From an uncultured Gemmatimonadota bacterium (GTDB lineage Bacteria; JAAXHH01), in contig OX638340.1 of the NCBI GenBank assembly GCA_951812955.1, positions 2,400,001-2,464,000 of the forward strand: a DNA stretch of 64,000 nt, given 5' to 3'. The position numbers were made by a program, and so were the translations under genes. This document shows, one piece after another, positions 1-64,000 of this stretch. How positions within the stretch are numbered: the stretch's first letter is position 1; each line of letters begins with the position of its first letter. The notes beneath the pieces were generated by a model. The model ran no database searches and was not told the origin of the DNA. It worked only from the letters and a program-made list of their open reading frames with translations.

Positions 1-391
1 GGATACCCCCGCCTTGCCATTCAGAAGGCGCGACAGTGTTCCTCGCTCGCATCCAAGCCGGGCCGCCGGCCTTCGTCCGCGAGCGATTGGTCGAAGTGAT
101 CCAGCTTGTAGTTCTAATCTCATGCGGTCTACTGGACGCGTCGAGCGTTCACTACACAGCCTGCCTCCGTACACGCTGGCCACCCAAGCACGGTCCTGAA
201 CTAACTGTCACTTCCTTGCATGATTTCGCGTAAATAACATTTAATAGAGGGTAATTAACACACAATACACATACTTGATATGGTATATTAGTATACAGGC
301 ATCATTATGACTTTGGTTTTCGATGACCGAAGAATATACCGGGGTTTCCTCAGGCAATTGTCCGATGAAAACCAAGCCATAGACACAGGAA

Positions 392-736
392 GTGGGCAAT
401 ATGTACAGCACAACTGTATTTGCGGTGGTGCTGTTGTCCTTGGCCCTGGGCTGTAGCGGTGATAAGAACCCCATAAATCCCGAACCGCCGTCACTCCCAC
501 CACCACTCCCACCACCACCCATAACACAGGCGGACCCTGACGCATGCAAGGTCGGCCAGACACTTTCACCAGGCGAGCGTTGCAAGGTCGGCAGTGCGTG
601 GTTCTCCGTTACCGATGATGGGGGTGGTCATTACACTGACACAGGGATACATATCATCGTGGGAGAAAGCATCACACTCGGTTCTTTCATAGTCCGCCAC
701 TTAGGGGACGGTCGCTGGATTATCGAAGGAGTGTAG
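392..736 (+). CDS. small secreted lipoprotein with proline-rich segment (hypothetical)
   Basis: 114-aa ORF; hydrophobic N-terminus with lipobox-like LALGCSG; low-complexity PPSLPPPLPPPP stretch; no catalytic motif recognised. Confidence 0.4.
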   Translation: MGNMYSTTVFAVVLLSLALGCSGDKNPINPEPPSLPPPLPPPPITQADPDACKVGQTLSPGERCKVGSAWFSVTDDGGGHYTDTGIHIIVGESITLGSFIVRHLGDGRWIIEGV

Positions 737-798
737 CAATAAAAAACTATGATAACCGGCGGGAGTTGCTTAGACGATTTCCGAGGGAGGGAAATACG

Positions 799-1365
799 AT
801 GTATCGACTCATATTGTCCGCGTCAGTAGCAGTTTCAATCTTGGTTACTACGCAAGCGTTGGGCCAGCAGCCCGGGGCGTTCCTGCTGGTGGATCGTCCG
901 GCGACAAACTTGATGGCTTTAACGGACTCCGTGGCACCGGCCATCCCACAGTCGACCGAAGTGAATGAGAAAAACCCCTGGGCGGCCTTCTTTTATTCGT
1001 GGCTTATACCGGGTGGAGGCCAGTTCTATAACGATCAAGGAAAGAAGGGGCTGCTTATGCTAACAGGCGCCGCTACCGGGATCGGATTTGTGATTTATGG
1101 CATCAATGACAAGCAGGAGGAATCCTCTGAAAGTATAACGCGTACAGCAACGTCGGTTACTTTCTCGAGCCGCTACGAAGAGAGTAGCAATGATTCGGCC
1201 ATAACCATCGGGGCGGCGATCTATCTGGGAAGCGCTCTATGGTCAATGATCGACGCGCCTGTTTCTGCTAACAAAATCAACCGGGAACTACGGCAGACTT
1301 CGTTGCAGATCAACCCGGTCATTGCAGAAGATCTCGCGGGCGTGAGCCTGACACTCAAATTCTGA
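799..1365 (+). CDS. DUF5683-like membrane-associated protein (hypothetical)
   Basis: ATG at 799 preceded by GAGGGAGGG Shine-Dalgarno; signal-like N-terminus; motif WLIPGGGQFYNDQGKKG resembles the conserved PGxGQxYN core of DUF5683 proteins typical of the FCB group. Confidence 0.4.
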   Translation: MYRLILSASVAVSILVTTQALGQQPGAFLLVDRPATNLMALTDSVAPAIPQSTEVNEKNPWAAFFYSWLIPGGGQFYNDQGKKGLLMLTGAATGIGFVIYGINDKQEESSESITRTATSVTFSSRYEESSNDSAITIGAAIYLGSALWSMIDAPVSANKINRELRQTSLQINPVIAEDLAGVSLTLKF

Positions 1366-1540
1366 TTTCCCCATTCGCATGGATCATAATGAACCGTTTA
1401 CGTTCGCCGTTCACTGTGAGTTGAGATCAAAAGCATAGGGAATTATACACAATAGATCCAATATTGAACCCGACCGACTCGGGCGTACTGCCTTTAAGTC
1501 CTTGTGGGTTGTGTAGAGTGCTGTGTAAGGATTTTAGCAC

Positions 1541-4500
1541 ATGTCACAGCGTTATTTACCTACCTCGAAGTGCAGTTACCGTTTTGCCGTTTACATCATA
1601 ACCTGCGTAACCCTTCTTGGGCTGGCCACCTGCGGCAAGGATAGCCCCACCAAGACCGTTACACCGCCACAACCACCGGCGCCACAGCCTCCGACGCCAC
1701 AGCCTCCGACGACAACTCAACCCGCGCGTATAACAATCACGCCGAGATCGGCGAGTCTGTCCGCCATTGGTCAGAGGATACAACTGTCGGCCACGATTTA
1801 TGACAATCGCAATGTTCAGATCCCAGAAGCCGCAGTGTCATGGTCGAGCAACGATCCTGCCGTTGCCACAGTAGGAGCCCAAGGCCTTGTCACAGCGGTC
1901 GGCAACGGCACGGCCACAATCACCGCGCGGTCAGGAAACGCCTCAGAAACGGCATCCGTGACGGTCTTGCAGACCATCGCCAGTATCGTTGTCTTTCCCA
2001 TGCATAGCACGCTCTATGCCATAGGCGAGACCGTGCAACTAAACGCACTTGCGAGTGATAGGAGCTTGCAGAGTGTAGCCGATGCTGCCTTTACATGGAT
2101 TAGCGACAAACCTGCCGTTGCCACAGTAAGCGACCAGGGCCTAGTCACCGCGGTCAGCAAAGGCACGGCCACCATCACCGCGCGGTCAGGAAACGCCTCA
2201 GAAACTGCAACCGTGACGGTAGTCAGTAGGGACGATACAAGACTCAACCGAGAAGCCCTTGTCGCACTGTATCATAGTACGAATGGACCTGGCTGGACAA
2301 ACAGCACAAACTGGCTGAGCGATGCGCCCCTCGGAAATTGGCATGGCTTGGCTTCGTTTTTCCATGGAGAGGTGGAAGAGGTACGGCATCTTAACCTAAG
2401 GGAGAACAATCTCCAAGGCAAGATCCCACCCGAAATCGGGCAACTGCAGAGCCTAGTAAGTCTGGGGCTCTCCAACAACCAGTTGACCGGAAATATCCCA
2501 CCCGAAATCGGGCAACTCAATGAACTGACAAGCATGGAACTCTCCAACAACCAGTTGAGCGGATATATCCCATCCGAAATCGGGCAATTGCAGAAATTGA
2601 CAAGCATGGGCCTCTACAACAACCAGTTGACCGGAAACATACCATCCGAAATCGGGCAATTGCGAAAATTGACAAGCATGGGCCTCTACAACAACCAGTT
2701 GACCGGAAACATACCATCCGAAATCGGGCAATTGCAGGAATTGACCTTCCTGGGCCTCTACAACAACCAATTGACCGGAAACATACCAACCGAAATCGGG
2801 CAATTGCAGGAACTAACGCGCCTGGACCTCTCCAACAACCAGTTGACCGGAAACATACCAACCGAAATCGGGCAACTGCAGGAGCTTACAGAACTATTCC
2901 TTGGGTATAATTCTGGCCTTACCGGTCCACTGTCTGTAGAGCTCATCATGCTGTCCAATCTAGAGTTTTTTTATATACATAATACGCAGATATGCATTCC
3001 GCAAACATCTCAGTATCTGGCATGGTTTGAAGGTATACGAAACAGGTCAGGAGGTTTATACTGCCCCGCTCCTCATAGAGACTCCCTGATCGCACTGTAT
3101 GACCGGACGGATGGTCCCAACTGGACAAACAGCACGAATTGGAAAAGCCTTGATCCGCTGGACCAGTGGTACGGTATTACTGTTGACGGAGAAGGTCAGG
3201 TTACGGGACTTTCCCTGGAGAACAACAACCTGAACGGAGCGGTACCCCATCATCTGAGTGATCTTTCAAATCTCAAGATCCTCAACTTGTCGTTCAATCC
3301 AGGTCTAACGGGAATCCTGCCTGCTTCAGTGTCGCGCCTGGAACTGGAAGAACTGGAACTGGATGGTACACAGGTCTGCGCGCCTGCGGACACCGAATTT
3401 CAACAGTGGCTGGCTGATATCCCGCAACGTACTGTTACCAACTGTACCGATCTGCGACCGGACTATTATGCATTGGCCGGGCTGTATTTCAACACCACTG
3501 GACAGAACTGGACAAACAACACGAACTGGTTGAGCGACAGGCCGCTTAACACATGGTTCGGCGTGCAGACTAATTCAAGCGAAGAAGTCACGGGGCTGGA
3601 CTTAAAGGAGAACAATCTCGCGGGAGCTATCCCATCTGAAATTGGACAACTACAAAAACTTGAAAATCTGTACCTTTATAGGAACCAGTTGTCGGGCAGC
3701 ATACCCCAGGAAATCGGGCAATTGCAGGAACTGAGATTCCTGGATCTTTCTGATAATCGATTGGCAGGAGATTTACCACCCGAAATCTGGCGACTACAGA
3801 AACTCGAAAATCTGTTCCTTTATGGCAACCAGTTGTCGGGCAGCATACCACCCGAAATTGGACAACTACAGAAACTCGAAAATCTGTTCCTTTATGGCAA
3901 CCAGTTGTCGGGCAGCATACCCCAGGAAATCGGGCAATTGCAGGAACTGAGATTTTTGTATCTTTCTGATAATCGATTGGCAGGAGATTTACCACCCGAA
4001 ATCTGGCGACTACAGAATCTTAGGGCACTGGCTATTCGTGGCGATGCCTATAACCGGGATTCAGGCATCCAGTTGACGGGTATCATACCAGCTGAAGTAG
4101 CTCAGCTGGAAAACCTCGAAACTCTGAATCTCGAGTTTAACAGGTTAACGGGAAATATACCTCCCGAGATCGGAGACTTACAGAAACTCCGATATCTTAG
4201 ACTTGGTGGCAATCGGTTAACCGGGACAATCCCTTCTGAAATCGGAAAACTCCATAATCTGGTAGACCTGATACTTTCTAACAATCGCTTGACGGGGAAC
4301 ATTCCATCCAATATCGGGCAACTTCCGACCCTCGTGACACTTGATCTTTCCAGGAACGAACTGGAGGGTTCCATACCGGCTGAAATAGGAGGTCTACAAT
4401 CCCTTACACAATTGACGCTTAGCAACAACCAGTTGACCGGAACCATTCCAACAGAATTCGCGGGACTTGGCATGCTGGAAGTGCTACGCGTATCATTTAA

Positions 4501-6214
4501 TCGACTGTCGGGCAGTATCCCTGACTCCTTCGGCGATCTGGCCAACTTGAGATATCTGGGACTTACGGACAATGCCAACTTGTCTGGCACGCTGCCCCTA
4601 TCTCTTATCGGTCTGAATCTCGATGATCTGCTGCTCGGTGGCACGATGCTGTGCGCGCCTGAGATTACAGAGATCCAGGACTGGCTGCGGGAGATACCCA
4701 ATAGCCGCGTTTCCCGTTGCGACACCATTAACCTCCGATCTGTAGCTTACCTTACGCAGGCAGTGCAGACGCTGGAGTATCCGGTTCCCCTGGTAGCTGG
4801 TGAGGATGCACTCCTTCGCGTCTTCGTCACGTCCGAAACGGATATGGACGCCTATATGCCCCTGGTGCGAGCAACTTTTTACGAAGGTAGCGCCGAGGTG
4901 CATACCGTGGACATGCCGAGCCAGGAAACGCCCATACCCACGGAGGTCGATGAGGGCGACCTTTCGTCCTCAGCCAACGCACGCATTCCCGGGTCGGTGC
5001 TGACGCCCGGACTGGAGATGGTCATCGAGATCGATCCTGAAGGCGAGTTGGACCCCGCTCTTGGCATAAACGGACGATTGCCAGCGGAAGGACGGATAGC
5101 CATCGATGTACGAGAAATGCCTCCTTTCGATCTGACGATGGTACCTTTTCTGTGGACGGAGAACCCGGACAGGTCCATCCTGGCGCGGGTGGAAGGCCTG
5201 ACTGCCGATTCCGAACTCTTTCGACTTACACGCGATATCCTGCCGGTAGGTGAGTTTTATCTCACCATTCGCGAGCCTGTATGGACTTCGGTGGAGCCAA
5301 CCCCCCACAATTTTGGATCTACCTTTCGTGAGACAGTCACTATACATGCTATGGACGGCGCCGGCGGACACTATATGGGGGTTCTCACAGGGAGCGGTAC
5401 CGGGCTGGCCAATGCTCCGGGAGTAGTGAGTGTCTCAACGCTTGATAACATGGTTATCGCCCATGAACTTGGCCACAACATGAGCCTGGGGCATGCTCCG
5501 TGTGAAATCGGCAGCAACGATCATTTTATAGACCCCGATTATCCCTATCCAGTTTCGGCAGTTGGAGTTTGGGGATACGATCTGCTCAATGAGATGCCTG
5601 TGCAACCTGATACAAAAGAAGTTATGGGCTGTGGTAGCTGGATCAGCGATTACTTCTTCACCAAGGCTATAGGCTATCGATACTATCAAGAAAACGAAAC
5701 TTTGTTCTCCGCGGCATATGAACCACCAGTTCGAGGCCTGCTGCTCTGGGGTGGCGTGAACAGCGACGGTGAAGTTTTACTGGAACCGGCCTTTGTGGTT
5801 GACGCATCACCGTCTTTGCCCGACCTGTATGGGCCGTATCTACTGTCCGGCGAGGATGATGTCGGCGGCACGCTGTTCAGCCTCTCCTTCGGCATGGCCG
5901 AGATCGCAGACGGTGATGGCGAGAGAGCCTTCGCCTTCATCATTCCGGCGAGTACTGAGTGGTCAAACCGGCTTACGCACCTCACGCTGTCAGGGCCTGA
6001 GGGTGTCGCGACACTGGGCGGTGATGGGGGGTTGGAAGAGGAGCCTGCCGCCGCACTCCTGCTGGATCCCACCACGGGCAAAGTGAGAGGCCTCCTGCGC
6101 GACTGGCCGGTGCCGGGGATTACGGCTGTTTCAGCAAGGCGTGTGTTGCCTGAGCCGGGACTGGAGGTTTTTATCAGTTCGGGGGTGCCTGCTCCCGCCG
6201 ACTGGAGGCGGTAA
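1541..6214 (+). CDS. giant secreted lipoprotein: two Big_2 Ig-like domains, three LRRNT-capped plant-type LRR arrays, C-terminal M66/StcE-like zinc metallopeptidase domain
   Basis: 1557-aa ORF; signal peptide with lipobox LATCGKD; Pro-rich linker; duplicated Big_2-like units (ITARSGNASETA[ST]VTV twice); three cap motifs ALYxxTxGPxWTNxTNWLSDxPLxxWxGV each followed by 24-aa repeats LxxLxLxxNxLxGxIPxEIGQLQxL; C-terminal HELGHNMSLGH matches the extended zinc motif HE[VL]GHNxxLGH of peptidase M66 (StcE). Confidence 0.8.
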   Translation: MSQRYLPTSKCSYRFAVYIITCVTLLGLATCGKDSPTKTVTPPQPPAPQPPTPQPPTTTQPARITITPRSASLSAIGQRIQLSATIYDNRNVQIPEAAVSWSSNDPAVATVGAQGLVTAVGNGTATITARSGNASETASVTVLQTIASIVVFPMHSTLYAIGETVQLNALASDRSLQSVADAAFTWISDKPAVATVSDQGLVTAVSKGTATITARSGNASETATVTVVSRDDTRLNREALVALYHSTNGPGWTNSTNWLSDAPLGNWHGLASFFHGEVEEVRHLNLRENNLQGKIPPEIGQLQSLVSLGLSNNQLTGNIPPEIGQLNELTSMELSNNQLSGYIPSEIGQLQKLTSMGLYNNQLTGNIPSEIGQLRKLTSMGLYNNQLTGNIPSEIGQLQELTFLGLYNNQLTGNIPTEIGQLQELTRLDLSNNQLTGNIPTEIGQLQELTELFLGYNSGLTGPLSVELIMLSNLEFFYIHNTQICIPQTSQYLAWFEGIRNRSGGLYCPAPHRDSLIALYDRTDGPNWTNSTNWKSLDPLDQWYGITVDGEGQVTGLSLENNNLNGAVPHHLSDLSNLKILNLSFNPGLTGILPASVSRLELEELELDGTQVCAPADTEFQQWLADIPQRTVTNCTDLRPDYYALAGLYFNTTGQNWTNNTNWLSDRPLNTWFGVQTNSSEEVTGLDLKENNLAGAIPSEIGQLQKLENLYLYRNQLSGSIPQEIGQLQELRFLDLSDNRLAGDLPPEIWRLQKLENLFLYGNQLSGSIPPEIGQLQKLENLFLYGNQLSGSIPQEIGQLQELRFLYLSDNRLAGDLPPEIWRLQNLRALAIRGDAYNRDSGIQLTGIIPAEVAQLENLETLNLEFNRLTGNIPPEIGDLQKLRYLRLGGNRLTGTIPSEIGKLHNLVDLILSNNRLTGNIPSNIGQLPTLVTLDLSRNELEGSIPAEIGGLQSLTQLTLSNNQLTGTIPTEFAGLGMLEVLRVSFNRLSGSIPDSFGDLANLRYLGLTDNANLSGTLPLSLIGLNLDDLLLGGTMLCAPEITEIQDWLREIPNSRVSRCDTINLRSVAYLTQAVQTLEYPVPLVAGEDALLRVFVTSETDMDAYMPLVRATFYEGSAEVHTVDMPSQETPIPTEVDEGDLSSSANARIPGSVLTPGLEMVIEIDPEGELDPALGINGRLPAEGRIAIDVREMPPFDLTMVPFLWTENPDRSILARVEGLTADSELFRLTRDILPVGEFYLTIREPVWTSVEPTPHNFGSTFRETVTIHAMDGAGGHYMGVLTGSGTGLANAPGVVSVSTLDNMVIAHELGHNMSLGHAPCEIGSNDHFIDPDYPYPVSAVGVWGYDLLNEMPVQPDTKEVMGCGSWISDYFFTKAIGYRYYQENETLFSAAYEPPVRGLLLWGGVNSDGEVLLEPAFVVDASPSLPDLYGPYLLSGEDDVGGTLFSLSFGMAEIADGDGERAFAFIIPASTEWSNRLTHLTLSGPEGVATLGGDGGLEEEPAAALLLDPTTGKVRGLLRDWPVPGITAVSARRVLPEPGLEVFISSGVPAPADWRR
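2390..2900. repeat. near-identical 72-bp tandem repeats (encode 24-aa LRR units) inside the LRR gene, first array
   Basis: repeated DNA unit ...caaccagttgaccggaaacataccatccgaaatcgggcaattgca... visible at least 7 times; generates strings of antisense shadow ORFs. Confidence 0.85.
3640..4030. repeat. 72-bp tandem repeats (LRR units), third array of the same gene
   Basis: repeated ...ctttatggcaaccagttgtcgggcagcatacc(a/c)c(c/a)ggaaat(t/c)gg(a/g)caa(c/t)t(a/g)cag... units. Confidence 0.8.
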
Positions 6215-6264
6215 CAGTTGGTTGTCCCCTTGTCGCATTCGCCGAACGTCGAGGATGTTTTCAG

Positions 6265-7332
6265 TCATTCGGTACCAATCCCCTTATCCCATGGAACATC
6301 CGACAGCCAGGGCCCGATCTGGTCCCCGTAAGCGAAGATAGCCGGCAGTCCACCCGTATGGATGAACAGCACCCGGCTACCCGCAGGGATAACGCCTGAA
6401 CGCACGTGTTCGATCAGTCCCGCCATCGTCTTGCCGGTGTAGACCGGGTCGAGGAGCAGCCCCTCCTGACGTGCCGCAAGGGCGATCGCTTCGCGCGCGA
6501 CTTCGTTGAGCCGGCCATAACCGGGCGCTAGCACGCCGTCAAACGCCATCACGTCACCCGCGTCGAACGCCTCCGGCTGTTCGATCATCGCGGCCAGTTG
6601 CTCCGCCACTTTACTCACCCGCGCCACCTGGCTGCCGGCATCGCGTCGCACGCAGATGCCGTACACGGGCACGTTGACGCCCAAGGCCCGCAGCCCTACC
6701 AGGATACCCGCGTGGGTCAGGGCGCTGCCCGTGGGACAGACCACGGCGTCGAATTCCAGCTCGAGGGACCGGGCCTGTGACAGGGTCTCCTCGGCCGCGA
6801 TGACGTATCCGAGCGCACCGATCGGAGGATGGGCGGGGGCGAGATGGATGACGTAGGGCCTGCGGCCCTCCTCTTCGAGCGATTGGGCAAGCAGGTCCAG
6901 CGCCGCGTCCGCCGCGGGCTCATCATCGCCGACCGGGAAGGAATGCAGCTTCGCGCCGAAGAGGCGGTCGAGCAATACGTTGCCAGAAGTACGGTAAAGG
7001 TTGTCCACGTCGGACACGCGCTCTTCCAGCTGGATGTGTGTCTCCATGCCAAGTCGGCGTCCGGCGGCCGCGGCCACGCGGACGTAGTTCGACTGCACCG
7101 CGCTGGTGATCAACAGGGTGTCGGCATCCCGGGACTGCGCCTCGCCCAGGGGGAATTCGATTTGGCGGACCTTGTTTCCGCCCATCACCAGTCCCGTGCA
7201 GTCGTCGCGCTTGATCCACAGCTCGATGCCGAGTTCCGCGCCGAGGCGTGGCGCGGCCTCGAGCGGCGTGGGCGCGTGACATAGCCGGACCCGGGGGAAC
7301 TTGTCGATGGCCTTGGAAAGTCGACTGGGCAT
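6265..7332 (-). CDS. PLP-dependent ACC deaminase / D-cysteine desulfhydrase family enzyme
   Basis: 355 aa; N-terminus TPLEAAPRLGAELGIELWIKRDDCTGLVMGGNKVRQIEF typical of the DcyD/AcdS fold-type II PLP family. Confidence 0.8.
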   Translation of the reverse strand: MPSRLSKAIDKFPRVRLCHAPTPLEAAPRLGAELGIELWIKRDDCTGLVMGGNKVRQIEFPLGEAQSRDADTLLITSAVQSNYVRVAAAAGRRLGMETHIQLEERVSDVDNLYRTSGNVLLDRLFGAKLHSFPVGDDEPAADAALDLLAQSLEEEGRRPYVIHLAPAHPPIGALGYVIAAEETLSQARSLELEFDAVVCPTGSALTHAGILVGLRALGVNVPVYGICVRRDAGSQVARVSKVAEQLAAMIEQPEAFDAGDVMAFDGVLAPGYGRLNEVAREAIALAARQEGLLLDPVYTGKTMAGLIEHVRSGVIPAGSRVLFIHTGGLPAIFAYGDQIGPWLSDVPWDKGIGTE

Positions 7333-7365
7333 GATGGTTTTGCTCGGTTTTCAGATTAACATCTC

Positions 7366-7523
7366 GACCCGGCCGGTCCGGTTTATTACTCAGGGTAAAC
7401 CGGGTTTCCGGAATCGACCGGGTTTCCGGAATCGACCGGGTTTCCGGGTTCGACTTGTATCCGGGCTCGACCGGATTCTCGGATCAGGCGGGTTGCCCGG
7501 ACGAACCGGTTTCCCACGCGGAC
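7366..7523. repeat. degenerate 18-bp direct-repeat array (about 7 units, consensus CCGGGTTTCCGGAATCGA) upstream of the DcyD-like gene
   Basis: units at 7400-7417 and 7418-7435 are identical, followed by progressively diverged copies; no spacers of unique sequence. Confidence 0.7.
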
Positions 7524-9025
7524 TTGAGTTCGTGGACGGTCAGCGATACGATGCGCGCGCCGCCGCTGTCCGACCGCAACGCCAGAGCGTGATTGGCCGC
7601 TGCCGGCAGGAAGCAGAATGACATGGACAATTCCCCACCGTTACCGAAGATCTCCAGGGAGGTGCGGTCGACCAGGAGCTGGAGCCGCACGCGCCGCCCG
7701 ATGGTCCTCAGGTCCGCGCTCCTTCCCATGCACGAAAGGGTCTGCCTTGCCGCGTCGTATGCCACATCGTGGCCCTGCACTTCGATGGTGAATCCCTTTC
7801 CTTCGCCGATTGCGTTGTCGGCTTGGCGCCCTTCAGCACCGCACACCTCGATCTCCATGCACACGTCGAACAGGTCGCCCTCTTCCGCAAGCACCAGCCG
7901 GCTTTCCGAGTCGCGCAGGCTCGTTACCGCGTAACTGCCGATCTCACCCCTGCCGTATTGCCGTCGAAACTGTTCGGCCGCCATTGCAGCCAGGTCACCG
8001 CCCGGCCAGTTGCGAGTCCCTGTATGAAGCAGTTCGATCTCCCTCACCGGCTCGCGGCACAGCCGTATACCCACCGGCAACGTCCTGAGCGTCAGCTCCA
8101 CCGGGAAGGTCATCTGCTGGTTGAAGGGCATGGCCGGGTATTTGCCGTCCCGCATCCACGAGATCTGGATCCGCCGTCCGTCCTCCGACGGGAGGTCGCT
8201 CCAGGTCTGGGCGGCATATCCGTTGGCGCCCTCTTCCGCCTGGAGGACGTCCGTTTCCGGCGTGAAGGTCTTGCCGTCGAAGCGCCCGAGCAGGTAACCG
8301 CCGCTCGCGCCCCAGAATACCCAACGCGTGTCCGAGGGATCTCCGTCCACCGGCAGTTCGAAGAAATCTGGACATTCAGACACGCCGGGCAGGGTCAGGT
8401 CCTGCAGACGCGTCCACGACCTGAGGTCCGGGGACGAGAACAGGGCGTAGTCGTTGCCGTCCATGAACAGGGTCATGATCCATCGCGCGGTCGGTTCGTA
8501 CCAGACCACCTTCGGATCCCGGTTCTCCGAACGGATATGCCCGATAACGGGATTGCCCGCATATTTCATCCACGTCCGGCCGCGATCATTGCTGTGGGCT
8601 ATACATTGTATACACCGCTTACCGGGGAACATCCTTTCGCCCCCCGCCGTGTAGAAGGCGATCAGGGGCGGATCATCTCCGTCCTGGAACCCGCCGGTAT
8701 TTTGATGGTCCACCGCCGCGGAACCCGACCACATCCATCCCGTGTCGTCCACGTCCAGCGCGGCGATATGGAGCTGCTTCCAGTGGACGAGGTCGGTGCT
8801 GACCGCGTGGCCCCACGTCGTGCGCCCGTGCACCATACTGCCCGGCGTGTGCTGGAAGTAAAGATGGTACTCCCCGTCGAAATAAACCAGTCCGTTGGGA
8901 TCGTTGATCCAGTGCTGCTTCGCCGTGAAGTGAAACTGGGGGCGGAGAGTTTCCCGGTAGAGGGTGTCGTTGGGCATCGCAGCGCCATTAGGTTTCGCTG
9001 ATTGGCCGGTCAGGATTCGCTCCAC
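7484..9025 (-). CDS. glycoside hydrolase family 32 (beta-fructofuranosidase / sucrose-6-phosphate hydrolase-like), cytoplasmic
   Basis: motifs HWINDPNGLVYFDGEYHLYFQ (catalytic nucleophile block), RDPKVVWYE (RDP) and ECPDFFEL (EC); no signal peptide; alternative start at 8977 (MPNDTLYRE). Confidence 0.9.
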   Translation of the reverse strand: MERILTGQSAKPNGAAMPNDTLYRETLRPQFHFTAKQHWINDPNGLVYFDGEYHLYFQHTPGSMVHGRTTWGHAVSTDLVHWKQLHIAALDVDDTGWMWSGSAAVDHQNTGGFQDGDDPPLIAFYTAGGERMFPGKRCIQCIAHSNDRGRTWMKYAGNPVIGHIRSENRDPKVVWYEPTARWIMTLFMDGNDYALFSSPDLRSWTRLQDLTLPGVSECPDFFELPVDGDPSDTRWVFWGASGGYLLGRFDGKTFTPETDVLQAEEGANGYAAQTWSDLPSEDGRRIQISWMRDGKYPAMPFNQQMTFPVELTLRTLPVGIRLCREPVREIELLHTGTRNWPGGDLAAMAAEQFRRQYGRGEIGSYAVTSLRDSESRLVLAEEGDLFDVCMEIEVCGAEGRQADNAIGEGKGFTIEVQGHDVAYDAARQTLSCMGRSADLRTIGRRVRLQLLVDRTSLEIFGNGGELSMSFCFLPAAANHALALRSDSGGARIVSLTVHELKSAWETGSSGQPA

Positions 9026-9047
9026 CGTTCGCTTTTGACGCCGCGAA

Positions 9048-9596
9048 TCACACGTTCGTCTCGATCAGCGTAACGCTGTGGGGATCCAGCAGGGTATAGT
9101 CCACGACTTCGAATCGGTTGCCGTCGACGTCGGTGAGCAAAAGCCGCGTATCCGAGGCCCAGTGGGTGTTCTCGTGGCCGCGGATGACGAACTCCCGTCT
9201 GCCCCGGTCGGTCATGACGTTCCAGTAGGTGACGCCGTACTCCATCTGAATGGAGTCAATGCGCTGTATCGTGGCGCGCAGGTACCGGTGGTCCAGCTCT
9301 TCCTCGATGACCTTGCGGGAATCTTCGTCCAGGTCGTCCATGTCCCGGATGAAGGCCACTTCCTCGTTCTTTATGTCCAGGAGCGACACGTACCGGTCGG
9401 TGTGGGCCAGGGGCGAGGCCTGGACCGGCCGGACGCGTATATAGGACCGCTCGGCGCCGACCGTCATGCGCACCGTGTTCGTCGGCGCCCGGAAGACCCG
9501 TATCTCGTGAGCCTGATAGGGTTCGACGGGGGCGTTCTCGATGCCCGTCTCGAATTCAAAGCTGTCCGGCGCGTCTACGCCTGGTTCATCCGGCAT
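9048..9596 (-). CDS. small acidic cytosolic protein, hypothetical; last gene of the ABC exporter operon (possibly DUF1854-like, recalled from memory)
   Basis: 182-aa ORF, starts 14 bp downstream of the upstream ABC gene stop; no TM segments; no catalytic motif recognised. Confidence 0.5.
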   Translation of the reverse strand: MPDEPGVDAPDSFEFETGIENAPVEPYQAHEIRVFRAPTNTVRMTVGAERSYIRVRPVQASPLAHTDRYVSLLDIKNEEVAFIRDMDDLDEDSRKVIEEELDHRYLRATIQRIDSIQMEYGVTYWNVMTDRGRREFVIRGHENTHWASDTRLLLTDVDGNRFEVVDYTLLDPHSVTLIETNV

Positions 9597-9610
9597 TTCT
9601 ATCTCCCCGC

Positions 9611-11899
9611 TCAGGATGTATGTCCGTTGGCGCCGCTGTGCGGGTCGTTCCGGCCCCCGCCCACGGCCATGACGGCGGTGCTGGCACGCTGGGTTTCAAC
9701 CATTCGGTAGAAATGACCCTTCATGCCCAGCAGCTCCGCATGAGTGCCCGTCTCCACGATCCGTCCCGCGTCCAGCACCACCAGACGGTCCGCTCGGCGA
9801 AGGGTCGACAGCCGGTGGGCGATGGCAAAAGTCGTCCGGCCCTTCACGAGATTGGCGATGGCCTCCTGGATGAGCTTCTCCGTGTGGGTGTCCACCGAGG
9901 AGGTGGCCTCGTCCAGGATCAGGATGCGGGGATCGTGGATGATAGCCCGCGCGATGGCGATCCGCTGCTTTTCGCCGCCCGACAGTTCCTTGCCGTTCTC
10001 GCCGATCTGCGTATCGTATCCGTCGGGCTTCGCGCAGATGAAGTCGTGGGCGTTCGCCGTCCGCGCCGCCCGCATGATCTGCTCGAAGGAGGCGTCCGGA
10101 CTGCTGTACCGGATGTTCTCCGCGACGGATCCGCTGAAGAAGTAGGAGTCCTGCAACACCACGCCGATCTGCCTTCGAAGGTCCTTCAGGCTGATGTCCC
10201 GGATCGGCACGCCGTCGATCTTCAGGCCGCCGTCATCGATATCGTAAAACCGGCACAGCAGGTTGGTCATCGTCGTCTTGCCGGAACCGGACTTGCCTAC
10301 CAGACCGATCATCTCGCCCGGCTGCACGTGGAGGTTGATGTCGTGGAGTACGGGCTTGCCGGCCTCGTAAGCAAAGACCACGTCGCTGAATTTCACCTCG
10401 CCCTTTACGTCATTCATCTCTACCGGGACGTCCCGATCCTCGGTTTCCGCCGGCGTGTCTACGATCTCGAAGACCTTTTCCGCGCCGCTCATGGCACGGC
10501 TCGACCAGGTGTTCAGTTCGCCGAACCACCGAAGGGGCTCGTAGAGCATCCAGAGATAGGCGATGAACATCATGAGTGCGCCGAGGGTGAACGAGTCGTC
10601 GATTATGGCAGAACCCCCGTAGTACCAGACCAGGATCAGGCCAGACGAGGTAAGCATGCTGACCGTGCTGAAGAACACGGCCGCCTCCTTCTCGCTTTCG
10701 TAATCTCCCCGGAAGACGCCTTCGTTGCTGCTGCGGAACCGGCGCATCTCACGTTTTTCCTGGACGAAGGTCTTGACGACGCGCACGGAGGAGAGCATCT
10801 CGCCCGCGAGCCCTACGAGTTTGCCCCACCGGTAGTACTTCGTCCGGAAAGCCCGGATCAGCCGGATCCAGAAGAACCATCCTCCCGTTACGAGCAGAGG
10901 TATGGGAATGAGCACGAGAAGCGTGAGTTGCCAGCTGGTTATAAAAAGCAGGACCAGGATGCCCACCATGAGCAGGAGGTTGGTAATGATGTAGGGCACT
11001 CCGTCGACCAGGAACCACATCATGCTTTCCGTGTCGTTGGACACCCGCGAAATCAGGGATCCGACCTGGCGCTTGTTGTAGAATTTCATGCTCAGGCGGG
11101 AAAGGTTCTCGTACAGGTCTTCGCGGACGGACACGATCACGCGGCCGCCGAGCCATACGGAAAGCCGGTCCCTGAAGATCTCGAGGACGTAGGATCCCAG
11201 GCGGACGAACGCGAACGCGCCGATGAGGTAGTAGAGGAACGTCAAGGCGTCCTCGCGCGCGTCTACGTCCGCGACCAGGACGTCGTCGATGATGTAACGC
11301 ATAATGTAGGGCGGGCCGAGTTCCGCCAGGGTGAAGAGGAGCGACAGGAATACCATCATCGCGATGCGGCCCTTGAAGGGCAGGGCATACTTGGCGATCC
11401 GTCCCATCATCGCGAGCCGGTTGGTGCACGCCGAACAGATCCCGTTCGGCTCAGGCAGGAGGCGGTCGCATTTGCCGCACCTTGTCCGGTCTACTTCTCC
11501 CTGCATGTCGACCGGTTCGTCCTTGATGAGCTGGTCGATGCCCCGGGCGATCCGAGCGAACTTGGCGCGCTGGGTCGCGGTGTAGCGGAGGACCTCGATC
11601 TCTTCGTTTCCGATTACCACGTTGATTCGGCCCGAGCCTACCAGTTCCTCCACTGCGGCGCTTTTGGCGTCGGAAAACTCGATGGAAGCGTCCCCGTTTC
11701 CCATGCTTGCGCCGTTGGAATCGAACCGCATCAACCGCTGGTCCGTCACCACGAGCCAGCGTTCCTCGAACCGCAGTTCTTCCGTCAGGTCGGTCGCCGC
11801 CGCGATGCGGATGGTTTCCCCTTCCCGCAGCGCCTCCCGGCAACGGTCGGCCAGCGCGTCGGGCATCCGCTCTTCGTAGCTGGTTGTGCTATCCGTCAT
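9611..11899 (-). CDS. ABC exporter, fused permease/ATPase half-transporter with N-terminal PH-like domain and CxxC-x17-CxxC zinc ribbon
   Basis: 762 aa; Walker A GKSGSGKTT, ABC signature LSGGEKQRIAIARA, Walker B ILILDEATSS; 6-TM type-I exporter core; about 150-aa cytosolic N-terminal extension with CGKCDRLLPEPNGICSAC. Confidence 0.9.
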   Translation of the reverse strand: MTDSTTSYEERMPDALADRCREALREGETIRIAAATDLTEELRFEERWLVVTDQRLMRFDSNGASMGNGDASIEFSDAKSAAVEELVGSGRINVVIGNEEIEVLRYTATQRAKFARIARGIDQLIKDEPVDMQGEVDRTRCGKCDRLLPEPNGICSACTNRLAMMGRIAKYALPFKGRIAMMVFLSLLFTLAELGPPYIMRYIIDDVLVADVDAREDALTFLYYLIGAFAFVRLGSYVLEIFRDRLSVWLGGRVIVSVREDLYENLSRLSMKFYNKRQVGSLISRVSNDTESMMWFLVDGVPYIITNLLLMVGILVLLFITSWQLTLLVLIPIPLLVTGGWFFWIRLIRAFRTKYYRWGKLVGLAGEMLSSVRVVKTFVQEKREMRRFRSSNEGVFRGDYESEKEAAVFFSTVSMLTSSGLILVWYYGGSAIIDDSFTLGALMMFIAYLWMLYEPLRWFGELNTWSSRAMSGAEKVFEIVDTPAETEDRDVPVEMNDVKGEVKFSDVVFAYEAGKPVLHDINLHVQPGEMIGLVGKSGSGKTTMTNLLCRFYDIDDGGLKIDGVPIRDISLKDLRRQIGVVLQDSYFFSGSVAENIRYSSPDASFEQIMRAARTANAHDFICAKPDGYDTQIGENGKELSGGEKQRIAIARAIIHDPRILILDEATSSVDTHTEKLIQEAIANLVKGRTTFAIAHRLSTLRRADRLVVLDAGRIVETGTHAELLGMKGHFYRMVETQRASTAVMAVGGGRNDPHSGANGHTS

Positions 11900-12059
11900 G
11901 CCTCAGTGTCCTTGCCTATTCCGACGGCCGGCTTCGTTAAAGTCCTCACGGACCGGCCGGTTTTGATCAAACTTCGGTCAGGCCCCGGTCAAGCCTCACG
12001 GATCTTCCCGGCCGGCACGTGAGCGGTCAGGCCCCGGTCAAGCCTCGTTCAGGCCCTGG

Positions 12060-14324
12060 TCAGGCAACCTCCATGATCTCGGAGGTGGCTTTCTGCAGCC
12101 GCACCAGATGATGGAAATGACCGCGGTTTGCGATCAGTTCCTCGTGGGTGCCTTCCTCGACGACCTTTCCCTGCTCCAGCACCACGAGCCTGTCGGCGTC
12201 CCGCAGCGTGGAAAGGCGGTGGGCGATGGCGATCGTGGTGCGTCCCTTGATCAACCGGGCAATGGCTTCCTGGAGCTGTTTCTCCGTCTCGGCGTCCACC
12301 GAGGAGGTCGCCTCGTCCAGGATCAGGATGCGGGGGTCGTGGAGGATCGCCCGGGCGATCGAGACGCGCTGCTTCTCACCGCCCGACAGTCCGTTGCCCT
12401 TGTCCCCGAGTATCGTGTCGTATCCATCGGGCTTTGCGAGGATGAAGTTGTGGGCATTTGCCGCCCGGCCCGCCGCCATGATATCCTCAAAACTCGCGGC
12501 GGGTTTTCCATAGGCGATATTCTCCCGGATCGTCCCGTTGAAGAGGATCGGTTCCTGCAGGACGACGCCGATATGGCCACGCAGATCCTCGAGCCGGATG
12601 TCCCGCAGGTCCACGCCGTCCAGGGTGATCGAACCGTAATTGACATCGTAGAACCGGCAGATGAGATTGATGGTCGTACTCTTCCCGGCGCCCGACTTGC
12701 CAACCAGCCCGATCATCTCGCCGGGCCGGATCCGGAGATTGACGTCCCGGAGCACCGGAAGGGCTGCGTCATAGCCGAAGGTCACGTTATTGAATACGAT
12801 CTCGCCCTGCGTGCGCGGCATCGGCTTCGCGGTCCGGTCCTCATAATTCTCCGGTTCCATGTCGATGAGCTCGAATACCCGTTCGGCGGCGCTCATCGCC
12901 CGGGTCATCCAGCTGTTGACCCGGCCGAGCCACCGTAGCGGTCCGTAAAACATCTGCAGGTAGAAGTAGAACAACATCAGTTCGCCCGGGGTAAGTTCCT
13001 GGCCGAGCACCTGCCTGCCCCCCACCAGCCAGACCACGATGAAGCCCAGGAAGTTCAGCAGGCCCATGGTGGAGAAGTAGTAGATCCACTGCTTCTCGGT
13101 CCAGTATTCCAGGGCGAACATGTCCCGCGCGTTGCGCCTGAACCGGTCGACTTCCCTGTTTTCCTGTGCGAAGGCCTTGACGATGCGAATCCCCGAAAGG
13201 GACTCCTGGATGTGGGTGAAGAACCCTTCCCATTGGCGCCACATGCGTGTGTAATAGGACCGCAGTCTTCGGTACAGGACCCGGCCCCATATGACGATGA
13301 ACGGCACGGGAATGAGAATGTAAAGCGTGAGCACCCAGTTGGTATACAACAGCATACCGATGATCCCGAGCGTCGTCAGCCAGCGGAGGACGAGGAATGG
13401 CAGGCCGTCCACCAGGAAGCTGCGCACGTTCCGGGTGTCCCGCGTAACCCGCGAAAGCAGGCCGCCCGTCTTTTGCTTGTCGTGGAATCCCAGCGACAGG
13501 TATTCGACGTGGTGGTACACCTGGGCCCGGATATCCGCCACAACCCGGGCGCCTACCCAGGCCGTCAGCCAGCCGTTCGCCATCTCGCCCAGCCAGCGGA
13601 TGACAAGCAGTCCGGCCATGGCCGCGACGAACCAGAACAGAAGCTCCTTGTCCCCGTCCGGGAAGGCGTCGTCGATGATGAGCTGCGTGATCTTGGGCGG
13701 GAGGAGTTCCGCCACACTGAGTACCGCGAAGAGCCCCACCATGGTTATGGCCTTGGCCCGATGGGCGCCAAGGTAGGAGCAGATCCGCTTGAGCATGCCC
13801 CACTTGCTGACACAGGCCGGACACAGCCCGTCCTTCGTGGGCAGGCGACGGCCGCAAGTCTCGCAGACTACCCGCGGGAACTCGGTCTTGACCTGGAACG
13901 GCTTTTCCTCGATGTGCTGCTCGATACCGCGCTGCGCCTCGTTGAAGACGTCGACCCGGCTCTGGGAATACCGGATGAGCGGGATGGTGTCTTTGGCCGT
14001 GGAAACTTCCAGGCAGGAACCGCCGACCAGGGGTTCCACCGCCACCCTGGTCAGGTCCGCCAGCGGGACGGCGATGTCGTCGCCGGCGCCGTTGAGTTCC
14101 AGGGTCATGACGCGGCGGTCGGTTACGATGAGCCAGGAAGGCTCGAATCGGCCTTTCGCATCCATGTCCGATTCCAGGGTGATGCGGATTTCTTCGTTGG
14201 GTTCCAGAACGGGGTAGAGTTTTTTCTGAATCTGATCCGGCAGGGGATCGGCCAGGCGCATAGAACTTCCTTTGGGCCTATGCTGCGGGGAGTGGCTGCG
14301 TGCGGACTGAACGGAACCGTTCAT
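12060..14324 (-). CDS. ABC exporter half-transporter, paralogous partner with the same N-terminal PH-like plus zinc-ribbon extension
   Basis: 754 aa; GKSGAGKST, LSGGEKQRVSIARA, ILILDEATSS; N-terminal CETCGRRLPTKDGLCPAC; alternative start at about 14261 (MRLADPLPD). Confidence 0.9.
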   Translation of the reverse strand: MNGSVQSARSHSPQHRPKGSSMRLADPLPDQIQKKLYPVLEPNEEIRITLESDMDAKGRFEPSWLIVTDRRVMTLELNGAGDDIAVPLADLTRVAVEPLVGGSCLEVSTAKDTIPLIRYSQSRVDVFNEAQRGIEQHIEEKPFQVKTEFPRVVCETCGRRLPTKDGLCPACVSKWGMLKRICSYLGAHRAKAITMVGLFAVLSVAELLPPKITQLIIDDAFPDGDKELLFWFVAAMAGLLVIRWLGEMANGWLTAWVGARVVADIRAQVYHHVEYLSLGFHDKQKTGGLLSRVTRDTRNVRSFLVDGLPFLVLRWLTTLGIIGMLLYTNWVLTLYILIPVPFIVIWGRVLYRRLRSYYTRMWRQWEGFFTHIQESLSGIRIVKAFAQENREVDRFRRNARDMFALEYWTEKQWIYYFSTMGLLNFLGFIVVWLVGGRQVLGQELTPGELMLFYFYLQMFYGPLRWLGRVNSWMTRAMSAAERVFELIDMEPENYEDRTAKPMPRTQGEIVFNNVTFGYDAALPVLRDVNLRIRPGEMIGLVGKSGAGKSTTINLICRFYDVNYGSITLDGVDLRDIRLEDLRGHIGVVLQEPILFNGTIRENIAYGKPAASFEDIMAAGRAANAHNFILAKPDGYDTILGDKGNGLSGGEKQRVSIARAILHDPRILILDEATSSVDAETEKQLQEAIARLIKGRTTIAIAHRLSTLRDADRLVVLEQGKVVEEGTHEELIANRGHFHHLVRLQKATSEIMEVA

Positions 14325-14701
14325 ATATCAATAAAGTGGATGCACCCTTAAGCCATCATTGCCGCGAATGCCGTTGAAGCATTCATCGGGAGTGCGTTAA
14401 ACCCCCGTCCGAACCAGTTTGTGAAAGTACATTTTCGAGCACCAAAGTCAAGGAGAAGCTTCGGCATGAACGCGTTTATTTCCTGTATATTCCTTGATTT
14501 ACGTACGCCTCCGCTTACATTGCGTGAGGTCGTTCCGAACCTGAATTTTTACCGCATGTGATCGTCCCGAACCCGTATCCTTACCGTGTGTGGCCATTCG
14601 GTACCCGTATACCCACAACCTGAAATCACCCTGAACGCCAGATCTCATCCGAGTTCTCACGGGGCCGATCATTCCCCGGCCCTGTCACGACAGCCTGACT
14701 C

Positions 14702-15763
14702 ATGATGACCCCGCACCGATTGGAAAATCTGTTGTCCCGCTTCGCCGGACTGTCCGTCCTGGTCGTCGGCGACTTCTTCCTCGACAAGTACCTGGTCATC
14801 GATCCGGATCTCGATGAGCCGTCCCTGGAGACCGGGCTGCACGCGCACCAGATAGTGGACCGCCGGTGCATGCCAGGCGCAGCGGGTACGGTCACGTCCA
14901 ACCTGCACGCCCTGGGCGTCGGGAACATCCATGCCCTCGGCGTCACGGGCGACGACGGGGAAGGATACGAACTCAGGCAGGGGCTGGCGGCGATGGATGT
15001 GCGGCTGGAGGGACTGATCGTATCCCCGGAACGATTCACGCCCACCTACATCAAGCCCATGTACCGCGAGCAGGGCGTAGAGCGGGAATCGAACCGGATC
15101 GACCTGCAGAACCGGACGTCCACGCCGGGTGCGCTGGAAGACCGGATCATCGAAAACCTGCGAGACATGGCGCCCGTGATGGATGGGCTGGTCGTACTGG
15201 ACCAGGTGGGACAGCGCAACACCGGGGTCGTCACGGACCGGGTCCGGGAAGCGATCTGCGACCTGGGCAGGACCCAACCGGAAAAGGTCATCCTGGCGGA
15301 TTCCCGCGAACGCATCGGCGAGTTCCGTCATGTGATTCGCAAGGGGAACCGAAGCGAAATCCACCGTGCCGCGCCGGACAGGTCGGACAGGTCGGAAAGA
15401 ACGGGCAGAACGGACAGATCGCATGCGGCCGGATGGGGCCAGGCGCTTTTCGAACGCGGCCTGGACGCGGGCGAAGGAACTTACAGGCCGGTTTTCGTCA
15501 CCCTGGGCGAGGACGGCTTGCTAGTGATCGATGACGACGGCTGCCGTCATTTGCCGGGCATCACGGTTCCCGGGTCCGTGGACACGGTCGGTGCGGGAGA
15601 CAGCGTCACCGCCGGGATCGTTTCCGCGCTCGCCGCCGGCGCGACCCTTGACGAGGCTGGCTTGGTGGGAAACCTGGCGGCTTCCGTCACCGTCCGGCAA
15701 CTTGGGGTCACCGGAACGGCGTCGCCGGGGCAGCTGTTGGAAGCTTTGAAAGCGCTAGGTTGA
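14702..15763 (+). CDS. PfkB-family carbohydrate kinase (RfaE/HldE kinase-domain-like)
   Basis: N-terminal LSVLVVGDFFLDKYL and C-terminal PfkB signature DTVGAGDSVTAGIV; contains a low-complexity insert RSDRSERTGRTDRS encoded by short DNA repeats. Confidence 0.75.
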   Translation: MMTPHRLENLLSRFAGLSVLVVGDFFLDKYLVIDPDLDEPSLETGLHAHQIVDRRCMPGAAGTVTSNLHALGVGNIHALGVTGDDGEGYELRQGLAAMDVRLEGLIVSPERFTPTYIKPMYREQGVERESNRIDLQNRTSTPGALEDRIIENLRDMAPVMDGLVVLDQVGQRNTGVVTDRVREAICDLGRTQPEKVILADSRERIGEFRHVIRKGNRSEIHRAAPDRSDRSERTGRTDRSHAAGWGQALFERGLDAGEGTYRPVFVTLGEDGLLVIDDDGCRHLPGITVPGSVDTVGAGDSVTAGIVSALAAGATLDEAGLVGNLAASVTVRQLGVTGTASPGQLLEALKALG

Positions 15764-15797
15764 AGGGGCGCCTGACAGGTTCCGAAGCGCAACATGA

Positions 15798-18700
15798 TTA
15801 CTTCGCTCCGGCCTTCTCACGCGTACGCCTGCCACTCAGATAGGCCTTCAGCTTCGGCGGAAAATCCCGCTTGACCAGTTCCTGCCGCAACGCCCACTTT
15901 TCTTCGTCCGACACCGGAGACGCCTCCCTGATATCACCGCCCTCCATGATCAGGATCGGTTCGCCGTCCCGGTAGAGGATCCGGTTGTTGGTGATGCCGG
16001 GAATGCGCCGCCCGGGCGTAATGATCCCGACCAGATTGAGCGGGTCGGCCGCGCTGATGGCGACGAGCGTGCCCTGCTTCTCCTTCCGCCGGATACTTCT
16101 CAAAAGGGTGACGGCCTCGCCCAGGGCGTACTGCTCGCCCCAGACGCCGTTCACGAACCGGCCGCCGCGGATCTCTCCCCTTGCTTCCATCCGCCTCAGT
16201 ACCCGTACCAGGTCCCTCCACGGCGGCGAGGTGTTTTCCCGTTCCGTGAGCCGCCTGAACACCACGCCGTACCTGGCCAGGGCGACGCGGGCATAGGCCT
16301 CGAGATCCTCCTCCGGGTTGCCGTCCTCCGGTGTCCTGGCAGTCAGCCCCCACCGTCCCGCCGTCGACAGGTCGAAGGGATTCCTGCGTTCCCGTCCCCG
16401 CCTGGACTCCCTGTGGCGCGTCGGCGCCAGCAGGGCCCTGAGCCCCGCGAAACTGTCGGAGGTCGCCATCCCCGCCGAGACCAGTTCCGCCACGGCTTCC
16501 TCGGCGTGGGTACGCAGGATCCCGGCCTGCGCGACGATGTCGTCGAAGAACACAGCGCCTTGCCGGGTCATGACGTCCAGTGCCGTCTTCGCGTAGGTGG
16601 ACAGCGAAAGATCCTCGTCGCCGGTCACGCCGCTCAGGGACATCCACAGCGACCGGTTCATGCGGTCCACGATGGCGATGGGCGTCGTTCGGATCGGGCC
16701 GGCCGTCTTCCCGTTCTCGCCGTTCGATTTATGGGGACGAAGCCGTCCCCACGCGTACTTGCCGGAAAGACACAGGTTGTCGAGCCAGACATAATCGTAG
16801 TCGGTAACGCGGGAAGGCAGGATCTCGCTCTCCCAGGCCGCGGCCGGCGCCTCCACGCCTTCGAGCATGCGCAGCACGGCGGTCACGGCGTCGGCCCCCT
16901 TCAACCGGGTGTCTGGCGCCAGGTGATGCCAGGTGAAAAGGAACTGCATGAAGTCGGCAGGTGAAACAGGCTGGATTTCGCGGCGCAGCTTCGTGATCGT
17001 GAAGCGATGGATCCGGGCGAGAAGCCGGCGCTCGCACCATTCCAGCCCGTCCGCGGCCGGCGAAAACTGTCCTCTGAAGACAAATCCCTCGTTCTCGAGC
17101 ACGGAAAGTGCCTTTTCGATCTTCCCGACCGGCAGATCAATGGAATCGGCCAAAGCAGCAGCCGTAACCGGGCCGAGTGTCTCCAGTCTTCCGCGCACCA
17201 GTTCCACCAGGGCGGATTCTTCCGTCGCGGATGCTCCACCCGCGGATGCTCCACCCGCGGGTTGAAAACTCTTTTCCAGGTTGCCCCTCACTTCGGCCGG
17301 GATTTCCTCCTCCGGCTCGAACCTTCCCTGCGGGTGCACCTGCTCGAAGTGAATGCGTCGCTCAAGGGGCGCCCACAATCGCCGGCCTCCACGGGTGATG
17401 AGCGTGGCGGCCCGGCGGTCGCCTTCCAGCTCGGCGTAGTAGTCCGTCCAACTCCCGTACTGATCCCCCTTCTTTCCCTCTTCCTCCGTCACGTACCCCG
17501 CGAGCACCAGAGCGTCGTGGAGTTCGTCGGGACTCCGCACCTCGGGCCAGGCGTCGCCGCGGACGGTGTCGATGGCCTCCGGGTCCAGGCGTCCCAGGTC
17601 CCCCGCTACGGCCGGGTCGAGCCAGCGGCGGTTCCGAACGGCGTTGGTCCGCCGCTCCTCGAGCGGCGCGTCGTCCAGGAAGGCGTACGGACGGGCGTTG
17701 AGAATCTCCTCCGCCATGGGCGAGGGCTCGCGGAGGTCCCGCGCGTGCACGTTCATTTCCCCTGCCTTCATCGTCTTCAGCACGGACTCCAGCGTCTCGA
17801 TGTCCATGGCCTCGTGCAGGCAGTCTTCGATGGTCTGGCTGACCAGGGGATGGTCCGGCACTTCCCGGTCTCCCGCGATATTCTCGAGGCACGCGATCTG
17901 GTCGGGGAAGATCTGGGCGATCAGGTCTTCGGACACGGACCGCTGTATCTGCGGCGGCACCCGGTCCCCGCCCCTGCGCCGCAACACGGCCAGGGCGATC
18001 GACGCGTTCCACCGCCAGCGCACCTCGAACATGGGCGCGTCGAGCAGGGCCTGGACCAGGACTTCGCGTACCGAAGCGGCGTTGAGGTATTTGAAAACGT
18101 CGTCGAGGGGAAAGCTGTGGGTGGCGCCCAGGGACAAAATGATGGCATCCTCGTTCGCCGCGGCCTGCAGCTCGAAGTTGAACGTGCGGCAGAACCGCTT
18201 GCGCAGGGCAAGGCCCCATGCCCGGTTTACCCGGCTGCCGAAGGGACTGTGGAGCACGAGGTGCATGTCGCCGGCCTCGTCGAAAAACCGCTCGGCCACC
18301 AGGTCCTTCTGGGAGGGTATCACGCCGAGTGCAGCCTTGGCAGTGCCCAGGTACTCCGCGATCTGCGTCGCCGCCACGTGGGAGATGCCCGCGGACTCCA
18401 TCAGCCATTCCTCGGCCTCCCGCTTCCATTCCGCGTCGAGCTTTCTTCCGCTATCCCGTCCGTTTACGGCATCCGATCCGTCGTTGTTCAACGGTCCGTT
18501 TTCGGCGCCCGATCCGTCGTCAGTGTTCAGCGGTCCGTTTTCGGCGCCCGATCCGTCGTCAGTGTTCAGCGGTCCGTTCCCGATGTCCATCCGGCTCGCA
18601 ACTTCCTCTCTCAACCGCGACAGGGAAGCGGATAGTTCGGCCGTCCTCCCCGGCGCTTCGCCGAACCAGAAGGGCATCGTGGGCGGCATGCCCTGGGCGT

Positions 18701-20351
18701 CCTCCACCCGGATCTTGCCCTTCTCCACGCGCAGGATGCGCCACGAGTTGTTGCCCAGTTGCACGATGTCCCCGGCCGTGCTCTCGATGGCGAAGTCCTC
18801 GTTCAGCGTACCGATGAAAGTCTCCGTCGGCTCCATGATCACGTCGTAGTCGAACTGGTCCGGGATCGTTCCGCCCGACATCAGGGCGTTGATCCGGGCC
18901 CCTCCGCGGCCCTTGACCGCTCCGTTCATCAGGTCACGCTGGATGTAGGCGTGCTTGCGCCCACGACGCGGGGTATAGCCCTCGGACAACATGGCCACGA
19001 CGCCGTCGAATTCCTCCCGGGACAGGGCGCGGTAGGGATAGGCCTTCCGCACCAGGTGGTACAGGTCGTCCTCCTGGAAGTCGCAGTTGGCCACCTCCGC
19101 GATGATCTGCTGGGCCAGCACGTCCAGCGGCTTTTCGGGGATGATGATGCGGTCGAGTTCTCCCCGCCGCACCGAATCCATGATCGCGGCCGCCTCCACC
19201 AGTTCGTCGCGCGTCAGGGGGAACAGGCGCCCTCGCGGCGTGCCCGTGATCGTGTGGCCGGAGCGGCCCACGCGCTGGATGAGCGTCGCGATGGCCTTGG
19301 GCGAACCGATCTGGCACACCAGGTCGACCGACCCGATGTCGATCCCGAGTTCCAGGGAGGCCGTGGCCACGAGGGCCTTCAGCGTGCCGGCCTTGAGCCG
19401 CTGTTCGGCGTCGTGGCGATGCTCCTTCGACATGCTGCCGTGGTGGGAGGTGACGTTCTCCACGCCCAACCGGTCGCTCAGGTGGCGGGCCAGCCGTTCC
19501 GACATGCTCCGCGTCGTGACGAAGACCAGCGTGGTCTCGTGCCGGAGAATGAGCTCCTCTAGGCGTTCATACACCTCCTCCCACACTTCGTTGGACATGA
19601 CCGCGCCGAGCGGGGAGCGTGGCACCTCGATCTTGAGCTCGAGTTTCCGCCGATGGCCGGTGTTGAGGATCTTGCATCCCTCTCCCTTCGCGTAGCCCGC
19701 GCCGGTGAGGAAGTGGGCGATCCGGTCGATGGGTTTCTGTGTTGCCGATATGCCGATGCGCGTAAGTGGACCGGAGGTAAGCCGTTCCAGGCGCTCCACA
19801 GAAAGGGCCAGGTGCGATCCCCGTTTGTTGCCCACCAGCGCGTGGATTTCGTCGATGATGAGGGTGTGCACATTCGGCAGGATGCGCCGGCCCCCCGCGC
19901 TCGTGAGCAGCAGGTACAGGCTTTCCGGCGTCGTTACCAAAATGTGGGGCGGGTGCTTCGTCATGGCGGCGCGCTCGCTCGTGGGCGTATCGCCCGTGCG
20001 GACCGCCACGCGGATGGGCACGTCCGGCCTCTCGCGCTCCTTCAGGATCGCCCGGATGCCCTTCAGGGGGACCTGCAAGTTGGCGTGGATGTCGTTGCTG
20101 AGGGCCTTCAGGGGCGATACGTAGACGATCTGGGTGCCCTCGGGCAGCGAACCGTACTGGCCCTGTCGGACCAGGTCGTCGATGGAAGACAGGAAGGCGG
20201 CAAGCGTCTTGCCGGAACCTGTGGGTGCGGCGATCAGCGCGTGCTTCTGCTGCTTGATGACCGGCCAGGCACGCTTCTGGATGTCGGACGGTTCCGCGAA
20301 CCGTTCCTCGAACCAGGCAGCCACGGCGGGATGGAAGAGGTCGTTGGTCAT
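15798..20351 (-). CDS. lhr: large ATP-dependent helicase Lhr
   Basis: 1517 aa; N-terminus [14 protein letters not shown] (helicase motif I), DEIH (motif II), and length/architecture of Lhr; in-frame low-complexity insert. Confidence 0.9.
18470..18585. repeat. 39-bp in-frame tandem repeat (about 2.9 copies) inside lhr
   Basis: unit gatccgtcgtcagtgttcagcggtccgttttcggcgccc; encodes [13 protein letters not shown] three times on the minus strand. Confidence 0.85.
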
Positions 20352-20459
20352 GGGTCCAATTTAGATGATAATCAATTATTGTACGTTGATACTCGCTCTC
20401 AGTTCAATGGGTGATGGAAGACCATCAATTGTAGTGGTAGTTACCACGATATATTAAAG

Positions 20460-20624
20460 CTAAATCGAAATCCCGTAAACCAACATTACGGTACCGGCGA
20501 TAAGCGCGATTAGTCCCCTGTTCCGGGTGGTGAGTCCGATCCGTTCATACGTTCTGCCGCTGGCCCATACAAGCACGCCCGAGACGAACAGGTATATGCC
20601 GGCGGCGATCAATGCTACGCTCAT
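20460..20624 (-). CDS. possible small two-TM membrane peptide (hypothetical)
   Basis: internal Met of ORF 20460-20843 gives 54 aa with two hydrophobic helices (MSVALIAAGIYLFVSGVLVW...IALIAGTVMLVYGI); no homology recognised. Confidence 0.2.
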   Translation of the reverse strand: MSVALIAAGIYLFVSGVLVWASGRTYERIGLTTRNRGLIALIAGTVMLVYGISI

Positions 20625-20637
20625 AAATCCGCTCGAT

Positions 20638-21477
20638 TCATTCCTCGTACAACACTGGACAATACGCGGGATCGTCCAGGTGCTGCACGTAGTAGTCTTC
20701 GCGGCCCTCCACCGGACGTGCCTTTTCGGTCCGCATGTGGAAGGCGAAGCTTCGGCGCGGCGCGTCCGATACATTGGGCCCGCTGGCGTGGTAGGTGTGA
20801 CGGTCGTGGAAACTGACCGCGCCGGGCGGCAGAACCACCTCAACTTCCTCCCAATCTTCCCCCTCGGGCACGGGGATCTCCTGCTGTTGGGCTTCGTGAT
20901 CGTGTCCGAAGAAGTCGCCGCTGTCCAGCAGGCCCCACCGGTGCGAGCCCCGCAGGAACCGCATCGGTCCGGATTCAGCGGTCACGTTGCTCACGGCAAC
21001 CCAGGCCGTGAACAACTCGCCGTCCAGGTACCTCCAGTACTGCTTGTCCTGGTGCCATCCGACATTGCCTGCCACCTCGCCGCCGGCTGGCTTGAAGAGC
21101 ATCTGGGACGCCCAGAGCTGGACACGTTTCGCGCCAAGCAACTCCGCCGCCCAGCGCCCGATTTCCGGATGGGAGGCCAGTTCGTAGATGGCCCGGTTCG
21201 ACAGGTGCGCCTGGTCGATCTTCCGGATGCGCTTCGGGTCGTCGCCGGGATTCCACGATCGGCGGGGTGGTTCACCGGTTTCGTACGTGCCATCCATGAC
21301 CGCGTCCATGGCGGTCGTCACCCGTTCGATCAGGTCGGCCGGGATGATGGGCGTCGACAGGAAGAAGCCGTCTCGGCGGTAGTGTTCCCGGGCGGACGGG
21401 GGGATGGACACTTTCGGAATAGAAATCGTCATCTGGTCCTCGTCAATCCGGCTGTCGCTCATTCGGTCCTCGCTCAT
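20638..21477 (-). CDS. phytanoyl-CoA dioxygenase (PhyH) family Fe(II)/2-oxoglutarate oxygenase
   Basis: 279 aa; WHQDKQYW (H-x-D iron ligands) and distal H in RGSHRWG; typical PhyH length. Confidence 0.75.
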   Translation of the reverse strand: MSEDRMSDSRIDEDQMTISIPKVSIPPSAREHYRRDGFFLSTPIIPADLIERVTTAMDAVMDGTYETGEPPRRSWNPGDDPKRIRKIDQAHLSNRAIYELASHPEIGRWAAELLGAKRVQLWASQMLFKPAGGEVAGNVGWHQDKQYWRYLDGELFTAWVAVSNVTAESGPMRFLRGSHRWGLLDSGDFFGHDHEAQQQEIPVPEGEDWEEVEVVLPPGAVSFHDRHTYHASGPNVSDAPRRSFAFHMRTEKARPVEGREDYYVQHLDDPAYCPVLYEE

Positions 21478-21484
21478 CCTAACC

Positions 21485-22927
21485 TCACGCGTCCGGCAAC
21501 GCGCTCTTGTACGTCGCGCCGCCGCGCGCCTCGTAGAATTCCTCGTTGGCCCGGGCGAGCAGGTCCGGGTTCCGCAGCAGGTCCAGCCCCGTCAGCGCCA
21601 TGGCCTTGGCGGCGAAGAGCATGCCCCTGTTGCCGATACTCGATCCGGAGGAGGCCACCATCTGCCAGCTGTGGGCGGGCGTGCCCAGGGGCCAGCAGCA
21701 GGTCGTGATCTGCCCGGTGGGCGTGATCCAGCTCACGTCGCCCACGTCCGTCGACCCCTCCACGCCCGGCGGGGTGTCGTTATGGGGAAGCACCTGCGTC
21801 CACAGCGGGTTCTCGATGCTCTCTTCGATGGAGTTTCTCTCCGTTGACTTCTCCATCCGTTCGTAGGCCATCTGGACGGCGTTCTCCGGGAACGTGGCCT
21901 GCAGCTGGCGGGCGAAGCGCCGCTCGTCAGCAGTGAAGGCTAGGTCGTTCACCACCTGCATCTTCGCCAGCATCAGGTCGGAGAGCGTATCGTTCGGTAG
22001 GACGTCGTAACAGCCCGCGATGAACTCGATCTCGTGGGTGGTGCCGCTCATCAGGGCCGCGCCCCGGGCGATGTCGAGCACGCGCTCGTACATCTCGTCC
22101 ACCTCGGAGCGTTTCGGCGACCGGATGTAGTACCAGACCTGGGCGAATGCAGGCACCACGTTCGGCGCCTCACCGCCGCTCGTCACCACGCTGTGGATGC
22201 GAGCCTCCGAAATCACGTGCTCCCTGAGGTAGTTCATGCCCACGTCCATGAGCATGACGCCGTCCAGCGCGCTGCGCCCGAGGTATGGCGCCGCGGCCGC
22301 GTGGGAGGCCACGCCGTGGAAGTTGACCTTGAAGGAGTTCAGGGCCAGAGAGGACCCGTTCCAGACCAGGTTCGTGCTGCCGGGATGCCAGGTGATGGCG
22401 GTGTCGAGGTCGTCAAAGACTCCGGCGCGGGCCATCAGTACCTTGCCCACCACCTGCTCCTCCGCCGGGCAACCATAGTACCGGATGGTGCCGGCGATAC
22501 CGTCCCGCTCCATCGCCCGCTTAAGCGCCATTACCGAACCCATGCAGGCTGTGCCGTACAGATTATGCCCGCAACCATGGCCGGGTCCACCCGGCTCGAT
22601 CACCTCCTTCTCCGCGGACACTGTCTGCGACAGGCCCGGCAGGGCGTCGTATTCGCCGAGGTAGCCGATGATCGGGCCGCCCGAGCCCCACGTGGCGATA
22701 AAGGCCGTGTCCATCCCGCCAGCGCCCCACTCGATGGAGAAGCCATCCGCCTCCAGTTCCTTTGCCTGCAGCTCCGACGCGTAGGTCTCCTGCAGGGCGA
22801 TCTGCGGATGGTCCCAGATGTCCTTCGCGATCCGGGACAGGCTGTCGTCCTGGTCGTTGACGTAATCGATGATTAACTTTTCCGAACTCATGTGCGTGCT
22901 TCTCCGGTTGATTTGCGCGGTATTCAA
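21485..22927 (-). CDS. M20-family amidohydrolase (AbgB / aminobenzoyl-glutamate utilisation protein B-like)
   Basis: 480 aa; metal-ligand blocks GHGCGHNL, GCPAEE, and overall AbgB-like layout; likely true start MSSEKLI at about 22891. Confidence 0.75.
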   Translation of the reverse strand: MNTAQINRRSTHMSSEKLIIDYVNDQDDSLSRIAKDIWDHPQIALQETYASELQAKELEADGFSIEWGAGGMDTAFIATWGSGGPIIGYLGEYDALPGLSQTVSAEKEVIEPGGPGHGCGHNLYGTACMGSVMALKRAMERDGIAGTIRYYGCPAEEQVVGKVLMARAGVFDDLDTAITWHPGSTNLVWNGSSLALNSFKVNFHGVASHAAAAPYLGRSALDGVMLMDVGMNYLREHVISEARIHSVVTSGGEAPNVVPAFAQVWYYIRSPKRSEVDEMYERVLDIARGAALMSGTTHEIEFIAGCYDVLPNDTLSDLMLAKMQVVNDLAFTADERRFARQLQATFPENAVQMAYERMEKSTERNSIEESIENPLWTQVLPHNDTPPGVEGSTDVGDVSWITPTGQITTCCWPLGTPAHSWQMVASSGSSIGNRGMLFAAKAMALTGLDLLRNPDLLARANEEFYEARGGATYKSALPDA

Positions 22928-23157
22928 AGGGTATTCGGTATTTGGGATGTCGATGCGGAATACAGTGGTATATTATAACGGTCACCCGAAGCACATGCAA
23001 CGTAGATGCAACGTAGATGCTGAAGTGTAGACATATTGAAGATACGGACACTGTAGCATAGAAACACTGTAAATACGGCTGCGGAGTTTCTGACGGGCAC
23101 CGGGGTACCACCCTACCATCAGCGCATCAGGAACCATCCAGGGAGCGTACCGCCACC

Positions 23158-24000
23158 ATGCGCCAGTTCGACCGGAAATTCGGCGAAAGGCTCATCGAGA
23201 ATTCTCCCATGACACCTGCGGTATACCTGTTCAAGGACGGGCAGGGCTCGGTGATCTACGTCGGCAAGGCCGGGAACATCCGCCGGCGCCTCCAGCAGTA
23301 CCGCAACGCCTCTCGGCGCAAGGTGCACCGCAAGATGCGGACGCTGGTCCGAGAGGCGAGCGCTCTCGAGATCATCCCTCAGGAATCCGAACGCGAAGCC
23401 CTGTTGCTCGAGAACGAACTGATCCGCAAGCTGCGGCCGCCGTACAACGAGGACGGCACGTGGGATTTTCTATATCCGGCACTCGGAATCGGCGGCACCG
23501 AAAAACAGGTACTGATTTGCTTCACAACCCACGTGGACGCGTGGAAAAGCCTGGACCTGAGGTGGTACGGCGTGTTCAAATCGCGGCGGCGGGCGCTGGC
23601 CGCATTCGATGCGCTGGTCTACCTCCTGCGGCTGATCGGACATATCGAACCGGTGCGGTATCTTCCGCCCCACGAACGGATCCGGGGTTCCCGCCTCACC
23701 GGTTTCCGCCAATTGGCGCCCGAAGTCGTTTCCGCGCTGGACCGCTTCCTGTCCGGAGTCGGCCCCGAAGCGCTCCTACCCCTGACCCACGGTCTGCTGG
23801 AAAAACCCGCCGCCCGCCACGACGCATCGGAAGTCCAGCGGAACATCCGCATGCTCGCGCACTTCCACGAAAGGGACCTCGCGCCCCTGCGCGCGGCCAT
23901 GCGTTCTGCGGGGCGGCCGGGCTCCTTCGTGTCCCAGGCCGAGCGCGACGCGCTGTTCCTGGCCACGGACGAGCGGATCGGCAATGAGGCGGATCCCTGA
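23158..24000 (+). CDS. GIY-YIG nuclease, Cho/UvrC-N-terminal-like excinuclease
   Basis: 280 aa; GIY-YIG core AVYLFKDGQGSVIYVGKAGNIRRRLQQY ... ENELIRKLRPPYN; size matches Cho rather than full-length UvrC. Confidence 0.65.
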   Translation: MRQFDRKFGERLIENSPMTPAVYLFKDGQGSVIYVGKAGNIRRRLQQYRNASRRKVHRKMRTLVREASALEIIPQESEREALLLENELIRKLRPPYNEDGTWDFLYPALGIGGTEKQVLICFTTHVDAWKSLDLRWYGVFKSRRRALAAFDALVYLLRLIGHIEPVRYLPPHERIRGSRLTGFRQLAPEVVSALDRFLSGVGPEALLPLTHGLLEKPAARHDASEVQRNIRMLAHFHERDLAPLRAAMRSAGRPGSFVSQAERDALFLATDERIGNEADP

Positions 24001-24111
24001 CCTCGCCGCCGGCAAAGATTCCGCAAATTCGAAGTAAGTAAATAACCATCAGTAAGGAGTTTTAGAAATAGTAATTTCTATTGACAATAGTAAGGGTTTT
24101 CTTGTAGAGTA

Positions 24112-24381
24112 ATGATATTGTCCGATGACCATGGGAGACATACGACCGTGATTGAATCCGGCATCACGAGCAAAGGGCAGACCACGGTGCCCAAGTTGGT
24201 ACGGGAAGCGCTTGGTCTGGAGTCCGGCGACAGGGTGCGATACGTGATTGATGACCAGGAAGTGCGCATGCTGCCCGTACGTCCGATCGGCAGGCTGTTT
24301 GGCGTACTCAGACATTGTGGCCCACCCGTCACCATCGACGAGATGGAACAGGCCGTTGCCCGCGGAGCCGTCGACCAATGA
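24112..24381 (+). CDS. vapB: AbrB/SpoVT-fold antitoxin (VapB-like)
   Basis: ITSKGQTTVPKLVREALGLESGDRVRYVIDD swapped-hairpin motif; overlaps downstream PIN gene. Confidence 0.6.
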   Translation: MILSDDHGRHTTVIESGITSKGQTTVPKLVREALGLESGDRVRYVIDDQEVRMLPVRPIGRLFGVLRHCGPPVTIDEMEQAVARGAVDQ

Positions 24382-24770
24382 TCGCGCTGGATACCAATGT
24401 CCTGGTCCGGTTTCTCGTGCGCGATGACGAGTCGCAGGCTGCGTCCGCCCGGACTATGCTGGCATCGTGCTCGGCAGAAAAACCCGGATTTGTCTGCCGC
24501 GAAGTCATCCTCGAACTCGTATGGGTCCTTGAACGGGCATACAGCTTCCCTCGCGAACAGATTGCCGACGTACTGGAGCAACTGGTCTCGACCGAGGAAC
24601 TGGTGGTGGAGGCCGCCGCCGATGTTGCGCGCGCTGCATTCAAATACGGAACGGGTGAAGCGGGATTCTCCGACCTGATGATTCTGGCAGCTGCCGAAAG
24701 ATCGCACGCACTGCCCGTGTACACCTTTGACCAAAAGGCCGCGCGGGCCGAAGGTGTGCGTTTGCTGTAG
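24375..24770 (+). CDS. vapC: PIN-domain ribonuclease toxin (VapC)
   Basis: starts MIALDTNVLVRFL (first acidic PIN residue), about 131 aa, 4-bp overlap with antitoxin gene. Confidence 0.7.
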   Translation, partial: PMIALDTNVLVRFLVRDDESQAASARTMLASCSAEKPGFVCREVILELVWVLERAYSFPREQIADVLEQLVSTEELVVEAAADVARAAFKYGTGEAGFSDLMILAAAERSHALPVYTFDQKAARAEGVRLL

Positions 24771-24906
24771 GGAACGAATACTCACCCGTCCGATGTTTTA
24801 CCGAGTGACCAAATAGCTGAAACGAACCAGGGAAGATTGCCTGCTTACCATGAAGAAGCGCTGCTACTTAATCGAGGCATACGCTTCTTCTTAATCGAGA
24901 CATACC

Positions 24907-25764
24907 ATGTTTAAAAAAGTACTGCAGGATGTTTGGGCCTTCGACGCGGAATGGGTTCCCGATCCCGATGCGGGGCGTTTGCTCTACGACCTGCCGCCCG
25001 ACATGCCCGACCGCGAAGTCGTCCAGGAAATGTGGCGCATGAACGGAGCCACGGTAGAAATGCCGCGACCTTTTCTCAAGTATGCCATGAGCCGCCTGGT
25101 GTCCATCGCCATGGTGACCAGAACCCAGGGCCCGGATGGAAACGTATCGCTCGACCTGCGGGTGCAGCCCAGGAATCCGGAAAACCCCGATGACTGTGAC
25201 GAAGCCACGATTCTGTCCCGTTTCCTGGAAAGCGTGGGCCGGCGCCAGCCCCAGCTCGTAGGCTTTAATTCCTCTGGATCGGACCTGCCGATCATGATTC
25301 AGCGGGGGATCATCAAGGGCGTCACCGCGGCCGGGTTCTGCAAGCGGCCGGACAAACCCTGGGAGGGTTACGACTACTTCTCCCGCGCCAGCGATTGGAA
25401 CGTGGACCTGATGACGGCAATCGGGGATTGGGGCAAGGCGCGGCCGTCATTGAAGGAGATGGCCGTACTGTCAGGCATACCTGGGAAGATGGGCGGTTTC
25501 GACGGCGACAGCGTTGCCGAGGCCTGGCTTGACGGAGACATCCGGAGGATCGCCCAGTACAACCAGCACGACGCTGTGACGACCTACCTTGTCTGGCTGC
25601 GCATCGCCCACTTCGCGGGCTTCTTCGACGACGTTCAGTACCGAGACGAACACGCTCTGGTGCGATCGATGCTCAAAGAGAAGGCGCAGTCACCAGAGAA
25701 CCAGCACCTGGCCGAATATGTGCAGGAATGGGACCGGCTCACGGGGATGATCGGGGAAGGGTAG
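24907..25764 (+). CDS. predicted 3'-5' exonuclease related to the PolB exonuclease domain (COG3298-like, DEDDy)
   Basis: 285 aa; Exo I WAFDAEW, Exo II GFNSSGSDLPIM, Exo III YNQHDAVTTY (YxxxD). Confidence 0.6.
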   Translation: MFKKVLQDVWAFDAEWVPDPDAGRLLYDLPPDMPDREVVQEMWRMNGATVEMPRPFLKYAMSRLVSIAMVTRTQGPDGNVSLDLRVQPRNPENPDDCDEATILSRFLESVGRRQPQLVGFNSSGSDLPIMIQRGIIKGVTAAGFCKRPDKPWEGYDYFSRASDWNVDLMTAIGDWGKARPSLKEMAVLSGIPGKMGGFDGDSVAEAWLDGDIRRIAQYNQHDAVTTYLVWLRIAHFAGFFDDVQYRDEHALVRSMLKEKAQSPENQHLAEYVQEWDRLTGMIGEG

Positions 25765-25837
25765 GGGATGAGAGCCCCGATCAGATGAAGGATTGCTCAA
25801 CCTGTTGGGTATGGTTTTCGATCCCGTGTTTACCAAC

Positions 25838-26284
25838 TCATATATACATTTCCATGCACCACGTCTCGAACCCATGGCTCCGGTAGAACTTGAGCACACC
25901 GTCCAGGTCTTTTGTCGCGGAATGCACGCGGAACCGCCGAATGCCATTCCGACCGGCAATCTCCTTCATGCGTTCAACCAGCTTGCCCCCGACTCCGGCG
26001 CTTCGGTAGGGTTTTCTGACATACAGATCGTATATTTCCATATGCCGCTCACCTTCTTCGAATACACACAGGTCGCGGCTGACGTGGACCTCGCCGCGGC
26101 TGTACCCGATGATTTCGTCATCGACGACAGCCACGAGCAAATAGGGTCCCAGGGCTTCCCTGATTTCGTCCGGCGAACTGGGTCCGAAGCCGTATGTTAC
26201 CCCTTCGGATTCCCAGTCCAGGTCCAGTTGATGAACGGCTTCCACGTCACCGGGTTCGCATTCGCGTATGATCAGGTTGTTCAT
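25838..26284 (-). CDS. GNAT-family N-acetyltransferase
   Basis: 148 aa; acetyl-CoA binding block VRKPYRSAGVGGKLVERM and GNAT topology. Confidence 0.85.
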   Translation of the reverse strand: MNNLIIRECEPGDVEAVHQLDLDWESEGVTYGFGPSSPDEIREALGPYLLVAVVDDEIIGYSRGEVHVSRDLCVFEEGERHMEIYDLYVRKPYRSAGVGGKLVERMKEIAGRNGIRRFRVHSATKDLDGVLKFYRSHGFETWCMEMYI

Positions 26285-26496
26285 TTGAGCGCCTTTGGTT
26301 TACGTATTGTGGATTAAAATCCCTCGAAACCTTAGTTGCCGCAGTACCTTTGGAGTCCGGCTTTACCACGGAATCCGCAACGCCTGCAACTTGCGGATCC
26401 TTGCTCTCGCTTCGTTCCGCGTATAATAATGTACTATGAGCTATATGAAATCCAGTTGTTAAACATCGTGAAATTGAAGGTAAAAGGTAGCGCCAG

Positions 26497-26823
26497 ATGC
26501 GAGATGATGGACTTGCAGGTAGGATACGTCCTTTGCTTTCACAGCTTCCGGGTTACTCAGAGAAATACATGTTCGGCGGCGTCTGCTTCATGATCAACGG
26601 CAACATGTGCGCGGGAACATGGAAGGACTCGCTGATCGTACGGCTCGAACGGGATAAGCACGACGAGACGCTGGCCGAACCGCACACGAAACCCGCCGAC
26701 ATCGCGGGTCGGGCCATGAGAGGATGGGCACTTGTGGAACCGGAAGGGATCGCGAGTGAGGATGACCTGGAAACGTGGGTAGCCCGCGCCGCCGATTACG
26801 CCGGTTCTCTGCCGGCGAAGTAG
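26497..26823 (+). CDS. TfoX N-terminal domain protein
   Basis: 108 aa; KYMFGGVCFMINGNMCAGTWKDSLIVRL matches TfoX_N core; TATAAT-like -10 element about 40 bp upstream. Confidence 0.6.
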   Translation: MRDDGLAGRIRPLLSQLPGYSEKYMFGGVCFMINGNMCAGTWKDSLIVRLERDKHDETLAEPHTKPADIAGRAMRGWALVEPEGIASEDDLETWVARAADYAGSLPAK

Positions 26824-26907
26824 GCGAATCGGTACCGGCCATTTTCAGGTTCGAATGGATGAAGATTGCTGGTCCGCGTGGCGGCTGTTAGCAAGTCCAG
26901 GTTGCGG

Positions 26908-26945
26908 CTGATTGCAAGTTTTTAACCGTCCAAGTGCAAGTTTGA
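26908..26945. repeat. about 38-bp element GGCTGATTGCAAGTTTnnAAyCGTCCAAGTGCAAGTT, copy overlapping the 3' end of the ATPase gene
   Basis: direct repeat of the element found upstream of the same gene at 28351-28433. Confidence 0.8.
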
Positions 26946-28319
26946 GGCGGTTTCTACCGGATTCTCCCAAAGCAAACTGACCGGCGCAACCGTCAGTCCT
27001 TCTCCAAAACTCCAACACTTTTCTCCGTCATAAAGCACCACGCCGCCGGCGAACCGGTCACCAGCTGCATCCTTCAGCTTGCGCAATCCGTGGAAATCCG
27101 AAGCGCGTACAGTACTTGACGCTTTCACTTCCACACCCGCAACGGCCATTGTCCCCTTCTCGATCACCAGGTCTACCTCAACCTTGTCCTTGTCCCGATA
27201 GTGATAAAATGTCAGCGTATCATCAGACCAACTGGCCTGTCGTTTTAACTCTTGAAACACGAATGATTCCAGATACTGTCCGAATAGATCCCGATCTTTC
27301 TTCAGCGCCTCGCTGCTCGCACCGATCACGGCGCATCCGATTCCCGTGTCGCAGACATGCAGCTTCGGTGCCTTGACCATTCTCTTCAATCGATTGTTCT
27401 GCCATGCGGGTATCCGTTCCAGCAGGAAGATTCTTTCAAGGATCTCTACATACTTACCTATGGTCGGTCGGCTGAGGCTAAAGGTGGAGGACATGTCCTG
27501 AAGATTGTACAACCTTGCTGTTTGAGTCGCTGCAACAGAGAGGAGTCGAATCATGGCTCCATGATCACTTATCTTGGCTATGTCACGTACATCCCTTTGA
27601 AGTTGTGTTTCAACATAGTTCAGGTACCAATTGCGTCTTCTACCCTCGGTTGAGCGAGCCAACGCGGCCGGGAATCCTCCAGCTACGATTCTATCGGCCA
27701 GTCGGTCCGACGCTCCGGCCAACTCTGGCGCTTTAAGATCACCAGAAAACAATCGATCAAGAAAGGTGGGATGCTGACCCGACAGTTCACACTGGGCCAG
27801 TGGGTGGAGTCTGATGATCTCCAGCCGCCCCGCAAGAGAATCCGATACTCGTGGCACGAGCAGTACCTGCGATGATCCCGTTAGCAGAAACCGGCCGGGA
27901 ATCCGATCACGGTCGATCGCCATTTTCAAAGCGGTGAATATGGAAGGCGCCCGCTGAACCTCATCCAGAATTACTCTGCCAGGCAAATCGTTAACGAAGC
28001 CTATTGGATCTCTTTCCGCGGCTTCGCGTGCTGTTTCATCGTCAAAGGTAATGTAGTTGGCACCGCCCCATTCAATGACCGTTTCGCCGCCCCATACTAT
28101 GGTTTGCGACGGATTCATCATTCTCGCCAAGGTGGTCTTGCCACACTGTCTCGGACCGTGGATCAGGACGGCCGGCGAATCGGCAAGCGCCTCTTTCAGT
28201 GGGTGTTCCGCGTAACGCGGATAGAGTTTGGTCTCGGATGTCATTTTCGTAACGGGCTTTCGAGTAAGTTCCGTTCCTGATCGCATTGTACTGAGTGGTA
28301 CGTTCAATTCTTCTACCAT
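26922..28319 (-). CDS. AAA+ ATPase of the COG1373 / DUF4143 family
   Basis: 465 aa; Walker A AVLIHGPRQCGKTTLARM, Walker B VILDEVQ, C-terminal DUF4143-like region. Confidence 0.75.
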   Translation of the reverse strand: MVEELNVPLSTMRSGTELTRKPVTKMTSETKLYPRYAEHPLKEALADSPAVLIHGPRQCGKTTLARMMNPSQTIVWGGETVIEWGGANYITFDDETAREAAERDPIGFVNDLPGRVILDEVQRAPSIFTALKMAIDRDRIPGRFLLTGSSQVLLVPRVSDSLAGRLEIIRLHPLAQCELSGQHPTFLDRLFSGDLKAPELAGASDRLADRIVAGGFPAALARSTEGRRRNWYLNYVETQLQRDVRDIAKISDHGAMIRLLSVAATQTARLYNLQDMSSTFSLSRPTIGKYVEILERIFLLERIPAWQNNRLKRMVKAPKLHVCDTGIGCAVIGASSEALKKDRDLFGQYLESFVFQELKRQASWSDDTLTFYHYRDKDKVEVDLVIEKGTMAVAGVEVKASSTVRASDFHGLRKLKDAAGDRFAGGVVLYDGEKCWSFGEGLTVAPVSLLWENPVETASNLHLDG

Positions 28320-28350
28320 GGCTTCCTGTTGTAAAATCTAATCCTTTCAT

Positions 28351-28433
28351 CGGCTGATTGCAAGTTTATAATCGTCCAAGTGCAAGTTATCACCCGTCCA
28401 ATTGCAAGTTTAATTGCCGTCCAAGTGCAAGTT
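28351..28433. repeat. three tandem copies of the GTCCAAGTGCAAGTT-containing element in the dnaE2/ATPase intergenic region
   Basis: ggctgattgcaagtttataatcgtccaagtgcaagtt / ccgtccaattgcaagttt / gccgtccaagtgcaagtt. Confidence 0.8.
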
Positions 28434-28483
28434 ATCGATCAGTAACATGTTGAAATCATATCATTTAACCATTTATAATCTCC

Positions 28484-31400
28484 TCAACGAAAATCCCGAC
28501 TCCGAAGCCGCAGCGTCCGGTCCTCCAGCCTCGGGTCCCAGACCGCCTCGGCCACGAGGTGGACCACCCCTTCGCCCACCTGCAGGTTTCCGGTCACGCC
28601 TAAGCAGGGAAGCGTCCTGACCAGCGAGGAATAGTACTCGAATACTTTCTCCCAGATGACCAGATTCACGAACCCCGTTTCGTCCTCCAGTGTCATGAAG
28701 GTGACGCCCTGGGCAGTCCCCGGACGCTGACGGCAGATGACCATGCCCACGTAATGGACCAGGCTGCCGTCCGGCATCCCGTTGAGTTCCCGTGCCGCGG
28801 GCAGTCCCTGGGCGGCCAGACCGGGGCGCAGCGGTTCCAAGAGGTGGCCCAGAACGCTGTGGTCGCTGACCTGATGATCCCAGACGATAGTTTCCAGGCT
28901 GCCCAGGGAGGGAAACCGGGGAGGGGAGGTGCGGCTGTCGAGCGGCAGCGCGGGCGGCTGCCGGGTTTTGGTACCCAGGACCTGCCATAAGGCGCCGCGG
29001 CGGTCTAGGCCGAAACACGCGAAGGCACCCGCCTCGGCCAGGGACTCCAACTTGTCCTCGTGGAGTCCGCTCCGCCGGGCGACGTCCGGAAGGTCCCGGA
29101 AGGGGGTCCGCTCCATAGCCCGGATCAGTTTCTCCCAGTCTCCTTTGCTCAGTCTCTGGACATAGCGCAGTCCCATGCGCACCGCGAACCGGGCGCAACC
29201 CTCACCGCCATCCCCGGCACCGCCCCTGCTATCGTTCCCTGTACTGCCTCCGCTATCGCCCGCGTCTTCCGCTTCAATCTCCTCCAGGGTGCAGTCCCAG
29301 CGGCTGTGAAGAATGCTCACCGGCCGCACTTCCACCCCGTGTATCCGGGCGTCGTTGACGATGGTGGCGGGCGAGTAGAATCCCATGGGCTGGGCGTTCA
29401 GCAGGGCGCAGGTGAACTCCGCCGGGTAGTGGCAGCGCAGGTAGGCGGTGGCGTAGGCGATGTGGGCGAAGCTGGCGGCGTGGCTTTCCGGGAACCCGTA
29501 CTCGCCGAACCCCCGGATCTGCTGGAAGACGCGTTCGCCGAATTCCTGCTTGATGCCCTTCCTCATCATGCGCGTGACCAGCCGTTCCCGGTGCCGTTCG
29601 ATCCGTCCCGAGCGCCGCCAGGCGGCCATGTCCCGCCGGAGCTGGTCGGCCTCGCCGGGGGTGTAGTCCGCCGCCACCATGGCCAGTTGCATCACCTGCT
29701 CCTGGAAGAGGGGCACGCCCAGGGTCTTCTCCAGGACGGGCACGAGGCACTCGTGGGGATAGGTGACTTCCTCCACTCCGTTGCGCCGACGCAGGTAGGG
29801 ATGGACCATGCCGCCCGTGATGGGCCCGGGACGGACGATGCTGATCTCGATCACAAGGTCATAGTAGGTGCGCGGCTTCAGGCGCCCCAGCATGGCCATC
29901 TGGGCCCGGCTCTCGATCTGGAACACCCCCACCGTGTCGCTGCGGCAGATCAGGTCGAAGGTGGCGGCATCCCCCCGGGGGAGCTTGGCCAGAGAGAGGT
30001 CTATCCGGCGGTGCCGCCGCAGGAGGTCGAAGCCGAGGTGCAACAGGTTGAGGGCGCCCAGGCCCAGGAGGTCCACCTTGAACAGTCCCGCGTCTTCCAC
30101 ATCCTCCTTGTCCCACTGGATCACGGTCCGCCCCTCCATGGTGGCGTTCTCGATGGGCACCAGGTCATGGACGGGATAATGGCCCAGCATGAAGCCCCCG
30201 GGATGGATGGAGAGATGGCGGGGAAAATCCTGGATCTCCCGCACCAGGACGTTCAGGTGGAGCAGGGCCGGGTTTTCGGGATCGAGGCCTGCCTGCCGGA
30301 TGAAGGCCCCGTCCCAGCGTTCGTGAGCTATCAGCTTGGCCAGACGGTCCAGGCTGGTTGCTGGTATCTCCAGTACCTTGCCCACCTCCCGGATGGCGGA
30401 CCGGTGGCGGTAACGGACGACGTTGGCCACCATGGCGGCGTGGGTGCGCCCGTACTTCTGGTACACGTGCCGGATCACCTCTTCCCGGCGGTTGTGTTCG
30501 ATGTCCAGGTCGATGTCCGGCGGCTCCGCCCTTTCCCTCGACAGAAAACGCTCGAAGAGGAGGTCCACCTGGGTGGGGTCCACGCTGGTGATGCCCAGGG
30601 AGAAGCAGACAGCGGAGTTGGCCGCCGATCCGCGGCCCTGGCAGAGGATCTTCTCGCGGCGGCAGTATTCCACGATCTCGTGCATGGTCAGGAAATACCC
30701 CTCGTACTCCAATTCCCGGATCAGGGCGAGTTCTTTCTTCAACTGGGGAGTCAGTTGCTTACTTTTGCCGGGCAGGCGGCGTTCCGCGCCCGCGAAGGTG
30801 CGTTCCTCCAGGTACTGGATGGACGTCTTGCCTTTTGGCAGGCGCTCCAGCGGGTAGCGGTAGCGCAGTTCCCCGAGGGAGAAGGTGCAGCGGTCGGCTA
30901 TCTCAAGGGTGCGTTCGAGGGACGCCGGGTCATCGCCGAAGAGCCGCGCCATGTCTTCCGATCCCTTCAGGGCGTACTGGTCGTTCGGCCGGAGGAGGCG
31001 CCCGGCCGCGGGCAGCGTCACGCCCTCCCGGATGCAGGTCAGCACGTCCTGCAGGGGACGCCGTTCGGGCGCGTGGTAGAGCACCTCCACGGCAGCCACG
31101 GTGGGCAGTCCGAAGCGGTCCGCCAGCTCCCGGAGACGAAACTCCTTCAGGATCTCCTCCGCCCTGCGATGCCGGGCCAGGACCACGTACAGGCGGTCTT
31201 TGAAGGCCGCGCGGAGTGGTTCGAGGATAGGGGCGAGGCTGGGGTCTGCAAGGGGCGGCGCGGACTCGGAAAGACCCGATTCGGGGGACGCGCCCTCAAG
31301 GGGCGGCGGGGACGCGTCGGCGGCTCCGGGCGCCGTCGATTCAGGCACGCCGCGCGATTTCAAGTCTCCAGCGCCAGGCGCGGACCCGACGGTGACCGTT

Positions 31401-31882
31401 CCAGAGCCGGACGATCCAGATCCCCCGATCCACAGGGCGATCAACCCCGGGCTGTGGCGGCACACTTCCTCCCAACTCACCCGGCAGTTCCCCTTGGCGC
31501 CGCGCAGGTGCCCGGCGGTCAGCAGCCGGCAGAGCTGGGCGTAGCCGTCCCGGTTCTGGACCAGCAGCAGGATCTCCGAGCCGTCCCGGAGGCTGACCTG
31601 CGATCCCACGACCAGGTGGACGTCCAGTTCCCGGGCGCGGACGTGGGCCCGCACGATGCCGTACACCCCGTTGCGGTCGGTGAGGACCAGGGACGGAAGG
31701 TCCAGGCGGCGGCAGGCCTCCACCAGTTCCTCGGGATGGCTGGCCCCTTCCAGGAAGGAGTAGTTGCTCTTGCACCAGAGGGGCGCGTAGGAGGGAGCTG
31801 GAGACACAAATCCATTCGTGGCCGCCGGACGCGACCCGGTTTTTGTTTTCTCGGTATTCATGATGATCTCAGCGGCCGACAA
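28484..31882 (-). CDS. dnaE2: error-prone DNA polymerase DnaE2 (ImuC)
   Basis: 1132 aa; N-terminal PHP domain [14 protein letters not shown], Pol III alpha catalytic core; Ser/Gly/Pro-rich insert; sits downstream of imuA-imuB. Confidence 0.9.
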
Positions 31883-31921
31883 GGCTGGACAGGACCGAAA
31901 GGATCAAAGAGATTCCGGCCA

Positions 31922-33412
31922 TCATTCCACCCGGCCCTGGACGTACCAGCGGCCCCGCCGGTGGTCGTAATAGACCCAGAGGGTTTCGCCCCGGGCGGTA
32001 TCGACGAAGCGATAGTCCCTCCGGACCTCCCGTACCCACCATCCACCGCTGACCAGGTGTTCTGGGGGCGGACCGGGACCCGAAGGCGCCTGCCAGTGCA
32101 CGGGCTGGCCTTCCAGGACGCGGGGACTGGCGTGGGCGCGCCGCACCAGGGAACGCACGGCGACGGGCCGGGGACTGGCCGCTGCGAGCTTGCCGAAGGG
32201 CCGCCACGCGAAACGGGCCTCCGGCAGGTGCGCCGAGGCCAACCGGGCCGTGAGGACCGAATCGGGGCCGAACTCGGCGCGGACCCGCGCCAGGGCCCGC
32301 ATGGCCGACCCGGTATCGCGGTCCGGATTCTCCTGCAGCAGGTTCAGTTTATCGGCGGTGACGCCCACGGCCTCCACCTCGAGGGCCAACTCCACCGGGG
32401 GAAAGGGGAAGGAGACCGTTTCCAGATGCAGAACCACCAGCTCCAGCAGGATCTTCGCGTCCAGCGTCGGTTCGGCCGCCTGGACCCGGCAGCGGTGCCG
32501 CGTTCCGTTCTCCTGCCGGAACGCCATCTGGAGGGCGGCGGCCGCCTGGTATCTTTCACCCGCGGCCTTCAGCAGGGGCGCCAGCAGTTGGGACACCCGG
32601 AACAGGAGGCCCCGGGCATCGGACTCGTTATCGTCCAGTTCCATCCGGGCCTGGAGCGGTTCGGGAAGCGCCCGGGGCTGGAGGGGCAGGGGGCGGTCAC
32701 CCGTCGCGAAGCGGTAGAGTTCCCTCGCCTGCTCGCCGAGATGCCGGGCGATACGCTCCCCGGGAAGCGCTAGGAAGTCCCCCACGGTATGCACGGCCAG
32801 CTTGTCCAGCCGCTCCCGCAGTTTCGGCTCGAGTTGCAGGTGCACCAGCCCCACCTTGCGGTATTCGGCTTCCTCGGCTTCCACGGACGGGAGTACGATT
32901 ACCCCGTTCCTCGCTCTGGCGACGGCATAGGCGCCGAAACGGCCGAAACCGACCACGACGCTCGCCGAAAACTCCAGCGCGGTGAGGGCGGCGTGCATCT
33001 GTCCGGCCCAGTCCTCCAGCGACACGTAGAGCCAGTCCAGCCCCCCCGCGTCCACCCAGAAGATCCCCGGTTCCTCCCCGCTCGGTTCCACCCGGGGGCT
33101 GAAGCGATCCAGCGCGCCGTGGACCTGCCGGACTGCGGCCCCGACCTCCTCCTCCGAAACCGTCCCGGCGCACAGGCAGCGATCCAGGGAGAGGGCCGCG
33201 GCGTACCGCATGCCCGGCCGGATCCCGCCCCGGACGGCCGCGTCGTTGAGCCACAGGATGGGGCTCAGGGGTTTTTCTTCCTCTACCACCACCACCGGTC
33301 TCTCCCGCCACTGCGGATGGCTCCGCAGCAGGAGCTGCAGCGGCAGCGCCCGAATGTTAATGCAGGCCGTCCGGCCCGCGGCAGATTTCGGTGTGGCGCC
33401 AGCCCGGTCCAT
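31922..33412 (-). CDS. imuB: ImuB, Y-family-polymerase-like mutasome subunit
   Basis: 496 aa; N-terminus WLNDAAVRGGIRPGMRYAAALSL typical of ImuB; position between imuA and dnaE2. Confidence 0.8.
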   Translation of the reverse strand: MDRAGATPKSAAGRTACINIRALPLQLLLRSHPQWRERPVVVVEEEKPLSPILWLNDAAVRGGIRPGMRYAAALSLDRCLCAGTVSEEEVGAAVRQVHGALDRFSPRVEPSGEEPGIFWVDAGGLDWLYVSLEDWAGQMHAALTALEFSASVVVGFGRFGAYAVARARNGVIVLPSVEAEEAEYRKVGLVHLQLEPKLRERLDKLAVHTVGDFLALPGERIARHLGEQARELYRFATGDRPLPLQPRALPEPLQARMELDDNESDARGLLFRVSQLLAPLLKAAGERYQAAAALQMAFRQENGTRHRCRVQAAEPTLDAKILLELVVLHLETVSFPFPPVELALEVEAVGVTADKLNLLQENPDRDTGSAMRALARVRAEFGPDSVLTARLASAHLPEARFAWRPFGKLAAASPRPVAVRSLVRRAHASPRVLEGQPVHWQAPSGPGPPPEHLVSGGWWVREVRRDYRFVDTARGETLWVYYDHRRGRWYVQGRVE

Positions 33413-33992
33413 GACGTCTGTCCTTCAGGATTTCGATTTCACATTGAAAACGGTCCACCGCCAGGCGGCGGCAGGAGGTCTGGCCCCTCAGGGTGACCAT
33501 CGGCCCCAGCGAAGGCGCCTCCCGGGATTTGGCGGTCAGGCACAGCAGGGCGGCGTGGTGGTCCCGCGCCTGCCGGGCCAGGCGCACCTGCAGCGGCACG
33601 GGGACCCTGGAATCGGCGTGCAGGTCCATCACCACCAGCCCGAATCCACCCGATCGCAGGACCCGGTCCCCCGCCCGCGCCGCGGCCCGGGCGTCCGGTA
33701 CGCGGATGACCACCAGGGCGTCCAAGTCCACGCCGCTCTCCGCCGCGTCCGGCGCGAAGAAGGTGTCCGGCGTTGCCGTGATCCAGGCCGCCGGCTCGCC
33801 CTCGAGCTGGGCGTCCAGCACCAGCCGGAAGGCGGCCGTCAGCAGGGCGGCCCCGGGGACGGACGAGAGCTCGCAGAGCCGCCCGGCCAGCTGGGCCCGC
33901 GACCAGCACGGCTGCTCCTCCCGTTTCTTGACGGGCATACGCGTGAAATAGGGATCGAGATCCTGCAGATCCCGATCCCGCGGGGACGACAT
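33357..33992 (-). CDS. imuA: ImuA (RecA/SulA-fold SOS mutagenesis protein)
   Basis: 211 aa; ImuA-like block ELSSVPGAALLTAAFRLVLDAQLEGEPAAWITATPDTF...LRSGGFGLVVMDL; translationally coupled (56-bp overlap) with imuB. Confidence 0.7.
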   Translation of the reverse strand: MSSPRDRDLQDLDPYFTRMPVKKREEQPCWSRAQLAGRLCELSSVPGAALLTAAFRLVLDAQLEGEPAAWITATPDTFFAPDAAESGVDLDALVVIRVPDARAAARAGDRVLRSGGFGLVVMDLHADSRVPVPLQVRLARQARDHHAALLCLTAKSREAPSLGPMVTLRGQTSCRRLAVDRFQCEIEILKDRRHGPGWRHTEICRGPDGLH

Positions 33993-34003
33993 AGTGGTTC
34001 CTT

Positions 34004-34618
34004 TTACTCAACGCTCCGCCGCACCTCGATGACCTTACCCAACAGCGAAAAAGGCGCTCCGTCCTCCCGGGGGATGATCGGACTGAAGGCCTCGTTCTCC
34101 GGATGCAGCTCGACACGGCCGTCCCGCTCCCGGTACCGCTTGACCGTCGCCTCGTCGCCCACCAGGGCCACCACGATGTCCCCCGGACTGGCCGTTGCCT
34201 GCCGACGCACGATCACGATGTCCCCCGGCAGGATGCCGGCATGAAGCATGCTCTCCCCCTCCACGGCCAGCGCGAAGAGCTCATCGTCGTCGAAACGCGT
34301 CTGCACCATGATGTATTCCGGCGGATCCTCCATGGCCTCGGTCAGTTCGCCCGCCTGTACGCGCCCCAGCATGGCGATCAACTGGGGCGGACGGGCCTTG
34401 CCGAACTCCGGCAGCCGGTAACCCCGAGACCTTCCGTCCACCTTGGCGAGCTTCCCCTCGGACACCAGCTTCTCCAGGTGCTGGCGGGCGGACTGGACCG
34501 CCCGGAACCCGAAGGCGCGCTGCACGTCCCGGGTCGTGGGCGGGATCCCGCTTAAGATCCGTTCCCGCACGAAATCGTAGATCTTCTCCCTGGTCTTTCC
34601 AGATGGCGTGTAGGCCAT
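34004..34618 (-). CDS. lexA: LexA repressor
   Basis: true start MAYTPSGKTREKIYDF at 34618; wHTH N-domain, S24 peptidase C-domain with cleavage-site and catalytic blocks (GDIVIVRRQ...); 11 bp upstream of imuA. Confidence 0.9.
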   Translation of the reverse strand: MAYTPSGKTREKIYDFVRERILSGIPPTTRDVQRAFGFRAVQSARQHLEKLVSEGKLAKVDGRSRGYRLPEFGKARPPQLIAMLGRVQAGELTEAMEDPPEYIMVQTRFDDDELFALAVEGESMLHAGILPGDIVIVRRQATASPGDIVVALVGDEATVKRYRERDGRVELHPENEAFSPIIPREDGAPFSLLGKVIEVRRSVE

Positions 34619-34757
34619 GATGGTCTCCTCGGGGCCGGGCCGGTGAAAGGGGTTGATGGAAAGGACCAGCGCAACGGAGAAAAGGGCCGGCGCGAAGGGC
34701 CGATGAAACGTGCCGGGGCGCACCAAAACGCATCAACGAGCGCCTGAAAACCCATAA

Positions 34758-34775
34758 AACAGACATTTGTCTGTT
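34758..34775. promoter_or_regulatory. perfect 18-bp palindrome AACAGACATTTGTCTGTT, candidate LexA operator in the lexA / COG1373-ATPase divergent promoter
   Basis: seen directly; half-sites ACAG...CTGT with 8-bp centre; about 140 bp upstream of lexA start and 120 bp upstream of the ATPase start. Confidence 0.45.
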
Positions 34776-34896
34776 ATGTCAAGCGGTTTTTAGGAAAATT
34801 GGGGATTGGGAACGGGTGAGAACCATTTCACTAACCGCAAGTTCTTTTCAAAATTACAGCTTGCTTATTGATACAATTAACGTTAAATATATTAAT

Positions 34897-36057
34897 ATGA
34901 TGGCAGATTTTTACATTCCTCAAGCGCAACTCACCACACTCGCCCACCTGGTTACACCGGGCAAAGTCGTTGTGGTATACGGACCCAGAAGGGTGGGCAA
35001 GACCACGCTGATCAAGCGTTACATGCGAGAACACGACCCCGACGCCCTGCTCGTAACGGGGGAGGACATCGTGGTCAGGGAGTACCTCGAGAGTCAGTCC
35101 CTGGCCAAATTGACGTCCTTCGTCGGCCGTCGCCGTACACTGATCATCGACGAAGCTCAGCATATCCGGCAAATCGGGCTGAATCTCAAGCTGATCGCCG
35201 ACCACGTCGAAGGGCTTAAGATCATCACCACAGGCTCGTCCTCCTTCGACCTGGCCAATCAGACTGGCGAGCCCCTGACCGGCCGCAAGTATACCCTGCT
35301 GCTTCTGCCACTGGCCCAGTTGGAACTCCAGGAAACCGAATCCGCGCACCAGACACGAGCCCATCTCGAACTTCGGATGATTTACGGGTCGTATCCCGAA
35401 GTCGTCCTCATGGAGTCAAACGAAGACCGGCAACTCTATATCAAGGAACTGATCGCTTCCTATCTATTCAGGGACATACTCCAGCTGGAGGGCATACGCC
35501 ATGCGGACAAGCTGCTCAGGCTGCTGCAACTGGTCGCCTTCCAGATCGGACGCGAGGTATCGACTTCCGAACTGGGCACCCAGTTGGGCATGAAAGCGAA
35601 CACCGTGGATCGATATCTAGACTTACTTGAGAAATCCTATATCCTATACAGCCGCCGCGGGTTCAGCCGCAATCTGCGTAAGGAAATAACCAAGAGCCGA
35701 CGGTATTACTTCTACGACAACGGCATCAGGAACGGGTTGATCAACAACTTCAACCCACTTGCAATGCGGGATGACGCGGGGGAGTTGTGGGAAAGCTACA
35801 TCCTGGTGGAACGATTGAAGCACAACCTCTACAACGGACACCTGGCGGAAAGCTACTTCTGGCGTACATACGATCGCCAGGAAATCGACCTAGTTGAGGA
35901 GTGGGGAGGTCAACTACTTGCCACGGAAATGAAATGGACCGCCAGATCACACCGGGCGCCCGGCGCCTGGCGCAAGGCCTATCCCGAAAGTTCGTTCCAG
36001 GTTGTTCATCCTGAAAACTATCTCAGTTTTATTTCTGAATCACCGGCCGCACCCTAA
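34897..36057 (+). CDS. second AAA+ ATPase of the COG1373 / DUF4143 family
   Basis: start MMADFYIP; Walker A VVVYGPRRVGKTTLIKRYM, Walker B LIIDEAQ; paralog of 26922-28319. Confidence 0.75.
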   Translation: MMADFYIPQAQLTTLAHLVTPGKVVVVYGPRRVGKTTLIKRYMREHDPDALLVTGEDIVVREYLESQSLAKLTSFVGRRRTLIIDEAQHIRQIGLNLKLIADHVEGLKIITTGSSSFDLANQTGEPLTGRKYTLLLLPLAQLELQETESAHQTRAHLELRMIYGSYPEVVLMESNEDRQLYIKELIASYLFRDILQLEGIRHADKLLRLLQLVAFQIGREVSTSELGTQLGMKANTVDRYLDLLEKSYILYSRRGFSRNLRKEITKSRRYYFYDNGIRNGLINNFNPLAMRDDAGELWESYILVERLKHNLYNGHLAESYFWRTYDRQEIDLVEEWGGQLLATEMKWTARSHRAPGAWRKAYPESSFQVVHPENYLSFISESPAAP

Positions 36058-36077
36058 ACGAACAACAGATCCTTCGT

Positions 36078-36557
36078 TCAACCGGTCTGCGCAATGACCG
36101 TTTCCGGCTCGTGATCGACCGCGAAGTTCACGGACCTGGCGATAAAGCACATGGCATGGGCTTTTTCGTGCAGGCGCTCCGCGGTTTCCGCATCCCTCTC
36201 CGCCGTTATCGTAACACGCGGCCTGAGGGTCACGCGTCCGAACTGGCCCGAGCCGTCCGGATTCAGTTCCATCACGCCTTCCGCCTGGTCTTCGTAGGCC
36301 GTCACCACGACTTTGTTCACCGTGCAAAGATGCAGATACCAGAGCATGTGGCAGGCCGAAAGAGAAGCCAGCAGCATGTCCTCCGGATTATGGCGGGCAG
36401 CGTCGCCCAGGTAGCCAGGATCCGCGGAACCCTTGAGAACCGGCTTGCCCTTGCATGCGATGTCGTAATCACGCGTATAGCCCCTGTACGTGCTCGAACC
36501 GTTGCCCAGATTGCCCTTCCACACAACACCGACCTCGTACGTATGCTGCTTGTTCAT
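36078..36557 (-). CDS. osmC: OsmC/Ohr-family peroxiredoxin-like protein
   Basis: 159 aa; paired cysteines in LASLSACHML and AHAMCFIARS typical of OsmC fold. Confidence 0.8.
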   Translation of the reverse strand: MNKQHTYEVGVVWKGNLGNGSSTYRGYTRDYDIACKGKPVLKGSADPGYLGDAARHNPEDMLLASLSACHMLWYLHLCTVNKVVVTAYEDQAEGVMELNPDGSGQFGRVTLRPRVTITAERDAETAERLHEKAHAMCFIARSVNFAVDHEPETVIAQTG

Positions 36558-36597
36558 GATGCCTCCAGGTTTCTAGTCAATTACGGTGCCTGAACTT

Positions 36598-36620
36598 AAC
36601 TGATCGGTACACGATCAGTT
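36598..36620. promoter_or_regulatory. perfect inverted repeat AACTGATCG-gtaca-CGATCAGTT about 40 bp upstream of osmC start
   Basis: seen directly; second IR ACAGGTT-aa-AACCTGT at 36650-36665. Confidence 0.3.
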
Positions 36621-36796
36621 TCAATCGTAGTAACTCACCTGGTGCCATGCAACAGGTTAAAACCTGTGGTGCATCCGGTAGCCTTAAGACCGGGTTGGAT
36701 GTAACGGACAGAAAATTGGAAGAAACTTCTTGTTTGGTCAGATAATTACTTTAATTTTCTGACAATAATTGATACTGAGCATATCGCATATCACGG

Positions 36797-37429
36797 GTGT
36801 TTTCAATGAGCAGTATGGCCGCTAAAATCATGCGTCGGGTGTCCGCTCATCCCACCGGAAAGTGGGTTTGTACACCGAAGGATTTCCTGGACTTCGGGAG
36901 CAGGGAGGCCATTGACCAGGCTCTGTCGCGCCTGGCCAGATCCGATCGGCTGCGGCGCATAGGCCACGGCCTCTATGACAGGCCCAGGTTCAGCAACGTA
37001 CTGAGACGTCCTGCGCCGGTTGATCTGGATGCTGCAGTTAGCGCACTGGCAAGGAGGGACGGCGTTCAGATCCTGCCGGATGGCATGGCCTCTGCGAATC
37101 AGTTGGGACTCACGAACGCCGTACCGGCCAAAGTCAGCTTCGTAACAGATGGCTACTCCAGGACACTTAAAATTGAAGGAAGGACGGTCCGTTTTCGACA
37201 TGCGAGCCCGAGCGTTATGAAATGGGCCGGAAGACCGTCAGCTTCGGTGGTTCAGGCGTTGCGATGGCTTGGTCCCGCCGCGGCCGAGGACGCACGGGTC
37301 CTGTCGACCTTGAGCCGAACCCTCTCGGAAGAAGTGAAGGTCGATTTATTAAGAAACATACGCGATCTGCCGGGATGGGTATTGCCGCTGTTGCGAGAAA
37401 TAACCACTGAACATCACGACGCAATATGA
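36797..37429 (+). CDS. AbiEi-like / DUF6088 antitoxin (type IV TA system)
   Basis: 210 aa; wHTH-like N-terminus VCTPKDFLDFGSREAIDQALSRLARSDRLRRIGHGLY resembling AbiEi_4/DUF6088. Confidence 0.5.
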   Translation: MFSMSSMAAKIMRRVSAHPTGKWVCTPKDFLDFGSREAIDQALSRLARSDRLRRIGHGLYDRPRFSNVLRRPAPVDLDAAVSALARRDGVQILPDGMASANQLGLTNAVPAKVSFVTDGYSRTLKIEGRTVRFRHASPSVMKWAGRPSASVVQALRWLGPAAAEDARVLSTLSRTLSEEVKVDLLRNIRDLPGWVLPLLREITTEHHDAI

Positions 37430-37436
37430 AAATGGA

Positions 37437-38174
37437 TTGCGTATCTTTCCTCTCCCTTCCTGTCCAGGACAGACGGGACCTCTTCGAGTCAGCGGCAAAC
37501 TGAAAACCGCACTTTCGAGACGAATCGACGAGATCGTCGAAGGAGGTCTTGTCATTCCAGATGAAAGCGACGTCGACGGCCAGACGCTTCTCGTGGAGTA
37601 CCCTACACTTTACCCTGGAGACAGTGTCGCCTACGTGGCGCCACGGGTACGAATCGAGGCAGGGGCGAGATCGGCGCTGGATCCCAACCTGACCCGTACC
37701 ATCAAACCATTCATCGCGGATGAGGTGCGAGACTTGTCTTTGGCAGTGGAAAACATCCGCGTTATCGCACCAGATCGCACGCTCTGGGAGAAGCTGTTGA
37801 TCCTGCATGGGTTGTACTGCGGATATCGGGACGCACAGCGTCTACCGGCAGACAGAGATCGGATATCCCGCCACTACTACGATGTTGCCATGATAACGGA
37901 GACCGAGTCCGGCAGGGCCGCTCTATCCAACCTTGAATTGATGGATTCAGTTCGTAAACACAACCTTATTGCGTTTCGACAGGCCTGGAAGAAGTTCGAA
38001 GAGGCCGTACCTGGACGGGTGAAACTGGTTCCTCAGTTGGAACTGCACATGCTGATCGAGCGGGACTATGAAGCCATGCAGGACATGATCCTGGGTGACG
38101 TCCCGAATTTCAGATGGATCGTGGACCAATTGATGCATGCCGAAGCCATTGTCAATGGAACTACGAGAAGTTAA
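37437..38174 (+). CDS. AbiEii/DUF1814-like nucleotidyltransferase toxin, possibly N-terminally shortened
   Basis: 245 aa; C-terminal SRHYYDVAMI resembles the RhxYD motif of AbiEii; N-terminal GGTAL...RxSxDxD NTase motif only weakly present (EGGLVIPDESDVD). Confidence 0.4.
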   Translation: MRIFPLPSCPGQTGPLRVSGKLKTALSRRIDEIVEGGLVIPDESDVDGQTLLVEYPTLYPGDSVAYVAPRVRIEAGARSALDPNLTRTIKPFIADEVRDLSLAVENIRVIAPDRTLWEKLLILHGLYCGYRDAQRLPADRDRISRHYYDVAMITETESGRAALSNLELMDSVRKHNLIAFRQAWKKFEEAVPGRVKLVPQLELHMLIERDYEAMQDMILGDVPNFRWIVDQLMHAEAIVNGTTRS

Positions 38175-38298
38175 CGTTCATGAATGCCAGGACGGCAGCA
38201 CTATCTCTAATTACACGTCATGATACCTTGACGGTCGTGCTCGATTTCGACGTCAGACAACACGAAGATCAGTCGGACCAATATGAAGGAGCTCCAAC

Positions 38299-38916
38299 AT
38301 GGCAACCCGGCGAGAACTTGCCTTTCCCGTCGAATCTCAGGAAGCCGCTGAACTCGCAATCGAAGATGACCGCACCGGTATCATCCTCGATCCGCTTCGC
38401 TGGCGTCTCCTTGAGATCCTGGGAGCGGGAAAGTCGGTGACGGAGATTTCTGAAGCGCTTGATGTTACGGACGCCCGGGTGCTGTACCACGTGCAGAGAC
38501 TGGCACAGACGGGAGTCGTGCATCTGGAGGATGATGCGGCGGCAGATCCCCGGGAATGGCGGTGTCTGCCCGCGGCGGCAGTGATTAGCGTACAGGAGGA
38601 GCAGGAGGCGGGCAGGTCATCCGGGCAGGAGGACAGACAGGCACAAGTGGCCGTCCCGGAGGCAGTGGCCGGCCAGTTTAACCAGGCTTTTCGCGAAGCG
38701 GCGGAAGGGATGTACGGACCGTCCTTCCAGATGTCCGTCAACCACAACCGCGCGCGGCTGTCAGAAGCCCAGGCCGCCGAATTCAACCGTAGGCTGCTTG
38801 CGCTCATCGAAGAGTACTTCCCTCCCGGAAAAGGAGACCGGTCGGGCGTCAAGTACGGTTTCCACGGCGTGCTAACACCGATCGATCTTCATCCGCTTGG
38901 GGATGCCGAGGGATAG
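38299..38916 (+). CDS. ArsR-like wHTH transcriptional regulator (hypothetical)
   Basis: PLRWRLLEILGAGKSVTEISEALDVTDARVLYHVQRLAQTGVV resembles ArsR/HTH_20; C-terminal half unknown. Confidence 0.45.
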   Translation: MATRRELAFPVESQEAAELAIEDDRTGIILDPLRWRLLEILGAGKSVTEISEALDVTDARVLYHVQRLAQTGVVHLEDDAAADPREWRCLPAAAVISVQEEQEAGRSSGQEDRQAQVAVPEAVAGQFNQAFREAAEGMYGPSFQMSVNHNRARLSEAQAAEFNRRLLALIEEYFPPGKGDRSGVKYGFHGVLTPIDLHPLGDAEG

Positions 38917-38988
38917 GTGTTCGCGGATATCACGAACGTCATCCGCTCGGAGATGCCGGGGGATAGAGAGGTGGGTATACCATAAGCA

Positions 38989-39249
38989 TCACCGGGGTCC
39001 GCGACCATCACCGCGGCCTGAGACGACGGACCACAAGAAGACCGCCATACCTGCCAGCACAAGCACGGCCCCCAGGCAAAGGAACAAAGTCATCGAGACC
39101 GGATGGATCCAGAACAGGGTCGCCACTTCCACGACGAGGCCAACCGCAATCAACAAGCCCGCAATGTAAAGCCGGCCGGCGAATCCAGTTCGACCACCGG
39201 ACCGGAGGGATTCATGCATATCGCTCACTCTCCCGCCGCCGGTTCCCAT
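38989..39249 (-). CDS. small two-TM membrane protein (hypothetical)
   Basis: 86 aa; two hydrophobic helices; overlaps 3' end of the cytochrome gene by 25 bp. Confidence 0.3.
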   Translation of the reverse strand: MGTGGGRVSDMHESLRSGGRTGFAGRLYIAGLLIAVGLVVEVATLFWIHPVSMTLFLCLGAVLVLAGMAVFLWSVVSGRGDGRGPR

Positions 39250-39852
39250 TTGCCAAAACGATCCAGCTTGTCCACCTCATGCACCAGGTTGTGGCACATC
39301 ACGCATGATCTGGTACCGTTGAGCATTTCTCGCAGATAGGGCCGGTGGTCCGGATGCTCCTCGTACGAGCGCGCGCCTGCGTGACATTCGAGGCAGGCCG
39401 TGTTTTCGTAGGGCTCGTACAGCGCGACGGGTTCGGACCACGTCCCCCAGACGTTGTGCCATACGTGCCGCACGCCCCGGATCTTGTCGTCCACGTCCCC
39501 GAACATCGTGTAGTCCGAATGGCAGACGTAGCAGGCATAGTCCGCGGGGATCCGCTTATTCTGGAAATGGGCGGCCGGCAGAAACCGGCCGTCGTCGATA
39601 TACAGGCTTTCCAGGAAGGGTTGGTTGACGTGGCAGGAGACGCAGAACTCGGTCGACTTGGCTTGCTCGTAGTGCTGCACGGTTCCCACCGAGCAGCGCC
39701 ACGCCGGGCAGCAGTAGAAACGTGAAGAACGCGAAGATCATGCCGCCGGCCGAGGCGGTAAGATCGGGCCGCCGCAGGACTACCGCGATCATGGCCAGCG
39801 TAATGGCCGCCAGGACGATCAGGGTGATGGTAAATCCGGTCATTCCGGCCAC
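39225..39852 (-). CDS. NrfH/NapC-family membrane-anchored tetraheme cytochrome c, apparently split by a frameshift near 39690
   Basis: ORF 39225-39689 has four CxxCH (CVSCH, CYVCH, CLECH, CVMCH) but no membrane anchor; overlapping ORF 39556-39852 in another frame encodes only TM helices; joining at about 39690 gives TM helix, then about 15 aa, then TEFCVSCH as in NrfH. Confidence 0.6.
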
Positions 39853-40106
39853 TCAGTTCGACTCCTGTCCCCGGTCGCTATGGCTGCTTCGGTCGGCTCT
39901 ATTGTTCAGGCCGCCGACACTGCTCCGGCCACTTACTCCGCCGAACCGCGCCGGCCGGCTTCCTCACGAAGGTCCCGGGAGAGCGCCCTGATCTCGGCCA
40001 GGTCCTGCACCATCTCGCTCCAGCCGTACCACAGCGCATAGTCGGGATTGTTATGGAAGGTCCCCTGGAATGCCCGCATGCGATGTTCCAGGTGCATCCT
40101 GAAGAG

Positions 40107-41315
40107 TCACTGTTCGATCCTCGAAGGCGCGTCGTGAAACGCCAGCAGGTCGGGATAGTCGTATGCGTAATGTTCCGGCCGGACCAGTACCCCGTCCCGG
40201 TACAGCGCGGAGACGATGCGGATGGCCTCGGCCAGGAGGCGGTCGGTCTCGCGGATCATCTCATCGCCCTTTGCGAGTTCCGCCCGCACGAGGTTTTCCG
40301 AATGGCACTGCTCGCAGATGCCGGTCATGCGGTCGCGCTCCCGCTGCCAGTCCTCCTGGGTCAGCCGGGCCACGTCGGCCTGCCTGACCACATCCAGTCG
40401 CGGGGTGGGGTTGCCGTCCGGGTCCAGCACGCCAAGTGCCTGGAGGATCGTTGCCCGGTCCTCCGCCCACTGCGGGTCTTCCGGCATGGGAAGTCGGACG
40501 GCCAGGAAACCCCAGGCGGTCCGGACGCCGTGATCTCCCTCGGGCATGTGGCAGGTCTGGCACGTAGGCGCCTGGGCATGCTCGGGCAGCGTGCCGTTCT
40601 GCTTGAGCAGATGCCGCACGCCATGCTTGGAGGACGAGTACATTTCCCACTGGGGATGATCGAACCCCATGTGGCACGTCCTGCACGCCTGGGGCTCCCG
40701 GGCCTCCTTCACAGAAAAGAGATGGCGGGTATGACATACGTCGCAGGACGACAGGCCGAAAAGCCCGTCCTGCGCCTTGATCGTCTTAATCTCCTCTTCG
40801 CTCTTGAGGCCGATGCGGTGGCATCCGCCGCAGCCCTTCATACCCTCAGTCAGGGCCATGGGCAGGAAGTGGGTCGTCGGCATGGCGTTCATGCTGGTCC
40901 AGGCAAGGGCGTGCTTGCCCCCCGCGAACTGTTCCACCTGGATCGGATGGCACGTGGCGCACACGTCCGGGGTCGCGACGCCGGCCAGGGCCACGTCCTC
41001 CTCCGTGCGGTGATCGCCGCCGTGACACATGACGCAGTCCACGCCGTTCGTGCTGTGGGTGCTGAGTTCCCAGTCAATTACGATGCCGGGCGTGGCATCC
41101 TGGTGGCAGGCCACGCAGTCGGACGTGGCCCGCGGTGGATCGGCGGAGGGACCGCAGGCGGCAAGGGACAGCAGGAAGAATGATACGATGAAGAAGGATA
41201 CGATGTTGTTAACAAGGATGGCACGGCATACGCGGTACCTGGTTTTAGCAAGGAAGCGACTCCTGGAAAGCAGAGACGTCAGACTACCGGATTGCCGGGC
41301 CATCTTGTACCTCAT
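40107..41315 (-). CDS. octaheme c-type cytochrome, lipoprotein (HAO/ONR-family-like multiheme oxidoreductase)
   Basis: 402 aa; signal with lipobox LAACG; eight CxxCH motifs (CVACH, CVMCH, CATCH, CGGCH, CDVCH, CRTCH, CQTCH, CEQCH); followed on same strand by NrfH-like gene. Confidence 0.75.
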   Translation of the reverse strand: MRYKMARQSGSLTSLLSRSRFLAKTRYRVCRAILVNNIVSFFIVSFFLLSLAACGPSADPPRATSDCVACHQDATPGIVIDWELSTHSTNGVDCVMCHGGDHRTEEDVALAGVATPDVCATCHPIQVEQFAGGKHALAWTSMNAMPTTHFLPMALTEGMKGCGGCHRIGLKSEEEIKTIKAQDGLFGLSSCDVCHTRHLFSVKEAREPQACRTCHMGFDHPQWEMYSSSKHGVRHLLKQNGTLPEHAQAPTCQTCHMPEGDHGVRTAWGFLAVRLPMPEDPQWAEDRATILQALGVLDPDGNPTPRLDVVRQADVARLTQEDWQRERDRMTGICEQCHSENLVRAELAKGDEMIRETDRLLAEAIRIVSALYRDGVLVRPEHYAYDYPDLLAFHDAPSRIEQ

Positions 41316-41321
41316 GGAAGG

Positions 41322-41723
41322 TCACTGCCGGTTTTCAACGGCTTTCCGCCGCACCTCTTCACTCACCAGAACATCCGCGATGATTGCCACGATGTAGAAC
41401 TTGCCTTCCAACAGGTGCTCGTTGCTGAAAATGGGTTCCAGTTTTATCCATCTTCGAAGGTTCAGGTTCCCCCGGACCGTGTTGTATATAATGTCGTAAA
41501 ACTTCTGCGTGTCGTCAAACACCCAGGCTTCCGTGAAAATGATCCAGAACCCGATTTCTTCGGGAATGCCGTCCCAGTCGTTTGCCACCGCCCAGTTAAT
41601 CTCGATCGCCGGGTCGCTGTCGTACTTTATGGACTTCGATTCCGTGCCCATGACGATGCGGATTTGCAGATCCATATCGTTGATCTGGTTGAGCACGCCG
41701 TTCACGTCCTCGATAATTGCCAT
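41322..41723 (-). CDS. hypothetical protein, visibly lower GC than neighbours
   Basis: 133-aa ORF, acidic; no motif recognised. Confidence 0.4.
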   Translation of the reverse strand: MAIIEDVNGVLNQINDMDLQIRIVMGTESKSIKYDSDPAIEINWAVANDWDGIPEEIGFWIIFTEAWVFDDTQKFYDIIYNTVRGNLNLRRWIKLEPIFSNEHLLEGKFYIVAIIADVLVSEEVRRKAVENRQ

Positions 41724-41880
41724 GTGCGCTCCTGGTGATGCGCTGGTTGTTGAATTGAATTCCAGTTGAAACCGAAGGTCGTTCGGACCCCGTAATCCTT
41801 TACTGCCGGCCTTGCAATCTAAAAAGTAAATCAGGTTGAGCAGAACCGGAAGGTAAACCGAAAGTTCGGATCCTCATCCA

Positions 41881-42495
41881 TCATGGCCCCTCCCAGGGCC
41901 GTATCCTCGGAAACCAGCGCGGCACGTTCGCCTTGTACAACCGGTAGGGTTCACCGAACCGGCGCTCGAGGCCCGGCTCCTCGTAGAACGGGAAGTAGAT
42001 CGCGCACACAACGAAGAACACGCACATCCAGGCCGCAAGGTGCCATGAGCCGAAGAGCAGGGCTTCGGCGCCGAGTATGAGCACCATACCCGAATTCATG
42101 GGGTTGCGCACGTGGCGATAAGGTCCGAGGACGACCAGCTTCTCGGGCGGAGCCCAGGGCGCTGGCGTGCCCTTCCCGACCCTGTCGAACAGCGCCATGG
42201 TCCAGGCGGCAAGGAACAGGCCGTCCACCGCCATCGCGACCCCGATCCAGAACCGGAACTGCGCGGGTTCCGCCGGTGACAGCGCGCCCGGCGAGTCTGA
42301 CGATATCCACAGTATCACGCCCGGAACGTAGACCGTAGCAGCTGCCGGAAGGAGAAGGACGGTCTTCGCAGTAGTCCATTTCACGCGGGACACCCCCTCG
42401 CACGGTCCATAGTGTCCATTTCGTACATTGGCGATTATTCCATTCGGCCGCTCAGCGACACCCATGACGAAGGGATAAAAACCGGTCCATGTCAA
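41881..42495 (-). CDS. isoprenylcysteine carboxyl methyltransferase (ICMT) / phospholipid methyltransferase family membrane protein
   Basis: multi-TM; C-terminal GPYRHVRNPMNSGMVL ... EEPGLERRFGEPYRLYKANVPRWFP matches ICMT/PEMT signature. Confidence 0.7.
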   Translation of the reverse strand: MTWTGFYPFVMGVAERPNGIIANVRNGHYGPCEGVSRVKWTTAKTVLLLPAAATVYVPGVILWISSDSPGALSPAEPAQFRFWIGVAMAVDGLFLAAWTMALFDRVGKGTPAPWAPPEKLVVLGPYRHVRNPMNSGMVLILGAEALLFGSWHLAAWMCVFFVVCAIYFPFYEEPGLERRFGEPYRLYKANVPRWFPRIRPWEGP

Positions 42496-42791
42496 GCGTT
42501 AGTAATTAAGTGACAAATCCCCCGGCCGGGACAAATGCGACAATTATATTGCACACGTTTGTTGTTCGTTATACTATACGAAATTCGAAACGATATTTGA
42601 ACGAACCTATGAACTTGAACCCTGCGATTTGAACTGGAACCTTGAGAATCCGCCGCGGATCTGTAGGGTCACTGCCAGGACCGGTAACCGCTTCGGTACG
42701 GATACGCGACAATCCCGCAGAATCGGACGGCGGATGCGGGACCGCGCCTTAACGGCCAAACCCGTTCCGACACACAGCCGGAGGATAAAGA

Positions 42792-43733
42792 ATGCATGGC
42801 GCCGAGAACGATATTCCATTTGAAGGCGAGGGGACTCATACAGGCGGGCCGGACCGGGCTGTTGACGATACGATCCGGCTGAACTGGCGCGAGAAGCTGG
42901 TTGAAGTCGGCCTGATGATGGTAATGTTCACGTGCGGTATGCTGATCGGAATGTTCGTCATCATAGCTTCTCTGCTTACCATGCGAAGTACATTCGAGCA
43001 GTTGGCCCCGGGATTCATGGAAGTAGGTTCGATTCCGCTCATCATTCTGGTCGTCGTGGCCGTGATCGTCGGGAATATCTGTTCGTTCAGCTGCGCTCCC
43101 TACCTCATACGTCTCTTCTTTCGGGGCTACGAGTTGAAGGACGAGCGGATCGACCGCGCTTTGGATCACCTGATTTCCGTGACCGGGATGGAAATCAGGG
43201 CCGAACGGATCTACGCCATAAAGGGCAGGACGGCCAACGCCGTCGTGGCCGGCCTCTTCCGGAAGGGTCAGTACATCTTCTTTACCAACAGGCTTCTGGA
43301 GAGAATGAGAGAAGGAGAGATCATGGCGATCCTGGCGCACGAACTGGCCCATGTGCGGCACCGGCACATGCCGAGGATGATGCTGGGCATCGTGCTATGG
43401 ACCCTCGGCATCCAGGTATTCTTCTGGCTGATTGGCTTCCAGGTTTACTTCGAATCGATCGAAGAATCCTGGAAAATGTGGGTGTATGGCGGAATAAATG
43501 CCTTGAACTTCTACCTGCTTGTTTTCCTCGTTCTGTTCCCGCAGTCGAGGCGTCACGAATACGAGGCGGATGAGGCCGCCGCCCGGTGGGTGGGCATAAG
43601 CCAGTACAAGCAGGCCCTTTACCGGTTGCATCAATTGAATGACCAACTGAAACCACCGAGGAAGATCCTGTCGAAGCTAAGTACCCATCCGACGCTTCAG
43701 CAGAGGCTGGAGCGGGTGGGGAATCTGGAATAA
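42792..43733 (+). CDS. M48-family (HtpX/Ste24-like) zinc metallopeptidase, membrane-embedded
   Basis: 313 aa; HELAHVRHRH (HExxH) and downstream EYEADEAA third ligand; 4 to 5 TM helices. Confidence 0.85.
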   Translation: MHGAENDIPFEGEGTHTGGPDRAVDDTIRLNWREKLVEVGLMMVMFTCGMLIGMFVIIASLLTMRSTFEQLAPGFMEVGSIPLIILVVVAVIVGNICSFSCAPYLIRLFFRGYELKDERIDRALDHLISVTGMEIRAERIYAIKGRTANAVVAGLFRKGQYIFFTNRLLERMREGEIMAILAHELAHVRHRHMPRMMLGIVLWTLGIQVFFWLIGFQVYFESIEESWKMWVYGGINALNFYLLVFLVLFPQSRRHEYEADEAAARWVGISQYKQALYRLHQLNDQLKPPRKILSKLSTHPTLQQRLERVGNLE

Positions 43734-43799
43734 CGTGTGACTGGTGTTTCAGCGTGCTATCCGCGTTTGTAAGGAAGGTTACAGGACGTGTATACGGAC

Positions 43800-45023
43800 T
43801 CACTCCATGTTCATCGCATCCACCGGGCTCAGCTGCGAAGCCTTCAAGGCGGGATATATTCCGGCACATAGACCTATTGCCAGTGAGATCGCCAGCGACA
43901 AGAGGATATTGGAAACCGACGTACCAGTCGTGAAAGTGAGATCCAACACCTGATTCAATACGAACGAGAAAACCGATCCAAGGCCCAGTCCCAGCAATAT
44001 CCCCAGTAACCCCCCTAAAGCACTGATACCTATGGCTTCCAGCGTGAATTGATTCACGATATCGACGTGTCTGGCTCCTACTGACTTCCTAATACCTATT
44101 TCCCGCCTTCGTTCCGTTACGGAGACCAGCATCATATTCATGATCCCGATTCCACCCACCATCAGTGAGATGCCCGCCACGGCGGCAATCGCCGACTTAA
44201 CGGCGTTAATCACACCTCCTATCTGGTCCATTGCGTTTTTTCCGCTGACTATGTCAAATCCGGGCGCATCACCATGGATTGTCTTCAAGGCTGCCTCAAT
44301 GTCATCCACCGCAATTTCCATGACACTCGAATCCACTACCTTGATGGTCAAAAGGTCGAAGCCTTCATGGCCAAGCATCCTTTTCTGGACCGTCGTTATC
44401 GGAACGAAGACCCGGTTGCCCCAACTTTCATTGAAAACAATCTTTGGCTTCATGACGCCGATCACGGCAAATCTCTGACCATTCAGTTTCACTTCCTTGC
44501 CGACCGGATTGGTATCGTCAAACAATCTAGCGGCCAGTTCATCGCCCAGTACACATACTTTTCGCCAGCGCTTGACGTCGCGGTCGGTAATGAATCGACC
44601 CGTGGAAACCGACCACTGGTACATCTCCGGAAATGAAGGCGTCGTGCCGTACAACATCCCTCCATGCGACGTTTTTGCGAATCTGAGATCTACATTCAAT
44701 GTCGCGGCGGGGACCAATTGGCGCACGGCGCTCGATCTTCTCCCGATTTCCAGCATATCCTGCCAGACAAGATGCTCGTAATCGGATACAGGCATCCAAC
44801 TTCCTTCCCTATTTTCGTATCTCGATGGACTCACCCACACCATGGAGCCGCCACGTACGGATTCGAATTCATCCATCACCATGTCGTGAAGCCCCTCTCC
44901 AATCACGATGATGCCTGTTACAGCGCCAATGCCGACCGCAATCCCCAGCAGCGTCAGGACCGAACGCAGCCTGTAGTGAACGAGATTGGTAAACACCGTG
45001 TGGACATGGTGCGCTAAAGACAT
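43800..45023 (-). CDS. MacB/FtsX-type ABC permease with periplasmic domain (no NBD)
   Basis: 407 aa; N-terminal TM, large periplasmic domain, three C-terminal TM helices (FtsX fold); no adjacent ATPase gene. Confidence 0.8.
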
Positions 45024-45045
45024 AGACGACAGGGTCCGTAGAGGA

Positions 45046-46260
45046 CTATTGGTGTTTCGATTTCAGCGCGATATGAACCGCTCTTGCATCCGCTGCGATG
45101 TGTGCTCCAGGTTCGATACCGGACAGAATCTCCACATATTCAGTCGATTCAATTCCGATCTCGACCATGGTGGATTCCAGGTATTCTTCCGGACATTTCG
45201 ACATACCAGGGTCCATCGAAGTACAACGATAAACCACGTACGGCTTGCCGGGCACCGACCCAGTAGATGCTGTTTCCTTCTGTTCAGTGGCTATACCTAC
45301 GTAATCACCCATTTCCATGACCGAAGATGCAGGCGCAAGCAGCGAGCCTTCATTCTTCTCCAACACGATGTCGATATCGCAGGACATTCCCTGCTGCAAA
45401 TCCAGCGATGGATTCGATATCACGATTTCGGCATCGAACGTTACAAGCGCACTCCCGGGTTTCCGCACACCGATAGGCGCCAACCGCTCAACATGCCCGC
45501 TGTACAATGTGTCCGGGTAGGCATCGACACGAATCCGTACTTCCTGTCCAGGCCTGACCCTGCCTGCGTCAATTTCCCCAATGGCCGATTTGACGATCAT
45601 TCTGTCCGGATCGCCAATATGAAACATCTCCGTACCGCCGGTATACGAGGAGGTGCCCGATGCTACGACCTCGCCCGTTTCCACCATGCGGGCAACGACG
45701 ATGCCGTTCAAGGGAGACAGGATCCTCACGGCATCATGCGTTCTGTTGGAATCCACCTCAACATTAACCTTCAGTTCAAGTATTTTGAGTTCGAGTTCCG
45801 CCATGTTGAGATTATGATTGGCCTTGGTTTTTTCAATCCTTGCCTTGTCGAATTCCGCAGACGATATCAGGGATCTCTCATGTAATTCACGCTTTCTTTT
45901 AAAGGAGATCTCTTGTTCTGACAGATCTATTCGAGCGCCTTCAACTCTGGCGCGCTGCCGGGACAACTGAAGGGACTGAGACGGATCCGGCTCTATCACG
46001 GCAAGGACATCCCCCTTTGATACCGTATCCCCTACATCGGCGTGAATATGCCTGATTTCCCCGGATATGGTGGGTTTGACCATGACGGTCCTGACAAACT
46101 GGATCGTACCTGTCTCCACCAGGATATCGGAGATCGTTCCATGTTGAACCTGGAGTATTGGGAACGAGGCAACCCGGACCGTGGAACTGTAAACAAAGTA
46201 CAGTAGAACGGCTACGAGAATGCATGCCGATACGCAGACAATGACTATGCGTTTTTTCAT
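45046..46260 (-). CDS. HlyD-family membrane-fusion (periplasmic adaptor) protein
   Basis: 404 aa; single N-terminal TM, coiled-coil region ([20 protein letters not shown]...), beta-barrel/lipoyl-like segments. Confidence 0.75.
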
Positions 46261-46281
46261 GTCAGCGGTGATTTCCAGGAA

Positions 46282-47013
46282 TTACACGTAAACGGTACCA
46301 AGGTTCTCCATGGTCCTGCGAATGACAATCCACATGCACCACACTAGTCCCAACGCGAACCATGTGAGTATAACCGATCCCTGGAAAGTCCGTGCAAGAC
46401 CCAACCCCAGCAGGTAAAGAAACCAAATACCGAAAAAGTCGACACCTGTAAGGAACAGGCCCGGGAGGGTTTCGAGGTCTGCATCGTCGAGCAACACACC
46501 AGGATGGATAGCCGGATCTAGCGACCCCCAAAGCAGAACCAGCGTGGTTTTGACGACTGTTTCGGGTACGAGGACAAGCAAGGCGTAGCCGGTAATCGGC
46601 AGAACCTTGTTGTACGGCAGGAGCTTACCGAAGATCAATTCTCCGCTGTGTTTCCCTACAACCGACCACGCGACAAGCATAAGGCAGACGCTGGCCGGCA
46701 TGATTAAAAGACCGGCGAGTTGCCTATGGTCGAATTTCGAAGCCTCGCGCAGGATAATAGATTGCTGAAACATACTGAGATTCGAATAGGACTGGAGTTC
46801 CATTTCGATCAACGCCCGTTCCGTATCCAGCGCAACCGGCAAAGTTACTATCCCGGCGATCAGTACGACCGACACGATAACGATCAGAATCAGGATCGAC
46901 TCAGAGGCGGACTGTTCAGTTTCAAGATCCGCAAATGCCCTCCCGGGACTGTAATAGACTCGTAGCCATCGCCTGGCATATCTTCCCATATCTATTGACG
47001 CGCTCAAGGACAT
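46282..47013 (-). CDS. multi-pass membrane protein, possibly Yip1/DUF1282-like
   Basis: 243 aa; 5 predicted TM helices; N-terminal YYSPGRAFADLE...ILILIVIVSVVLIAG resembles Yip1-domain start; 10-bp overlap with upstream gene. Confidence 0.4.
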   Translation of the reverse strand: MSLSASIDMGRYARRWLRVYYSPGRAFADLETEQSASESILILIVIVSVVLIAGIVTLPVALDTERALIEMELQSYSNLSMFQQSIILREASKFDHRQLAGLLIMPASVCLMLVAWSVVGKHSGELIFGKLLPYNKVLPITGYALLVLVPETVVKTTLVLLWGSLDPAIHPGVLLDDADLETLPGLFLTGVDFFGIWFLYLLGLGLARTFQGSVILTWFALGLVWCMWIVIRRTMENLGTVYV

Positions 47014-48224
47014 AGATCTCCCATGATGACCAGATGGTAGTAGCTGTGTCCGCCACCGGACCAGAATGGACTATTCCAGGGCCAGAACCTCCACCAGATT
47101 GGTTTGGAACGGGTATATGCACCTTGGCGAAAACTCTCCAGGAAGGTACTGATGTGATGTACCGTGCTCGTGGAAAGATGCCTGCCGACTCTCTTGGGAT
47201 GGGATTCCACGCCGAGGTAAGAACGAATCATAAGGCTGTGTTCATCGATTGGAAGCGCATCGACATTCTCGACGTACCAATTGAACACGTAGTAGAAGTG
47301 GTTTATGAGGAAGTACTCAACGTTAGAAACATAGAAAACGGAAATGCTCGAGTCGTGGGCTTCAGCGTAAGAACCGATGGCCCTCAACGTCTTCTCGCCC
47401 GCGAAGTTTCCCACGACGGGAATGATCAGGTTCCTGTGATGCAGGCGCTTCACGAACCTGAATGTATCTTCGGTAAACAAGAAACTGGCGAATTCTCCCT
47501 CCACAGTCGTACCTGTCATCAGGTCTTTGAACGAAGGATAGGATAACCCGTTGCCCAGTCGTGTTTCAGCGTATGTAATCGAAAGCTGTTTTTCGTAAAA
47601 CGATCGGTATATGTAGCGCATCCTGTCGAGATCGTACCGATCTTTGATCCCATACATGCCTACTTCCCGACTGAGCCGCCTCCAATTCTGTTTAAAAAAC
47701 AGTGAGTCGGCCGTGGTCGACGATTCGATGTATTCCAGGACTTCCGTAACGGAAGCGGTTTTATCCGGTAATCCGTTCAAAGCCAATCCGACTTCCCGGT
47801 TATGTCTACTGAACAGCAGCATCAGGAAGGATGTCCGGTCCCGGGCCAGGGTAAAAAGGGCTTTGTAGAGGAGATGCTGAAGCAGGTTTTCACGTCGGAT
47901 GTCGACGACAAATGCGATTTCCGGTCTCGTAGCAGCGATGTAGGAGAAGTTCTGTTCCGTACCGACGCCGATATAGACGCCGCCGCGTTTTCCCAGTTCG
48001 ATTACGGTCGGGACAACGTGCAGGTAGGACGATTCATTGGAAACGAAGTTGTCGCCGGGAAAGTGACCGGGATCTTCGGAGAACGCAGTCATGATCCTGG
48101 CGAATTCGGACAGCGCAAGGGAGTCCGGCAACGCCCCGTAAGATGGGAAGCGCAGGTCAGTCAGCGCGCCGATGGTCAGTAGCAGTATGACAACTCGAAT
48201 CAACTTCATCGGTTTTACATCCAT
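47004..48224 (-). CDS. secreted hypothetical protein (406 aa) with Rossmann-like GxGxxxN motif
   Basis: signal peptide MKLIRVVILLLTIGALTDL; GGVYIGVGTEQNF...VVDIRREN looks like a nucleotide-binding beta-alpha-beta start; no family confidently recognised. Confidence 0.5.
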   Translation of the reverse strand: MDVKPMKLIRVVILLLTIGALTDLRFPSYGALPDSLALSEFARIMTAFSEDPGHFPGDNFVSNESSYLHVVPTVIELGKRGGVYIGVGTEQNFSYIAATRPEIAFVVDIRRENLLQHLLYKALFTLARDRTSFLMLLFSRHNREVGLALNGLPDKTASVTEVLEYIESSTTADSLFFKQNWRRLSREVGMYGIKDRYDLDRMRYIYRSFYEKQLSITYAETRLGNGLSYPSFKDLMTGTTVEGEFASFLFTEDTFRFVKRLHHRNLIIPVVGNFAGEKTLRAIGSYAEAHDSSISVFYVSNVEYFLINHFYYVFNWYVENVDALPIDEHSLMIRSYLGVESHPKRVGRHLSTSTVHHISTFLESFRQGAYTRSKPIWWRFWPWNSPFWSGGGHSYYHLVIMGDLCP

Positions 48225-48244
48225 TCCATCTGCATTTGGTTCGT

Positions 48245-49192
48245 CTATTGCGCGTCCAACCTTGACACGCGGTCGAGACGGTTCTGCATCGTGGGGTGGG
48301 TCAGAAGTACTCTAACAAATCTCGGTGGTGGCTTTAAATTGTCATTGACTTGATGAAGACGGTAGAGCGCCCGTTTGTATTGCTCCGTGCCCACCCATTT
48401 TGCCGCCGTAGCATCTGCTTCGTATTCGTTACGCCTCGATAGCGGGTAAATGACCAGAAACATGAGAAGCCACACGTTCACGGCATTTAAAAGCCCGTAC
48501 GTCCACATTTTAAAAGACTCATCCATTGCATCGACATATGCACTGAAATCTAGCAGATACAGGAAAGCCTGCATCCCGCAGACCCACATAAATGTAGCCA
48601 ACTGCATCTTGGGAAGATGCCTGTGACGAACATGGGCCAATTCGTGGGCGAATATTGCCAAAATCTCCTCTTCGTTCGCTTTCGCCAGAAGTTTGTCCGT
48701 AAAGAAGATGTACCTGTTTTTGCGGAAAAGCCCAGTTACCATCGCGTTGGCAGTCCTGCTCTTGATGGTGTACAGGGTTTCTGCCGCAATGTTCATATCG
48801 ACGGACGATATCAGCTTCCCGACTGACCGATCCAGGCGATCGTCCCGTAACTCGTATCCACGGAAGATGAGACGTATCAGATATGGAGAACACAACCATG
48901 CACAGGCGTTCCCTACGGTTGCCGACAGGATGACCAGCAACACAATCGTTAAGGAACCTTGGTCCAATAGACCCGGAACTCCCTGAACAATCATGTCATC
49001 CGCGGTTAACAGAATGCTTAAGAACACGAATACCGCGATCAATATGCCCACCAGGGTCACACTCATGTTCAACCCGATTTCGACCAGTCTGTCGCGCCAG
49101 GTCAACCGGATTGGTTCATCTTTAATCGATGAAGCGCCGCCGGCTACTTCATTTATACGGTGTGTAGGTTCGACCATTATTTCCTTCTTCAA
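48245..49192 (-). CDS. M48-family zinc metallopeptidase, paralog of 42792-43733
   Basis: 315 aa; HELAHVRHRH and EYEADATAA; collinear similarity to the other copy over the whole length (IRLTWRDRLVEIGL / IRLNWREKLVEVGL, ... LTHPTMQNRLDRV / STHPTLQQRLERV). Confidence 0.85.
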   Translation of the reverse strand: MKKEIMVEPTHRINEVAGGASSIKDEPIRLTWRDRLVEIGLNMSVTLVGILIAVFVFLSILLTADDMIVQGVPGLLDQGSLTIVLLVILSATVGNACAWLCSPYLIRLIFRGYELRDDRLDRSVGKLISSVDMNIAAETLYTIKSRTANAMVTGLFRKNRYIFFTDKLLAKANEEEILAIFAHELAHVRHRHLPKMQLATFMWVCGMQAFLYLLDFSAYVDAMDESFKMWTYGLLNAVNVWLLMFLVIYPLSRRNEYEADATAAKWVGTEQYKRALYRLHQVNDNLKPPPRFVRVLLTHPTMQNRLDRVSRLDAQ

Positions 49193-49199
49193 ATCAGCG

Positions 49200-49850
49200 T
49201 TATGACATAACGGCTTGTACCAGGCCGTTTAGCGCGACGTATGCCAGGATCACGCCGACTGCTTTGAACCTGGGCATCAAGCAGACCCTGTGCACCGCTT
49301 CGATGGCAAAAGCGACCACCAGGGTCAAAGCAATATACCGACCGTATCGAATCCACTTAAGCAACCCGATATCCTGCATCTTCGTGATCTCGCCGGGCAA
49401 TTGATCGATCGTGGCCAGGTTCGACAGTCCGACATAGACCATCTGGTCTGAAAACGCAAGCATGAGAACGACCGCCATGATCGAATACACTGTAACCGGG
49501 GTGTATGCGACACCCAGCCATCCAAACAGCGCGCGATGACGACGTCTACTGTTCAATAGCGCAACAACGATCATTACAAACAGCCAACCGAACACGAAAA
49601 TCACGATTTCGCCCAATGTGACGCCCAATATCATGGTTATGAACATAACTGAGAATAACTGTGCATATGTTTCGGTAAGATGATCCGGTATTTGTCCTGC
49701 AACTGACCTGAAAGTCAGAAAAAGTACGATCCCGTTCATAAGCAAGTATATGACAAACATGCCGATGCCCGTCGAGAGCGGTTCGGTTACACTGATTGAT
49801 ACCAGCCTGTCGGATGCCCTGCGTGGAATTTCCATTTTCTGTCCGTTCAA
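49200..49850 (-). CDS. multi-pass membrane protein, possibly Yip1-like
   Basis: 216 aa; 5 hydrophobic helices; 4-bp overlap with upstream gene. Confidence 0.4.
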   Translation of the reverse strand: MNGQKMEIPRRASDRLVSISVTEPLSTGIGMFVIYLLMNGIVLFLTFRSVAGQIPDHLTETYAQLFSVMFITMILGVTLGEIVIFVFGWLFVMIVVALLNSRRRHRALFGWLGVAYTPVTVYSIMAVVLMLAFSDQMVYVGLSNLATIDQLPGEITKMQDIGLLKWIRYGRYIALTLVVAFAIEAVHRVCLMPRFKAVGVILAYVALNGLVQAVMS

Positions 49851-50518
49851 TTGATTTTGTTCGCTATTTGTCCAGTGACAAAGGTTTCTATAATCGAAGC
49901 CACCGTGATCAGAAGGAATCCGGTGACGAGTCTGCGTACGTTCAAGGCCAACCTATCCGAATCTATGAGCCATGTATCGAACTTGAGTTTTTGGCAAAAG
50001 AGGACCAGACCTTCGCATCCCACAGCGCCGAAAAACACAAACCCCGCCAACTCAATCACGCCATGGGGTAGAATCAAAGCGGCTATGTGGTATATCGAAG
50101 CACCGGAATCAACCGCAGAAAGCGTAGACCATGCCACGATAGTTCCTGTCCAGCCCAATATCACAACACTGACCAATCCAAAGGACAGAAGGCCCAATAG
50201 TATTTTCATGGAAACGAGGAAATTGTTGCCAATAATGAAACGCCATTCATCCCCACCGTCCAAAAAGGGACGTGAATCCAGCATGAGGGTGGAGCTACCC
50301 GGATCTGTTGGTTTATTCTCAATCATATCCAGGGGCATTGCCGCTCCAACACCCAAGCCGACGATGACAGAAGCAAAGGAAATTAAAATGGGTAGTTTGC
50401 TTGGTTTGCGCGTTGACATAGATCCCACACTAGGTATCATCCATAAATTCCGAGGAAAGGATGGAGGCCATTTTCGGCCTCCATCCATCGTACTTACCAG
50501 CTTGTTAAATTCCAGCAC
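49847..50518 (-). CDS. SpoIIM / DUF95-family membrane protein
   Basis: 223 aa; LPHGVIELAGFVFFGAVG matches the conserved HGxxE(L/I)xA motif of DUF95/SpoIIM. Confidence 0.55.
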   Translation of the reverse strand: MLEFNKLVSTMDGGRKWPPSFPRNLWMIPSVGSMSTRKPSKLPILISFASVIVGLGVGAAMPLDMIENKPTDPGSSTLMLDSRPFLDGGDEWRFIIGNNFLVSMKILLGLLSFGLVSVVILGWTGTIVAWSTLSAVDSGASIYHIAALILPHGVIELAGFVFFGAVGCEGLVLFCQKLKFDTWLIDSDRLALNVRRLVTGFLLITVASIIETFVTGQIANKIN

Positions 50519-50789
50519 CTATAAACACGGCGCCAACACCGGTTCCAATGCCAACGCTGGCCACGAGACCATAGCCGGCTGCTGTCAGCCAACCAATTGT
50601 TCCACCACCAGCCAATCCACCCAGTGCAACACCGCCAACCAGGGACGCATTGGAACCCCACAAGCAGTAAGCGAGGTTCGGCGACGCTGCGATGCCCGGT
50701 GTTTCAGCCAGCGGCGAACTGGCCGTTGAGTTGACGCTCGCGCCTGCGATCAGGGCGAACATGAACACTGAGAGAATGAGTTTTTTCAT
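50505..50789 (-). CDS. small secreted Gly/Ala-rich hydrophobic peptide, first gene of the island operon
   Basis: start MKKLILSVFMFALIAGASVNS (signal peptide); C-terminal GGVALGGLAGGGTIGWLTAAGYGLVASVGIGTGVGAVFIGAGI with serial GxxxG motifs. Confidence 0.45.
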   Translation of the reverse strand: MKKLILSVFMFALIAGASVNSTASSPLAETPGIAASPNLAYCLWGSNASLVGGVALGGLAGGGTIGWLTAAGYGLVASVGIGTGVGAVFIGAGI

Positions 50790-51110
50790 AATGATTTGTT
50801 CCCCTCGATTTTGGTATATATCGAACCAATGTGGTTTATCCTTCGAAAGACTCTGTAATGCCGTTAACCTCCTTTCCTCTCTCAAATTAGATTCCATCCG
50901 CCGTTCTCATTCGATGCGACGTCATTCTCTGCCCAGGTACCAGGAAACTCGGTTGCAGGTCTCGGAATGCGCAGTTCCGAGAGAAAGCGTCGATCTCTTA
51001 ACGGGGACTCGACCTAATGTTAAAACTGAATCCAGTAACTGTGACCGCAGCGATCTATCACAATTAGTCTCCGTGAATCCCCGGTTCTCGTAGACAATCT
51101 CTATTTCCTG

Positions 51111-51143
51111 CAATAAAAAAGCCCGGCGATCGTACCGCCGGGC
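51111..51143 (-). terminator. rho-independent terminator downstream of the 51275-53884 gene
   Basis: on minus strand: stem GCCCGGCG-loop-CGCCGGGC followed by TTTTTTAT. Confidence 0.55.
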
Positions 51144-51274
51144 GTTCACATATCCCATTCGCATTCCGATAAACCCAGTATTTTACCTCATCCCCTCCTT
51201 AGCCTCAATCTCGTCTCGTATTCTTTTTAAATCGCTGGATATTGTCTTACAGACTACGGCAGGATTCTTCTTTA

Positions 51275-53884
51275 CTACTCCCCGTCCCCATCCCCCACCG
51301 CATCCAGCAGCGCTTCCCGCGTCATGCCATCGGGAGGCGTGTTTAGGCCCGATTCCTCGCCCGGGTCGGCGACGAGCCAGATGCCGCGCTCGAGGGCGTA
51401 GCCATCTCGTTCGGAGGCCTTTTGGAGGAGTTCCTGCAGGTCTTCGCCATCCATCAGGCCCAGCAGCCCGACGGGGATCACCCGGGCGGAGATTCCCCTT
51501 TCGCGCAGGAAGCCCGCGTACCAGTCGGGAGGACGTTCATAGGAGAACACGAGAAAGGGGCGTTCCGGCGTGCCGGCGCCCCGCCAGAATCCCAGGCGAT
51601 ACCAGTCCGGCCGCAGGGAGCGGACGAAGGCGCCGTGGCGCAGCCGGGGATTGATTTCGTCCATGGACTGCCGGTACAGCGTGCCGAGGCGCTCCGCGTT
51701 GGCTTCCTGGAGCTGGATATAGGTCTCGAGGTATCCCGACTTGAGCAGCCACTCGAACCGGTCTTCCCGGTCCAGTCCCATGAGCGACCTGAATTCGTCG
51801 CCGTGGTACAGACCGTTCCGGACGAGATGCCGGATGAAGTACCGGAAATGCAGGTCGTCGAAGACGTCGGTCGCGGCATAGGCGTGCCGCGGACGCGTGA
51901 TATGGGGATCCCAGTCGTGCACGATGGCCTGCGGGGCCCCCTGGAGGCGGCTGTGCCGGGCGATGGCGCGGGCCGGCTCAAAGAGGTGGCGGTTCAGGTA
52001 TGCCATGTCGAGCCGGGAAGGCAGGTCGACGTCCTCCCCGCGGGCGTTCAGGGCGGCTGCGTAGTCGCCGGTGATCTCGCGCTCGCGAGGGGCGCTGACG
52101 CCGGCGTACCAGGCCGTCGGTGTGCCGCCCACGCGGCTGAGGATGGGCATGGCCCACGATTCGAAACGCACGTCGCCCGTCACCGCCGCGCCCCCGGTGT
52201 AACTGGCAGCCGGCGCCACGGTCCAAAGGAAGTCCATCCCGAGGCCGGGCAACGTTCCGGCGAGTTCGGACACGTGTTCATGCCGGCGGGCGATGAAATC
52301 CCAGACGCCTCGAAGCGGTACGGCATCCGTCGTGCCGGTAGAGAGGCCGGCGTCTGCCGAGTCGCCGGGACTGGGGCGGGCTTCGGCGTCCACGCTGGCG
52401 TCTGAGCCGGAACCCGGACCAGCGCCCAGCTCTGCACTTGAACCTGTGCCGGCTCCGGAACCCGTGCCGTCGCCTGTGCCCGCGCCGTCGCCTGTGCCCG
52501 CGCCGGGTCCGTCATCCGGACCGGACGCCGCGCTGCTGAGCACCCGGACCCGTTCGGGCGCCGCCGTCCTTATGGATACGTTGTTGAGGGAGAAATCCGG
52601 TTTCCGGTTGCCGGGCATCTGGGCCGTGGCATAGTCGTGTTCGGGAGACCAGTCTCCGGGGGAATCGACCAGCGCGCGGACGTAGCTCGCGAGTCCGTCC
52701 ATAAAATCATCCAGTCCTTCGAGATCGGCTTCCCGGGGGCGGATGCCCAGGGGCGGCAAGGGCCGGTCGAGCCCGGATAGCACCTGGCGGTCAACGGCAA
52801 GGACGAATCCCTCGTTCAGCCGGCCGGTCCGTCCCGCGGCCGCTACCGCCATGCGGCCGAAGGTCTCCTCGTCGCCTCGCATGGTTTCCAGGTCTTCGGC
52901 CGACCCGATCTCTTCCCGGATCTCCCGGTCGGCGAAAGCGGCGGCGATGATCTCCACCGGAACGCCCACCAGCGCGTATTCGGATCCCCAGCGGTTTCCG
53001 GACATGCGCACGGTCAGCGTGTCCTTCGCATCTGAAACGCCTTCCACCCTGCCCTTGAATCTCGCCGCGGTCCAGTCCACCGGCACGAGCCGATCCCGGT
53101 TCCGGTACTGCAGGCTGGTCCGCAGCTCCTGGTCGCCGCGCAGCAGCAGTTCGACGTCTTCTCCCGCAATCGCGTCCGCGGGGGAGATACGCAAGGTACG
53201 CCGGACTACGCGGTATTCGGGTTCGGGTTCGGGTGCGGGTTCCGGTTCGATCTCCTCTCCAGGGTCCGGCGCTTGAGGTTCCACGAGCAGCGGCTCGGCA
53301 CCGTCGCCCACGAGCAGCCGGGTGCCGGCGCGGGCGGCCACGCTGCCGTCCATGCCCCGCCCGACCGGGTGGCCGTCGGCAATTTCGAAATAGACCACGG
53401 GGTTCAGGACTGGACTGGTTTCGTGGTCGGCGTTCAGCGCGTGCAGGTTGATGTTCAGACGGGCCAAGATCTCGTTGAACTGATACCGGTCGTGGACGCC
53501 GGGATTGACCTTCCTCCGCTCGCTGTAGGGCCCGTCGGAGGGCATCGCCAGCACGAGCACTTTACCCCGCGACACGAAGTTGATGACCAGGTCCACTTCC
53601 TGGATGCTCATGCCCGGATCGCCGCCGCCCAGAAGCACGATGGCGTCGTAGTCCCGGGCGTCCCGTTCGACCATGGCCGGATAATACGGCCGGTAGTCGA
53701 CGTCGAACCCCGCTTCCGAGAACGCCTGTATCATCCCGGTGTGCTCTTCCGGATAGGCCATGGCGTATTCGACGACGAGCAGGCGGGGATCGCCGTTCGG
53801 CCCGGCGGACGGCTCCTGCCTCGCGCTTGCGGAGTAATTGGGCGCCAGGAATACAATCAGGCAGACAATCAGTTTGATTCGCAT
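51275..53884 (-). CDS. large secreted protein (869 aa), N-terminal class-I glutamine-amidotransferase-like/ThuA-like fold suspected, Gly/Thr/Asp-rich linker, C-terminal domain unknown
   Basis: signal peptide MRIKLIVCLIVFLAPNYSASA; low-complexity GPGAGTGDGAGTGDGTGSGAGTGSS; no catalytic motif confidently recognised. Confidence 0.55.
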   Translation of the reverse strand: MRIKLIVCLIVFLAPNYSASARQEPSAGPNGDPRLLVVEYAMAYPEEHTGMIQAFSEAGFDVDYRPYYPAMVERDARDYDAIVLLGGGDPGMSIQEVDLVINFVSRGKVLVLAMPSDGPYSERRKVNPGVHDRYQFNEILARLNINLHALNADHETSPVLNPVVYFEIADGHPVGRGMDGSVAARAGTRLLVGDGAEPLLVEPQAPDPGEEIEPEPAPEPEPEYRVVRRTLRISPADAIAGEDVELLLRGDQELRTSLQYRNRDRLVPVDWTAARFKGRVEGVSDAKDTLTVRMSGNRWGSEYALVGVPVEIIAAAFADREIREEIGSAEDLETMRGDEETFGRMAVAAAGRTGRLNEGFVLAVDRQVLSGLDRPLPPLGIRPREADLEGLDDFMDGLASYVRALVDSPGDWSPEHDYATAQMPGNRKPDFSLNNVSIRTAAPERVRVLSSAASGPDDGPGAGTGDGAGTGDGTGSGAGTGSSAELGAGPGSGSDASVDAEARPSPGDSADAGLSTGTTDAVPLRGVWDFIARRHEHVSELAGTLPGLGMDFLWTVAPAASYTGGAAVTGDVRFESWAMPILSRVGGTPTAWYAGVSAPREREITGDYAAALNARGEDVDLPSRLDMAYLNRHLFEPARAIARHSRLQGAPQAIVHDWDPHITRPRHAYAATDVFDDLHFRYFIRHLVRNGLYHGDEFRSLMGLDREDRFEWLLKSGYLETYIQLQEANAERLGTLYRQSMDEINPRLRHGAFVRSLRPDWYRLGFWRGAGTPERPFLVFSYERPPDWYAGFLRERGISARVIPVGLLGLMDGEDLQELLQKASERDGYALERGIWLVADPGEESGLNTPPDGMTREALLDAVGDGDGE

Positions 53885-54296
53885 GGCATTCGGATCCGGG
53901 GAGATGATATCGACCGACTTACCATATTATAACCATGCGACCTCGATCACAAGCCGATAAACGGCGAAACGCCCGGCAATAACAGGCCATGCTTGCCACC
54001 ATGGTCTCTTGATCGAAGGATACCGGGCGAACGGGTGTCTGTGCGGCGGACGGCTACGTTAGCGGTTACGTTAAAAGTAAACTGCAGACAGGGCAAAATA
54101 TCAGATTTTTAGTGACAAACGTGTGTAATGGTTTCGTTATTTGGAGACTAATACGCGTTTTTTCGCCTTTACAGCGGGATTTCGCGATTTCAAGCGCGCT
54201 TGCGGAAGATCCGCTGCGGAATCGTTCGGCCCGGAGGCTTAATCCGCACCCGGGACGGAATGAACGCGTGGTGGACATCCAGGGGAGGGCAGATAG

Positions 54297-56681
54297 TTGA
54301 GTGCTCGCGACGATCCGGTACCGGAGATACAGGCGTTGCGCGCACGCAACGACGCGCTCAACGCGGCGATCCTGCGTATCAACGCAAGCCTGGACCTCGA
54401 AAACGTCCTCAGGGAGGTCGTGGAGAGTGCCAGGGCGCTCACCGGTGCCCGCTTCGGCGCCATCACCACCATCGACGAGACCGGCGTTCTCCAGGACTTC
54501 GTCTCCTCCGGTCTTACCGAAGAGGATCATCGGCGCATGGTGGACTGGCCGGAAGGGCCGCAACTCTTCGAACACTTCCGCGACCTGCCGGGACCGCTGC
54601 GGCTCGCGGACATGTCCGAATACGTGCGCAAAATCGGTTTTTCGGCTGACCGACTGCCGAACGTCCGTTCCTTCCTGGGTACGCCGATGCGTCTTGGTGG
54701 CGAGCACGTAGGCAGCTTCTACCTGGTCGAAACGGCAGGCGGCGAGGAGTTCACGAATGAGGACGAGGAGGCCCTTGTACTGTTCGCTTCACAGGCGGCC
54801 GTCGCGATTGCCAATGCGCGTGCGCACCGTATCGAGCAGCGTACCAGGGCCGACCTCGAAGCGCTGGTCGAGACCTCTCCGGTGGGCGTCGTGGTGTTCG
54901 ATGCCGTGGCGGGCAGGCGGGTGTCATTCAACCGGGAGGCGAAGCGGATCGTGGAGCACCTGCGCATACCGGGCCGATCCTATGAAGCCATACTCGAGGT
55001 GGCGACCTGCCGCTTCGCCGACGGACGCGAAGTCGCGCTGGACCAGCTCTCGCTGTCCCGTGTGCTCAGTGGTTCCGTGACGGTGAAGGCCGAGGAGATC
55101 GTGCTTTCCACACCCGATGGGCGCAGTGTGACGATGCTCGTAAACGCCACCACGATCCGCGGCGAGGACGGCGCGGTTGCGTCGGTGGTGGTCACCATGC
55201 AGGACCTGGCGCCGCTGCAGGAACTGGACCGGACGCGGGCCGAGTTTCTCAGCATGGTGAGCCACGAACTGCGCGCGCCGCTGACTTCCATCAAGGGGTC
55301 GGCGACGACGGTGTTGAACGCCTCACGGGAACTGGACCCGGCCGAAGTCCGCCAGTTCTTCCGTATCATCGATGAACAGGCCAATCTCATGGACAGCCTG
55401 ATCGGCGATCTGCTCGATGCGGGACGCATCGATACGGGCAGTTTGTCTGTCTCCCCCGAACCCTCCGACGTCGGCGCCCTGGTGGACCAGGCCCGCAACA
55501 CTTTCCTGTCCGGAGGCGTCAGACACGACGTACTCATCGACCTGCCGCCCGATCTGCCCCCGGTTCTCGCCGACAGGAAACGCATCGGGCAGGTGCTGAA
55601 CAACCTGCTGTCCAACGCCGCACGCCACTCGGCGGCGACAACGCCCATCCGGATCTCGGCCGAACGGGACGGCGTATACGTCGCGCTCACCGTTTCCGAC
55701 GAGGGCCGGGGCATAGCGCCGAAACTTCTCGGACGGTTGTTTCGCAAGTACGGGCGCACCGAAGAAGACGCAGGCGTGACCGGAGGCCTGGGGCTGGTCA
55801 TCTGCAAGGGGCTGGTCGAGGCACATGGCGGGCGCATACGGGCCGAAAGCCCGGGCATGGGGAAGGGCACGCGCTTCGTCTTCACGATACCTGTTGCGGC
55901 AAAGGGCGGCGAAGACGCAGCGGACGGCGATGCCCGCCAGTCCTCGGGCATACCTTCCGAAGGCCGCCAGCCGACGCCTGTCCTCGTTGTGGACGACGAT
56001 CCACAGACCCTGCGTTACGTGCACGACATTCTCGCCGATTCGGGCTACTCCGCACTGGTCACGGCCGAACACAGGGATATTTCGAAAATCATCGAAGCGG
56101 AGAAGCCCAAACTGGTTCTGCTCGACCTCATGCTGCCCGAAACCGACGGGATCGAACTCATGCAGACTATTCCCGAGCTTGCCATCCTGCCGGTAATCTT
56201 CATCTCGGGCTATGGACGCGACGAGACGATTGCAAGGGCGCTGGAAGCCGGCGCCGAGGACTATATCGTCAAGCCCTTCTCACCGACCGAGCTCACCGCA
56301 CGGATCGGAGCCATCCTCCGCCGACGGGCCAATCCGGAACGCTTCGTGCTCGGCGAGCTGGCCATCGACTACGACCGCCGCGAGGTCGAAATCGCGGGTC
56401 GGCCGGTGCCGCTTACGGCGACAGAGTACGAGGTGTTGCGTGTGCTTTCGCTCTGCGTGGGGCGAATCGCTACCTACGACGCCTTGCTGCGTGAGATCTG
56501 GGGCAGGCGCGGCTTCGGCGACGCGAGACTCGTACGGGCCATCGTCAAGCGTCTTCGGAGGAAGCTCGGCGACGACGCGAACAATCCGTCCTACATCGCC
56601 AACGTGCGCGGCCTTGGCTACCGCCTGATCCGGCCGGCCGGAACGGGGGAATCGGGCGGACCGGGTGGACAGGGCGGATAG
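54297..56681 (+). CDS. cytoplasmic single-polypeptide two-component system: GAF, histidine kinase (HisKA plus HATPase_c), receiver, OmpR-type winged-helix DNA-binding domain
   Basis: 794 aa, TTG start; GAF-like N-terminus; H-box LSMVSHELRAPLTSIKGS; G-boxes GGLGLVICKGLVEAHGG; receiver VLVVDDDPQ...LLDLMLPETDGIEL...EDYIVKPF; C-terminal ...NVRGLGYRLIRP (Trans_reg_C). Confidence 0.85.
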   Translation: MSARDDPVPEIQALRARNDALNAAILRINASLDLENVLREVVESARALTGARFGAITTIDETGVLQDFVSSGLTEEDHRRMVDWPEGPQLFEHFRDLPGPLRLADMSEYVRKIGFSADRLPNVRSFLGTPMRLGGEHVGSFYLVETAGGEEFTNEDEEALVLFASQAAVAIANARAHRIEQRTRADLEALVETSPVGVVVFDAVAGRRVSFNREAKRIVEHLRIPGRSYEAILEVATCRFADGREVALDQLSLSRVLSGSVTVKAEEIVLSTPDGRSVTMLVNATTIRGEDGAVASVVVTMQDLAPLQELDRTRAEFLSMVSHELRAPLTSIKGSATTVLNASRELDPAEVRQFFRIIDEQANLMDSLIGDLLDAGRIDTGSLSVSPEPSDVGALVDQARNTFLSGGVRHDVLIDLPPDLPPVLADRKRIGQVLNNLLSNAARHSAATTPIRISAERDGVYVALTVSDEGRGIAPKLLGRLFRKYGRTEEDAGVTGGLGLVICKGLVEAHGGRIRAESPGMGKGTRFVFTIPVAAKGGEDAADGDARQSSGIPSEGRQPTPVLVVDDDPQTLRYVHDILADSGYSALVTAEHRDISKIIEAEKPKLVLLDLMLPETDGIELMQTIPELAILPVIFISGYGRDETIARALEAGAEDYIVKPFSPTELTARIGAILRRRANPERFVLGELAIDYDRREVEIAGRPVPLTATEYEVLRVLSLCVGRIATYDALLREIWGRRGFGDARLVRAIVKRLRRKLGDDANNPSYIANVRGLGYRLIRPAGTGESGGPGGQGG

Positions 56682-56737
56682 GGCGGATAGGGCGGAGCGA
56701 GCGGACACGGCGACGCTTAGACGGTTCTCCAGGTTCC

Positions 56738-57736
56738 TCACACCACCGCGAGCCGCTCCAGCAGGTCGACGCAGCGGTTTGAGTAGCCCCACTCGTTATC
56801 GTACCAGCCGCAGATCTTGACGAGGCCGTCGTCGATGATCATGGTCAGCTCGGAGTCGAAGATGCAGGAGGCGGGGTTGTGCACGATGTCGACGGAGACG
56901 ATGGGGTCTTCGCAGTACTCGAGGATGCCGTGGAGGGGGCCCTTCGCGGCCGCCGCGAAGGCGGCGTTGACTTCGTCGGCTGTGGGCACACGTTCGACCT
57001 GGGCAACGAAGTCGGTGAGGGATCCGTCGGGGACGGGCACGCGGACGGCCATGCCGTTGAGACGGCCGTTCAGCGCGGGGATCACCTCGCCGATTGCCTT
57101 GGCCGCGCCGGTGCTTGTGGGGATCATGGACAGTGCGGCCGACCGGGCCCTACGGGGGTCCTTGTGGGCGAAGTCGATGATCTGCTGGTCGCTGGTATAG
57201 GCGTGGACCGTGGTCATGGAACCGCGGACGACGCCGAAGTTGTCGTGCAGCACAGATGCCATGGGAGCGAGGCAGTTGGTGGTGCAGGAGGCGTTGGAGA
57301 TCACCCGGTGCGAATCGTTCAGGATCCCGTCGTTCACGCCCATGACGATAGTGGCGTCCACGTTGGTTGCCGGCGCGGAGATCAGCACCTTCTTCGCACC
57401 GGCGGAAAGGTGCGCCGACGCCTGTTCGCCGTCGGTGAAGATGCCCGTGGATTCCACCACGAGGTCGACGCCGCGGTCGCCCCAGGGCAGATCCGCAGGA
57501 TTCCGTTCGGAGACGATCTCGATCGTGTTTCCGTTCACCGCGAGTCCGCCGTTCACGGCTTCAACCGGATGGTCGTACCGGCCGTGGACGGAGTCGAATT
57601 TCAACAGGTGCGCCAGCGTGGCGTTGTCGGTGAGGTCGTTGATGGCGACCACGTCGAAGCCGCCGCGGTCCGTCATGGCGCGGAAGACCATGCGGCCGAT
57701 GCGGCCGAACCCGTTGATGCCGACTCTGATACCCAT
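56738..57736 (-). CDS. gap: glyceraldehyde-3-phosphate dehydrogenase
   Basis: start [15 protein letters not shown]; catalytic [12 protein letters not shown]; [10 protein letters not shown]-terminus. Confidence 0.95.
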
Positions 57737-57865
57737 GGTACGCATGCCTCCAAAAGTTTCGGGAAACCGTCCCGTGCTACCGGGGCCGATTTCCCTTTTT
57801 CAATTCCGGCTTCGGCCGGTTCGATGTCTATGCTTTCGTCCGCCTGCCGCGTGTTGCGCGCGCCG

Positions 57866-60637
57866 CTATGCTCCGGACTTCAGCAGGCCGCGCAGCACGT
57901 ACTGCAAAATGCCTCCGTGGCGGTAGTATTCCACCTCGACCGGCGTGTCGATGCGCGTGATGGTGTCGAAATTCTTTACCTTACCGTCGTCTGACGTCAC
58001 GCGGACACGGACGCGCTGTCGGGGCGCGATGCCGCCCTCGATCCCCTCGATGTCGTAGGTCTCAAAGCCGGTCAGGCCGAGTGAATCGGCGCTCTCCCCT
58101 TCCTCGAACTGGAGGGGCAGGATGCCCATGCCGATGAGATTGCTGCGGTGGATGCGCTCGTAGCTCTCCACGATGACGGCCCGGACGCCGAGGAGGTTGG
58201 GTCCCTTGGCGGCCCAGTCCCGGGACGAACCGGATCCGTACTCCTTGCCGGCGATGACGACCAGGGGCGTGCCGGACGCGCGGTATCCCATGGCGGCGTC
58301 GTAGATGGCGACCGGCTCGGTGTCGGGCGAAGTTTTTGTCCAGCCGCCCTCAGTTCCCGGCGCCAGGCGGTTACGCAACCGGATGTTGGCGAAGGTGCCC
58401 CGCATCATGACTTCGTGATTGCCCCGCCGCGCGCCGTACGAATTGAAGTCCTTCGGCGCGACGCCGCGCTCGACCAGGTATCGGCCCGAGGGACTGTCGG
58501 CCTGGATCGAACCGGCCGGCGAGATGTGGTCCGTCGTGACGGAATCGCCGAGCACCGCCAGTACGCGGGCGCCCCGTATATCCGAGATATCGCCTGGTTC
58601 CATCTGCATGCCGTCGAAGTAGGGCGGAAGCTTCACGTAGGTGGAAGCGTCGTCCCAGGCATAGGACTCGTCCCGGGTCGCGGCCAGTTCCGCCCAGCGG
58701 TCGTCCCCCGTGAAGACGTCGGCGTAGATGGACTGGAACATCTCCCGGCGCACCGAGACGCGCACGGCCTCACGGACTTCATCCGGCGTCGGCCAGATGT
58801 CGCGCAGATATACATCGTCACCCTTCGGGTCGGTACCAATAGGCTCGGTGTACAGGTCCACGTCCATGCGCCCGGCGATCGCGTAGGCGACCACCAGCGG
58901 CGGCGAGGCCAGGTAATTGGCCTTGACGATGGGATTCACGCGGCCTTCGAAATTGCGGTTTCCACTCAGCACGGCGGCCGCGACGAGCTTCGACTCCCGC
59001 ACCGCGTCTCCGATGGGGGCGGGTACGGGCCCGCTGTTACCGATGCACGTCGTGCAGCCGTAGCCCACGACGTGGAACCGGAGCTGCTCCAGGTAGGAGA
59101 GGAGGCCCATGTCTTCCAGGTACCGGGTCACGACCTGCGATCCCGGCGCGAGGCTGGTCTTCACCCAGGGCCGGGTGGACAGGCCCCGTTCGACGGCTTT
59201 CCTCGCCAGTACCCCGGCGGCCGCGAGGACGGCCGGATTGGACGTATTCGTGCAGCTGGTAATCGCGGCGATCACGACCGATCCGTGTCCCACTTCGAAG
59301 GACGATCCGTCCATATCGACGGCCGCTTTCTTCGTCAGCGTGCCCAGATCGCCAGGTGTGTGCCCGTTGCCGTCCACCCACTGGTCGACGGTATCATCGG
59401 ACAGGCCCGGGTTCTCGTCGGACAGCATAGAGGCCAGTTCCCTCCGGAAGGAAGGTTTCATACTGGACAGCGACACGCGGTCCTGGGGCCTGCGCGGCCC
59501 AGCCATGCTCGGTTCCACGGAGCCCAGGTCGAGATCCAATGCGTCAGCGAAATGGGGATCGGGTGAATCGGAAGTGCGGAACAGGCCCTGCGCTTTCGTG
59601 TATGCCTCCACCAGGGCGATCTCCTCACGTCCGCGACCGGTCAGTTCCATGTAGGTCAGCGTCTCGCCGTCGATGGGGAAGAACCCTACAGTGGCCCCGT
59701 ATTCGGGCGCCATGTTGGCGATCGTGGCCCGGTCGGGCAGAGAGAGGCTGTCCAGGCCCGGACCGTAGAATTCGACGAACTTGCCGACGACGCCGTGAGC
59801 CCGGAGCATCTGAGTTACCGTAAGGACCAGGTCCGTGGCCGTGGCCCCGGCCGGCAGCGCTCCCGTCATCTTGAACCCCACCACGGACGGGATGAGCATG
59901 GATACCGGCTGTCCCAGCATCGCCGCTTCCGCCTCGATGCCGCCGACGCCCCAGCCGACGACGCCGAGTCCGTTGATCATGGTCGTATGGGAGTCAGTGC
60001 CCACCAGCGTGTCGGGATAGGCGATCGTTCCACCGTCGCGCTCCCGGACGAAGACAACCTTGGCCAGGTACTCGAGGTTGACCTGGTGCACGATGCCCGT
60101 GCCGGGCGGGACGACGCGGAAGTTGTCGAAGGCCCGCTGTCCCCACTTCAGGAAGAGATACCGCTCCTGGTTGCGGTCGAATTCGCGGTCCACGTTGGCC
60201 GCGAAGGCCCGGCGGGTTCCGAACTCGTCCACCTGGACGGAGTGGTCGATGACCAGGTCCACATCCTGCAGGGGATTGATGCGGTCGGCCGCGCCGCCCA
60301 GTTTTCCTATGGCGTCCCGCATGGCCGCCAGGTCGACGACGGCCGGCACGCCCGTGAAGTCCTGCATCAGGACCCGCGCGGGCCGGAAGGCGATCTCCCG
60401 TTCAGATGTTCCGGCTCCCACGCTCTCCACGACGGCGGCCACATCTTCGGCGGAGACCACCACGCCGTCTTCGTGTCGCAGCAGGTTTTCCACCATGACT
60501 TTGAGGGAAAAGGGCAGGCGGGAAATGTCACCGACGCCGCCCTCCATGGCCCGCGTAAGCGAATAGTAGGTGCTGGTGCTTCCGCCCGTGCTCAATTCGG
60601 CGCGGGCACCGAAGCTGTCCTGGTGTCTCGTGGTCAT
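57866..60637 (-). CDS. acnA: aconitate hydratase A
   Basis: about 923 aa from MTTRHQD; full AcnA/IRP layout including Fe-S cysteines ([14 protein letters not shown]) and SRDWAAKG... [12 protein letters not shown]. Confidence 0.95.
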
Positions 60638-60908
60638 GCGCAACTCCGTCTTGCCCGTTCGCACTGGACGGTCGTGAAAGTGATTCTGTGGCTGGACCGA
60701 CCGGTTGCGCCTGTGGGGCGTAGATCCCTGCGGGACGGGCGAAATGGTCGTTTTCTCAAGAAAAAGCAACGTAAGAGCAAATCAGAAGGATGTCAAGCAC
60801 AAACCATCAGCGTAATAGGTACGGATACCTTGACAAACGGGGGTTCCCGGCCTACCATCATAGCGCTTCGAATCGTCGAATAACCCCGATTCCCGGAAGG
60901 GAGAAACA

Positions 60909-61787
60909 ATGCCGGCTACAGGCACGACGCTCCGCGTTCTCGCCCGTGTGGCAGGCCGGCTGTACCGCGACCTTCCCCGGGTCGGCGTGTTATGCCTGGC
61001 GCTCGCCCTGACATTGGACGCCGCAGCAGGGTCCTGGCGTTTCGCCGCGCCGCAACAGCGGCTGTTCCGTCCGCTCCTGGCCGACCCGACCGAGGCGCGG
61101 TTAGCCGTCACAACGAATCTCAACAACCGGCTGAACGGCAATATCGGAGCTTCCTGGGAGGCAGCGGACTATACATGGGACGCAGCGGGCCTGCTGCGAT
61201 TCCGGACAGGGATCCACGCCGGCGTCTTCTCGAAACTTCGCTGGTCCGGTACGACCTTCCCTCTCGAAACCGCGGACTACCTGGTCGGATTTCACGCTGA
61301 CCTGGGCAACGACGGGATGACGGGCCGATTCGAGTACGCCCACGTAAGCGCCCACCTGGCCGACGGGTACGACGGACCGGAACGCGCCTTCACCTACAGC
61401 CGGGAGTACTTCACGCTGTATGGATCCTACGCGCGGGAAGCGCGCCGGGGAACCATGATCGGAAGCGTACGGGTCTATGGAAGCTTTCGGTGGTCGAACC
61501 ACGCCATCCCGGACGTGCGCCGATGGCGGGTCCAGGGCGGTGCGGAACTGGTCTCCGGTCCACTCGCGGGCGGGGCAACCCGCGCCTATCTCGCCGGCGA
61601 CCTGCGAGTTTTCCGGGACGGGGACGTAGCAATAAACCCCACAGTACAGGCAGGATTACTATTTCACAATGAGGCGAACAGGGGCCTACGCATCGCCCTG
61701 GTCTACCACGGGGGACGCAGCGAACACGGACAGTTTCACCACCTGGAAGACAACTACGGCGGCGTCGGACTGTTCTTCGACCTGTAA
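60909..61787 (+). CDS. hypothetical protein, possibly DUF1207-like outer-membrane protein
   Basis: 292 aa; signal-like N-terminus; beta-rich; C-terminal GVGLFFDL. Confidence 0.35.
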   Translation: MPATGTTLRVLARVAGRLYRDLPRVGVLCLALALTLDAAAGSWRFAAPQQRLFRPLLADPTEARLAVTTNLNNRLNGNIGASWEAADYTWDAAGLLRFRTGIHAGVFSKLRWSGTTFPLETADYLVGFHADLGNDGMTGRFEYAHVSAHLADGYDGPERAFTYSREYFTLYGSYAREARRGTMIGSVRVYGSFRWSNHAIPDVRRWRVQGGAELVSGPLAGGATRAYLAGDLRVFRDGDVAINPTVQAGLLFHNEANRGLRIALVYHGGRSEHGQFHHLEDNYGGVGLFFDL

Positions 61788-61949
61788 AAGCTGCACGGGA
61801 GTGGATTCGCACGGCGGAAGCCGCGTGCTGCACGGGAGTGGATTCGCACGGCAGAGACCGCGTGCTGTGCGGGAGAAGAAGCCGCGTGCTGCGCGGGAAA
61901 CCTGCACGGGAGAGCGGAACGTCCCGCCGCGTCGGAAACCCAAGCGAAA

Positions 61950-63143
61950 GTGACGATCATGAGCTTTCTCATCGACCTGGAATGCAGCGACTGCGGTAAA
62001 CGGCTGACGTCGGACGAGTTGCAGAACCTGTGTCCGGACTGCGCCAGGCCGCTTCTGGCAAGGTACGACACGGACGGTGCGGCCGAAGCGCTGACCCTGG
62101 AAACTCTGGCGGTACGAGAACCCAATATGTGGCGCTATCGCGAGATGCTTCCGGTACGCGACGAATCGGCCATCGTCACCCTGAGCGAGGGCGGCACGCC
62201 GCTGATCCACGCCCGGCGCCTGGGTGATCGCCTGGGCATGGACGGGCTATACATCAAGGATGAGTCCGTCAATCCTACCGGTTCATTCAAGGCGCGGGGC
62301 CTGTCCATGGCCGTGTCCCGCGCCCTTGAACTGGGGGCCGAGTCCCTGGCCATCCCGTCCGCCGGCAACGCGGCGGGGGCCCTCTCGGCCTACGGCGCCA
62401 AAGCCGGCATCCCCGTGTACGTGTTCATGCCCCGGGACACGCCCCGTCCCTTCATAGTCGAGTGCCGGGCCCACGGCGCGGCGGTGGAACTCGTCGATGG
62501 ACTGATTACGGACTGCGGCAAACTGGTGGCCGCCCGGAAGGACGCGGAAGGGTGGTTCGACGTGTCCACCCTGAAGGAACCTTACCGGGTGGAAGGCAAG
62601 AAGACCATGGGATACGAACTTGCGGAACAGTGCGGATGGGTGCTACCGGACGCGATCCTCTACCCCGCGGGGGGCGGGACTGGACTCATCGGCATGTGGA
62701 AGGCCTTCTCAGAGATGGAGGCCCTCGGATGGATCGGACCGGAGCGGCCCCGCATGATCGCGGTGCAGGCCGCCGGGTGCCAGCCCATCGTCCGCGCCTG
62801 GGAACAGCAATGGCCCGACGCCCCGGAATGGGAGAATGCCCGCACACTCGCCAGCGGACTGCGCGTGCCCGCCGCGGTGGGCGACAAGCTGATGCTGGCC
62901 GCGATCCGTGAGAGCGGCGGCGACGCAGTGGCCGTACCCGACGGCGACATGGTGAAAGGCGTGCGGGAGATCGGGACCTGCGAGGGCATCTTCGCGGCGC
63001 CCGAAGGCGGCGCCGTGCTGGCCGGACTGCGGAAAATGATCGCGCTGGGACGCATCGACCGGGCCGACCGGGTCGTGCTCTTCAACACGGGGAGCGGGCA
63101 CAAGTACGTGGACAACCTGGCGGAGTTGCATGAAGGAGCTTAG
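61950..63143 (+). CDS. thrC: threonine synthase (PLP-dependent, with N-terminal zinc ribbon)
   Basis: 397 aa; CSDCGKR...CPDC ribbon; PLP lysine block NPTGSFKARG; fold-type II PLP core. Confidence 0.9.
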   Translation: MTIMSFLIDLECSDCGKRLTSDELQNLCPDCARPLLARYDTDGAAEALTLETLAVREPNMWRYREMLPVRDESAIVTLSEGGTPLIHARRLGDRLGMDGLYIKDESVNPTGSFKARGLSMAVSRALELGAESLAIPSAGNAAGALSAYGAKAGIPVYVFMPRDTPRPFIVECRAHGAAVELVDGLITDCGKLVAARKDAEGWFDVSTLKEPYRVEGKKTMGYELAEQCGWVLPDAILYPAGGGTGLIGMWKAFSEMEALGWIGPERPRMIAVQAAGCQPIVRAWEQQWPDAPEWENARTLASGLRVPAAVGDKLMLAAIRESGGDAVAVPDGDMVKGVREIGTCEGIFAAPEGGAVLAGLRKMIALGRIDRADRVVLFNTGSGHKYVDNLAELHEGA

Positions 63144-63373
63144 CTATACGTAACGGATGTATGAGACCTTGTTTCATTGTCGGATTCGAGATTATGAGTT
63201 GCGCTCCGACTGTTATTTAAGACTTGCCAAATTGTGTCTGGAAGCATGAGGCGCAACCTTGAATCATGACCTGTTTCCGTTGACCATGAGGACGAACGGC
63301 GTCATATTCTTCGATAGAGGACGGAGCAGAATGGCCGGATTTACCGATCCACTCTTTCGAAGGGAAGATTGCC

Positions 63374-63667
63374 ATGAAAGTCAGGGTTACTGTTGTAATA
63401 GAACCTGATGGCGAGCAGTTTCATGCATACTGTCCTGCTTTGCCCGGTATCCATATCAATGGTTCTACGGTCGAGGAAGCCTGTGAACGGACCATACCTG
63501 CGATAGAATGGTATCTGGACTCTTTGGATGAGCAAGGCGACCCTATTCCCGTGGGGCCGGATCTGGATATCGAAGTGAATAAAGAAATCGTCGACCTCCT
63601 TTCAAAACCTTCCGATTCAACGGTCCAGAGCGTTGAGGTCCCATGGCCGTCAGCCGTTCCTCGTTAG
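63374..63667 (+). CDS. hicB: HicB-family antitoxin (UPF0150)
   Basis: 97 aa; VIEPDGEQFHAYCPALPGIHINGSTVEEACERTIPAIEWYL matches HicB N-domain. Confidence 0.7.
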   Translation: MKVRVTVVIEPDGEQFHAYCPALPGIHINGSTVEEACERTIPAIEWYLDSLDEQGDPIPVGPDLDIEVNKEIVDLLSKPSDSTVQSVEVPWPSAVPR

Positions 63668-63909
63668 AGCAACTCAAATCCAGAACCTCCGCCGATTTTA
63701 TACGCGCTCTTAAACGGGACGATTGGGAAGAATTGACGAACAGAGGTGCAACACGGCCATTCACCAAAACCAACGCTTCAGGTAAACGGCTTCGAGTAGT
63801 AATACATTATCACCCCAAAAACACCTATGGGCCCAAACTCCTGAAGTCACTGATGGAAGATACAGGTTGGACGGACGGTGATCTGAGACGACTTAAACTG
63901 ATCAGATAG
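63643..63909 (+). CDS. hicA: HicA-family mRNA interferase toxin
   Basis: 88 aa; FIRALKRDDWEE...RVVIHYHPKNTYGPKLLKSLMEDTGW matches HicA (YcfA-like) with catalytic His; 25-bp overlap with hicB. Confidence 0.7.
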   Translation: MAVSRSSLEQLKSRTSADFIRALKRDDWEELTNRGATRPFTKTNASGKRLRVVIHYHPKNTYGPKLLKSLMEDTGWTDGDLRRLKLIR

Positions 63910-63946
63910 TCATTCGGGCCAATTCCAACACATCCTTAAATAACCA

Positions 63947-64000
63947 ATGCGAAGATACGTCCTTTCCGTCACCGCACTGCTCCTCCTTTCCGCGCCTTCG
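63947..64000 (+). CDS. 5' fragment of a secreted-protein gene (partial at window edge)
   Basis: MRRYVLSVTALLLLSAPS... signal-peptide-like start; truncated by window end. Confidence 0.25.
   Translation, partial: MRRYVLSVTALLLLSAPS

Follow-up and report, generated by a model that had tools for sequence, protein, structure and literature searches.

A lipoprotein-type protein with plant-type leucine-rich repeats and a predicted M66-related metalloprotease unit in an uncultured Gemmatimonadota bacterium

The gene, its surroundings and the proposed N-terminal stalk

The window analyzed here is a stretch of 64,000 nucleotides from an uncultured Gemmatimonadota bacterium. An uninterrupted open reading frame at 1541–6214 on the plus strand, with an ATG start and 1557 codons plus stop, constitutes a complete gene and a single-gene unit, and its product is 1557 aa long. 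All protein features described below are encoded on the same strand. The gene is convergent with a minus-strand PALP gene at 6265–7332, and neighboring genes in the window encode DUF5683, the PALP enzyme, GH32, DUF1854, two ABC exporters, PfkB, and Lhr. These are unrelated housekeeping or transport genes, and a reading of the locus as an operon or system was therefore dropped; within the window, the neighbors give no pointer to a substrate or pathway for the lipoprotein. No peptide-uptake genes adjoin it, and a tblastn search with the 1557-aa protein found no paralogue elsewhere in the window. Scans for promoters and terminators returned signals no higher than the shuffled expectation.

The protein starts with a signal peptide (aa 1–31, 1541–1633), MSQRYLPTSKCSYRFAVYIITCVTLLGLATC, which ends in the lipobox-like L-A-T-C31. 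L at -3 and A at -2 conform to a lipobox, and the Thr at -1 is atypical. Lipobox-like endings are present in 72 of 136 representative relatives, 19 of these 72 N-termini also have Thr at -1, and the ending xTCGKDSPT, often as TCGKDSPTKP, recurs among relatives. The lipoprotein signal proposed in the earlier note is probable, with LATC31-GKDSPTK as an ending common to many relatives, and the mature protein would begin CGKDSPTK, lipidated at C31. A Pro/Thr-rich linker (aa 32–60, 1634–1720) follows, which derives in part from a 15-bp tandem repeat at 1665–1711. The linker leads into two Big_2 Ig-like domains (aa ~61–228, 1721–2224), matched by Pfam at aa ~62–142 and 156–227 with 87.6 bits for the N-terminal fragment. 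Their C-terminal halves are near-identical, which indicates a recent duplication and agrees with the earlier description of a duplicated pair. With the signal-peptide residues Cys11, Cys22, and Cys31 (the lipobox Cys) set aside, all cysteines group into four pairs local in sequence, each a candidate disulfide. Together with the lipobox-like endings, these local pairs favor a probable extracytoplasmic location.

Three capped modules of plant-type leucine-rich repeats

The central part of the protein gives very strong Pfam matches to LRR_1, LRR_8, LRR_4, and LRR_14, and is organized in three modules. Module 1 (aa ~237–508, 2249–3064) contains an N-cap, seven canonical plant-specific LRRs of 24 aa, additional terminal units, and a C-cap with Cys485/Cys508. 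Module 2 is short (aa ~513–635, 3077–3445), with an N-cap, 2–3 LRRs, and a C-cap with Cys613/Cys635. Module 3 is the largest (aa ~642–1060, 3464–4720); between its N-cap and its C-cap (Cys1038/Cys1060) there are ~14–15 LRRs, including a single irregular 32-aa unit at aa ~824–855. The N-caps begin at aa 240, 516, and 645 with the motif ALYxxTxGxxWTNxTNW...PLxxWxG[VIL]. HMMs built for the caps retrieved exactly three N-caps and three two-cysteine C-caps. We located 21 LRR units, 17 of them at exact 24-residue spacing, with the consensus LQxLxxLxLxxNQLxGxIPxEIGQ, which fits the plant-specific class; the three capped blocks described earlier are confirmed. At the DNA level, 72-bp tandem repeats at 2426–2890 and 3638–3948 match the 24-residue units. 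Variability within the unit is highest at positions 6 and 8, which correspond to the concave face.

The ectodomains of plant LRR receptor kinases and PGIPs are built from the same 24-residue unit, LxxLxxLxLxxNxL(T/S)GxIPxxIGx, and LRR block 1 finds its best PDB sequence matches in the plant receptor kinases GSO1, FLS2, HAESA, PEPR1, and TDR, with E-values down to 1e-198. The caps differ from those of plants. The earlier note called the N-cap LRRNT-like, and this applies to its shape: the NWxGV part, and only that part, aligns with the plant LRRNT_2 cap. However, PF08263 gave no match at E<=0.1, and the N-caps have no cysteines and thus lack the Cys pair of the plant cap CxWxGVxC. The N-cap is therefore LRRNT-like in shape but lies outside the PF08263 family. 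The C-cap has a longer strand-helix element than its plant counterpart, with two Cys 22–23 residues apart. Unlike the plant receptors, the protein has no transmembrane kinase, and it has three separate capped solenoids per chain.

Among bacterial LRR proteins, LIC10831 and LIC11098 of Leptospira were PDB matches to the LRRs. The LRR part alone also matched the NCBIfam models of the Xanthomonas effectors XopAE (261.7 vs a cutoff of 600), XopAC (196.7 vs 450), and XopL (120.5 vs 500), and with all scores far below the curated cutoffs, membership of these effector families was ruled out. The logic of fusing an LRR targeting module to an enzymatic domain is common to the Xanthomonas effectors and the protein described here. 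The effectors, however, work within host cells as type III substrates, and their enzymatic domains are E3 ligases or AMPylases rather than proteases, whereas the present protein is of lipoprotein type with predicted disulfide-bonded caps.

The predicted protease unit and its relationship to M66

The C-terminal protease unit comprises three parts. An N-terminal beta-sandwich (aa ~1068–1205, 4742–5155), delineated by the secondary structure of an AF2 model, has weak MG/CARDB-like beta-sandwich matches. A metzincin-type catalytic domain (aa ~1212–1390, 5174–5710) carries H1308-E1309-xx-H1312-xxxxx-H1318, WGYD at 1344–1347, Met1362, and the pair Cys1321/Cys1364. The C-terminal beta-sandwich (aa ~1397–1557, 5729–6211), also seen in the AF2 model, is conserved family-wide. 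The junction between the LRRs and the protease is likewise conserved in the family, and a 708-aa model (pLDDT 89.1, pTM 0.87) predicts that LRR module 3 and the protease unit are rigidly joined, the high pTM being an indirect indication of rigidity.

The motif HELGHNMSLGH is found at aa 1308–1318, where the earlier note had placed a zinc peptidase, and the surrounding domain supports that assignment. The metzincin clan is defined by a third zinc ligand six residues past HExxH together with the metzincin fold, and both are found here. Met1362 (D/E-x-M-x-x-C), a candidate for the Met-turn residue beneath the zinc, is invariant and lies 44 residues past the third His, similarly placed to D-A-M518 of StcE. 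At motif position 8, the family has Ser (136), Asn (58), or Gly (26), with Ser in the window's protein, and position 10, where this protein has Gly, varies.

These substitutions in the Gly-turn could be taken to mean that the metzincin is inactive or latent and that the protein serves as a non-catalytic adhesin or decoy, whose LRR mimic binds host receptors so that phagocytosis is evaded. LRR eukaryotic-like proteins are indeed enriched in sponge symbionts and have been proposed as modulators of host recognition (PMC11706023, PMC9531527). Conservation of the active site makes this very improbable: in 30–40 aligned relatives, whose mean column identity is only 43–51%, neither the zinc ligands nor the catalytic Glu nor the Met varies, and HExxHxxxxxH is kept in 129 of 136 representative relatives, which argues for selection for catalysis.

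The assignment to M66 (PF10462, the family of StcE and of TagA from Vibrio cholerae) holds only as a distant relationship. The whole protein scored 19.6 bits, below the cutoff of 20.6, and the isolated C-terminal 517 aa scored 21.5 bits, with the match confined to profile positions 166–236 (71 of 306). Among relatives, 29 of 30 matched PF10462 at E<=0.01, the best at 1.4e-10. Homology to StcE itself is detectable, at 13% identity in a sequence alignment of the core only. A PDB profile search matched adamalysins, not StcE, and Foldseek gave no PDB structure match at E<=1e-3. Matches to proteasomal Rpn2 in a single-sequence phmmer search of the PDB with the C-terminal 517 aa were attributed to chance. 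Adamalysin/ADAM/ADAMTS (M12B), fragilysin, ulilysin, and archaemetzincin are also metzincins, but the protein has no Pfam M12B match at the cutoff, and in contrast to M12B it lacks disintegrin and Cys-rich domains as well as a recognizable prodomain. The WGYD segment and the beta-sandwiches on either side of the catalytic domain favor M66 over M12B. On sequence grounds, the catalytic domain thus appears to be a distant relative of the M66 metzincins, with M66/StcE as its best named relative. The family is a deep branch beside M66, in which Ser or Asn usually takes the place of the Gly-turn glycine of metzincins.

The spacing of the zinc ligands had been taken earlier as a feature separating M66 from metzincins. 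This is incorrect, since StcE, encoded on pO157 of E. coli O157, carries HEVGHNYGLGH, the canonical HExxHxxGxxH, with spacing and ligands identical to those of the protein described here. What does differ is position 8, which is Gly in StcE and in classical metzincins, and Ser in the window's protein. StcE also lacks the Cys pair (Cys1321/Cys1364 is specific to the LRR-metzincin family), has a much longer protease unit, and is devoid of LRR arrays and Big_2 domains. It is a soluble substrate of type II secretion with adjoining etp genes, whereas the window's protein is of lipoprotein type. Mucinase activity has been demonstrated for StcE only. We therefore consider it unlikely, although less so than the decoy, that the protein is a true M66 O-glycoprotease, restricted to densely O-glycosylated mucin-domain proteins and directed to a glycoprotein by its LRRs; the distant StcE relationship is the one observation in favor of such a mucinase.

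A large, probably mobile family and its proposed role

The earlier note regarded the architecture as uncommon. Profile searches instead retrieved 8027, 5336, and 2026 protein clusters at E<=1e-3, 1e-10, and 1e-30, and layouts with several LRR modules are common in the family. Three modules per protein is the commonest arrangement among 79 genomic relatives (33/79); among 136 representative proteins one module is commonest (56), with three in 37, and family members have up to eight capped modules. Relatives were recovered from MAGs of Latescibacterota, Gemmatimonadota, Acidobacteriota, and Gammaproteobacteria, often with several paralogues per genome. The window's gene is an ordinary member of this very large and well-catalogued, but functionally uncharacterized, family, which appears to reside chiefly in bacteria of marine sponges. 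Twenty-two of the 79 genomic relatives were traced to sponge studies, the habitat of many UUID-named MAGs lying outside that tracing, and MAG names lead back to Aplysina, Ircinia, and Rhopaloeides sponges (PMC11706023, PMC9531527, PMC10469786).

The gene lies in a low-GC3 island, with a GC3 of 0.57 vs 0.79–0.88 in core genes. An effect of LRR amino-acid composition was ruled out, because the Big_2 (0.59), LRR (0.55), and protease (0.60) parts have equally low GC3 values. The 15.2–23.9 kb segment of the window shares 83–88% identity with a Latescibacterota MAG, a similarity that was read as pointing to a Candidatus Latescibacterota source. In a closely related Latescibacterota MAG (L010), a paralogue is located within a 4-kb low-GC island, and the corresponding site in the window is empty. 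None of the 79 related loci has immediate neighbors in common with the window gene, and no positional orthologue was found among them. An exact-sequence lookup in public assemblies gave no identical copy of the protein. Given a very large multi-phylum family, foreign islands, and variable presence, the gene behaves like a horizontally exchanged accessory host-interaction factor.

We propose a horizontally mobile gene for a surface-anchored metzincin that is guided by its LRRs and acts on extracellular proteins, probably those of a host, a reading to which we assign a probability of roughly 60%. The Pro-rich linker and the two Big_2 domains would form a stalk extending from the lipid anchor of a sponge-associated bacterium, and the three capped, disulfide-closed plant-type LRR solenoids would provide protein-binding surfaces. 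Their concave faces may capture a specific extracellular protein and offer it to the zinc endopeptidase, whose site is intact by sequence (H1308, E1309, H1312, H1318, Met1362) and which would then cleave the captured protein. The target is most plausibly a sponge matrix or cell-surface protein. The analysis shows the domain anatomy, the fold, the integrity of the motif, the size and taxonomic spread of the family, the compositional island, and the presence/absence polymorphism; from these we infer that the protein is lipidated and surface-exposed, is catalytically active, captures its substrate through the LRRs, and has a host target.

Sponge symbionts inhabit a protein-rich matrix. A nutritional surface protease, foraging generally on environmental or matrix proteins such as collagen or spongin for amino-acid uptake and using its LRRs and Big_2 domains only as spacer or adhesin, would be consistent with this habitat, with the lipoprotein-type anchor, with a metzincin fold near the broad-specificity adamalysins, and with the many paralogues per genome. 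It is not evident, however, why such a protease would need as many as eight capped LRR modules with variability concentrated on the binding face, or a conserved, predicted rigid LRR-protease junction, and adjacent peptide-uptake genes are absent. We judge it improbable, slightly more so than the mucinase.

The eukaryotic-like proteins (ANK, LRR, TPR, WD40) of sponge symbionts are thought to be horizontally acquired and host-interacting (PMC11706023, PMC9531527, PMC12993501). The family has its ecological and taxonomic setting in common with these proteins. A more speculative extension, which we advance tentatively, is a 'symbiosis toolkit' exchanged across phyla, in which the LRRs of each paralogue would recognize one protein of the sponge's extracellular space or immune surface (for example a pattern-recognition receptor, an aggregation factor, or a mucin-like glycoprotein of the matrix), and the protease would shed or inactivate that target, allowing the symbiont to escape phagocytosis in the mesohyl. 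If true, sponge-symbiont LRR proteins of the eukaryotic-like type would gain a first assigned enzymatic mechanism.

In the literature searched on M66 and sponge symbionts, or on Peptidase_M66 and leucine-rich repeats, no LRR-metalloprotease fusion is described, and the sponge-symbiont papers searched only count repeat domains and ascribe no enzymatic role to the LRR class. Sponge-symbiont genomes are recurrently marked by eukaryotic-like repeat proteins, and a large share of the LRR proteins there would be the targeting half of a conserved, predicted surface protease. As the window's gene is an ordinary member, the value lies in the family and not in this copy. With thousands of clusters in at least four phyla, often multicopy and in foreign islands, the family offers a testable hypothesis, in which proteins of the host surface or matrix are the targets of proteolysis, along with a defined reagent set comprising the catalytic unit, the LRR modules, and E1309A as control.

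The LRR-protease gene and its domains

The LRR-protease gene (1541-6214, +) starts with ATG, about 10 nt downstream of AAGGA, and encodes without interruption a product of 1557 aa. Its downstream neighbour lies on the opposite strand, and the gene therefore forms a single-gene unit. From N- to C-terminus, the translation comprises a signal sequence, a Pro/Thr-rich linker, two Big_2 domains, three LRR modules, and a unit of roughly 500 aa carrying HELGHNMSLGH at residues 1308-1318. Pfam searches returned both Big_2 domains, whose C-terminal halves are near-identical, and very strong LRR matches. The ORF, the Big_2 pair, the three capped LRR modules and the HELGHNMSLGH motif were thus all found again, and the sequence description in the earlier note is accurate.

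The signal sequence ends in L-A-T-C31, with an atypical Thr at position -1. Lipobox-like N-termini were present in 72 of 136 representative relatives, with A (22), T (19), S (16) or G (15) at -1, and the exact ending TCGKDSPTKP is repeated in many of them. Beyond the signal peptide, the Cys residues can be grouped without exception into four local pairs (485/508, 613/635, 1038/1060, and 1321/1364). Together, the recurrent ending and the paired cysteines support the prediction of an exported, lipid-anchored protein. Acidic residues shortly past the lipid Cys are a surface-export signal in Bacteroidota. By analogy, the conserved C-G-K-D here, and C-G-D in Gemmatimonadota relatives, may hint toward surface export, as a lead only. 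The proline-rich linker of PQPP type behind the lipobox Cys is encoded in part by a 15-bp tandem repeat at 1665-1711 (3.1 copies, 90% matches) and could be a length-variable stalk.

Each LRR module opens with the N-cap motif ALYxxTxGxxWTNxTNW...PLxxWxG, at residues 240, 516, and 645, and closes with G-T-x-[LVI]-C-x-P...C; HMMs made from the caps found back exactly three N-caps and three C-caps. The modules hold 21 located units, 17 with exact 24-residue spacing, and the consensus LQxLxxLxLxxNQLxGxIPxEIGQ assigns them to the plant-specific class. When module 1 was compared with PDB sequences, plant LRR receptor kinases led, with GSO1 on top (E 1e-198), followed by FLS2, HAESA, PEPR1, TDR, and BRI1, while Leptospira LRR proteins and SHOC2 ranked behind. 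In these alignments the plant cap could be aligned with the NWxGV part of the N-cap. The N-caps contain no cysteines and the plant cap family PF08263 (LRRNT_2) had no Pfam match in the protein, so the N-cap is LRRNT-like without being a PF08263 member; the proposed plant-type arrays with LRRNT-like caps hold up to that extent. At the DNA level the repeats are 72-bp tandem repeats with 73-86% identity, which indicates that units were duplicated recently. Entropy across the units peaks at positions 6 and 8, located on the beta-strand of the concave face, the ligand-binding surface in other LRR proteins.

Relationships of the protease unit

PF10462 (Peptidase_M66) scored 19.6 bits on the whole protein, just below the cutoff of 20.6, and 21.5 bits on the isolated 517 aa; in both searches only profile positions 166-236 of 306 were covered, and weaker Reprolysin matches ranked behind. 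A single-sequence search of the unit against the PDB gave no match. A 30-member family profile picked up adamalysins, aligned in the region of the zinc helix (E 0.006); StcE, the pO157 mucinase that typifies M66, was not among the 60 PDB matches listed for this profile. PF10462 was matched by 29 of the 30 aligned family members (best E 1.4e-10), and hhalign aligned the family with StcE, its sequence read from pO157, over 72 columns (83% probability, E 8.7e-6). This stretch extends beyond the zinc motif and pairs WGYD with WGWD of StcE. We conclude from these comparisons that the unit is a metzincin, on a deep and divergent branch with M66/StcE as its nearest characterised relative. The earlier assignment to an M66/StcE-like zinc peptidase is retained in this sense, although the PF10462 score itself is marginal and partial.

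The argument from motif spacing, said to mark M66 as opposed to metzincins, has to be abandoned. StcE carries HEVGHNYGLGH (residues 446-456), with Gly at position 8 and also at position 10; it is a canonical metzincin HExxHxxGxxH, so spacing cannot tell the two apart. Position 10 is variable across the family. It is at position 8, Gly in StcE and classical metzincins, that the family departs, with Ser in the LRR-protease and S in 136, N in 58, and G in 26 of 256 family proteins. StcE also lacks the Cys pair 1321/1364, whose two residues enclose the third His and Met segment in the LRR-protease. H1308, E1309, H1312, H1318, and Met1362 are invariant, although mean column identity in the family alignments is only 43-51%. 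Such conservation speaks for a functional enzyme; a non-catalytic decoy is less likely.

Family, hosts and proposed function

The LRR-protease belongs, as an ordinary member, to a very large and functionally uncharacterised family that databases already catalogue, in which an M66-like metzincin is joined to LRR modules of the plant type. With the C-terminal unit as query, a word-indexed search gave at least 1362 matches, most with LRR plus PF10462; NCBI calls a few of them 'M66 family metalloprotease'. When 1.84 billion representatives were searched exhaustively with a profile, the yield was 8027 clusters at E<=1e-3, with 5336 at <=1e-10 and 2026 at <=1e-30; the best 150 of these 8027 are mostly 900-2750 aa long, with the protease unit C-terminal. 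Three modules are commonest in the ORFs of genomic relatives (33/79, against 24/79 with one) and follow the long-short-long layout of the LRR-protease. The 136 representative proteins (median 1341 aa) most often have one module (56), then three (37), and at most eight. Judged by these module counts and cluster numbers, the 'giant' multi-module layout is typical of the family, and not the uncommon architecture first supposed. Two relatives from the profile search, P0121 and P0122, scored 1457 and 1110 bits, about twice the typical score, with two matched stretches each, which suggests two protease units per chain of about 1900-2000 aa.

The 79 genomic relatives belong to Gemmatimonadota (55; Longimicrobiales, Ca. 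Palauibacter and others), Latescibacterota (9), Acidobacteriota (5), Gammaproteobacteria (2), and Versatilivoraceae (1), with 7 unclassified; some of the genomes, several in number, hold two or more of the loci. The family is likely enriched in sponges, with 22/79 relatives linked to sponge studies through the MAG name, a count that excludes UUID-named MAGs and includes RHO_ and p16x bins by naming pattern alone. Aplysina aerophoba is the source of the APA_ bins and Ircinia ramosa that of the SB06xx bins (PMC11706023), the jk18x bins stem from Caribbean Ircinia (PMC9531527), and some Ca. Palauibacter species names refer to sponge and coral hosts (PMC10469786). Published lists of eukaryotic-like proteins in sponge symbionts include LRR proteins (PMC11706023, PMC9531527); we found no mention of a protease fusion to LRR in that literature.

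The predicted model of residues 850-1557, covering the last eight LRRs and the protease unit, is a single confident body (pLDDT 89.1, pTM 0.87), and the junction (C-cap, RVxxC, AYLTQAVQS) is conserved, which suggests that LRR module 3 is not on a loose tether but would serve the protease as a fixed exosite. LRR-guided proteolysis at the bacterial surface is the most likely function, in which the LRRs would capture a specific extracellular protein for cleavage by the protease. A general foraging protease is less likely, and mucin-type specificity is possible by analogy, its sole basis being the distant StcE relationship. Given the ecology of the family, the putative target of LRR-guided cleavage is probably of host origin. 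Sponge symbionts thus have in this family a candidate factor for host interaction, and the significance lies with the family, not with the window's copy.

Genomic setting

The window comes from a close relative of Candidatus Latescibacterota MAG p16x34bins.14, since the MAG's locus L010 shares 83-88% nucleotide identity with 15.2-23.9 kb of the window and the two Lhr helicases are 89% identical at the protein level. L010 contains a paralogue (LRR plus M66-like, L010:3751-7524; protease unit 49% identical to the window's) inside a low-GC island of ~4 kb (L010:3640-7690) that separates the Lhr helicase gene from the next gene; the corresponding site in the window is an empty, short intergenic spacer (20352-20526). 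At 0.53, GC of the LRR-protease gene is below that of its flanks (about 0.62-0.66), and its GC3 is 0.57, compared with 0.79-0.88 for core genes. An origin of the low GC in LRR amino-acid composition was ruled out, as GC3 stays low throughout, with 0.59 in the Big_2 part, 0.55 in the LRR part, and 0.60 in the protease part. The upstream DUF5683-family gene (766-1365, +) has a GC3 of 0.60, so the island extends at least to position 766 and possibly past the window's left edge. The gene's neighbours are common to none of the 79 related loci. With foreign GC3, an empty site and unshared neighbours, family genes are accessory and compositionally foreign, and related genomes differ through their gain or loss.

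Core DNA and acquired DNA together make the window a mosaic. Further low-GC islands (GC3 0.55-0.66; core about 0.8) lie at 24000-28400, 34000-38200, and 42000-51000. Their accessory genes encode two AAA_14/DUF4143 ATPases, a toxin-antitoxin pair of DUF6088 and AbiEii, and, in a row on the minus strand, a MacB-type permease, an HlyD-type adaptor, DUF7790, and an M48 peptidase. The highest GC (0.66-0.70) is found at 28484-33412 (-), where a DnaE-type polymerase III alpha homologue (1132 aa) adjoins an IMS/ImpB-family protein (496 aa), a pair that resembles an imuB-dnaE2 error-prone repair cassette. GH32 (fructan/sucrose hydrolase), DUF1854, two fused ABC exporter genes, and a PfkB sugar kinase at 7484-15763 may be a sugar-utilisation cluster, which appears unrelated to the LRR-protease gene. 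A 794-aa fusion of GAF, PAS, HisKA, HATPase, receiver, and OmpR-type DNA-binding domains (54297-56681, +) is encoded 48 kb from that gene. Three loci of other lineages (L027 and L045, Gemmatimonadota; L007, Latescibacterota) have homologues of the fusion, with 51-61% aa identity, at a distance of up to 6 kb from family members, which may reflect chance or a conserved regulator.

Follow-up and report, generated by a model that had tools for sequence, protein, structure and literature searches.

ABC exporters choose their cargo via accessory domains, and few kinds of these are understood, among them the C39 and C39-like domains, the carbohydrate-binding domain of Wzt, and TMD0. In the solved exporters PCAT1 and HlyB, an N-terminal cytosolic domain placed directly before TM1 serves as the cargo-docking element. 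The O-antigen exporter Wzt, which belongs to a transporter class (ABC-2/type V) other than that of the exporters analyzed here, recognizes its polymer cargo through a beta-rich cytosolic C-terminal domain located after the NBD. A further arrangement is found in TM287/288, TmrAB and BmrCD, where tandem paralogous genes encode ABCB-type half-transporters that form heterodimers with one degenerate ATP site. To our knowledge, no exporter of this last type has a DUF1854 partner.

Cofitness of a DUF1854 protein, an ABC transporter and cphA/cphA′ was observed in two Betaproteobacteria, where polymer efflux was proposed and DUF1854 was already suggested to act as one of the subunits of a transporter of this kind (Price et al. 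2016, bioRxiv 10.1101/072470). The corresponding NCBIfam models are NF052233 for the exporter and NF052234 for the DUF1854 protein. The architecture described below is therefore already catalogued, because NF052233 models the whole protein with its N-terminal domain included. Like the locus analyzed here, the NF052233/NF052234 pair consists of an exporter with an N-terminal PH-like domain, a CxxC...CxxC motif, a six-TM ABC_membrane domain and an NBD, followed by a DUF1854 gene. PH-domain proteins are also connected with ABC-linked export in the case of the leaderless bacteriocin enterocin DD14, for which DdE and DdF are genetically required (PMC8657885).

In the 64-kb window, that is, the whole stretch of DNA that was analyzed, we found a co-directional three-gene unit on the minus strand that encodes a pair of paralogous ABC half-transporters of type IV together with an acidic DUF1854 protein of 182 aa. 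The three ORFs, located at 12060..14324 (754 aa), 9611..11899 (762 aa) and 9048..9596 (182 aa), agree with the module of two exporter genes and one small gene described in the original prediction. The ATG at 14261, which corresponds to Met22 of the first ORF, has a Shine-Dalgarno sequence (AAGGAAG) 6 nt before it, whereas none precedes the upstream ATG at 14324. In addition, most of the listed orthologues of this exporter are 731-760 aa long, those closest to it 733 aa, and their alignments begin at about Met22 (97% query coverage). Met22 is thus probably the genuine start, so that subunit A would be a 733-aa protein encoded at 12060..14261 and the module most likely ends at 14261. Subunit B occupies the whole of 9611..11899, and the gene of the DUF1854 protein follows it after 14 nt. 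The 160-nt spacer between A and B (11900..12059, minus strand) contains a 49-nt tandem duplication, in which GGCTTGACCGGGGCCTGACCG occurs twice without a mismatch, at 11975-11995 and 12024-12044. This spacer is 49 nt shorter in the closest relative, and the A and B genes overlap in many relatives. Scans of positions 8800-15000 for promoter and terminator consensus sequences, together with a search against Rfam, turned up neither a sigma-70 consensus nor a terminator nor an Rfam family. The promoter presumably lies in the intergenic region 14262..14701, which separates the module from a divergently oriented gene for an rfaE-like PfkB kinase. The locus is best explained as a self-contained operon for a three-component ABC exporter.

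Both half-transporters gave full-length Pfam matches to ABC_membrane and ABC_tran (E = 4e-50 and 8e-34 for A; 3e-41 and 2e-33 for B). In subunit A, the transmembrane domain spans 12936..13733 (minus strand; residues 198-463 of the 754-aa ORF, profile positions 7-274 of 274), in agreement with hydropathy segments, and the NBD core spans 12303..12752 (minus strand; residues 525-674). Walker A, Walker B with the catalytic Glu, LSGGE, the H-loop and the Q-loop were all present in A and B. By these domains and motifs both are type IV (ABCB-like) half-transporters, and in a sequence search their best PDB matches were ABCB1/B4/B11, Sav1866, MsbA and TM288. TM288 and TmrAB-type chains were among the best bacterial matches (E ~1e-110). 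Unlike in TM287/288, TmrAB and BmrCD, however, both ATP sites are canonical, so that the locus lacks the single non-canonical site that characterizes the degenerate-site class.

A and B are 45-46% identical, and tandem exporter genes occur in ~65/80 loci. In a neighbor-joining tree, 62/63 first genes and 62/63 second genes fell into separate clades, with subunit B in the second-gene clade. A and B are thus old, distinct lineages whose gene order is fixed, and this indirectly supports the predicted heterodimer, which we consider probable. Single-gene forms, presumably homodimeric, were found in Poribacteria MAGs and Ralstonia.

Ahead of the transmembrane domain, each subunit carries a cytosolic extension in which we detected no TM segment. 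The first TM helix begins at about residue 169 in A (733-aa form) and about residue 179 in B, which makes the extension ~170 residues long rather than the ~150 first estimated. The beta-rich motifs WLIVTDRRVMTL and WLVVTDQRLMRF that had suggested a PH/GRAM-like domain are present in the extension, and an AF2 model of the domain (pLDDT 86.8) has PH topology, as had been proposed. Judged by the criteria of a seven-stranded beta-sandwich with a C-terminal helix cap and of a PH-family sequence match, it belongs to the PH-like superfold (Pfam bPH_3, PF14470); the bPH_3 match of the subunit B region (E = 0.025) is below the cut-off. In subunit A, the N-terminal helix and the PH-like domain occupy 13911..14261 (minus strand; residues 1-117 in the 733-aa numbering), and the PH-like domain of subunit B lies at 11525..11830 (minus strand; approximately residues 24-125). 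The B domain aligns column for column with that of A and retains the D, W, T and Y residues and the C-terminal helix motif. Four cysteines follow the PH-like domain: C133, C136, C147 and C150 in A (13806..13874, minus strand; CETCGRRLPTKDGLCPAC), just ahead of the elbow helix and TM1, and C141...C158 in B (11426..11479, minus strand; CGKCDRLLPEPNGICSAC). Their spacing is CxxC-x10-CxxC, not the CxxC-x17-CxxC given originally. This motif was kept in 120/120 orthologues and the cysteines in 63/63 members of each paralogue clade. Most members also gave weak, below-cut-off Pfam matches to DZR, DZR_2 or Zn_ribbon_LapB. From the motif, we infer a putative zinc ribbon. In the predicted order, each half-transporter starts with an acidic PH-fold domain on a long helix, followed directly by the ribbon, which leads into the elbow helix and TM1.

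Both N-domains are under purifying selection. An exhaustive HMMER search recovered 436 clusters at 50% identity, in which the domain was confined to the N-terminus of ABC-length proteins. Its pI is 4.5-4.7, and the beta1-beta2 loop is acidic, not basic. As predicted, no Pfam match to C39, CBS, FHA or cNMP domains was found in the exporters. The N-domain profile gave only zinc-knuckle noise against PDB sequences, and in a sequence search solved exporter chains aligned only from query residue 148 at the earliest, so that none of them covers the domain. Its position directly ahead of TM1 of an ABCB-type exporter is shared with PCAT1/HlyB-type systems, which carry a papain-like C39 fold instead of a PH domain with a zinc ribbon; neither a Peptidase_C39 match nor a conserved HlyD-type neighbor was detected. 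Bacterial PH domains (bPH_3; PDB 3b77) are among the closest known systems. DdE and DdF differ in that they are membrane proteins in their own right, of the bPH_2/YdbS-YdbT type, whereas the PH domain encoded in the window is a soluble part of the transporter chain itself, with the zinc ribbon after it.

The small protein (9048..9596, minus strand) matched DUF1854 (PF08909; 135.8 bits, E = 1e-39, profile positions 1-128 of 130), well above the gathering threshold of 26.8, so that the family name given in the original prediction was correct. An exact-sequence look-up of this protein matched no recorded gene. It has a pI of 4.67 and no TM or hydrophobic segment, as expected of the acidic cytosolic protein that had been described. 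Its AF2 model (pLDDT 79.7) comprises two beta-rich lobes, and no solved relative of the fold was found. We also considered that DUF1854 might have arisen as a copy of the PH domain at the exporter N-terminus and then diverged. This was rejected, as the two are unrelated at the profile level (hhalign probability 0.9%). Two motifs, TDRGRREF and DVDGNRF, are invariant in the branch to which the window belongs. A DUF1854 gene adjoins the ABC gene or genes in nearly all loci, and the called DUF1854 ORF is separated from the last ABC gene by ~0-160 nt, mostly <100. Starting from the ABC protein, the module was recovered in 2/3 look-ups. In some genomes DUF1854 lies away from any ABC gene (L001/L002 and L087/L088), and an A and B pair in L094 has no DUF1854 within 7 kb. 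A natural fusion of 913 aa, P0208, joins the N-domain, the ABC exporter and DUF1854 in one chain, with DUF1854 at the C-terminus of the ATPase domain. These results show that DUF1854 and the exporter are genetically coupled. The fusion and the tight synteny support the earlier suggestion of a third subunit or regulator, and we regard DUF1854 as a putative third, cytoplasmic subunit.

The module recurred in at least 75/80 related genome loci, and the feature is therefore not due to chance. The small gene is thus conserved beside the exporters, and the N-terminal region did not prove to be a well-characterized domain of known function; the two opposite results together had been named in advance as refuting the prediction. 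In a genome scan, the carriers were Latescibacterota, Gemmatimonadota and Poribacteria MAGs, not Proteobacteria. The DUF1854 branch of the window occurs in at least 467 genomes. No neighbor family was common to more than 20/80 loci, and no conserved HlyD-type, membrane-fusion or outer-membrane partner was found across the loci. The PfkB, GH32, PALP and Lhr neighbors are syntenic among close relatives only. A PADLOC search of the module returned only generic NBD similarity (mad3, mad8), and a role as a defense system was rejected for this reason.

We propose, with about even confidence, that the locus encodes a dedicated three-component exporter in which the PH-zinc domains and DUF1854 form a cargo-docking or gating platform. 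A heterodimer of two ABCB/MsbA-like half-transporters would be joined on its cytoplasmic side by soluble DUF1854, and the two PH-zinc domains together with DUF1854 would constitute a platform beneath the transporter. This platform may capture a hydrophilic cargo made in the cytoplasm or gate its entry, by analogy with the C39 and C39-like N-domains or the C-terminal domain of Wzt, and ATP hydrolysis at both sites would then move the cargo across the inner membrane. In the P0208 fusion, DUF1854 sits where the carbohydrate-binding domain of Wzt does; this is a positional analogy only, and we found no sequence or fold similarity to the Wzt C-terminal domain. The most likely cargo is a polymer or something peptide-like, and not an anionic lipid, since the PH domain has no basic loop for binding lipids and the two accessory parts are acidic.

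The data do not tell such a cargo-docking role from a purely regulatory one. The PH-zinc domains and DUF1854 could instead take no part in cargo handling and turn the ATPase on or off in response to a ligand or state of the cytoplasm, much like the C-terminal regulatory domains of MetN, ModC and MalK or the CBS domains of OpuA. The place of DUF1854 after the NBD in P0208 is one where known regulatory domains sit, the invariant charged motifs TDRGRREF and DVDGNRF look like a small-ligand site, and DUF1854 is sometimes encoded apart from the transporter. However, the known trans-inhibition domains are from importers, the element before TM1 docks cargo in PCAT1 and HlyB, and the gene context suggests no ligand, so that we consider regulation possible but somewhat unlikely. 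Export of glycans or glycolipids, or their flipping as by MsbA, PglK, NdvA or HepA, with the PH-GRAM-like domain binding a lipid-linked or sugar cargo, is in our estimate unlikely. After the cyanophycin-associated model, the next NCBIfam matches were MsbA, MsbA-related, NdvA glucan and HepA exporters, but resemblance to MsbA is to be expected of any ABCB core. In several divergent lineages (L089, L091, L092, L093 and L094), the module has polysaccharide genes on its flanks (Bac_transf, Poly_export, Polysacc_synt_2, GT4, Wzz, DegT); because tblastn found such genes nearby in only 8/95 sources, there is no general association. Likewise, the rfaE-like PfkB kinase gene adjoining the module in the window clade and L089, and the GH32 gene that begins 22 nt downstream of the module in the window, would fit this reading, but this synteny is restricted to close relatives. 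The acidic PH domain with its acidic beta1-beta2 loop also speaks against binding of anionic lipid head-groups.

A true exporter of cyanophycin or a cyanophycin-like polyamide, as in the proteobacterial branch and with cphA elsewhere in the genome, would fit the Betaproteobacteria cofitness data, and the best NCBIfam matches of all three proteins are the cyanophycin-associated models over their full length. The scores nevertheless fall far under the curated cut-offs: NF052233 gave 617.5 bits for A and 611.2 for B (profile positions 9-747 of 766; cut-off 880), and NF052234 gave 97.6 bits for the DUF1854 protein (cut-off 150), whereas a cphA-flanked Ralstonia control passed both (1460 and 234.2 bits). 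Identity to this Ralstonia pair is 38% over the full-length ABC protein, including WLVVT and CxxC...CxxC, and 33% for DUF1854, in which Ralstonia has SDSHGIHY in place of the invariant DVDGNRF. Pfam detected no CphA in the window, and tblastn with two CphA proteins matched nothing in the window and nothing in 90 non-Ralstonia loci (~1.78 Mb in total). Genomic linkage to cphA/cphA′, which defines the cyanophycin-associated system, is accordingly absent from the window and these loci. Two neighbors examined as CphA candidates were rejected: a 981-aa protein of the Poribacteria loci is a YdiJ/GlpC-like dehydrogenase, and a Mur_ligase_M match was not borne out by tblastn with CphA. In addition, the exporter here is duplicated into A and B, unlike that of the cphA-linked pair. 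These comparisons make a cyanophycin exporter improbable. By sequence, the window system is shown to form a branch sister to the 'cyanophycin metabolism-associated' ABC/DUF1854 pair of Proteobacteria, outside that equivalog. Because the branch is widespread without cphA, probably heterodimeric and distinguished by its own DUF1854 motifs, the cyanophycin-associated label is not simply transferable. It is very improbable that DUF1854 is itself the cargo, or an immunity or defense component, rather than a subunit. A gene for a small acidic protein right after an ABC exporter does resemble peptide and bacteriocin export loci, but this protein is folded, two-lobed, 160-190 aa long and without a leader, in P0208 extends the cytoplasmic C-terminus of the NBD as a fusion, and had no PADLOC match.

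Returning to the docking platform, the family adds to the known accessory domains a PH-fold and zinc-ribbon domain fused before TM1, together with a dedicated soluble partner, DUF1854. Functional data for the family are limited to the cofitness with cyanophycin-synthetase-like genes in two Betaproteobacteria, and the conserved D32, W43, four cysteines, TDRGRREF and DVDGNRF offer residues for structural and genetic study. If the accessory parts are cargo receptors, they would represent a new selection mechanism for polymer export. More speculatively, and we hold this to be doubtful, the PH-zinc domains and DUF1854 may be an undescribed cargo-recognition apparatus that was rewired away from cyanophycin synthetases in the Latescibacterota, Gemmatimonadota and Poribacteria carriers, of which many are MAGs of symbiont type, and that secretes a different cytoplasmic polymer or peptide. 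If so, these bacteria would possess a polymer-secretion route that is new and selects its substrates by a logic of its own.

The module comprises three ORFs, all on the minus strand and in one direction: exporter A (12060..14324, 754 aa), exporter B (9611..11899, 762 aa) and a 182-aa gene (9048..9596) that lies 14 nt downstream of exporter B, as originally predicted. Both exporters contain complete ABC_membrane and ABC_tran domains (Pfam). The small protein matched PF08909 (E = 1e-39), confirming its tentative original assignment to DUF1854; it is acidic (pI 4.67), as had been described, with no hydrophobic segment. Because the Met22 ATG of exporter A (14261) has a good Shine-Dalgarno sequence and orthologues, the closest of which is 733 aa, begin to align at about Met22, translation most likely starts at 14261 rather than 14324. 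The spacer between the exporter genes (11900-12059) contains two exact copies of GGCTTGACCGGGGCCTGACCG 49 nt apart (window 11975-12044). The spacer of the closest relative is shorter by 49 nt, so a stretch of this length was apparently duplicated in tandem recently. Many relatives have no spacer at all, their exporter genes overlapping by 4 nt.

No hydrophobic segment was found in the first 150 residues of either exporter, and TM1 starts at about residue 169 in A (numbered in the 733-aa form) and 179 in B. The N-terminal extensions are about 170 residues long rather than the 150 of the original prediction, and their cysteine motif is CxxC-x10-CxxC, not CxxC-x17-CxxC. Because the nucleotide-binding domain (NBD) comes after the six-TM domain, the topology usual for such transporters would place the extensions in the cytoplasm. 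The full-length exporters gave weak Pfam matches to bPH_3 and a double zinc ribbon. When the N-domain of A was scanned alone, bPH_3 scored 23.3 against a gathering score of 23 bits, and the N-domains of 12 of 24 family members matched (best E = 5.8e-7). The AlphaFold2 model, based on an alignment of 35 N-domains, was confident (pLDDT 86.8, pTM 0.75) and predicted a PH fold, in which a first helix precedes seven beta-strands and a long helix (100-117) closes the domain at its C-terminal end. The cysteine knuckles (133-150) come next, and then a helix (153-165) that runs into TM1. The four cysteines were kept in 120/120 orthologues and in 63/63 genes in each of paralogue clades A and B, and D32, T47, Y98, R159 and Y163 were retained to a similar degree across the clades. 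The acidity of the domain (pI 4.5-4.7) and of its beta1-beta2 loop argues against the classical phosphoinositide-binding mode. An exhaustive HMMER search of 1.84 billion representatives yielded only 436 N-domain clusters at 50% identity, always in an N-terminal position and in full-length proteins of ABC size. The domain was absent from solved ABC transporters, where PDB sequence matches began at query residue 148 or later, and a literature search found no published description of it.

Exporters A and B are paralogues. In a neighbour-joining tree of 142 exporters, 62/63 first-position genes fell in one clade and 62/63 second-position genes in another, the exceptions being traced to ORF-calling problems. 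Within one locus, A and B are 38% identical in the N-domain, 41% in the TMD and 68% in the NBD. An obligate A/B heterodimer would yield an old duplication with fixed order, as found here. Whereas well-studied bacterial heterodimers have one degenerate nucleotide-binding site, the sequence motifs of both sites are canonical in A and B.

The DUF1854 protein was predicted (pLDDT 79.7) to have two beta-rich lobes that each finish with a helix, preceded by an N-terminal tail that is acidic and disordered. Its invariant residues cluster in a pair of charged motifs, TDRGRREF and DVDGNRF. It showed no relation to the N-terminal PH domain at the profile level. A natural 913-aa protein (P0208) joins the N-domain, ABC_membrane, ABC_tran and DUF1854 and retains the branch motifs. 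This fusion strongly, if indirectly, suggests that DUF1854 acts with the ATPase domain on the cytoplasmic side. Together with the PADLOC search, in which DUF1854 had no match, it makes a role of DUF1854 as cargo or a defence component very unlikely.

In a genome scan using one genome per species, at least 467 loci encoded the DUF1854 branch of the window, the best 80 being from MAGs labelled Latescibacterota, Gemmatimonadota, Poribacteria or unclassified. In about 65 of these 80, a tandem pair of ABC genes that each encode the N-domain came ahead of a same-strand DUF1854 gene, and nine Poribacteria loci had a single ABC gene with DUF1854. No further neighbour family was common to more than 20 of the 80, and the order Lhr-PfkB-module-GH32-PALP was kept only in close relatives, so the module behaves as an autonomous unit. 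DUF1854 was adjacent in 2/3 look-ups from ABC homologues. The partners do not always share one operon: the DUF1854 genes at loci L001/L002 and L087/L088 have no ABC gene closer than 10 kb, and an A+B pair at L094 has no DUF1854 within 7 kb.

In the window, a GH32 gene (beta-fructosidase/sucrose-6-phosphate hydrolase-like; 7484-9025, minus strand) starts 22 nt past the stop codon of DUF1854, and the module and this gene may share a transcript here; the coupling is not conserved, since in relatives the GH32 gene is 80 nt to 8 kb away. Between it and a PALP (CuyA/D-cysteine desulfhydrase-like) gene, the intergenic region has a perfect tandem repeat of 18 nt, ACCGGGTTTCCGGAATCG (2.7 copies, 7399-7474). 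An rfaE/HldE-like PfkB kinase gene (heptose-7-phosphate kinase family, below cut-off; 14702-15763, plus strand) also adjoins the module and is divergent from it in the window clade. In a distant single-ABC lineage (L089), such a kinase gene (10468-11421) lies beside the module and is followed by a SIS-domain gene. The kinase might weakly tie the module's function to sugar-nucleotide metabolism, or its position may be a coincidence. The Lhr helicase gene (15798-20351) contains a 39-nt tandem repeat (3.2 copies, 18458-18578) coding for repeated 13-residue peptides inserted in this large Lhr-type protein.

Elsewhere in the window, a 1557-aa protein (1541-6214, plus strand) has Big_2 domains and many leucine-rich repeats, the latter with arrays of 72-nt period at 2426-2890 and 3638-3948; its gene lies in a lower-GC stretch (0.50-0.54), and it is a eukaryote-like repeat protein of a sort often met in host-associated bacteria. 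At 28484-33412 (minus strand), a DnaE2-like second Pol III alpha (1132 aa) adjoins an ImuB-like Y-family polymerase-fold protein (496 aa), a pair that looks like an SOS mutagenesis cassette; the other ORFs include a LexA-like protein (Peptidase_S24 and LexA_DNA_bind), an AbiEii toxin and DUF6088. Lower-GC stretches at 24000-28000, 34000-38000 and 44000-51000 (0.50-0.58 versus 0.61-0.70 elsewhere), which include two DUF4143/AAA_14 ATPase genes (26922-28319 and 34816-36057), could be islands gained by horizontal transfer. No Pfam family matched an 869-aa ORF at 51275-53884 (minus strand), where GC is high.

The closest NCBIfam models were the cyanophycin metabolism-associated NF052233 (ABC transporter) and NF052234 (DUF1854). 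Alignments spanned nearly the whole profiles, and scores fell far short of the cut-offs (617 and 611 versus 880 for the exporters; 97.6 versus 150 for DUF1854). A Ralstonia wenshanensis replicon carries one ABC gene and DUF1854, divergent from two adjoining cyanophycin-synthetase (cphA) genes, and this pair exceeds both cut-offs (1460 and 234, respectively). Its proteins are 38% (ABC) and 33% (DUF1854) identical to those of the window; the ABC proteins have the N-domain motifs and cysteines in common, but DVDGNRF is not conserved in the Ralstonia DUF1854. Price et al. (bioRxiv 10.1101/072470) found that DUF1854, the ABC transporter and cphA/cphA' are cofit in Acidovorax and Cupriavidus, and proposed a role in polymer efflux with DUF1854 as one of the transporter's subunits. 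A cphA-cphA-ABC cluster was also noted in a study of activated sludge (PMC10687191). The kinship with this cphA-linked branch is clear. cphA itself is absent from the 64-kb window and from the related loci outside Ralstonia (0/90); one rival reading is genuine cyanophycin export, with cphA at another place in the genome. The sub-cut-off scores, the lack of cphA at the loci and the divergent Ralstonia motif indicate that the module is a sister branch of these equivalogs, not a member.

We infer that the PH-like, putatively zinc-binding domains and DUF1854 would together make up a platform on the cytoplasmic side, docking or gating hydrophilic cargo produced in the cytoplasm. The C39 and C39-like domains of peptide/type I secretion exporters and the Wzt carbohydrate-binding domain are positional analogues, and an ABC-linked bacteriocin export that requires a PH domain provides a precedent (PMC8657885). 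Alternatively, the accessory parts could be regulatory and sense a ligand. A glycan or glycolipid exporter is hinted at by the rfaE-like kinase and, in a few divergent lineages, by adjoining polysaccharide genes, although this neighbourhood is not general.

Such exporter/DUF1854 systems are already catalogued in databases, and one functional-genomics study has dealt with them. What appears to be new at this locus is a putatively heterodimeric, cphA-independent form that has its own DUF1854 signature and occurs in phyla that have received little study. The module is not a surprise, but it offers structural and genetic studies a well-defined target.

Follow-up and report, generated by a model that had tools for sequence, protein, structure and literature searches.

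[quoted passage not shown] The lexA gene (34004..34621) codes for a protein of 205 aa with the Pfam domains LexA_DNA_bind, a winged-helix domain, and Peptidase_S24, a self-cleaving peptidase domain, and its product matches the NCBIfam equivalog model TIGR00498 with 153 bits against a cut-off of 110.95. Alignment with E. coli LexA places the Ala-Gly cleavage site at A90 and G91 and the catalytic Ser and Lys at S124 and K161, all of which are invariant. Judged from its predicted protein, the repressor linked to the cassette has both the DNA-binding domain and the complete self-cleavage machinery of a genuine LexA. The segment of the recognition helix reads AVQSARQHL in the window LexA and SPNAAEEHL in E. 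coli; the residues at the expected contacts all differ, which fits a different DNA specificity.

The second gene (33357..33992, 211 aa) is imuA-like by its position in the cassette and would code for a RecA/SulA-like accessory protein. The window protein has no Pfam or NCBIfam match; homologues carry the source name "recombinase A" and some of them match PF00154. The imuB gene (31922..33412), identified by a Pfam IMS domain and by conserved synteny, codes for a Y-family polymerase-like protein of 496 aa. The last gene, dnaE2 or imuC (28484..31882), codes for an error-prone paralogue of the DNA polymerase III alpha subunit with 1132 aa, which contains the Pfam PHP, DNA_pol3_alpha, finger, HHH_6 and OB domains and matches the NCBIfam model NF004225, "error-prone DNA polymerase", with 1298.8 bits against a cut-off of 939.

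On either side of the cassette lies an AAA_14/DUF4143 ATPase gene with a lower GC (26922-28319 on the minus strand and 34897-36057 on the plus strand); the two share only 24% identity and are therefore not a recent duplication. The right flank, from about 34.8 to 39 kb, gives the impression of an inserted island: its GC is 0.54-0.58, and it contains a toxin-antitoxin pair of the DUF6088/AbiEi-like and AbiEii type at 36797-38174. On the other side of the cassette, a cluster of DNA-repair-type genes at 15798-25764 includes the genes of an Lhr large helicase (15798-20351, minus strand), of a GIY-YIG protein that resembles the UvrC N-terminus or Cho (23158-24000, plus strand) and of a PolB-like 3'-5' exonuclease (24907-25764, plus strand). 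Near the left end, a gene at 1541-6214 (plus strand), in a stretch of lower GC (about 0.50-0.55), codes for a 1557-aa protein with numerous leucine-rich repeats and Big_2 domains, which are bacterial Ig-like. Eukaryote-like repeat proteins of this kind are often reported in sponge symbionts, and its presence agrees with the closest relatives coming from sponge metagenomes.

The lexA start codon (34621, minus strand) and that of the right-hand DUF4143 ATPase gene (34897, plus strand) are separated by a divergent gap of 275 bp, and the palindrome studied here lies in this gap, in the divergent promoter of lexA, as the earlier note had placed it. The sequence AACAGACATTTGTCTGTT is found at 34758-34775 of the plus strand. 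The lexA start codon lies 137 nt downstream of it, a longer distance than most relatives have. The sequence had been taken for a perfect 18-bp palindrome, which is not correct: its reverse complement, AACAGACAAATGTCTGTT, differs at the 2 central positions, so that 16 of 18 positions pair, and the element consists of the 8-nt arms AACAGACA (34758-34765) and TGTCTGTT (34768-34775) on either side of a non-symmetric TT at 34766-34767. Comparison with relatives extends the unit to a candidate operator of 20 bp (34757..34776), which reads AAACAGACATTTGTCTGTTA on the plus strand and TAACAGACAAATGTCTGTTT in the orientation of lexA.

The palindrome could also have arisen by chance or have a structural role, for instance as a hairpin, a terminator or a recombination site, and bind no regulatory protein, and the frequency of such repeats is compatible with a chance origin. 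One perfect 8+2+8 inverted repeat is observed in the window, where first-order Markov simulations give a mean of 1.8, and inverted repeats with spacers of 0-6 nt number 11 against 10.7 expected. Taken alone, the 8+2+8 repeat is thus at chance level, and its weight comes from its promoter position and its conservation. A structural role meets the difficulties that a 2-nt loop cannot form a stable hairpin, that no T-tract follows the site, and that the site is not in the lexA mRNA because it lies upstream of the inferred transcription start.

Read in the orientation of lexA, the promoter region is CTTGACA-TAACAGACAAATGTCTG-TTTTAT-GG. A perfect -35 hexamer, TTGACA (34777..34782, minus strand), abuts the operator directly, and a weak candidate -10 hexamer, TTTTAT (34754..34759, minus strand; 4 of 6 matches), follows after a 17-nt spacer that lies wholly inside the operator. 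A scan with the consensus promoter calls no promoter at the lexA site because the -10 element does not have A at position 2. The arrangement is that of LexA operators in general, with a 20-bp dyad between the -35 and -10 elements of a lexA promoter.

From the promoter to the lexA start runs a long 5' leader of 132 nt (34622..34753, minus strand), which holds a pair of 12-nt repeats, GGGCCGGTGAAA and GGGCCGATGAAA, 60 nt apart at 34637-34648 and 34697-34708. An RNA element in this leader was considered and ruled out, since an Rfam search of 34622-34753 gives no match and the leader has no excess structure (z = -0.09). In the closest clade, which comprises sponge-associated genomes (upstream regions of L002-L015), the leader between operator and lexA varies from about 80 to 320 nt and contains GC-rich repeats; at L010 (2793-2900) a 39-nt unit is present 2.8 times, with a 13-nt sub-period, CGCCGGCCCGTTT.

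An outer inverted repeat, CCTGAAAACC / GGTTTTTAGG (9 of 10 positions), at 34743-34752 and 34785-34794, brackets the operator together with the -35 hexamer. The 58-nt region that includes it folds, as single-stranded DNA, better than its shuffles (z = -3.5), a point in favour of a structural element. The outer repeat is partly conserved in the closest clade only and is absent in Acidobacteriota and other relatives, which argues against a structural role of the conserved site.

A scan by LexA alignment, with one genome per species, gives 80 related lexA loci, whose surroundings amount to 496 kb and whose phylum labels are those of the record titles. Identity to the window LexA is 88-97% in sponge-associated Latescibacterota/Gemmatimonadota genomes, about 73-75% in Acidobacteriota, and 59-66% in Spirochaetia, Myxococcota, Desulfobacterales and Binatia; all hosts of this LexA family are uncultured. 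One promoter site is present in all 80 loci, 27-382 nt upstream of lexA. A position weight matrix finds it with at least 12 bits in 79 of them, and the degenerate copy of L074 comes from a palindrome search. The matrix was built from lexA-promoter sites, so refinding these sites with it is circular; independent evidence is provided by a search for dyad symmetry around an ACA..TGT core only, which detects the element upstream of lexA in nearly all 80 loci, and by the pattern-first scan of metagenomes described below.

The family consensus is TA[A/C]CAGACA-WW-TGTCTG[G/T]TA, with AA or TT at the centre. Its conserved core is ACA-WW-TGT, i.e. AC-N4-GT, and the positions of ACAG/CTGT vary in relatives, where CCAG, CCGT or CCAT is found. 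Changes in one half-site are paired with changes in the other: positions 3/18 are A.T in 15 distinct sites and C.G in 15, positions 5/16 are A.T in 37 and G.C in 3, and positions 6/15 are G.C in 31 and T.A in 8. Such paired changes, which keep the symmetry, read as the signature of a homodimer site that evolves together with its protein. Within the family, the LexA recognition helix is nearly invariant (AVQ[S/T]AR[Q/E]HL) and shows no clean residue-to-base correlation with the type of half-site. The intergenic sequence around the operator is otherwise unalignable between phyla. Conservation across phyla with paired half-site changes excludes a chance origin and, together with the points on loop, position and flanking sequence given above, makes a palindrome that binds no regulatory protein extremely improbable.

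The promoter geometry is conserved as well. Of 78 distinct promoters (77 orthologous ones and that of the window), 54 have TTGACA, or a version of it with one mismatch, directly next to the 20-mer, and the -10 elements of the relatives, such as TATTCT, TATAGT and TATAAA, start at operator position 18-19. Across the family, the operator thus takes up the space between the two promoter elements. The genes imuA-imuB-dnaE2 follow lexA in 64 of the 80 loci, and the other 16 have a standalone lexA that keeps the site outside any cassette, so that the site goes with lexA and not with imuA or imuB.

The position of the site in a shared divergent intergenic region would also be compatible with an operator of another regulator, for example one that controls the DUF4143 ATPase gene, with the proximity of lexA being incidental. 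This is highly improbable, since the divergent neighbour varies among the loci whose upstream flank was inspected while the site follows lexA in 80 of 80, since the site accompanies imuB or dnaE2 elsewhere, and since the adjoining -35 hexamer points towards lexA. The palindrome is very probably the autoregulatory operator of the adjacent LexA, with LexA as the binding protein inferred from this linkage.

The pattern TAMCAGACANNTGTCTGKTA was used as an exact query against metagenome contigs and is found in at least 120 stretches. In 69 of the 120 matches listed, a lexA-like gene starts 8-153 nt downstream (68 at E <= 1e-5 and one fragment at a contig end). Five further listed matches have no lexA nearby and lie upstream of dnaE2 (L130, L149, L159, L176) or of imuB (L158), and these operators of dnaE2 or imuB alone are placed 20-180 nt upstream of their genes. 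The contig L159 has two operators, at 3226-3245 and 8071-8090, one before dnaE2 and one before imuB, each with a TTGAAT -35 and a TA-rich -10 element; unrelated genes separate imuB and dnaE2, and neither lexA nor imuA is present within 14.5 kb, so use of the motif does not require a nearby lexA.

Divergent LexA-like repressors, with 33-39% identity to the window LexA, have the same operator, TACCAGACA-NN-TGTCTGGTA, 37-78 nt upstream (L083, L110 and L118, and also L104, L107, L112, L119, L154, L167, L185, L189 and L194). In L083, L110 and L118, a gap of about 800-960 bp separates this lexA-like gene from an imuB-like gene (24% identity) and dnaE2 downstream of it, an arrangement that could represent an imuY- or imuA'-type variant of the cassette.

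The remaining listed matches do not point to LexA sites. Eleven of them are one recurring 20-mer, TAACAGACAGATGTCTGGTA, which is coding and belongs to the gene of an ABC-transporter ATPase with about 370 aa (L087, L098, L109, L168, L169, L180, L108, L137, L140, L142, L184); at least 2 of these contigs are labelled human gut, and this coding match is a source of false positives for pattern scans. Unassigned matches with an A/T centre are mostly in low-GC DNA with no open reading frame nearby or at contig ends, and other annotated matches without lexA have unrelated neighbours (a sigma factor, an MFS transporter, a Rieske oxygenase and others); both sets are treated as chance. In viral contigs the pattern AMCAGACAWWTGTCTGKT is found in 14 stretches of low-GC phage, with no lexA, cassette or promoter context, and these matches are also judged to be chance. 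No LexA relative in a plasmid collection exceeds 42% identity, and the nearest annotated ones, at about 40%, are from Firmicutes and Streptomyces. The plasmid CP114558.1 of Candidatus Manganitrophus (L201; Nitrospirota) has a lexA-imuA-imuB-dnaE2 cassette with a LexA of 40% identity, and its promoter palindromes (L201 1-130) differ: GGAAA-N5-TTTCC stands beside TTGACA and GAGGTAT-N8-ATACCTC lies over the start codon, which may be yet another LexA motif. The lexA of a Ralstonia megaplasmid has no cassette.

The same LexA and motif could also serve as a global SOS box, present at recA, uvrA, ssb, dinB and other genes as in E. coli and B. subtilis. Some features of the family agree with such a role: the 16 standalone autoregulated lexA loci (L033-L047, L052) resemble those of a primary LexA, the site works away from lexA at imuB and dnaE2, and the LexA passes the TIGR00498 equivalog model. 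The distribution of sites argues against it. In the window, the weight matrix gives 35.5 bits to the site at 34757-34776 and only 7.2 bits to the runner-up, which is inside the shuffle range, so lhr, the GIY-YIG Cho-like gene and the PolB-like exonuclease gene have no operator, in agreement with the reading by eye that had found no second copy upstream of the Cho-like gene or lhr. No second site appears in the 496 kb around the 80 lexA loci either, where the sole extra match of at least 12 bits has 12.7 bits and lies 40 nt from the site of L031, nor in 648 kb of metagenome loci, with the exception of the imuB promoter of L159. The identifiable genes downstream of the listed perfect-consensus matches in a bacterial promoter context are lexA, imuB and dnaE2, and no promoter of recA, uvrA or ssb is among the metagenome matches listed, a sample that favours perfect sites and short contigs and is therefore weak evidence on the breadth of the regulon. 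A global SOS box is, on balance, unlikely. The regulon appears narrow, as far as the predicted sites indicate, and would comprise the cassette plus imuB or dnaE2 with an operator of their own where they are separated from lexA.

For an autoregulatory LexA operator, the following mechanism can be proposed, in which LexA binding, repression by this binding and RecA-dependent induction are inferred steps. A LexA dimer would sit on TAACAGACA-AA-TGTCTGTTT, the 20-bp dyad, and each half-site would be contacted by one of its winged-helix domains. Since this dyad takes up the whole -35/-10 spacer and reaches both hexamers, bound LexA would block RNA polymerase and lexA-imuA-imuB-dnaE2 would stay repressed. 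Upon DNA damage, RecA filaments would trigger the self-cleavage of LexA at the conserved Ala-Gly bond and the operator would be cleared, which would allow expression of the error-prone polymerase module and of fresh LexA that resets the switch.

The proposal of the earlier note, a candidate LexA operator different from three textbook boxes, is supported by the presence of the site at 80 of 80 loci, by the paired changes and by the association with lexA, imuB and dnaE2 in metagenomes. Its suggestion that the site may define the LexA motif of this lineage stands in part: a shared motif exists, and the lineage that shares it is that of a cassette-linked LexA spanning several phyla, not an organismal clade. 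A broader claim, to which we give somewhat less than an even chance, is that TA[A/C]CAGACA-WW-TGTCTG[G/T]TA represents an uncatalogued class of LexA motif, nearly constant over at least 6 labelled phyla and over LexAs down to 33% identity, which travels with imuA-imuB-dnaE2 as a self-contained unit and has a regulon that is approximately the cassette. A 2021 paper counts 17 reported LexA motifs (PMC8565304). The searchable literature has no description of this motif, and an earlier description in Erill et al. 2006 or Abella et al. 2007 is possible. Among the strings CAGACAAATGTCTG, CAGACATTTGTCTG, GTACATTTGTAC, ATACAAATGTAT, TACCAGACA and TGTCTGGTA, the four longer ones are absent from the papers listed, where the two short ones occur only in work unrelated to LexA.

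If this claim is true, damage-inducible mutagenesis would be wired apart from other DNA repair in these uncultured lineages, sponge symbionts included, and repressor, operator and mutagenesis genes would form a unit that can move between genomes with no rewiring. LexA is the textbook case of repeated drift in the binding motif of a transcription factor, and the site provides a well-supported SOS box candidate for several phyla that have neither a cultured model nor a described box. With the 20-bp consensus, annotators can predict damage-inducible mutagenesis operons in metagenome-assembled genomes, and the paired variation of LexA and operator is a natural dataset on changes in protein specificity. 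That a LexA autoregulates a lexA-imuA-imuB-dnaE2 operon is expected, and the advance is incremental rather than conceptual because the principle of this autoregulation is already established.

Among known LexA boxes, that of E. coli and other Gammaproteobacteria, TACTG(TA)5CAGTA, is likewise a 20-bp dyad that overlaps the promoter, binds a LexA dimer and autoregulates lexA, and its outer TAC...GTA is common with the consensus of the relatives. The window site reads ACAG-N8-CTGT, as had been described, and not CTGT-N8-ACAG, so the tetranucleotides are in the opposite order, and they are not what is conserved in the family. The likeness to a "reversed E. coli box" is superficial and this framing misleading, to judge from the aligned sites, because relatives replace ACAG/CTGT by CCAG, CCGT or CCAT. 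The mismatches that had been noted to two other boxes are also found: the window site has AGAC-N4-GTCT and not the Gram-positive GAAC-N4-GTTC, and it is an inverted repeat with neither GTTC nor GAAC, unlike the alphaproteobacterial GTTC-N7-GTTC. No match exists to the Balneolaeota box TTACACATATTTTWTACATA, to CTAA-N5-TTAG and GGA-N5-TCC of Bacteroidetes, or to the boxes of Geobacter (GGTT-N10-AACC), Bdellovibrio (TTAC-N3-GTAA) and Myxococcus (CTRHAMRYBYGTTCAGS) (PMC4951493, PMC7739468, PMC8565304, PMC2248561).

The Cheo box of Gram-positive bacteria (Firmicutes/Actinobacteria) is CGAAC-N4-GTTCG, with the predicted consensus tacgAACatatGTTcgta (PMC2248561, Table 5). It shares with the window site the same centre and geometry, the AC-N4-GT core, an A/T-rich centre and the flanks, and its left half, TACGAACAT, is identical to (T/A)ACAGACAW at 7 of 9 positions counted from the centre. 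The difference is that GA becomes AG in each half of the window site and that the symmetry here is conserved over 18-20 bp. The box of Verrucomicrobia, TGTTC-N4-GAACA, also occurs upstream of lexA-imuA-imuB-dnaE2 in Opitutus terrae (PMC4951493). It is likewise a derivative of the Gram-positive-like box and was found by the same comparative logic, but its half-site and orientation differ and it is often in tandem, whereas a single site is present here.

Cyanobacteria have the box RGTAC-N3-DGTWCB, with the predicted consensus aggtACAtaTGTacct and ACA-N2-TGT as its top dyad (PMC2248561, Table 5), and according to a review the mutagenesis cassette is absent from them (PMC3901139). The ACA-N2-TGT core is common with the window site, and the distant members L058, L060 and L072 (CGTACATTTGTACG) agree with the cyanobacterial pattern in 13 positions out of 14. 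The 14-mer of the window, CAGACAAATGTCTG, does not fit it, with mismatches at 5 of 11 specified positions: it has AGAC/GTCT rather than GTAC/GTAC, and the flanks are TA[A/C]C...G[G/T]TA rather than AGG...CCT.

The operon lexA2-imuA-imuB-imuC of P. putida is induced by damage under the control of LexA2 (PMC5261740, PMC3901139). There, as in the window, a lexA heads the same four-gene operon. Abella et al. 2007 reportedly found that LexA2 controls essentially only its own operon and has the box GTAC-N4-GTGC, which is of the same AC-N4-GT class. The half-site differs, the palindrome is longer here and the hosts are other than Gammaproteobacteria. Through the AC-N4-GT core, the motif would be an intermediate that links the Gram-positive GAAC, the cyanobacterial GTAC and the Pseudomonas LexA2-type boxes. 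It appears to be a further derivative of the Gram-positive-like class, because this core is common to the boxes and because the nearest plasmid LexAs are from Firmicutes and Streptomyces. By analogy, the logic of the circuit is closest to that of P. putida LexA2, whose regulon, reportedly narrow, the predicted regulon of this family would parallel.

Follow-up and report, generated by a model that had tools for sequence, protein, structure and literature searches.

A HAO-family octaheme cytochrome module with a candidate quinol-linked partner, apparently inactivated in an uncultured Gemmatimonadota bacterium

Which reaction does an octaheme cytochrome of the HAO type serve when its gene adjoins a tetraheme gene of the NapC/NrfH family, and can such a system still operate? 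These questions are raised by a locus on the reverse strand of a 64,000-nucleotide stretch of DNA (the window; contig OX638340.1, positions 2,400,001 to 2,464,000) from an uncultured Gemmatimonadota bacterium. A first-pass annotation, made from the letters alone, had described the locus as a HAO/ONR-type respiratory module. In this study, the locus was compared with homologous proteins, solved structures and related genome loci. It most probably represents a module of a HAO-family octaheme lipoprotein, a tetraheme quinol partner and a small membrane protein, which is inactivated in this genome.

An octaheme lipoprotein related to HAO

The HAO-like octaheme cytochrome c gene, delimited by translation and by its PF13447 match, occupies positions 39933..41315 (-) and has 460 codons, including one in-frame TGA; public gene calls use an alternative ATG at 41303. 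The ORF upstream of the TGA (40107-41315, -) encodes 402 aa with eight CxxCH motifs (C67, C94, C119, C162, C191, C211, C252 and C334) and no CxxCK. According to homologue alignments, the eight motifs span 40302..41117 (-): motifs 1-3 lie at 41103-41117, 41022-41036 and 40947-40961, motif 4, which is catalytic by homology, at 40818-40832, and motifs 5-8 at 40731-40745, 40671-40685, 40548-40562 and 40302-40316 (all -). The signal peptide ends in a lipobox read from the sequence, L51-A52-A53-C54 (41154..41165, -). The translation and the lipobox thus bear out the eight CxxCH motifs, the lack of CxxCK and the lipoprotein signal reported by the first-pass annotation. In the alignment, the lipobox Cys is kept in close relatives, and distant relatives have plain signal peptides instead. 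Of the 24 Cys and His residues in these motifs, all are invariant among 18 relatives and 23 among 90 relatives. Directly after heme motif 6, Asp219-His220 (40656..40661, -) aligns with D267-H268 of Nitrosomonas europaea HAO in 'CHSGVDHNNWEAY', a pair that we take to be catalytic in HAO structures; among the 90 relatives the Asp is invariant and the His is at least 90% conserved.

Homologues number more than 7000 from many phyla, with identities of roughly 65-95% as measured on the best 120. Intact relatives are 410-460 aa long, and the window gene shares 95% identity with one of them, the 456-aa protein P0001. Six nt upstream of the HAO-like gene lies a 133-aa orphan ORF (41322..41723, -) of lower G+C, outside the conserved module; it was found only in the window and in loci L001-L004, and gave no match in Pfam or NCBIfam.

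The octaheme protein matches PF13447 with 82.8 bits (cut-off 21.9). A profile of its clade retrieved only HAO-family chains from the PDB (6h5l at 3e-37, 4fas at 3e-33, and also 4n4j, 6t5e, 6hif and 4qo5), the weakest of the six being 4qo5 (IhOCC) at 2e-25. The best of these E values, 3e-37, and the more than 7000 homologues place the family match well outside chance. Using an AlphaFold model of P0001 (mean pLDDT 70.6, poor around the catalytic heme and hemes 4-6), a Foldseek search against the PDB returned HAO, HDH, HAOr or IhOCC as all of the top 11 chains, with TM scores of 0.52-0.56. Heme motifs 3-8 have aligned counterparts in N. europaea HAO, and motif 1 has one in Kuenenia HAOr and HOX; in the comparison with HAO-family PDB sequences, the loops that contain motif 2 align only weakly. 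Judged by Pfam, PDB sequence matches and fold search, the protein clearly belongs to the HAO family and not to NrfA/ONR. NrfA/ONR identity was rejected because CxxCK is lacking and because NrfA, TvNiR and TaNiR appeared only at Foldseek E values of 0.57 or worse; all three were absent from the PDB sequence searches. The "HAO" half of the earlier label is therefore retained on the strength of PF13447, the PDB matches and the fold, and the "ONR" half, for which there is no CxxCK, no PDB sequence match and no fold match below E = 0.5, is dropped.

The heme-motif alignment and structure prediction that the first-pass annotation had proposed as checks led to the HAO family and to no unrelated multiheme family such as MtrC/OmcA. 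Otr, MccA and MtrC/OmcA were rejected as identities, being absent from the PDB sequence matches (E up to 0.01), and none of them was among 48 fold matches at E up to 10; the sole trace consisted of sub-threshold matches to generic heme-motif models. These results bear on the possibility that the module acts as a multiheme reductase whose substrate is not a nitrogen compound (sulfite, tetrathionate or metals, for instance). In vitro, the multiheme cytochromes of this superfamily show promiscuity (PMC9250108), and no nitrogen-cycle genes were found in the 64-kb window; both points would suit such a role. It is nevertheless quite improbable, as the protein resembles Otr, MccA or MtrC/OmcA in neither sequence nor fold at the thresholds used, and the Asp-His pair of HAO is conserved. 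The earlier caution that the substrate cannot be read from sequence is judged fair.

A nonsense codon and a frameshift in adjacent genes

The length of about 400 aa given by the first-pass annotation agrees with the 402-aa ORF, but it is due to the in-frame TGA, beyond which the frame runs for 57 codons to a TAA at 39933. The TGA stands at codon 403 of 460 (40107..40109, -), where the closest relative, L001, has CGA; the nonsense change is thus a C-to-T transition of Arg403 from CGA to TGA, by which the protein loses its last 57 residues, where conservation is highest. Codon 403 encodes Arg or Lys in all 17 aligned homologues. The orphaned 3' end (39933..40106, -), which comprises the 57 codons and the TAA in frame with the upstream ORF, encodes two C-terminal helices and an 'NPDYALWYGW' loop. 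In the homologue alignment 27 of these 57 residues are invariant, and in the AlphaFold model of the intact relative P0001 these helices reach pLDDT 89-98. Among 83 loci, only the window has a stop within the conserved protein body; the C-terminus is complete in all nine other members fetched from the 90%-identity cluster. An alternative genetic code was rejected, since TGA is an ordinary stop that terminates 7 of 15 neighbouring genes.

Recoding of the TGA, by selenocysteine insertion or programmed readthrough, would allow the full-length protein to be made still. A C comes directly after the stop (UGA-C), which makes for a leaky context, and a 7-bp inverted repeat, CCTGGAA...TTCCAGG, starts 18 nt downstream of it. 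However, RNA folding downstream of the TGA was no better than that of shuffled sequence (z = -0.49), no Rfam match or tRNA-Sec was found within the window, and codon 403 specifies Arg or Lys, never Cys or Sec, in the aligned homologues. Recoding would also leave the frameshift of the partner gene, described below, unrescued, and we regard it as barely credible. In the preferred reading, the TGA is an inactivating stop. Compared with L001, the octaheme gene has 39 synonymous and 21 non-synonymous codon differences, and 14 of the latter fall in codons 1-62, which encode the signal peptide and linker. At the codon level, these differences show the mark of past purifying selection. The inactivation is recent, because outside the signal peptide the differences to the intact, 95%-identical relative are almost only synonymous.

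The gene that follows is a NapC/NirT/NrfH-type tetraheme quinol-dehydrogenase-like gene (39225..39852, -; likely ATG at 39843). The ORF at 39225-39689 (-) carries four CxxCH motifs (39630-39644, 39519-39533, 39381-39395 and 39291-39305, -) and matches PF03264 (NapC/NirT) with 34.8 bits against a cut-off of 24.1, in agreement with the earlier assignment of a NapC/NrfH-family tetraheme to this place. That annotation was right about the gene but not about a single ORF, as one extra G separates the membrane anchor from the heme domain: the two-helix N-terminal anchor (39690-39852) lies in a different frame (a +1 frameshift). In the DNA alignment with L001, the extra base falls in a GGG run at 39685..39687 (-), where the window reads GGTGGGAAC against GGTGGAAC. 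Deleting one base restores a 208-aa protein, which matches PF03264 with 44.1 bits (cut-off 24.1) over profile positions 8-171 of 174, and intact orthologues of 205-208 aa occur in L001 and in 37 genome loci. The partner scores 29.5 bits with the NrfH equivalog TIGR03153, below its cut-off of 134.2, and its first heme motif is CVSCHVN, not CxxCHxM as in NrfH proper. A phmmer search of the partner against solved structures gave no informative match and none to a solved NrfH.

The gap between the two genes, taken as 250 bp and as unusually long in the first-pass annotation, was not upheld: 174 nt of the apparent gap of about 254 nt (40106 down to 39853) belong to the severed 3' part of the octaheme gene. 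The two genes are in fact 80-89 nt (about 80-90) apart, and the spacers measured in relatives are mostly 12-75 nt. Both the 400-aa length and the long gap are therefore consequences of the lesions and not features of the system. A third module gene begins 5 nt past the partner stop and encodes a small two-helix membrane protein (38989..39219, -; 76 aa from the ATG at 39219), for which no Pfam family was found. Neither this gene nor the lesions in the two main genes had been recorded in the earlier annotation.

As assembled, the module is shown to be inactivated in this genome by a nonsense codon and a one-base frameshift. The stop and the frameshift might instead be sequencing or assembly errors, with the module intact in the organism. 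The source contig is chromosome-sized (3.81 Mb) and probably derives from long reads, for which a one-base change in a G run, here GG to GGG, is the commonest type of error; apart from the two lesions, the octaheme and partner genes are without decay. The frameshift, at least, could be an artefact, since long reads typically err by adding a base to a short run of G. On the other hand, consensus errors do not typically take the form of a C-to-T substitution that makes a stop, and the remaining long genes checked in the window (more than 20 kb in total) are all intact, most of them matching their main Pfam domains end to end. Several shadow ORFs that the longest-ORF map gave in this high-G+C DNA had no Pfam match and were not counted as broken genes. 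Moreover, two independent lesions in adjacent genes of one operon are expected from relaxed selection after a first hit rather than from random error. Error as the cause of both lesions is thus considered unlikely, and the locus is taken as an ordinary gene family that is being lost in this genome.

The cross-link position and the comparison with known systems

In oxidative HAOs a Tyr is cross-linked to heme 4 of the adjacent subunit. In the HMMER profile alignment, the residue opposite Y467 of 4fas is Leu428 (40032..40034, -). A MAFFT alignment places Y467 of N. europaea and a Tyr of Kuenenia HOX, presumably its cross-link Tyr, in one column, which holds Leu here and Trp in Kustc0458. In the homologue alignment Leu428 is invariant, as are Tyr426 and Tyr430, two residues to each side; Trp429 stands next to Leu428. 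The check for the cross-link Tyr suggested in the first pass thus yields a Leu, which fits a reductase. The Tyr-less HAOs tested so far are reductases and do not oxidize hydroxylamine (PMC8042395). Because the cross-link Tyr is replaced by Leu, the octaheme protein fits the reductive type, to which epsilon-Hao, Kustc0458 and IhOCC belong, and the intact enzyme probably reduces nitrogen oxides.

The opposite direction is implied by KEGG-style 'hao' annotation, under which the intact versions would be oxidative HAOs that convert hydroxylamine to NO or nitrite. Some sources annotate the family as "hydroxylamine dehydrogenase", the genes of sponge Latescibacterota have been read in this way (PMC12993501), and the invariant Tyr426 and Tyr430 lie near the cross-link loop. 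However, the cross-link column holds Leu in both the HMMER and the MAFFT alignments, among solved structures the nearest relative is Kustc0458, a reductive enzyme, and hydroxylamine oxidation is not shown by Tyr-less HAOs (PMC8042395). No amo genes or c554 were found near the locus, and the partner protein is NrfH-like. We therefore hold oxidation to be highly improbable and retain the reductive reading.

Among known systems, the best match in both sequence and fold is HAOr (Kustc0458; PDB 6H5L) of Kuenenia stuttgartiensis, which acts as a reductase in vitro (PMC8042395). The two proteins share the octaheme HAO fold, the lack of the Tyr cross-link and an equally one-residue-shorter cross-link loop, but their identity is only about 24%, and Kustc0458 has Trp where Leu is found here. 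Furthermore, Kustc0458 is not a lipoprotein, is located in the anammoxosome and has a soluble diheme partner (Kustc0457), whereas the window protein has a lipobox and a membrane tetraheme partner. The oxidative enzymes HAO, HOX and HDH (N. europaea 4FAS/1FGJ; Kuenenia 4N4J and 6HIF) have the same eight-heme arrangement and the Asp-His pair, with TM scores of about 0.53-0.55. They differ in the Tyr cross-link, in their length (about 500-550 residues, against about 400 mature residues here) and in the partners c554/cM552 in place of an NrfH-like protein. IhOCC of the archaeon Ignicoccus hospitalis (PDB 4QO5) is also a Tyr-less HAO-like octaheme reductase, and is the weakest HAO-family match to the octaheme protein (2e-25 by profile, TM 0.52). 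We know of no NrfH-like neighbour of IhOCC.

The likeness to epsilon-Hao with CycB-type partners, put forward in the first pass, is confirmed in that a HAO-family enzyme and a NapC/NrfH-type tetraheme were found together. In the epsilon-Hao or reverse-HURM system of Nautilia and Campylobacter, the Tyr-less HaoA is thought to take quinol electrons via a NapC/NrfH-family tetraheme (CycB/NapC) and to reduce nitrite or hydroxylamine (PMC3701875). The haoA and cycB genes of Nautilia are unlinked (NAMH_1280 and NAMH_0559), whereas here the two genes are adjacent and accompanied by that of the small membrane protein. As summarized in PMC8940962, citing Haase et al., epsilon-Hao carries a Trp in place of the Tyr and, eight residues earlier, a Met; with Leu428 and Phe420, the window protein is set apart from epsilon-Hao as far as that summary describes it. 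In NrfHA, likewise, a gene for a NapC/NrfH-type quinol dehydrogenase adjoins that of a periplasmic multiheme N-oxide reductase. The catalytic subunit here, however, is not NrfA (no CxxCK; fold E > 0.5), and the partner falls below the NrfH equivalog cut-off, is without CxxCHxM and has two predicted membrane helices.

By analogy with these characterized relatives, the tetraheme protein of intact copies would draw electrons from the quinol pool and, by way of its four hemes, feed them into the heme chain of a probably trimeric HAO-like enzyme. There, a five-coordinate heme 4 with the Asp-His pair would reduce a nitrogen oxide. Nitrite, NO or hydroxylamine would probably serve as the substrate and would be turned into ammonium or NO.

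Distribution of the module and its meaning

The closest genome loci (n = 37) belong to Latescibacterota, Acidobacteriota and Gemmatimonadota, and many of them apparently come from sponge-associated bins. The module order is a HAO-like lipoprotein, a 205-aa NrfH-like cytochrome and a membrane protein of about 75 aa; the three were found in 37, 37 and 35 of these loci, respectively, and in tblastn searches the gene of the small membrane protein stood directly after the NrfH-like gene in the 35. A search of 2.5 kb around the gene in the distant relatives L039-L082 found no NrfH-like gene, and the quinol link is therefore not a property of the family as a whole. Reductive HAOs in general are described in the literature, in which nothing was found that names this clade.

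A bolder view is possible but doubtful: the intact module might be a distinct, biochemically unstudied, quinol-linked N-oxide reductase that is highly conserved over Latescibacterota, Acidobacteriota and Gemmatimonadota and could explain part of the metagenome 'hao' signal booked as nitrification, and Tyr426 or Tyr430 might play an unconventional role in its active site.

It is routine to annotate genes like this one as 'hao' and to score them under hydroxylamine oxidation or nitrification, the Latescibacterota of sponges being an example (PMC12993501). Reduction is indicated instead by the absence of the cross-link Tyr and by the NrfH-like partner. Gene callers render the two core genes as a 398-aa cytochrome and fragments; with both of these genes broken, the organism should not be counted among those that have the pathway. 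Considering the very wide spread of the group, the conserved three-gene arrangement offers a defined target for its first biochemistry.

Lesions in the octaheme and partner genes

The octaheme ORF (40107-41315, minus strand) encodes 402 amino acids with eight CxxCH motifs and no CxxCK, and its signal peptide ends in a lipobox, LAAC; these features, together with a four-CxxCH gene downstream, agree with the first-pass annotation. The TGA that closes the ORF is in frame with 57 further codons leading to a TAA at 39933, and the reading frame across the stop is ...APSRIEQ*LFRMHLEHRMRAFQGTFHNNPDYALWYGWSEMVQDL... A homologue search with the octaheme query returned more than 7000 proteins; lengths in the best 120 ranged from 402 to 461 aa, and identity to the query from 65 to 95%. 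When 18 relatives were aligned, 27 of the 57 residues beyond the TGA were invariant, and the TGA column contained Arg in close relatives and Lys in others. The closest relative, P0001 (95% identical), is encoded by an intact gene (456 aa) on contigs L001 and L002. Codon-by-codon comparison with L001 placed a CGA opposite the TGA and revealed 39 synonymous and 21 non-synonymous differences, 14 of the latter in codons 1-62, which encode the signal peptide and linker. Among the 83 loci examined, a stop inside the conserved protein body was found in the window alone. Public collections contain the truncated 398-aa product itself, encoded on a contig of 3,813,436 bp. It belongs to a 90%-identity cluster of 90 proteins, of which the nine others fetched were all C-terminally complete.

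In an AlphaFold2 model of P0001, the stop lies where the last two long helices begin. The subunit interface in this superfamily is built from three long helices (PMC9250108), to which, by analogy, the two lost helices would belong. Also lost are the cross-link loop and a histidine, H421, that is conserved across all solved hydroxylamine oxidoreductases (HAOs) aligned. A functional product from this gene is unlikely.

The tetraheme ORF (39225-39689, minus strand; 154 aa, four CxxCH) itself encodes neither a signal nor an anchor, and its start is overlapped by an ORF of 98 aa in a different frame (39556-39852, minus strand) that encodes two hydrophobic helices. On L001, an intact 205-aa NapC/NirT-type gene lies downstream of the octaheme gene. 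DNA alignment of the partner genes (GGTGGGAAC in the window, GGTGGAAC in L001) revealed one extra G in the window, deletion of which restored a 208-aa protein differing from that of L001 at 10 residues. The repaired protein matched PF03264 (NapC/NirT) at 44.1 bits with near-complete profile coverage; it failed the NrfH equivalog model (29.5 bits vs. a cut-off of 134.2), lacked a CxxCHxM first motif, and had no similarity to solved NrfH detectable by phmmer. The protein is a divergent NapC/NirT/NrfH superfamily member with two predicted membrane helices.

The 250-bp gap between the two genes (40106 down to 39853), originally considered unusually long, consists of 174 nt of octaheme coding sequence cut off by the TGA, followed by some 80-90 nt of actual spacer. 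Deletions of 18 and 31 nt have left this spacer (39853-39932; 2633-2761 in L001) about 49 nt shorter than its L001 counterpart, and its divergence is much above that of the flanking coding DNA. In L032, a locus from a Terriglobia MAG, the NrfH-like gene (5225-5829) was recovered as two tblastn pieces in different frames; this partner may likewise be frameshifted, in which case the window would not be alone in having a frameshifted partner gene.

Recoding, error and pseudogenisation

Selenocysteine insertion at the TGA was rejected: none of the homologues has Cys at that position, downstream RNA folding was no better than that of shuffled sequences (z = -0.49), and neither an Rfam match nor a tRNA-Sec was found in the window. 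TGA is an ordinary stop here, terminating 7 of 15 neighbouring genes. ARAGORN also called a 94-nt tRNA-Glu (CTC) at 17625-17718 (plus strand); this is almost certainly a false positive, since no Rfam tRNA model matches it and the strand opposite carries the Lhr helicase ORF at this place.

The additional G occurs within a short G run, a typical long-read artefact, and sequencing or assembly error is a possible but less likely explanation of the lesions. Long genes elsewhere in the window are uninterrupted, and most span their main Pfam domains end to end; intact genes encode the Lhr helicase (1517 aa), an aconitase (967 aa), an ABC exporter (754 aa), a hybrid kinase (794 aa), GH32, MacB and HlyD proteins, and a leucine-rich repeat protein (1557 aa). 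Two independent lesions in adjacent genes of one operon, against this clean background, are better explained by real, recent pseudogenisation than by random error.

Family identity of the octaheme protein

The octaheme protein passed PF13447 (82.8 bits), and its PDB sequence matches, with the single query and with a clade profile, were solely HAO-family chains. The clade profile matched Kuenenia HAOr Kustc0458 (6h5l, E = 3e-37), Nitrosomonas europaea HAO (4fas, 3e-33) and the Ignicoccus hospitalis protein IhOCC (4qo5, 2e-25), with 4n4j, 6t5e and 6hif at intermediate values. Heme motifs 3-8 have aligned counterparts in N. europaea HAO, and motif 1 has one in the Kuenenia enzymes; D219-H220, an Asp-His pair that follows heme 6, falls opposite D267-H268 of N. 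europaea. The P0001 model, computed from an alignment of 90 relatives, was of moderate quality (mean pLDDT 70.6; poor around hemes 4-6, 89-98 in the C-terminal helices). All 11 significant Foldseek PDB matches were HAO, HDH, HAOr or IhOCC (TM 0.52-0.56); no E-value better than 0.57 was obtained for NrfA, TvNiR or TaNiR, and the matches included no Otr, MccA or MtrC. The heme spacing therefore does not align to an unrelated multiheme family, the outcome that the first-pass annotation had named as a refutation.

The HAO cross-link tyrosine, which the first-pass annotation had proposed to look for, is missing. In an HMMER profile alignment, Tyr467 of N. europaea lies opposite the invariant Leu428 in "NPDYALWYGW". 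An independent MAFFT alignment of C-terminal segments is supported by the placement in one column of Y467 and a Kuenenia HOX Tyr, taken as its cross-link Tyr from the spacing to conserved His and Gly residues; this column contains Leu in the present clade, and Kustc0458 has there the first Trp of its WWW. The protein is therefore placed among the Tyr-less HAOs. A caveat concerns Tyr426 and Tyr430, both invariant, which flank the cross-link position at a distance of two residues and might form an unusual cross-link. Tyr-less HAOs so far tested act as reductases, with no oxidation of hydroxylamine (PMC8042395; Nautilia physiology, PMC3701875).

Module conservation and proposed function

A locus scan, taking one genome per species, kept the best 80 of 548 loci encoding relatives; these belong to Latescibacterota (86-87% identity), an unclassified 3.9-Mb MAG (91%), Gemmatimonadota, many Acidobacteriota and other phyla. 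The NrfH-like gene directly follows the HAO-like gene in all 37 closest loci (L003-L038 and L053), and a small membrane-protein gene comes next in 35 of them. In the window this third gene (38989-39219, minus strand) begins 5 nt past the stop codon of the partner and matches no Pfam family. Because the HAO-like gene of more distant relatives (L039-L082) has no neighbour encoding a heme protein within 2.5 kb, the putative quinol link is specific to this clade. A 133-aa acidic ORF (41322-41723, minus strand; G+C 0.52), 6 nt upstream of the HAO-like gene, has no signal peptide or family match and is found solely in the nearest relatives (a 17-member cluster); it seems to have been inserted into the operon leader recently. 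This ORF and an ArsR-type regulator convergent to the module (38299-38916) are common to the nearest few loci only, and were left out of the module.

Judging by their names, many of the closest bins are apparently sponge-associated MAGs. Elsewhere in the window, the 1557-aa ORF (1541-6214, plus strand), which combines many leucine-rich repeats with two Big_2 domains, is a eukaryote-like repeat protein of a type found in sponge symbionts. An AbiEi-like (DUF6088) and AbiEii toxin-antitoxin pair (36797-38174, plus strand) adjoins the module; the AbiEii ORF has a TTG start, its match to the 238-position Pfam profile begins only at position 51, and it may be N-terminally shortened. Two paralogous AAA_14/DUF4143 ATPase genes (26922-28319, minus; 34816-36057, plus) flank a very high-G+C block (28.4-34.3 kb, up to 0.70) where long ORFs overlap on both strands, those on the plus strand having no Pfam match. 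A lower-G+C block (42792-51093; about 0.50-0.55 vs. 0.60-0.67 around) has paralogous M48 peptidases at its ends (42792-43733, plus; 48245-49192, minus), with MacB-type permease, HlyD, Yip1-domain and DUF7790 genes between them, and is possibly of horizontal origin.

By analogy with NrfHA and the reverse-HURM proposal (PMC3701875), quinol would be oxidised by the tetraheme protein on the outward side of the membrane, and the electrons would pass to a lipid-anchored, probably trimeric octaheme enzyme, in which nitrite, NO or hydroxylamine would be reduced at heme 4, with NH4+ or NO as the candidate product. No nitrogen-cycle genes were found elsewhere in the window. Reductive HAO-like enzymes with NapC/NrfH-type partners are already a known kind, of which the window copy is a recently inactivated member; this clade appears to be biochemically unstudied, the literature searched giving general treatments only. 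A paper on sponge Latescibacterota counts "hao" as hydroxylamine oxidation (PMC12993501). For the gene described here, the evidence opposes a nitrification reading. Corrected gene models and a pseudogene call are the useful results, and a conserved three-gene module is now defined that is worth testing.
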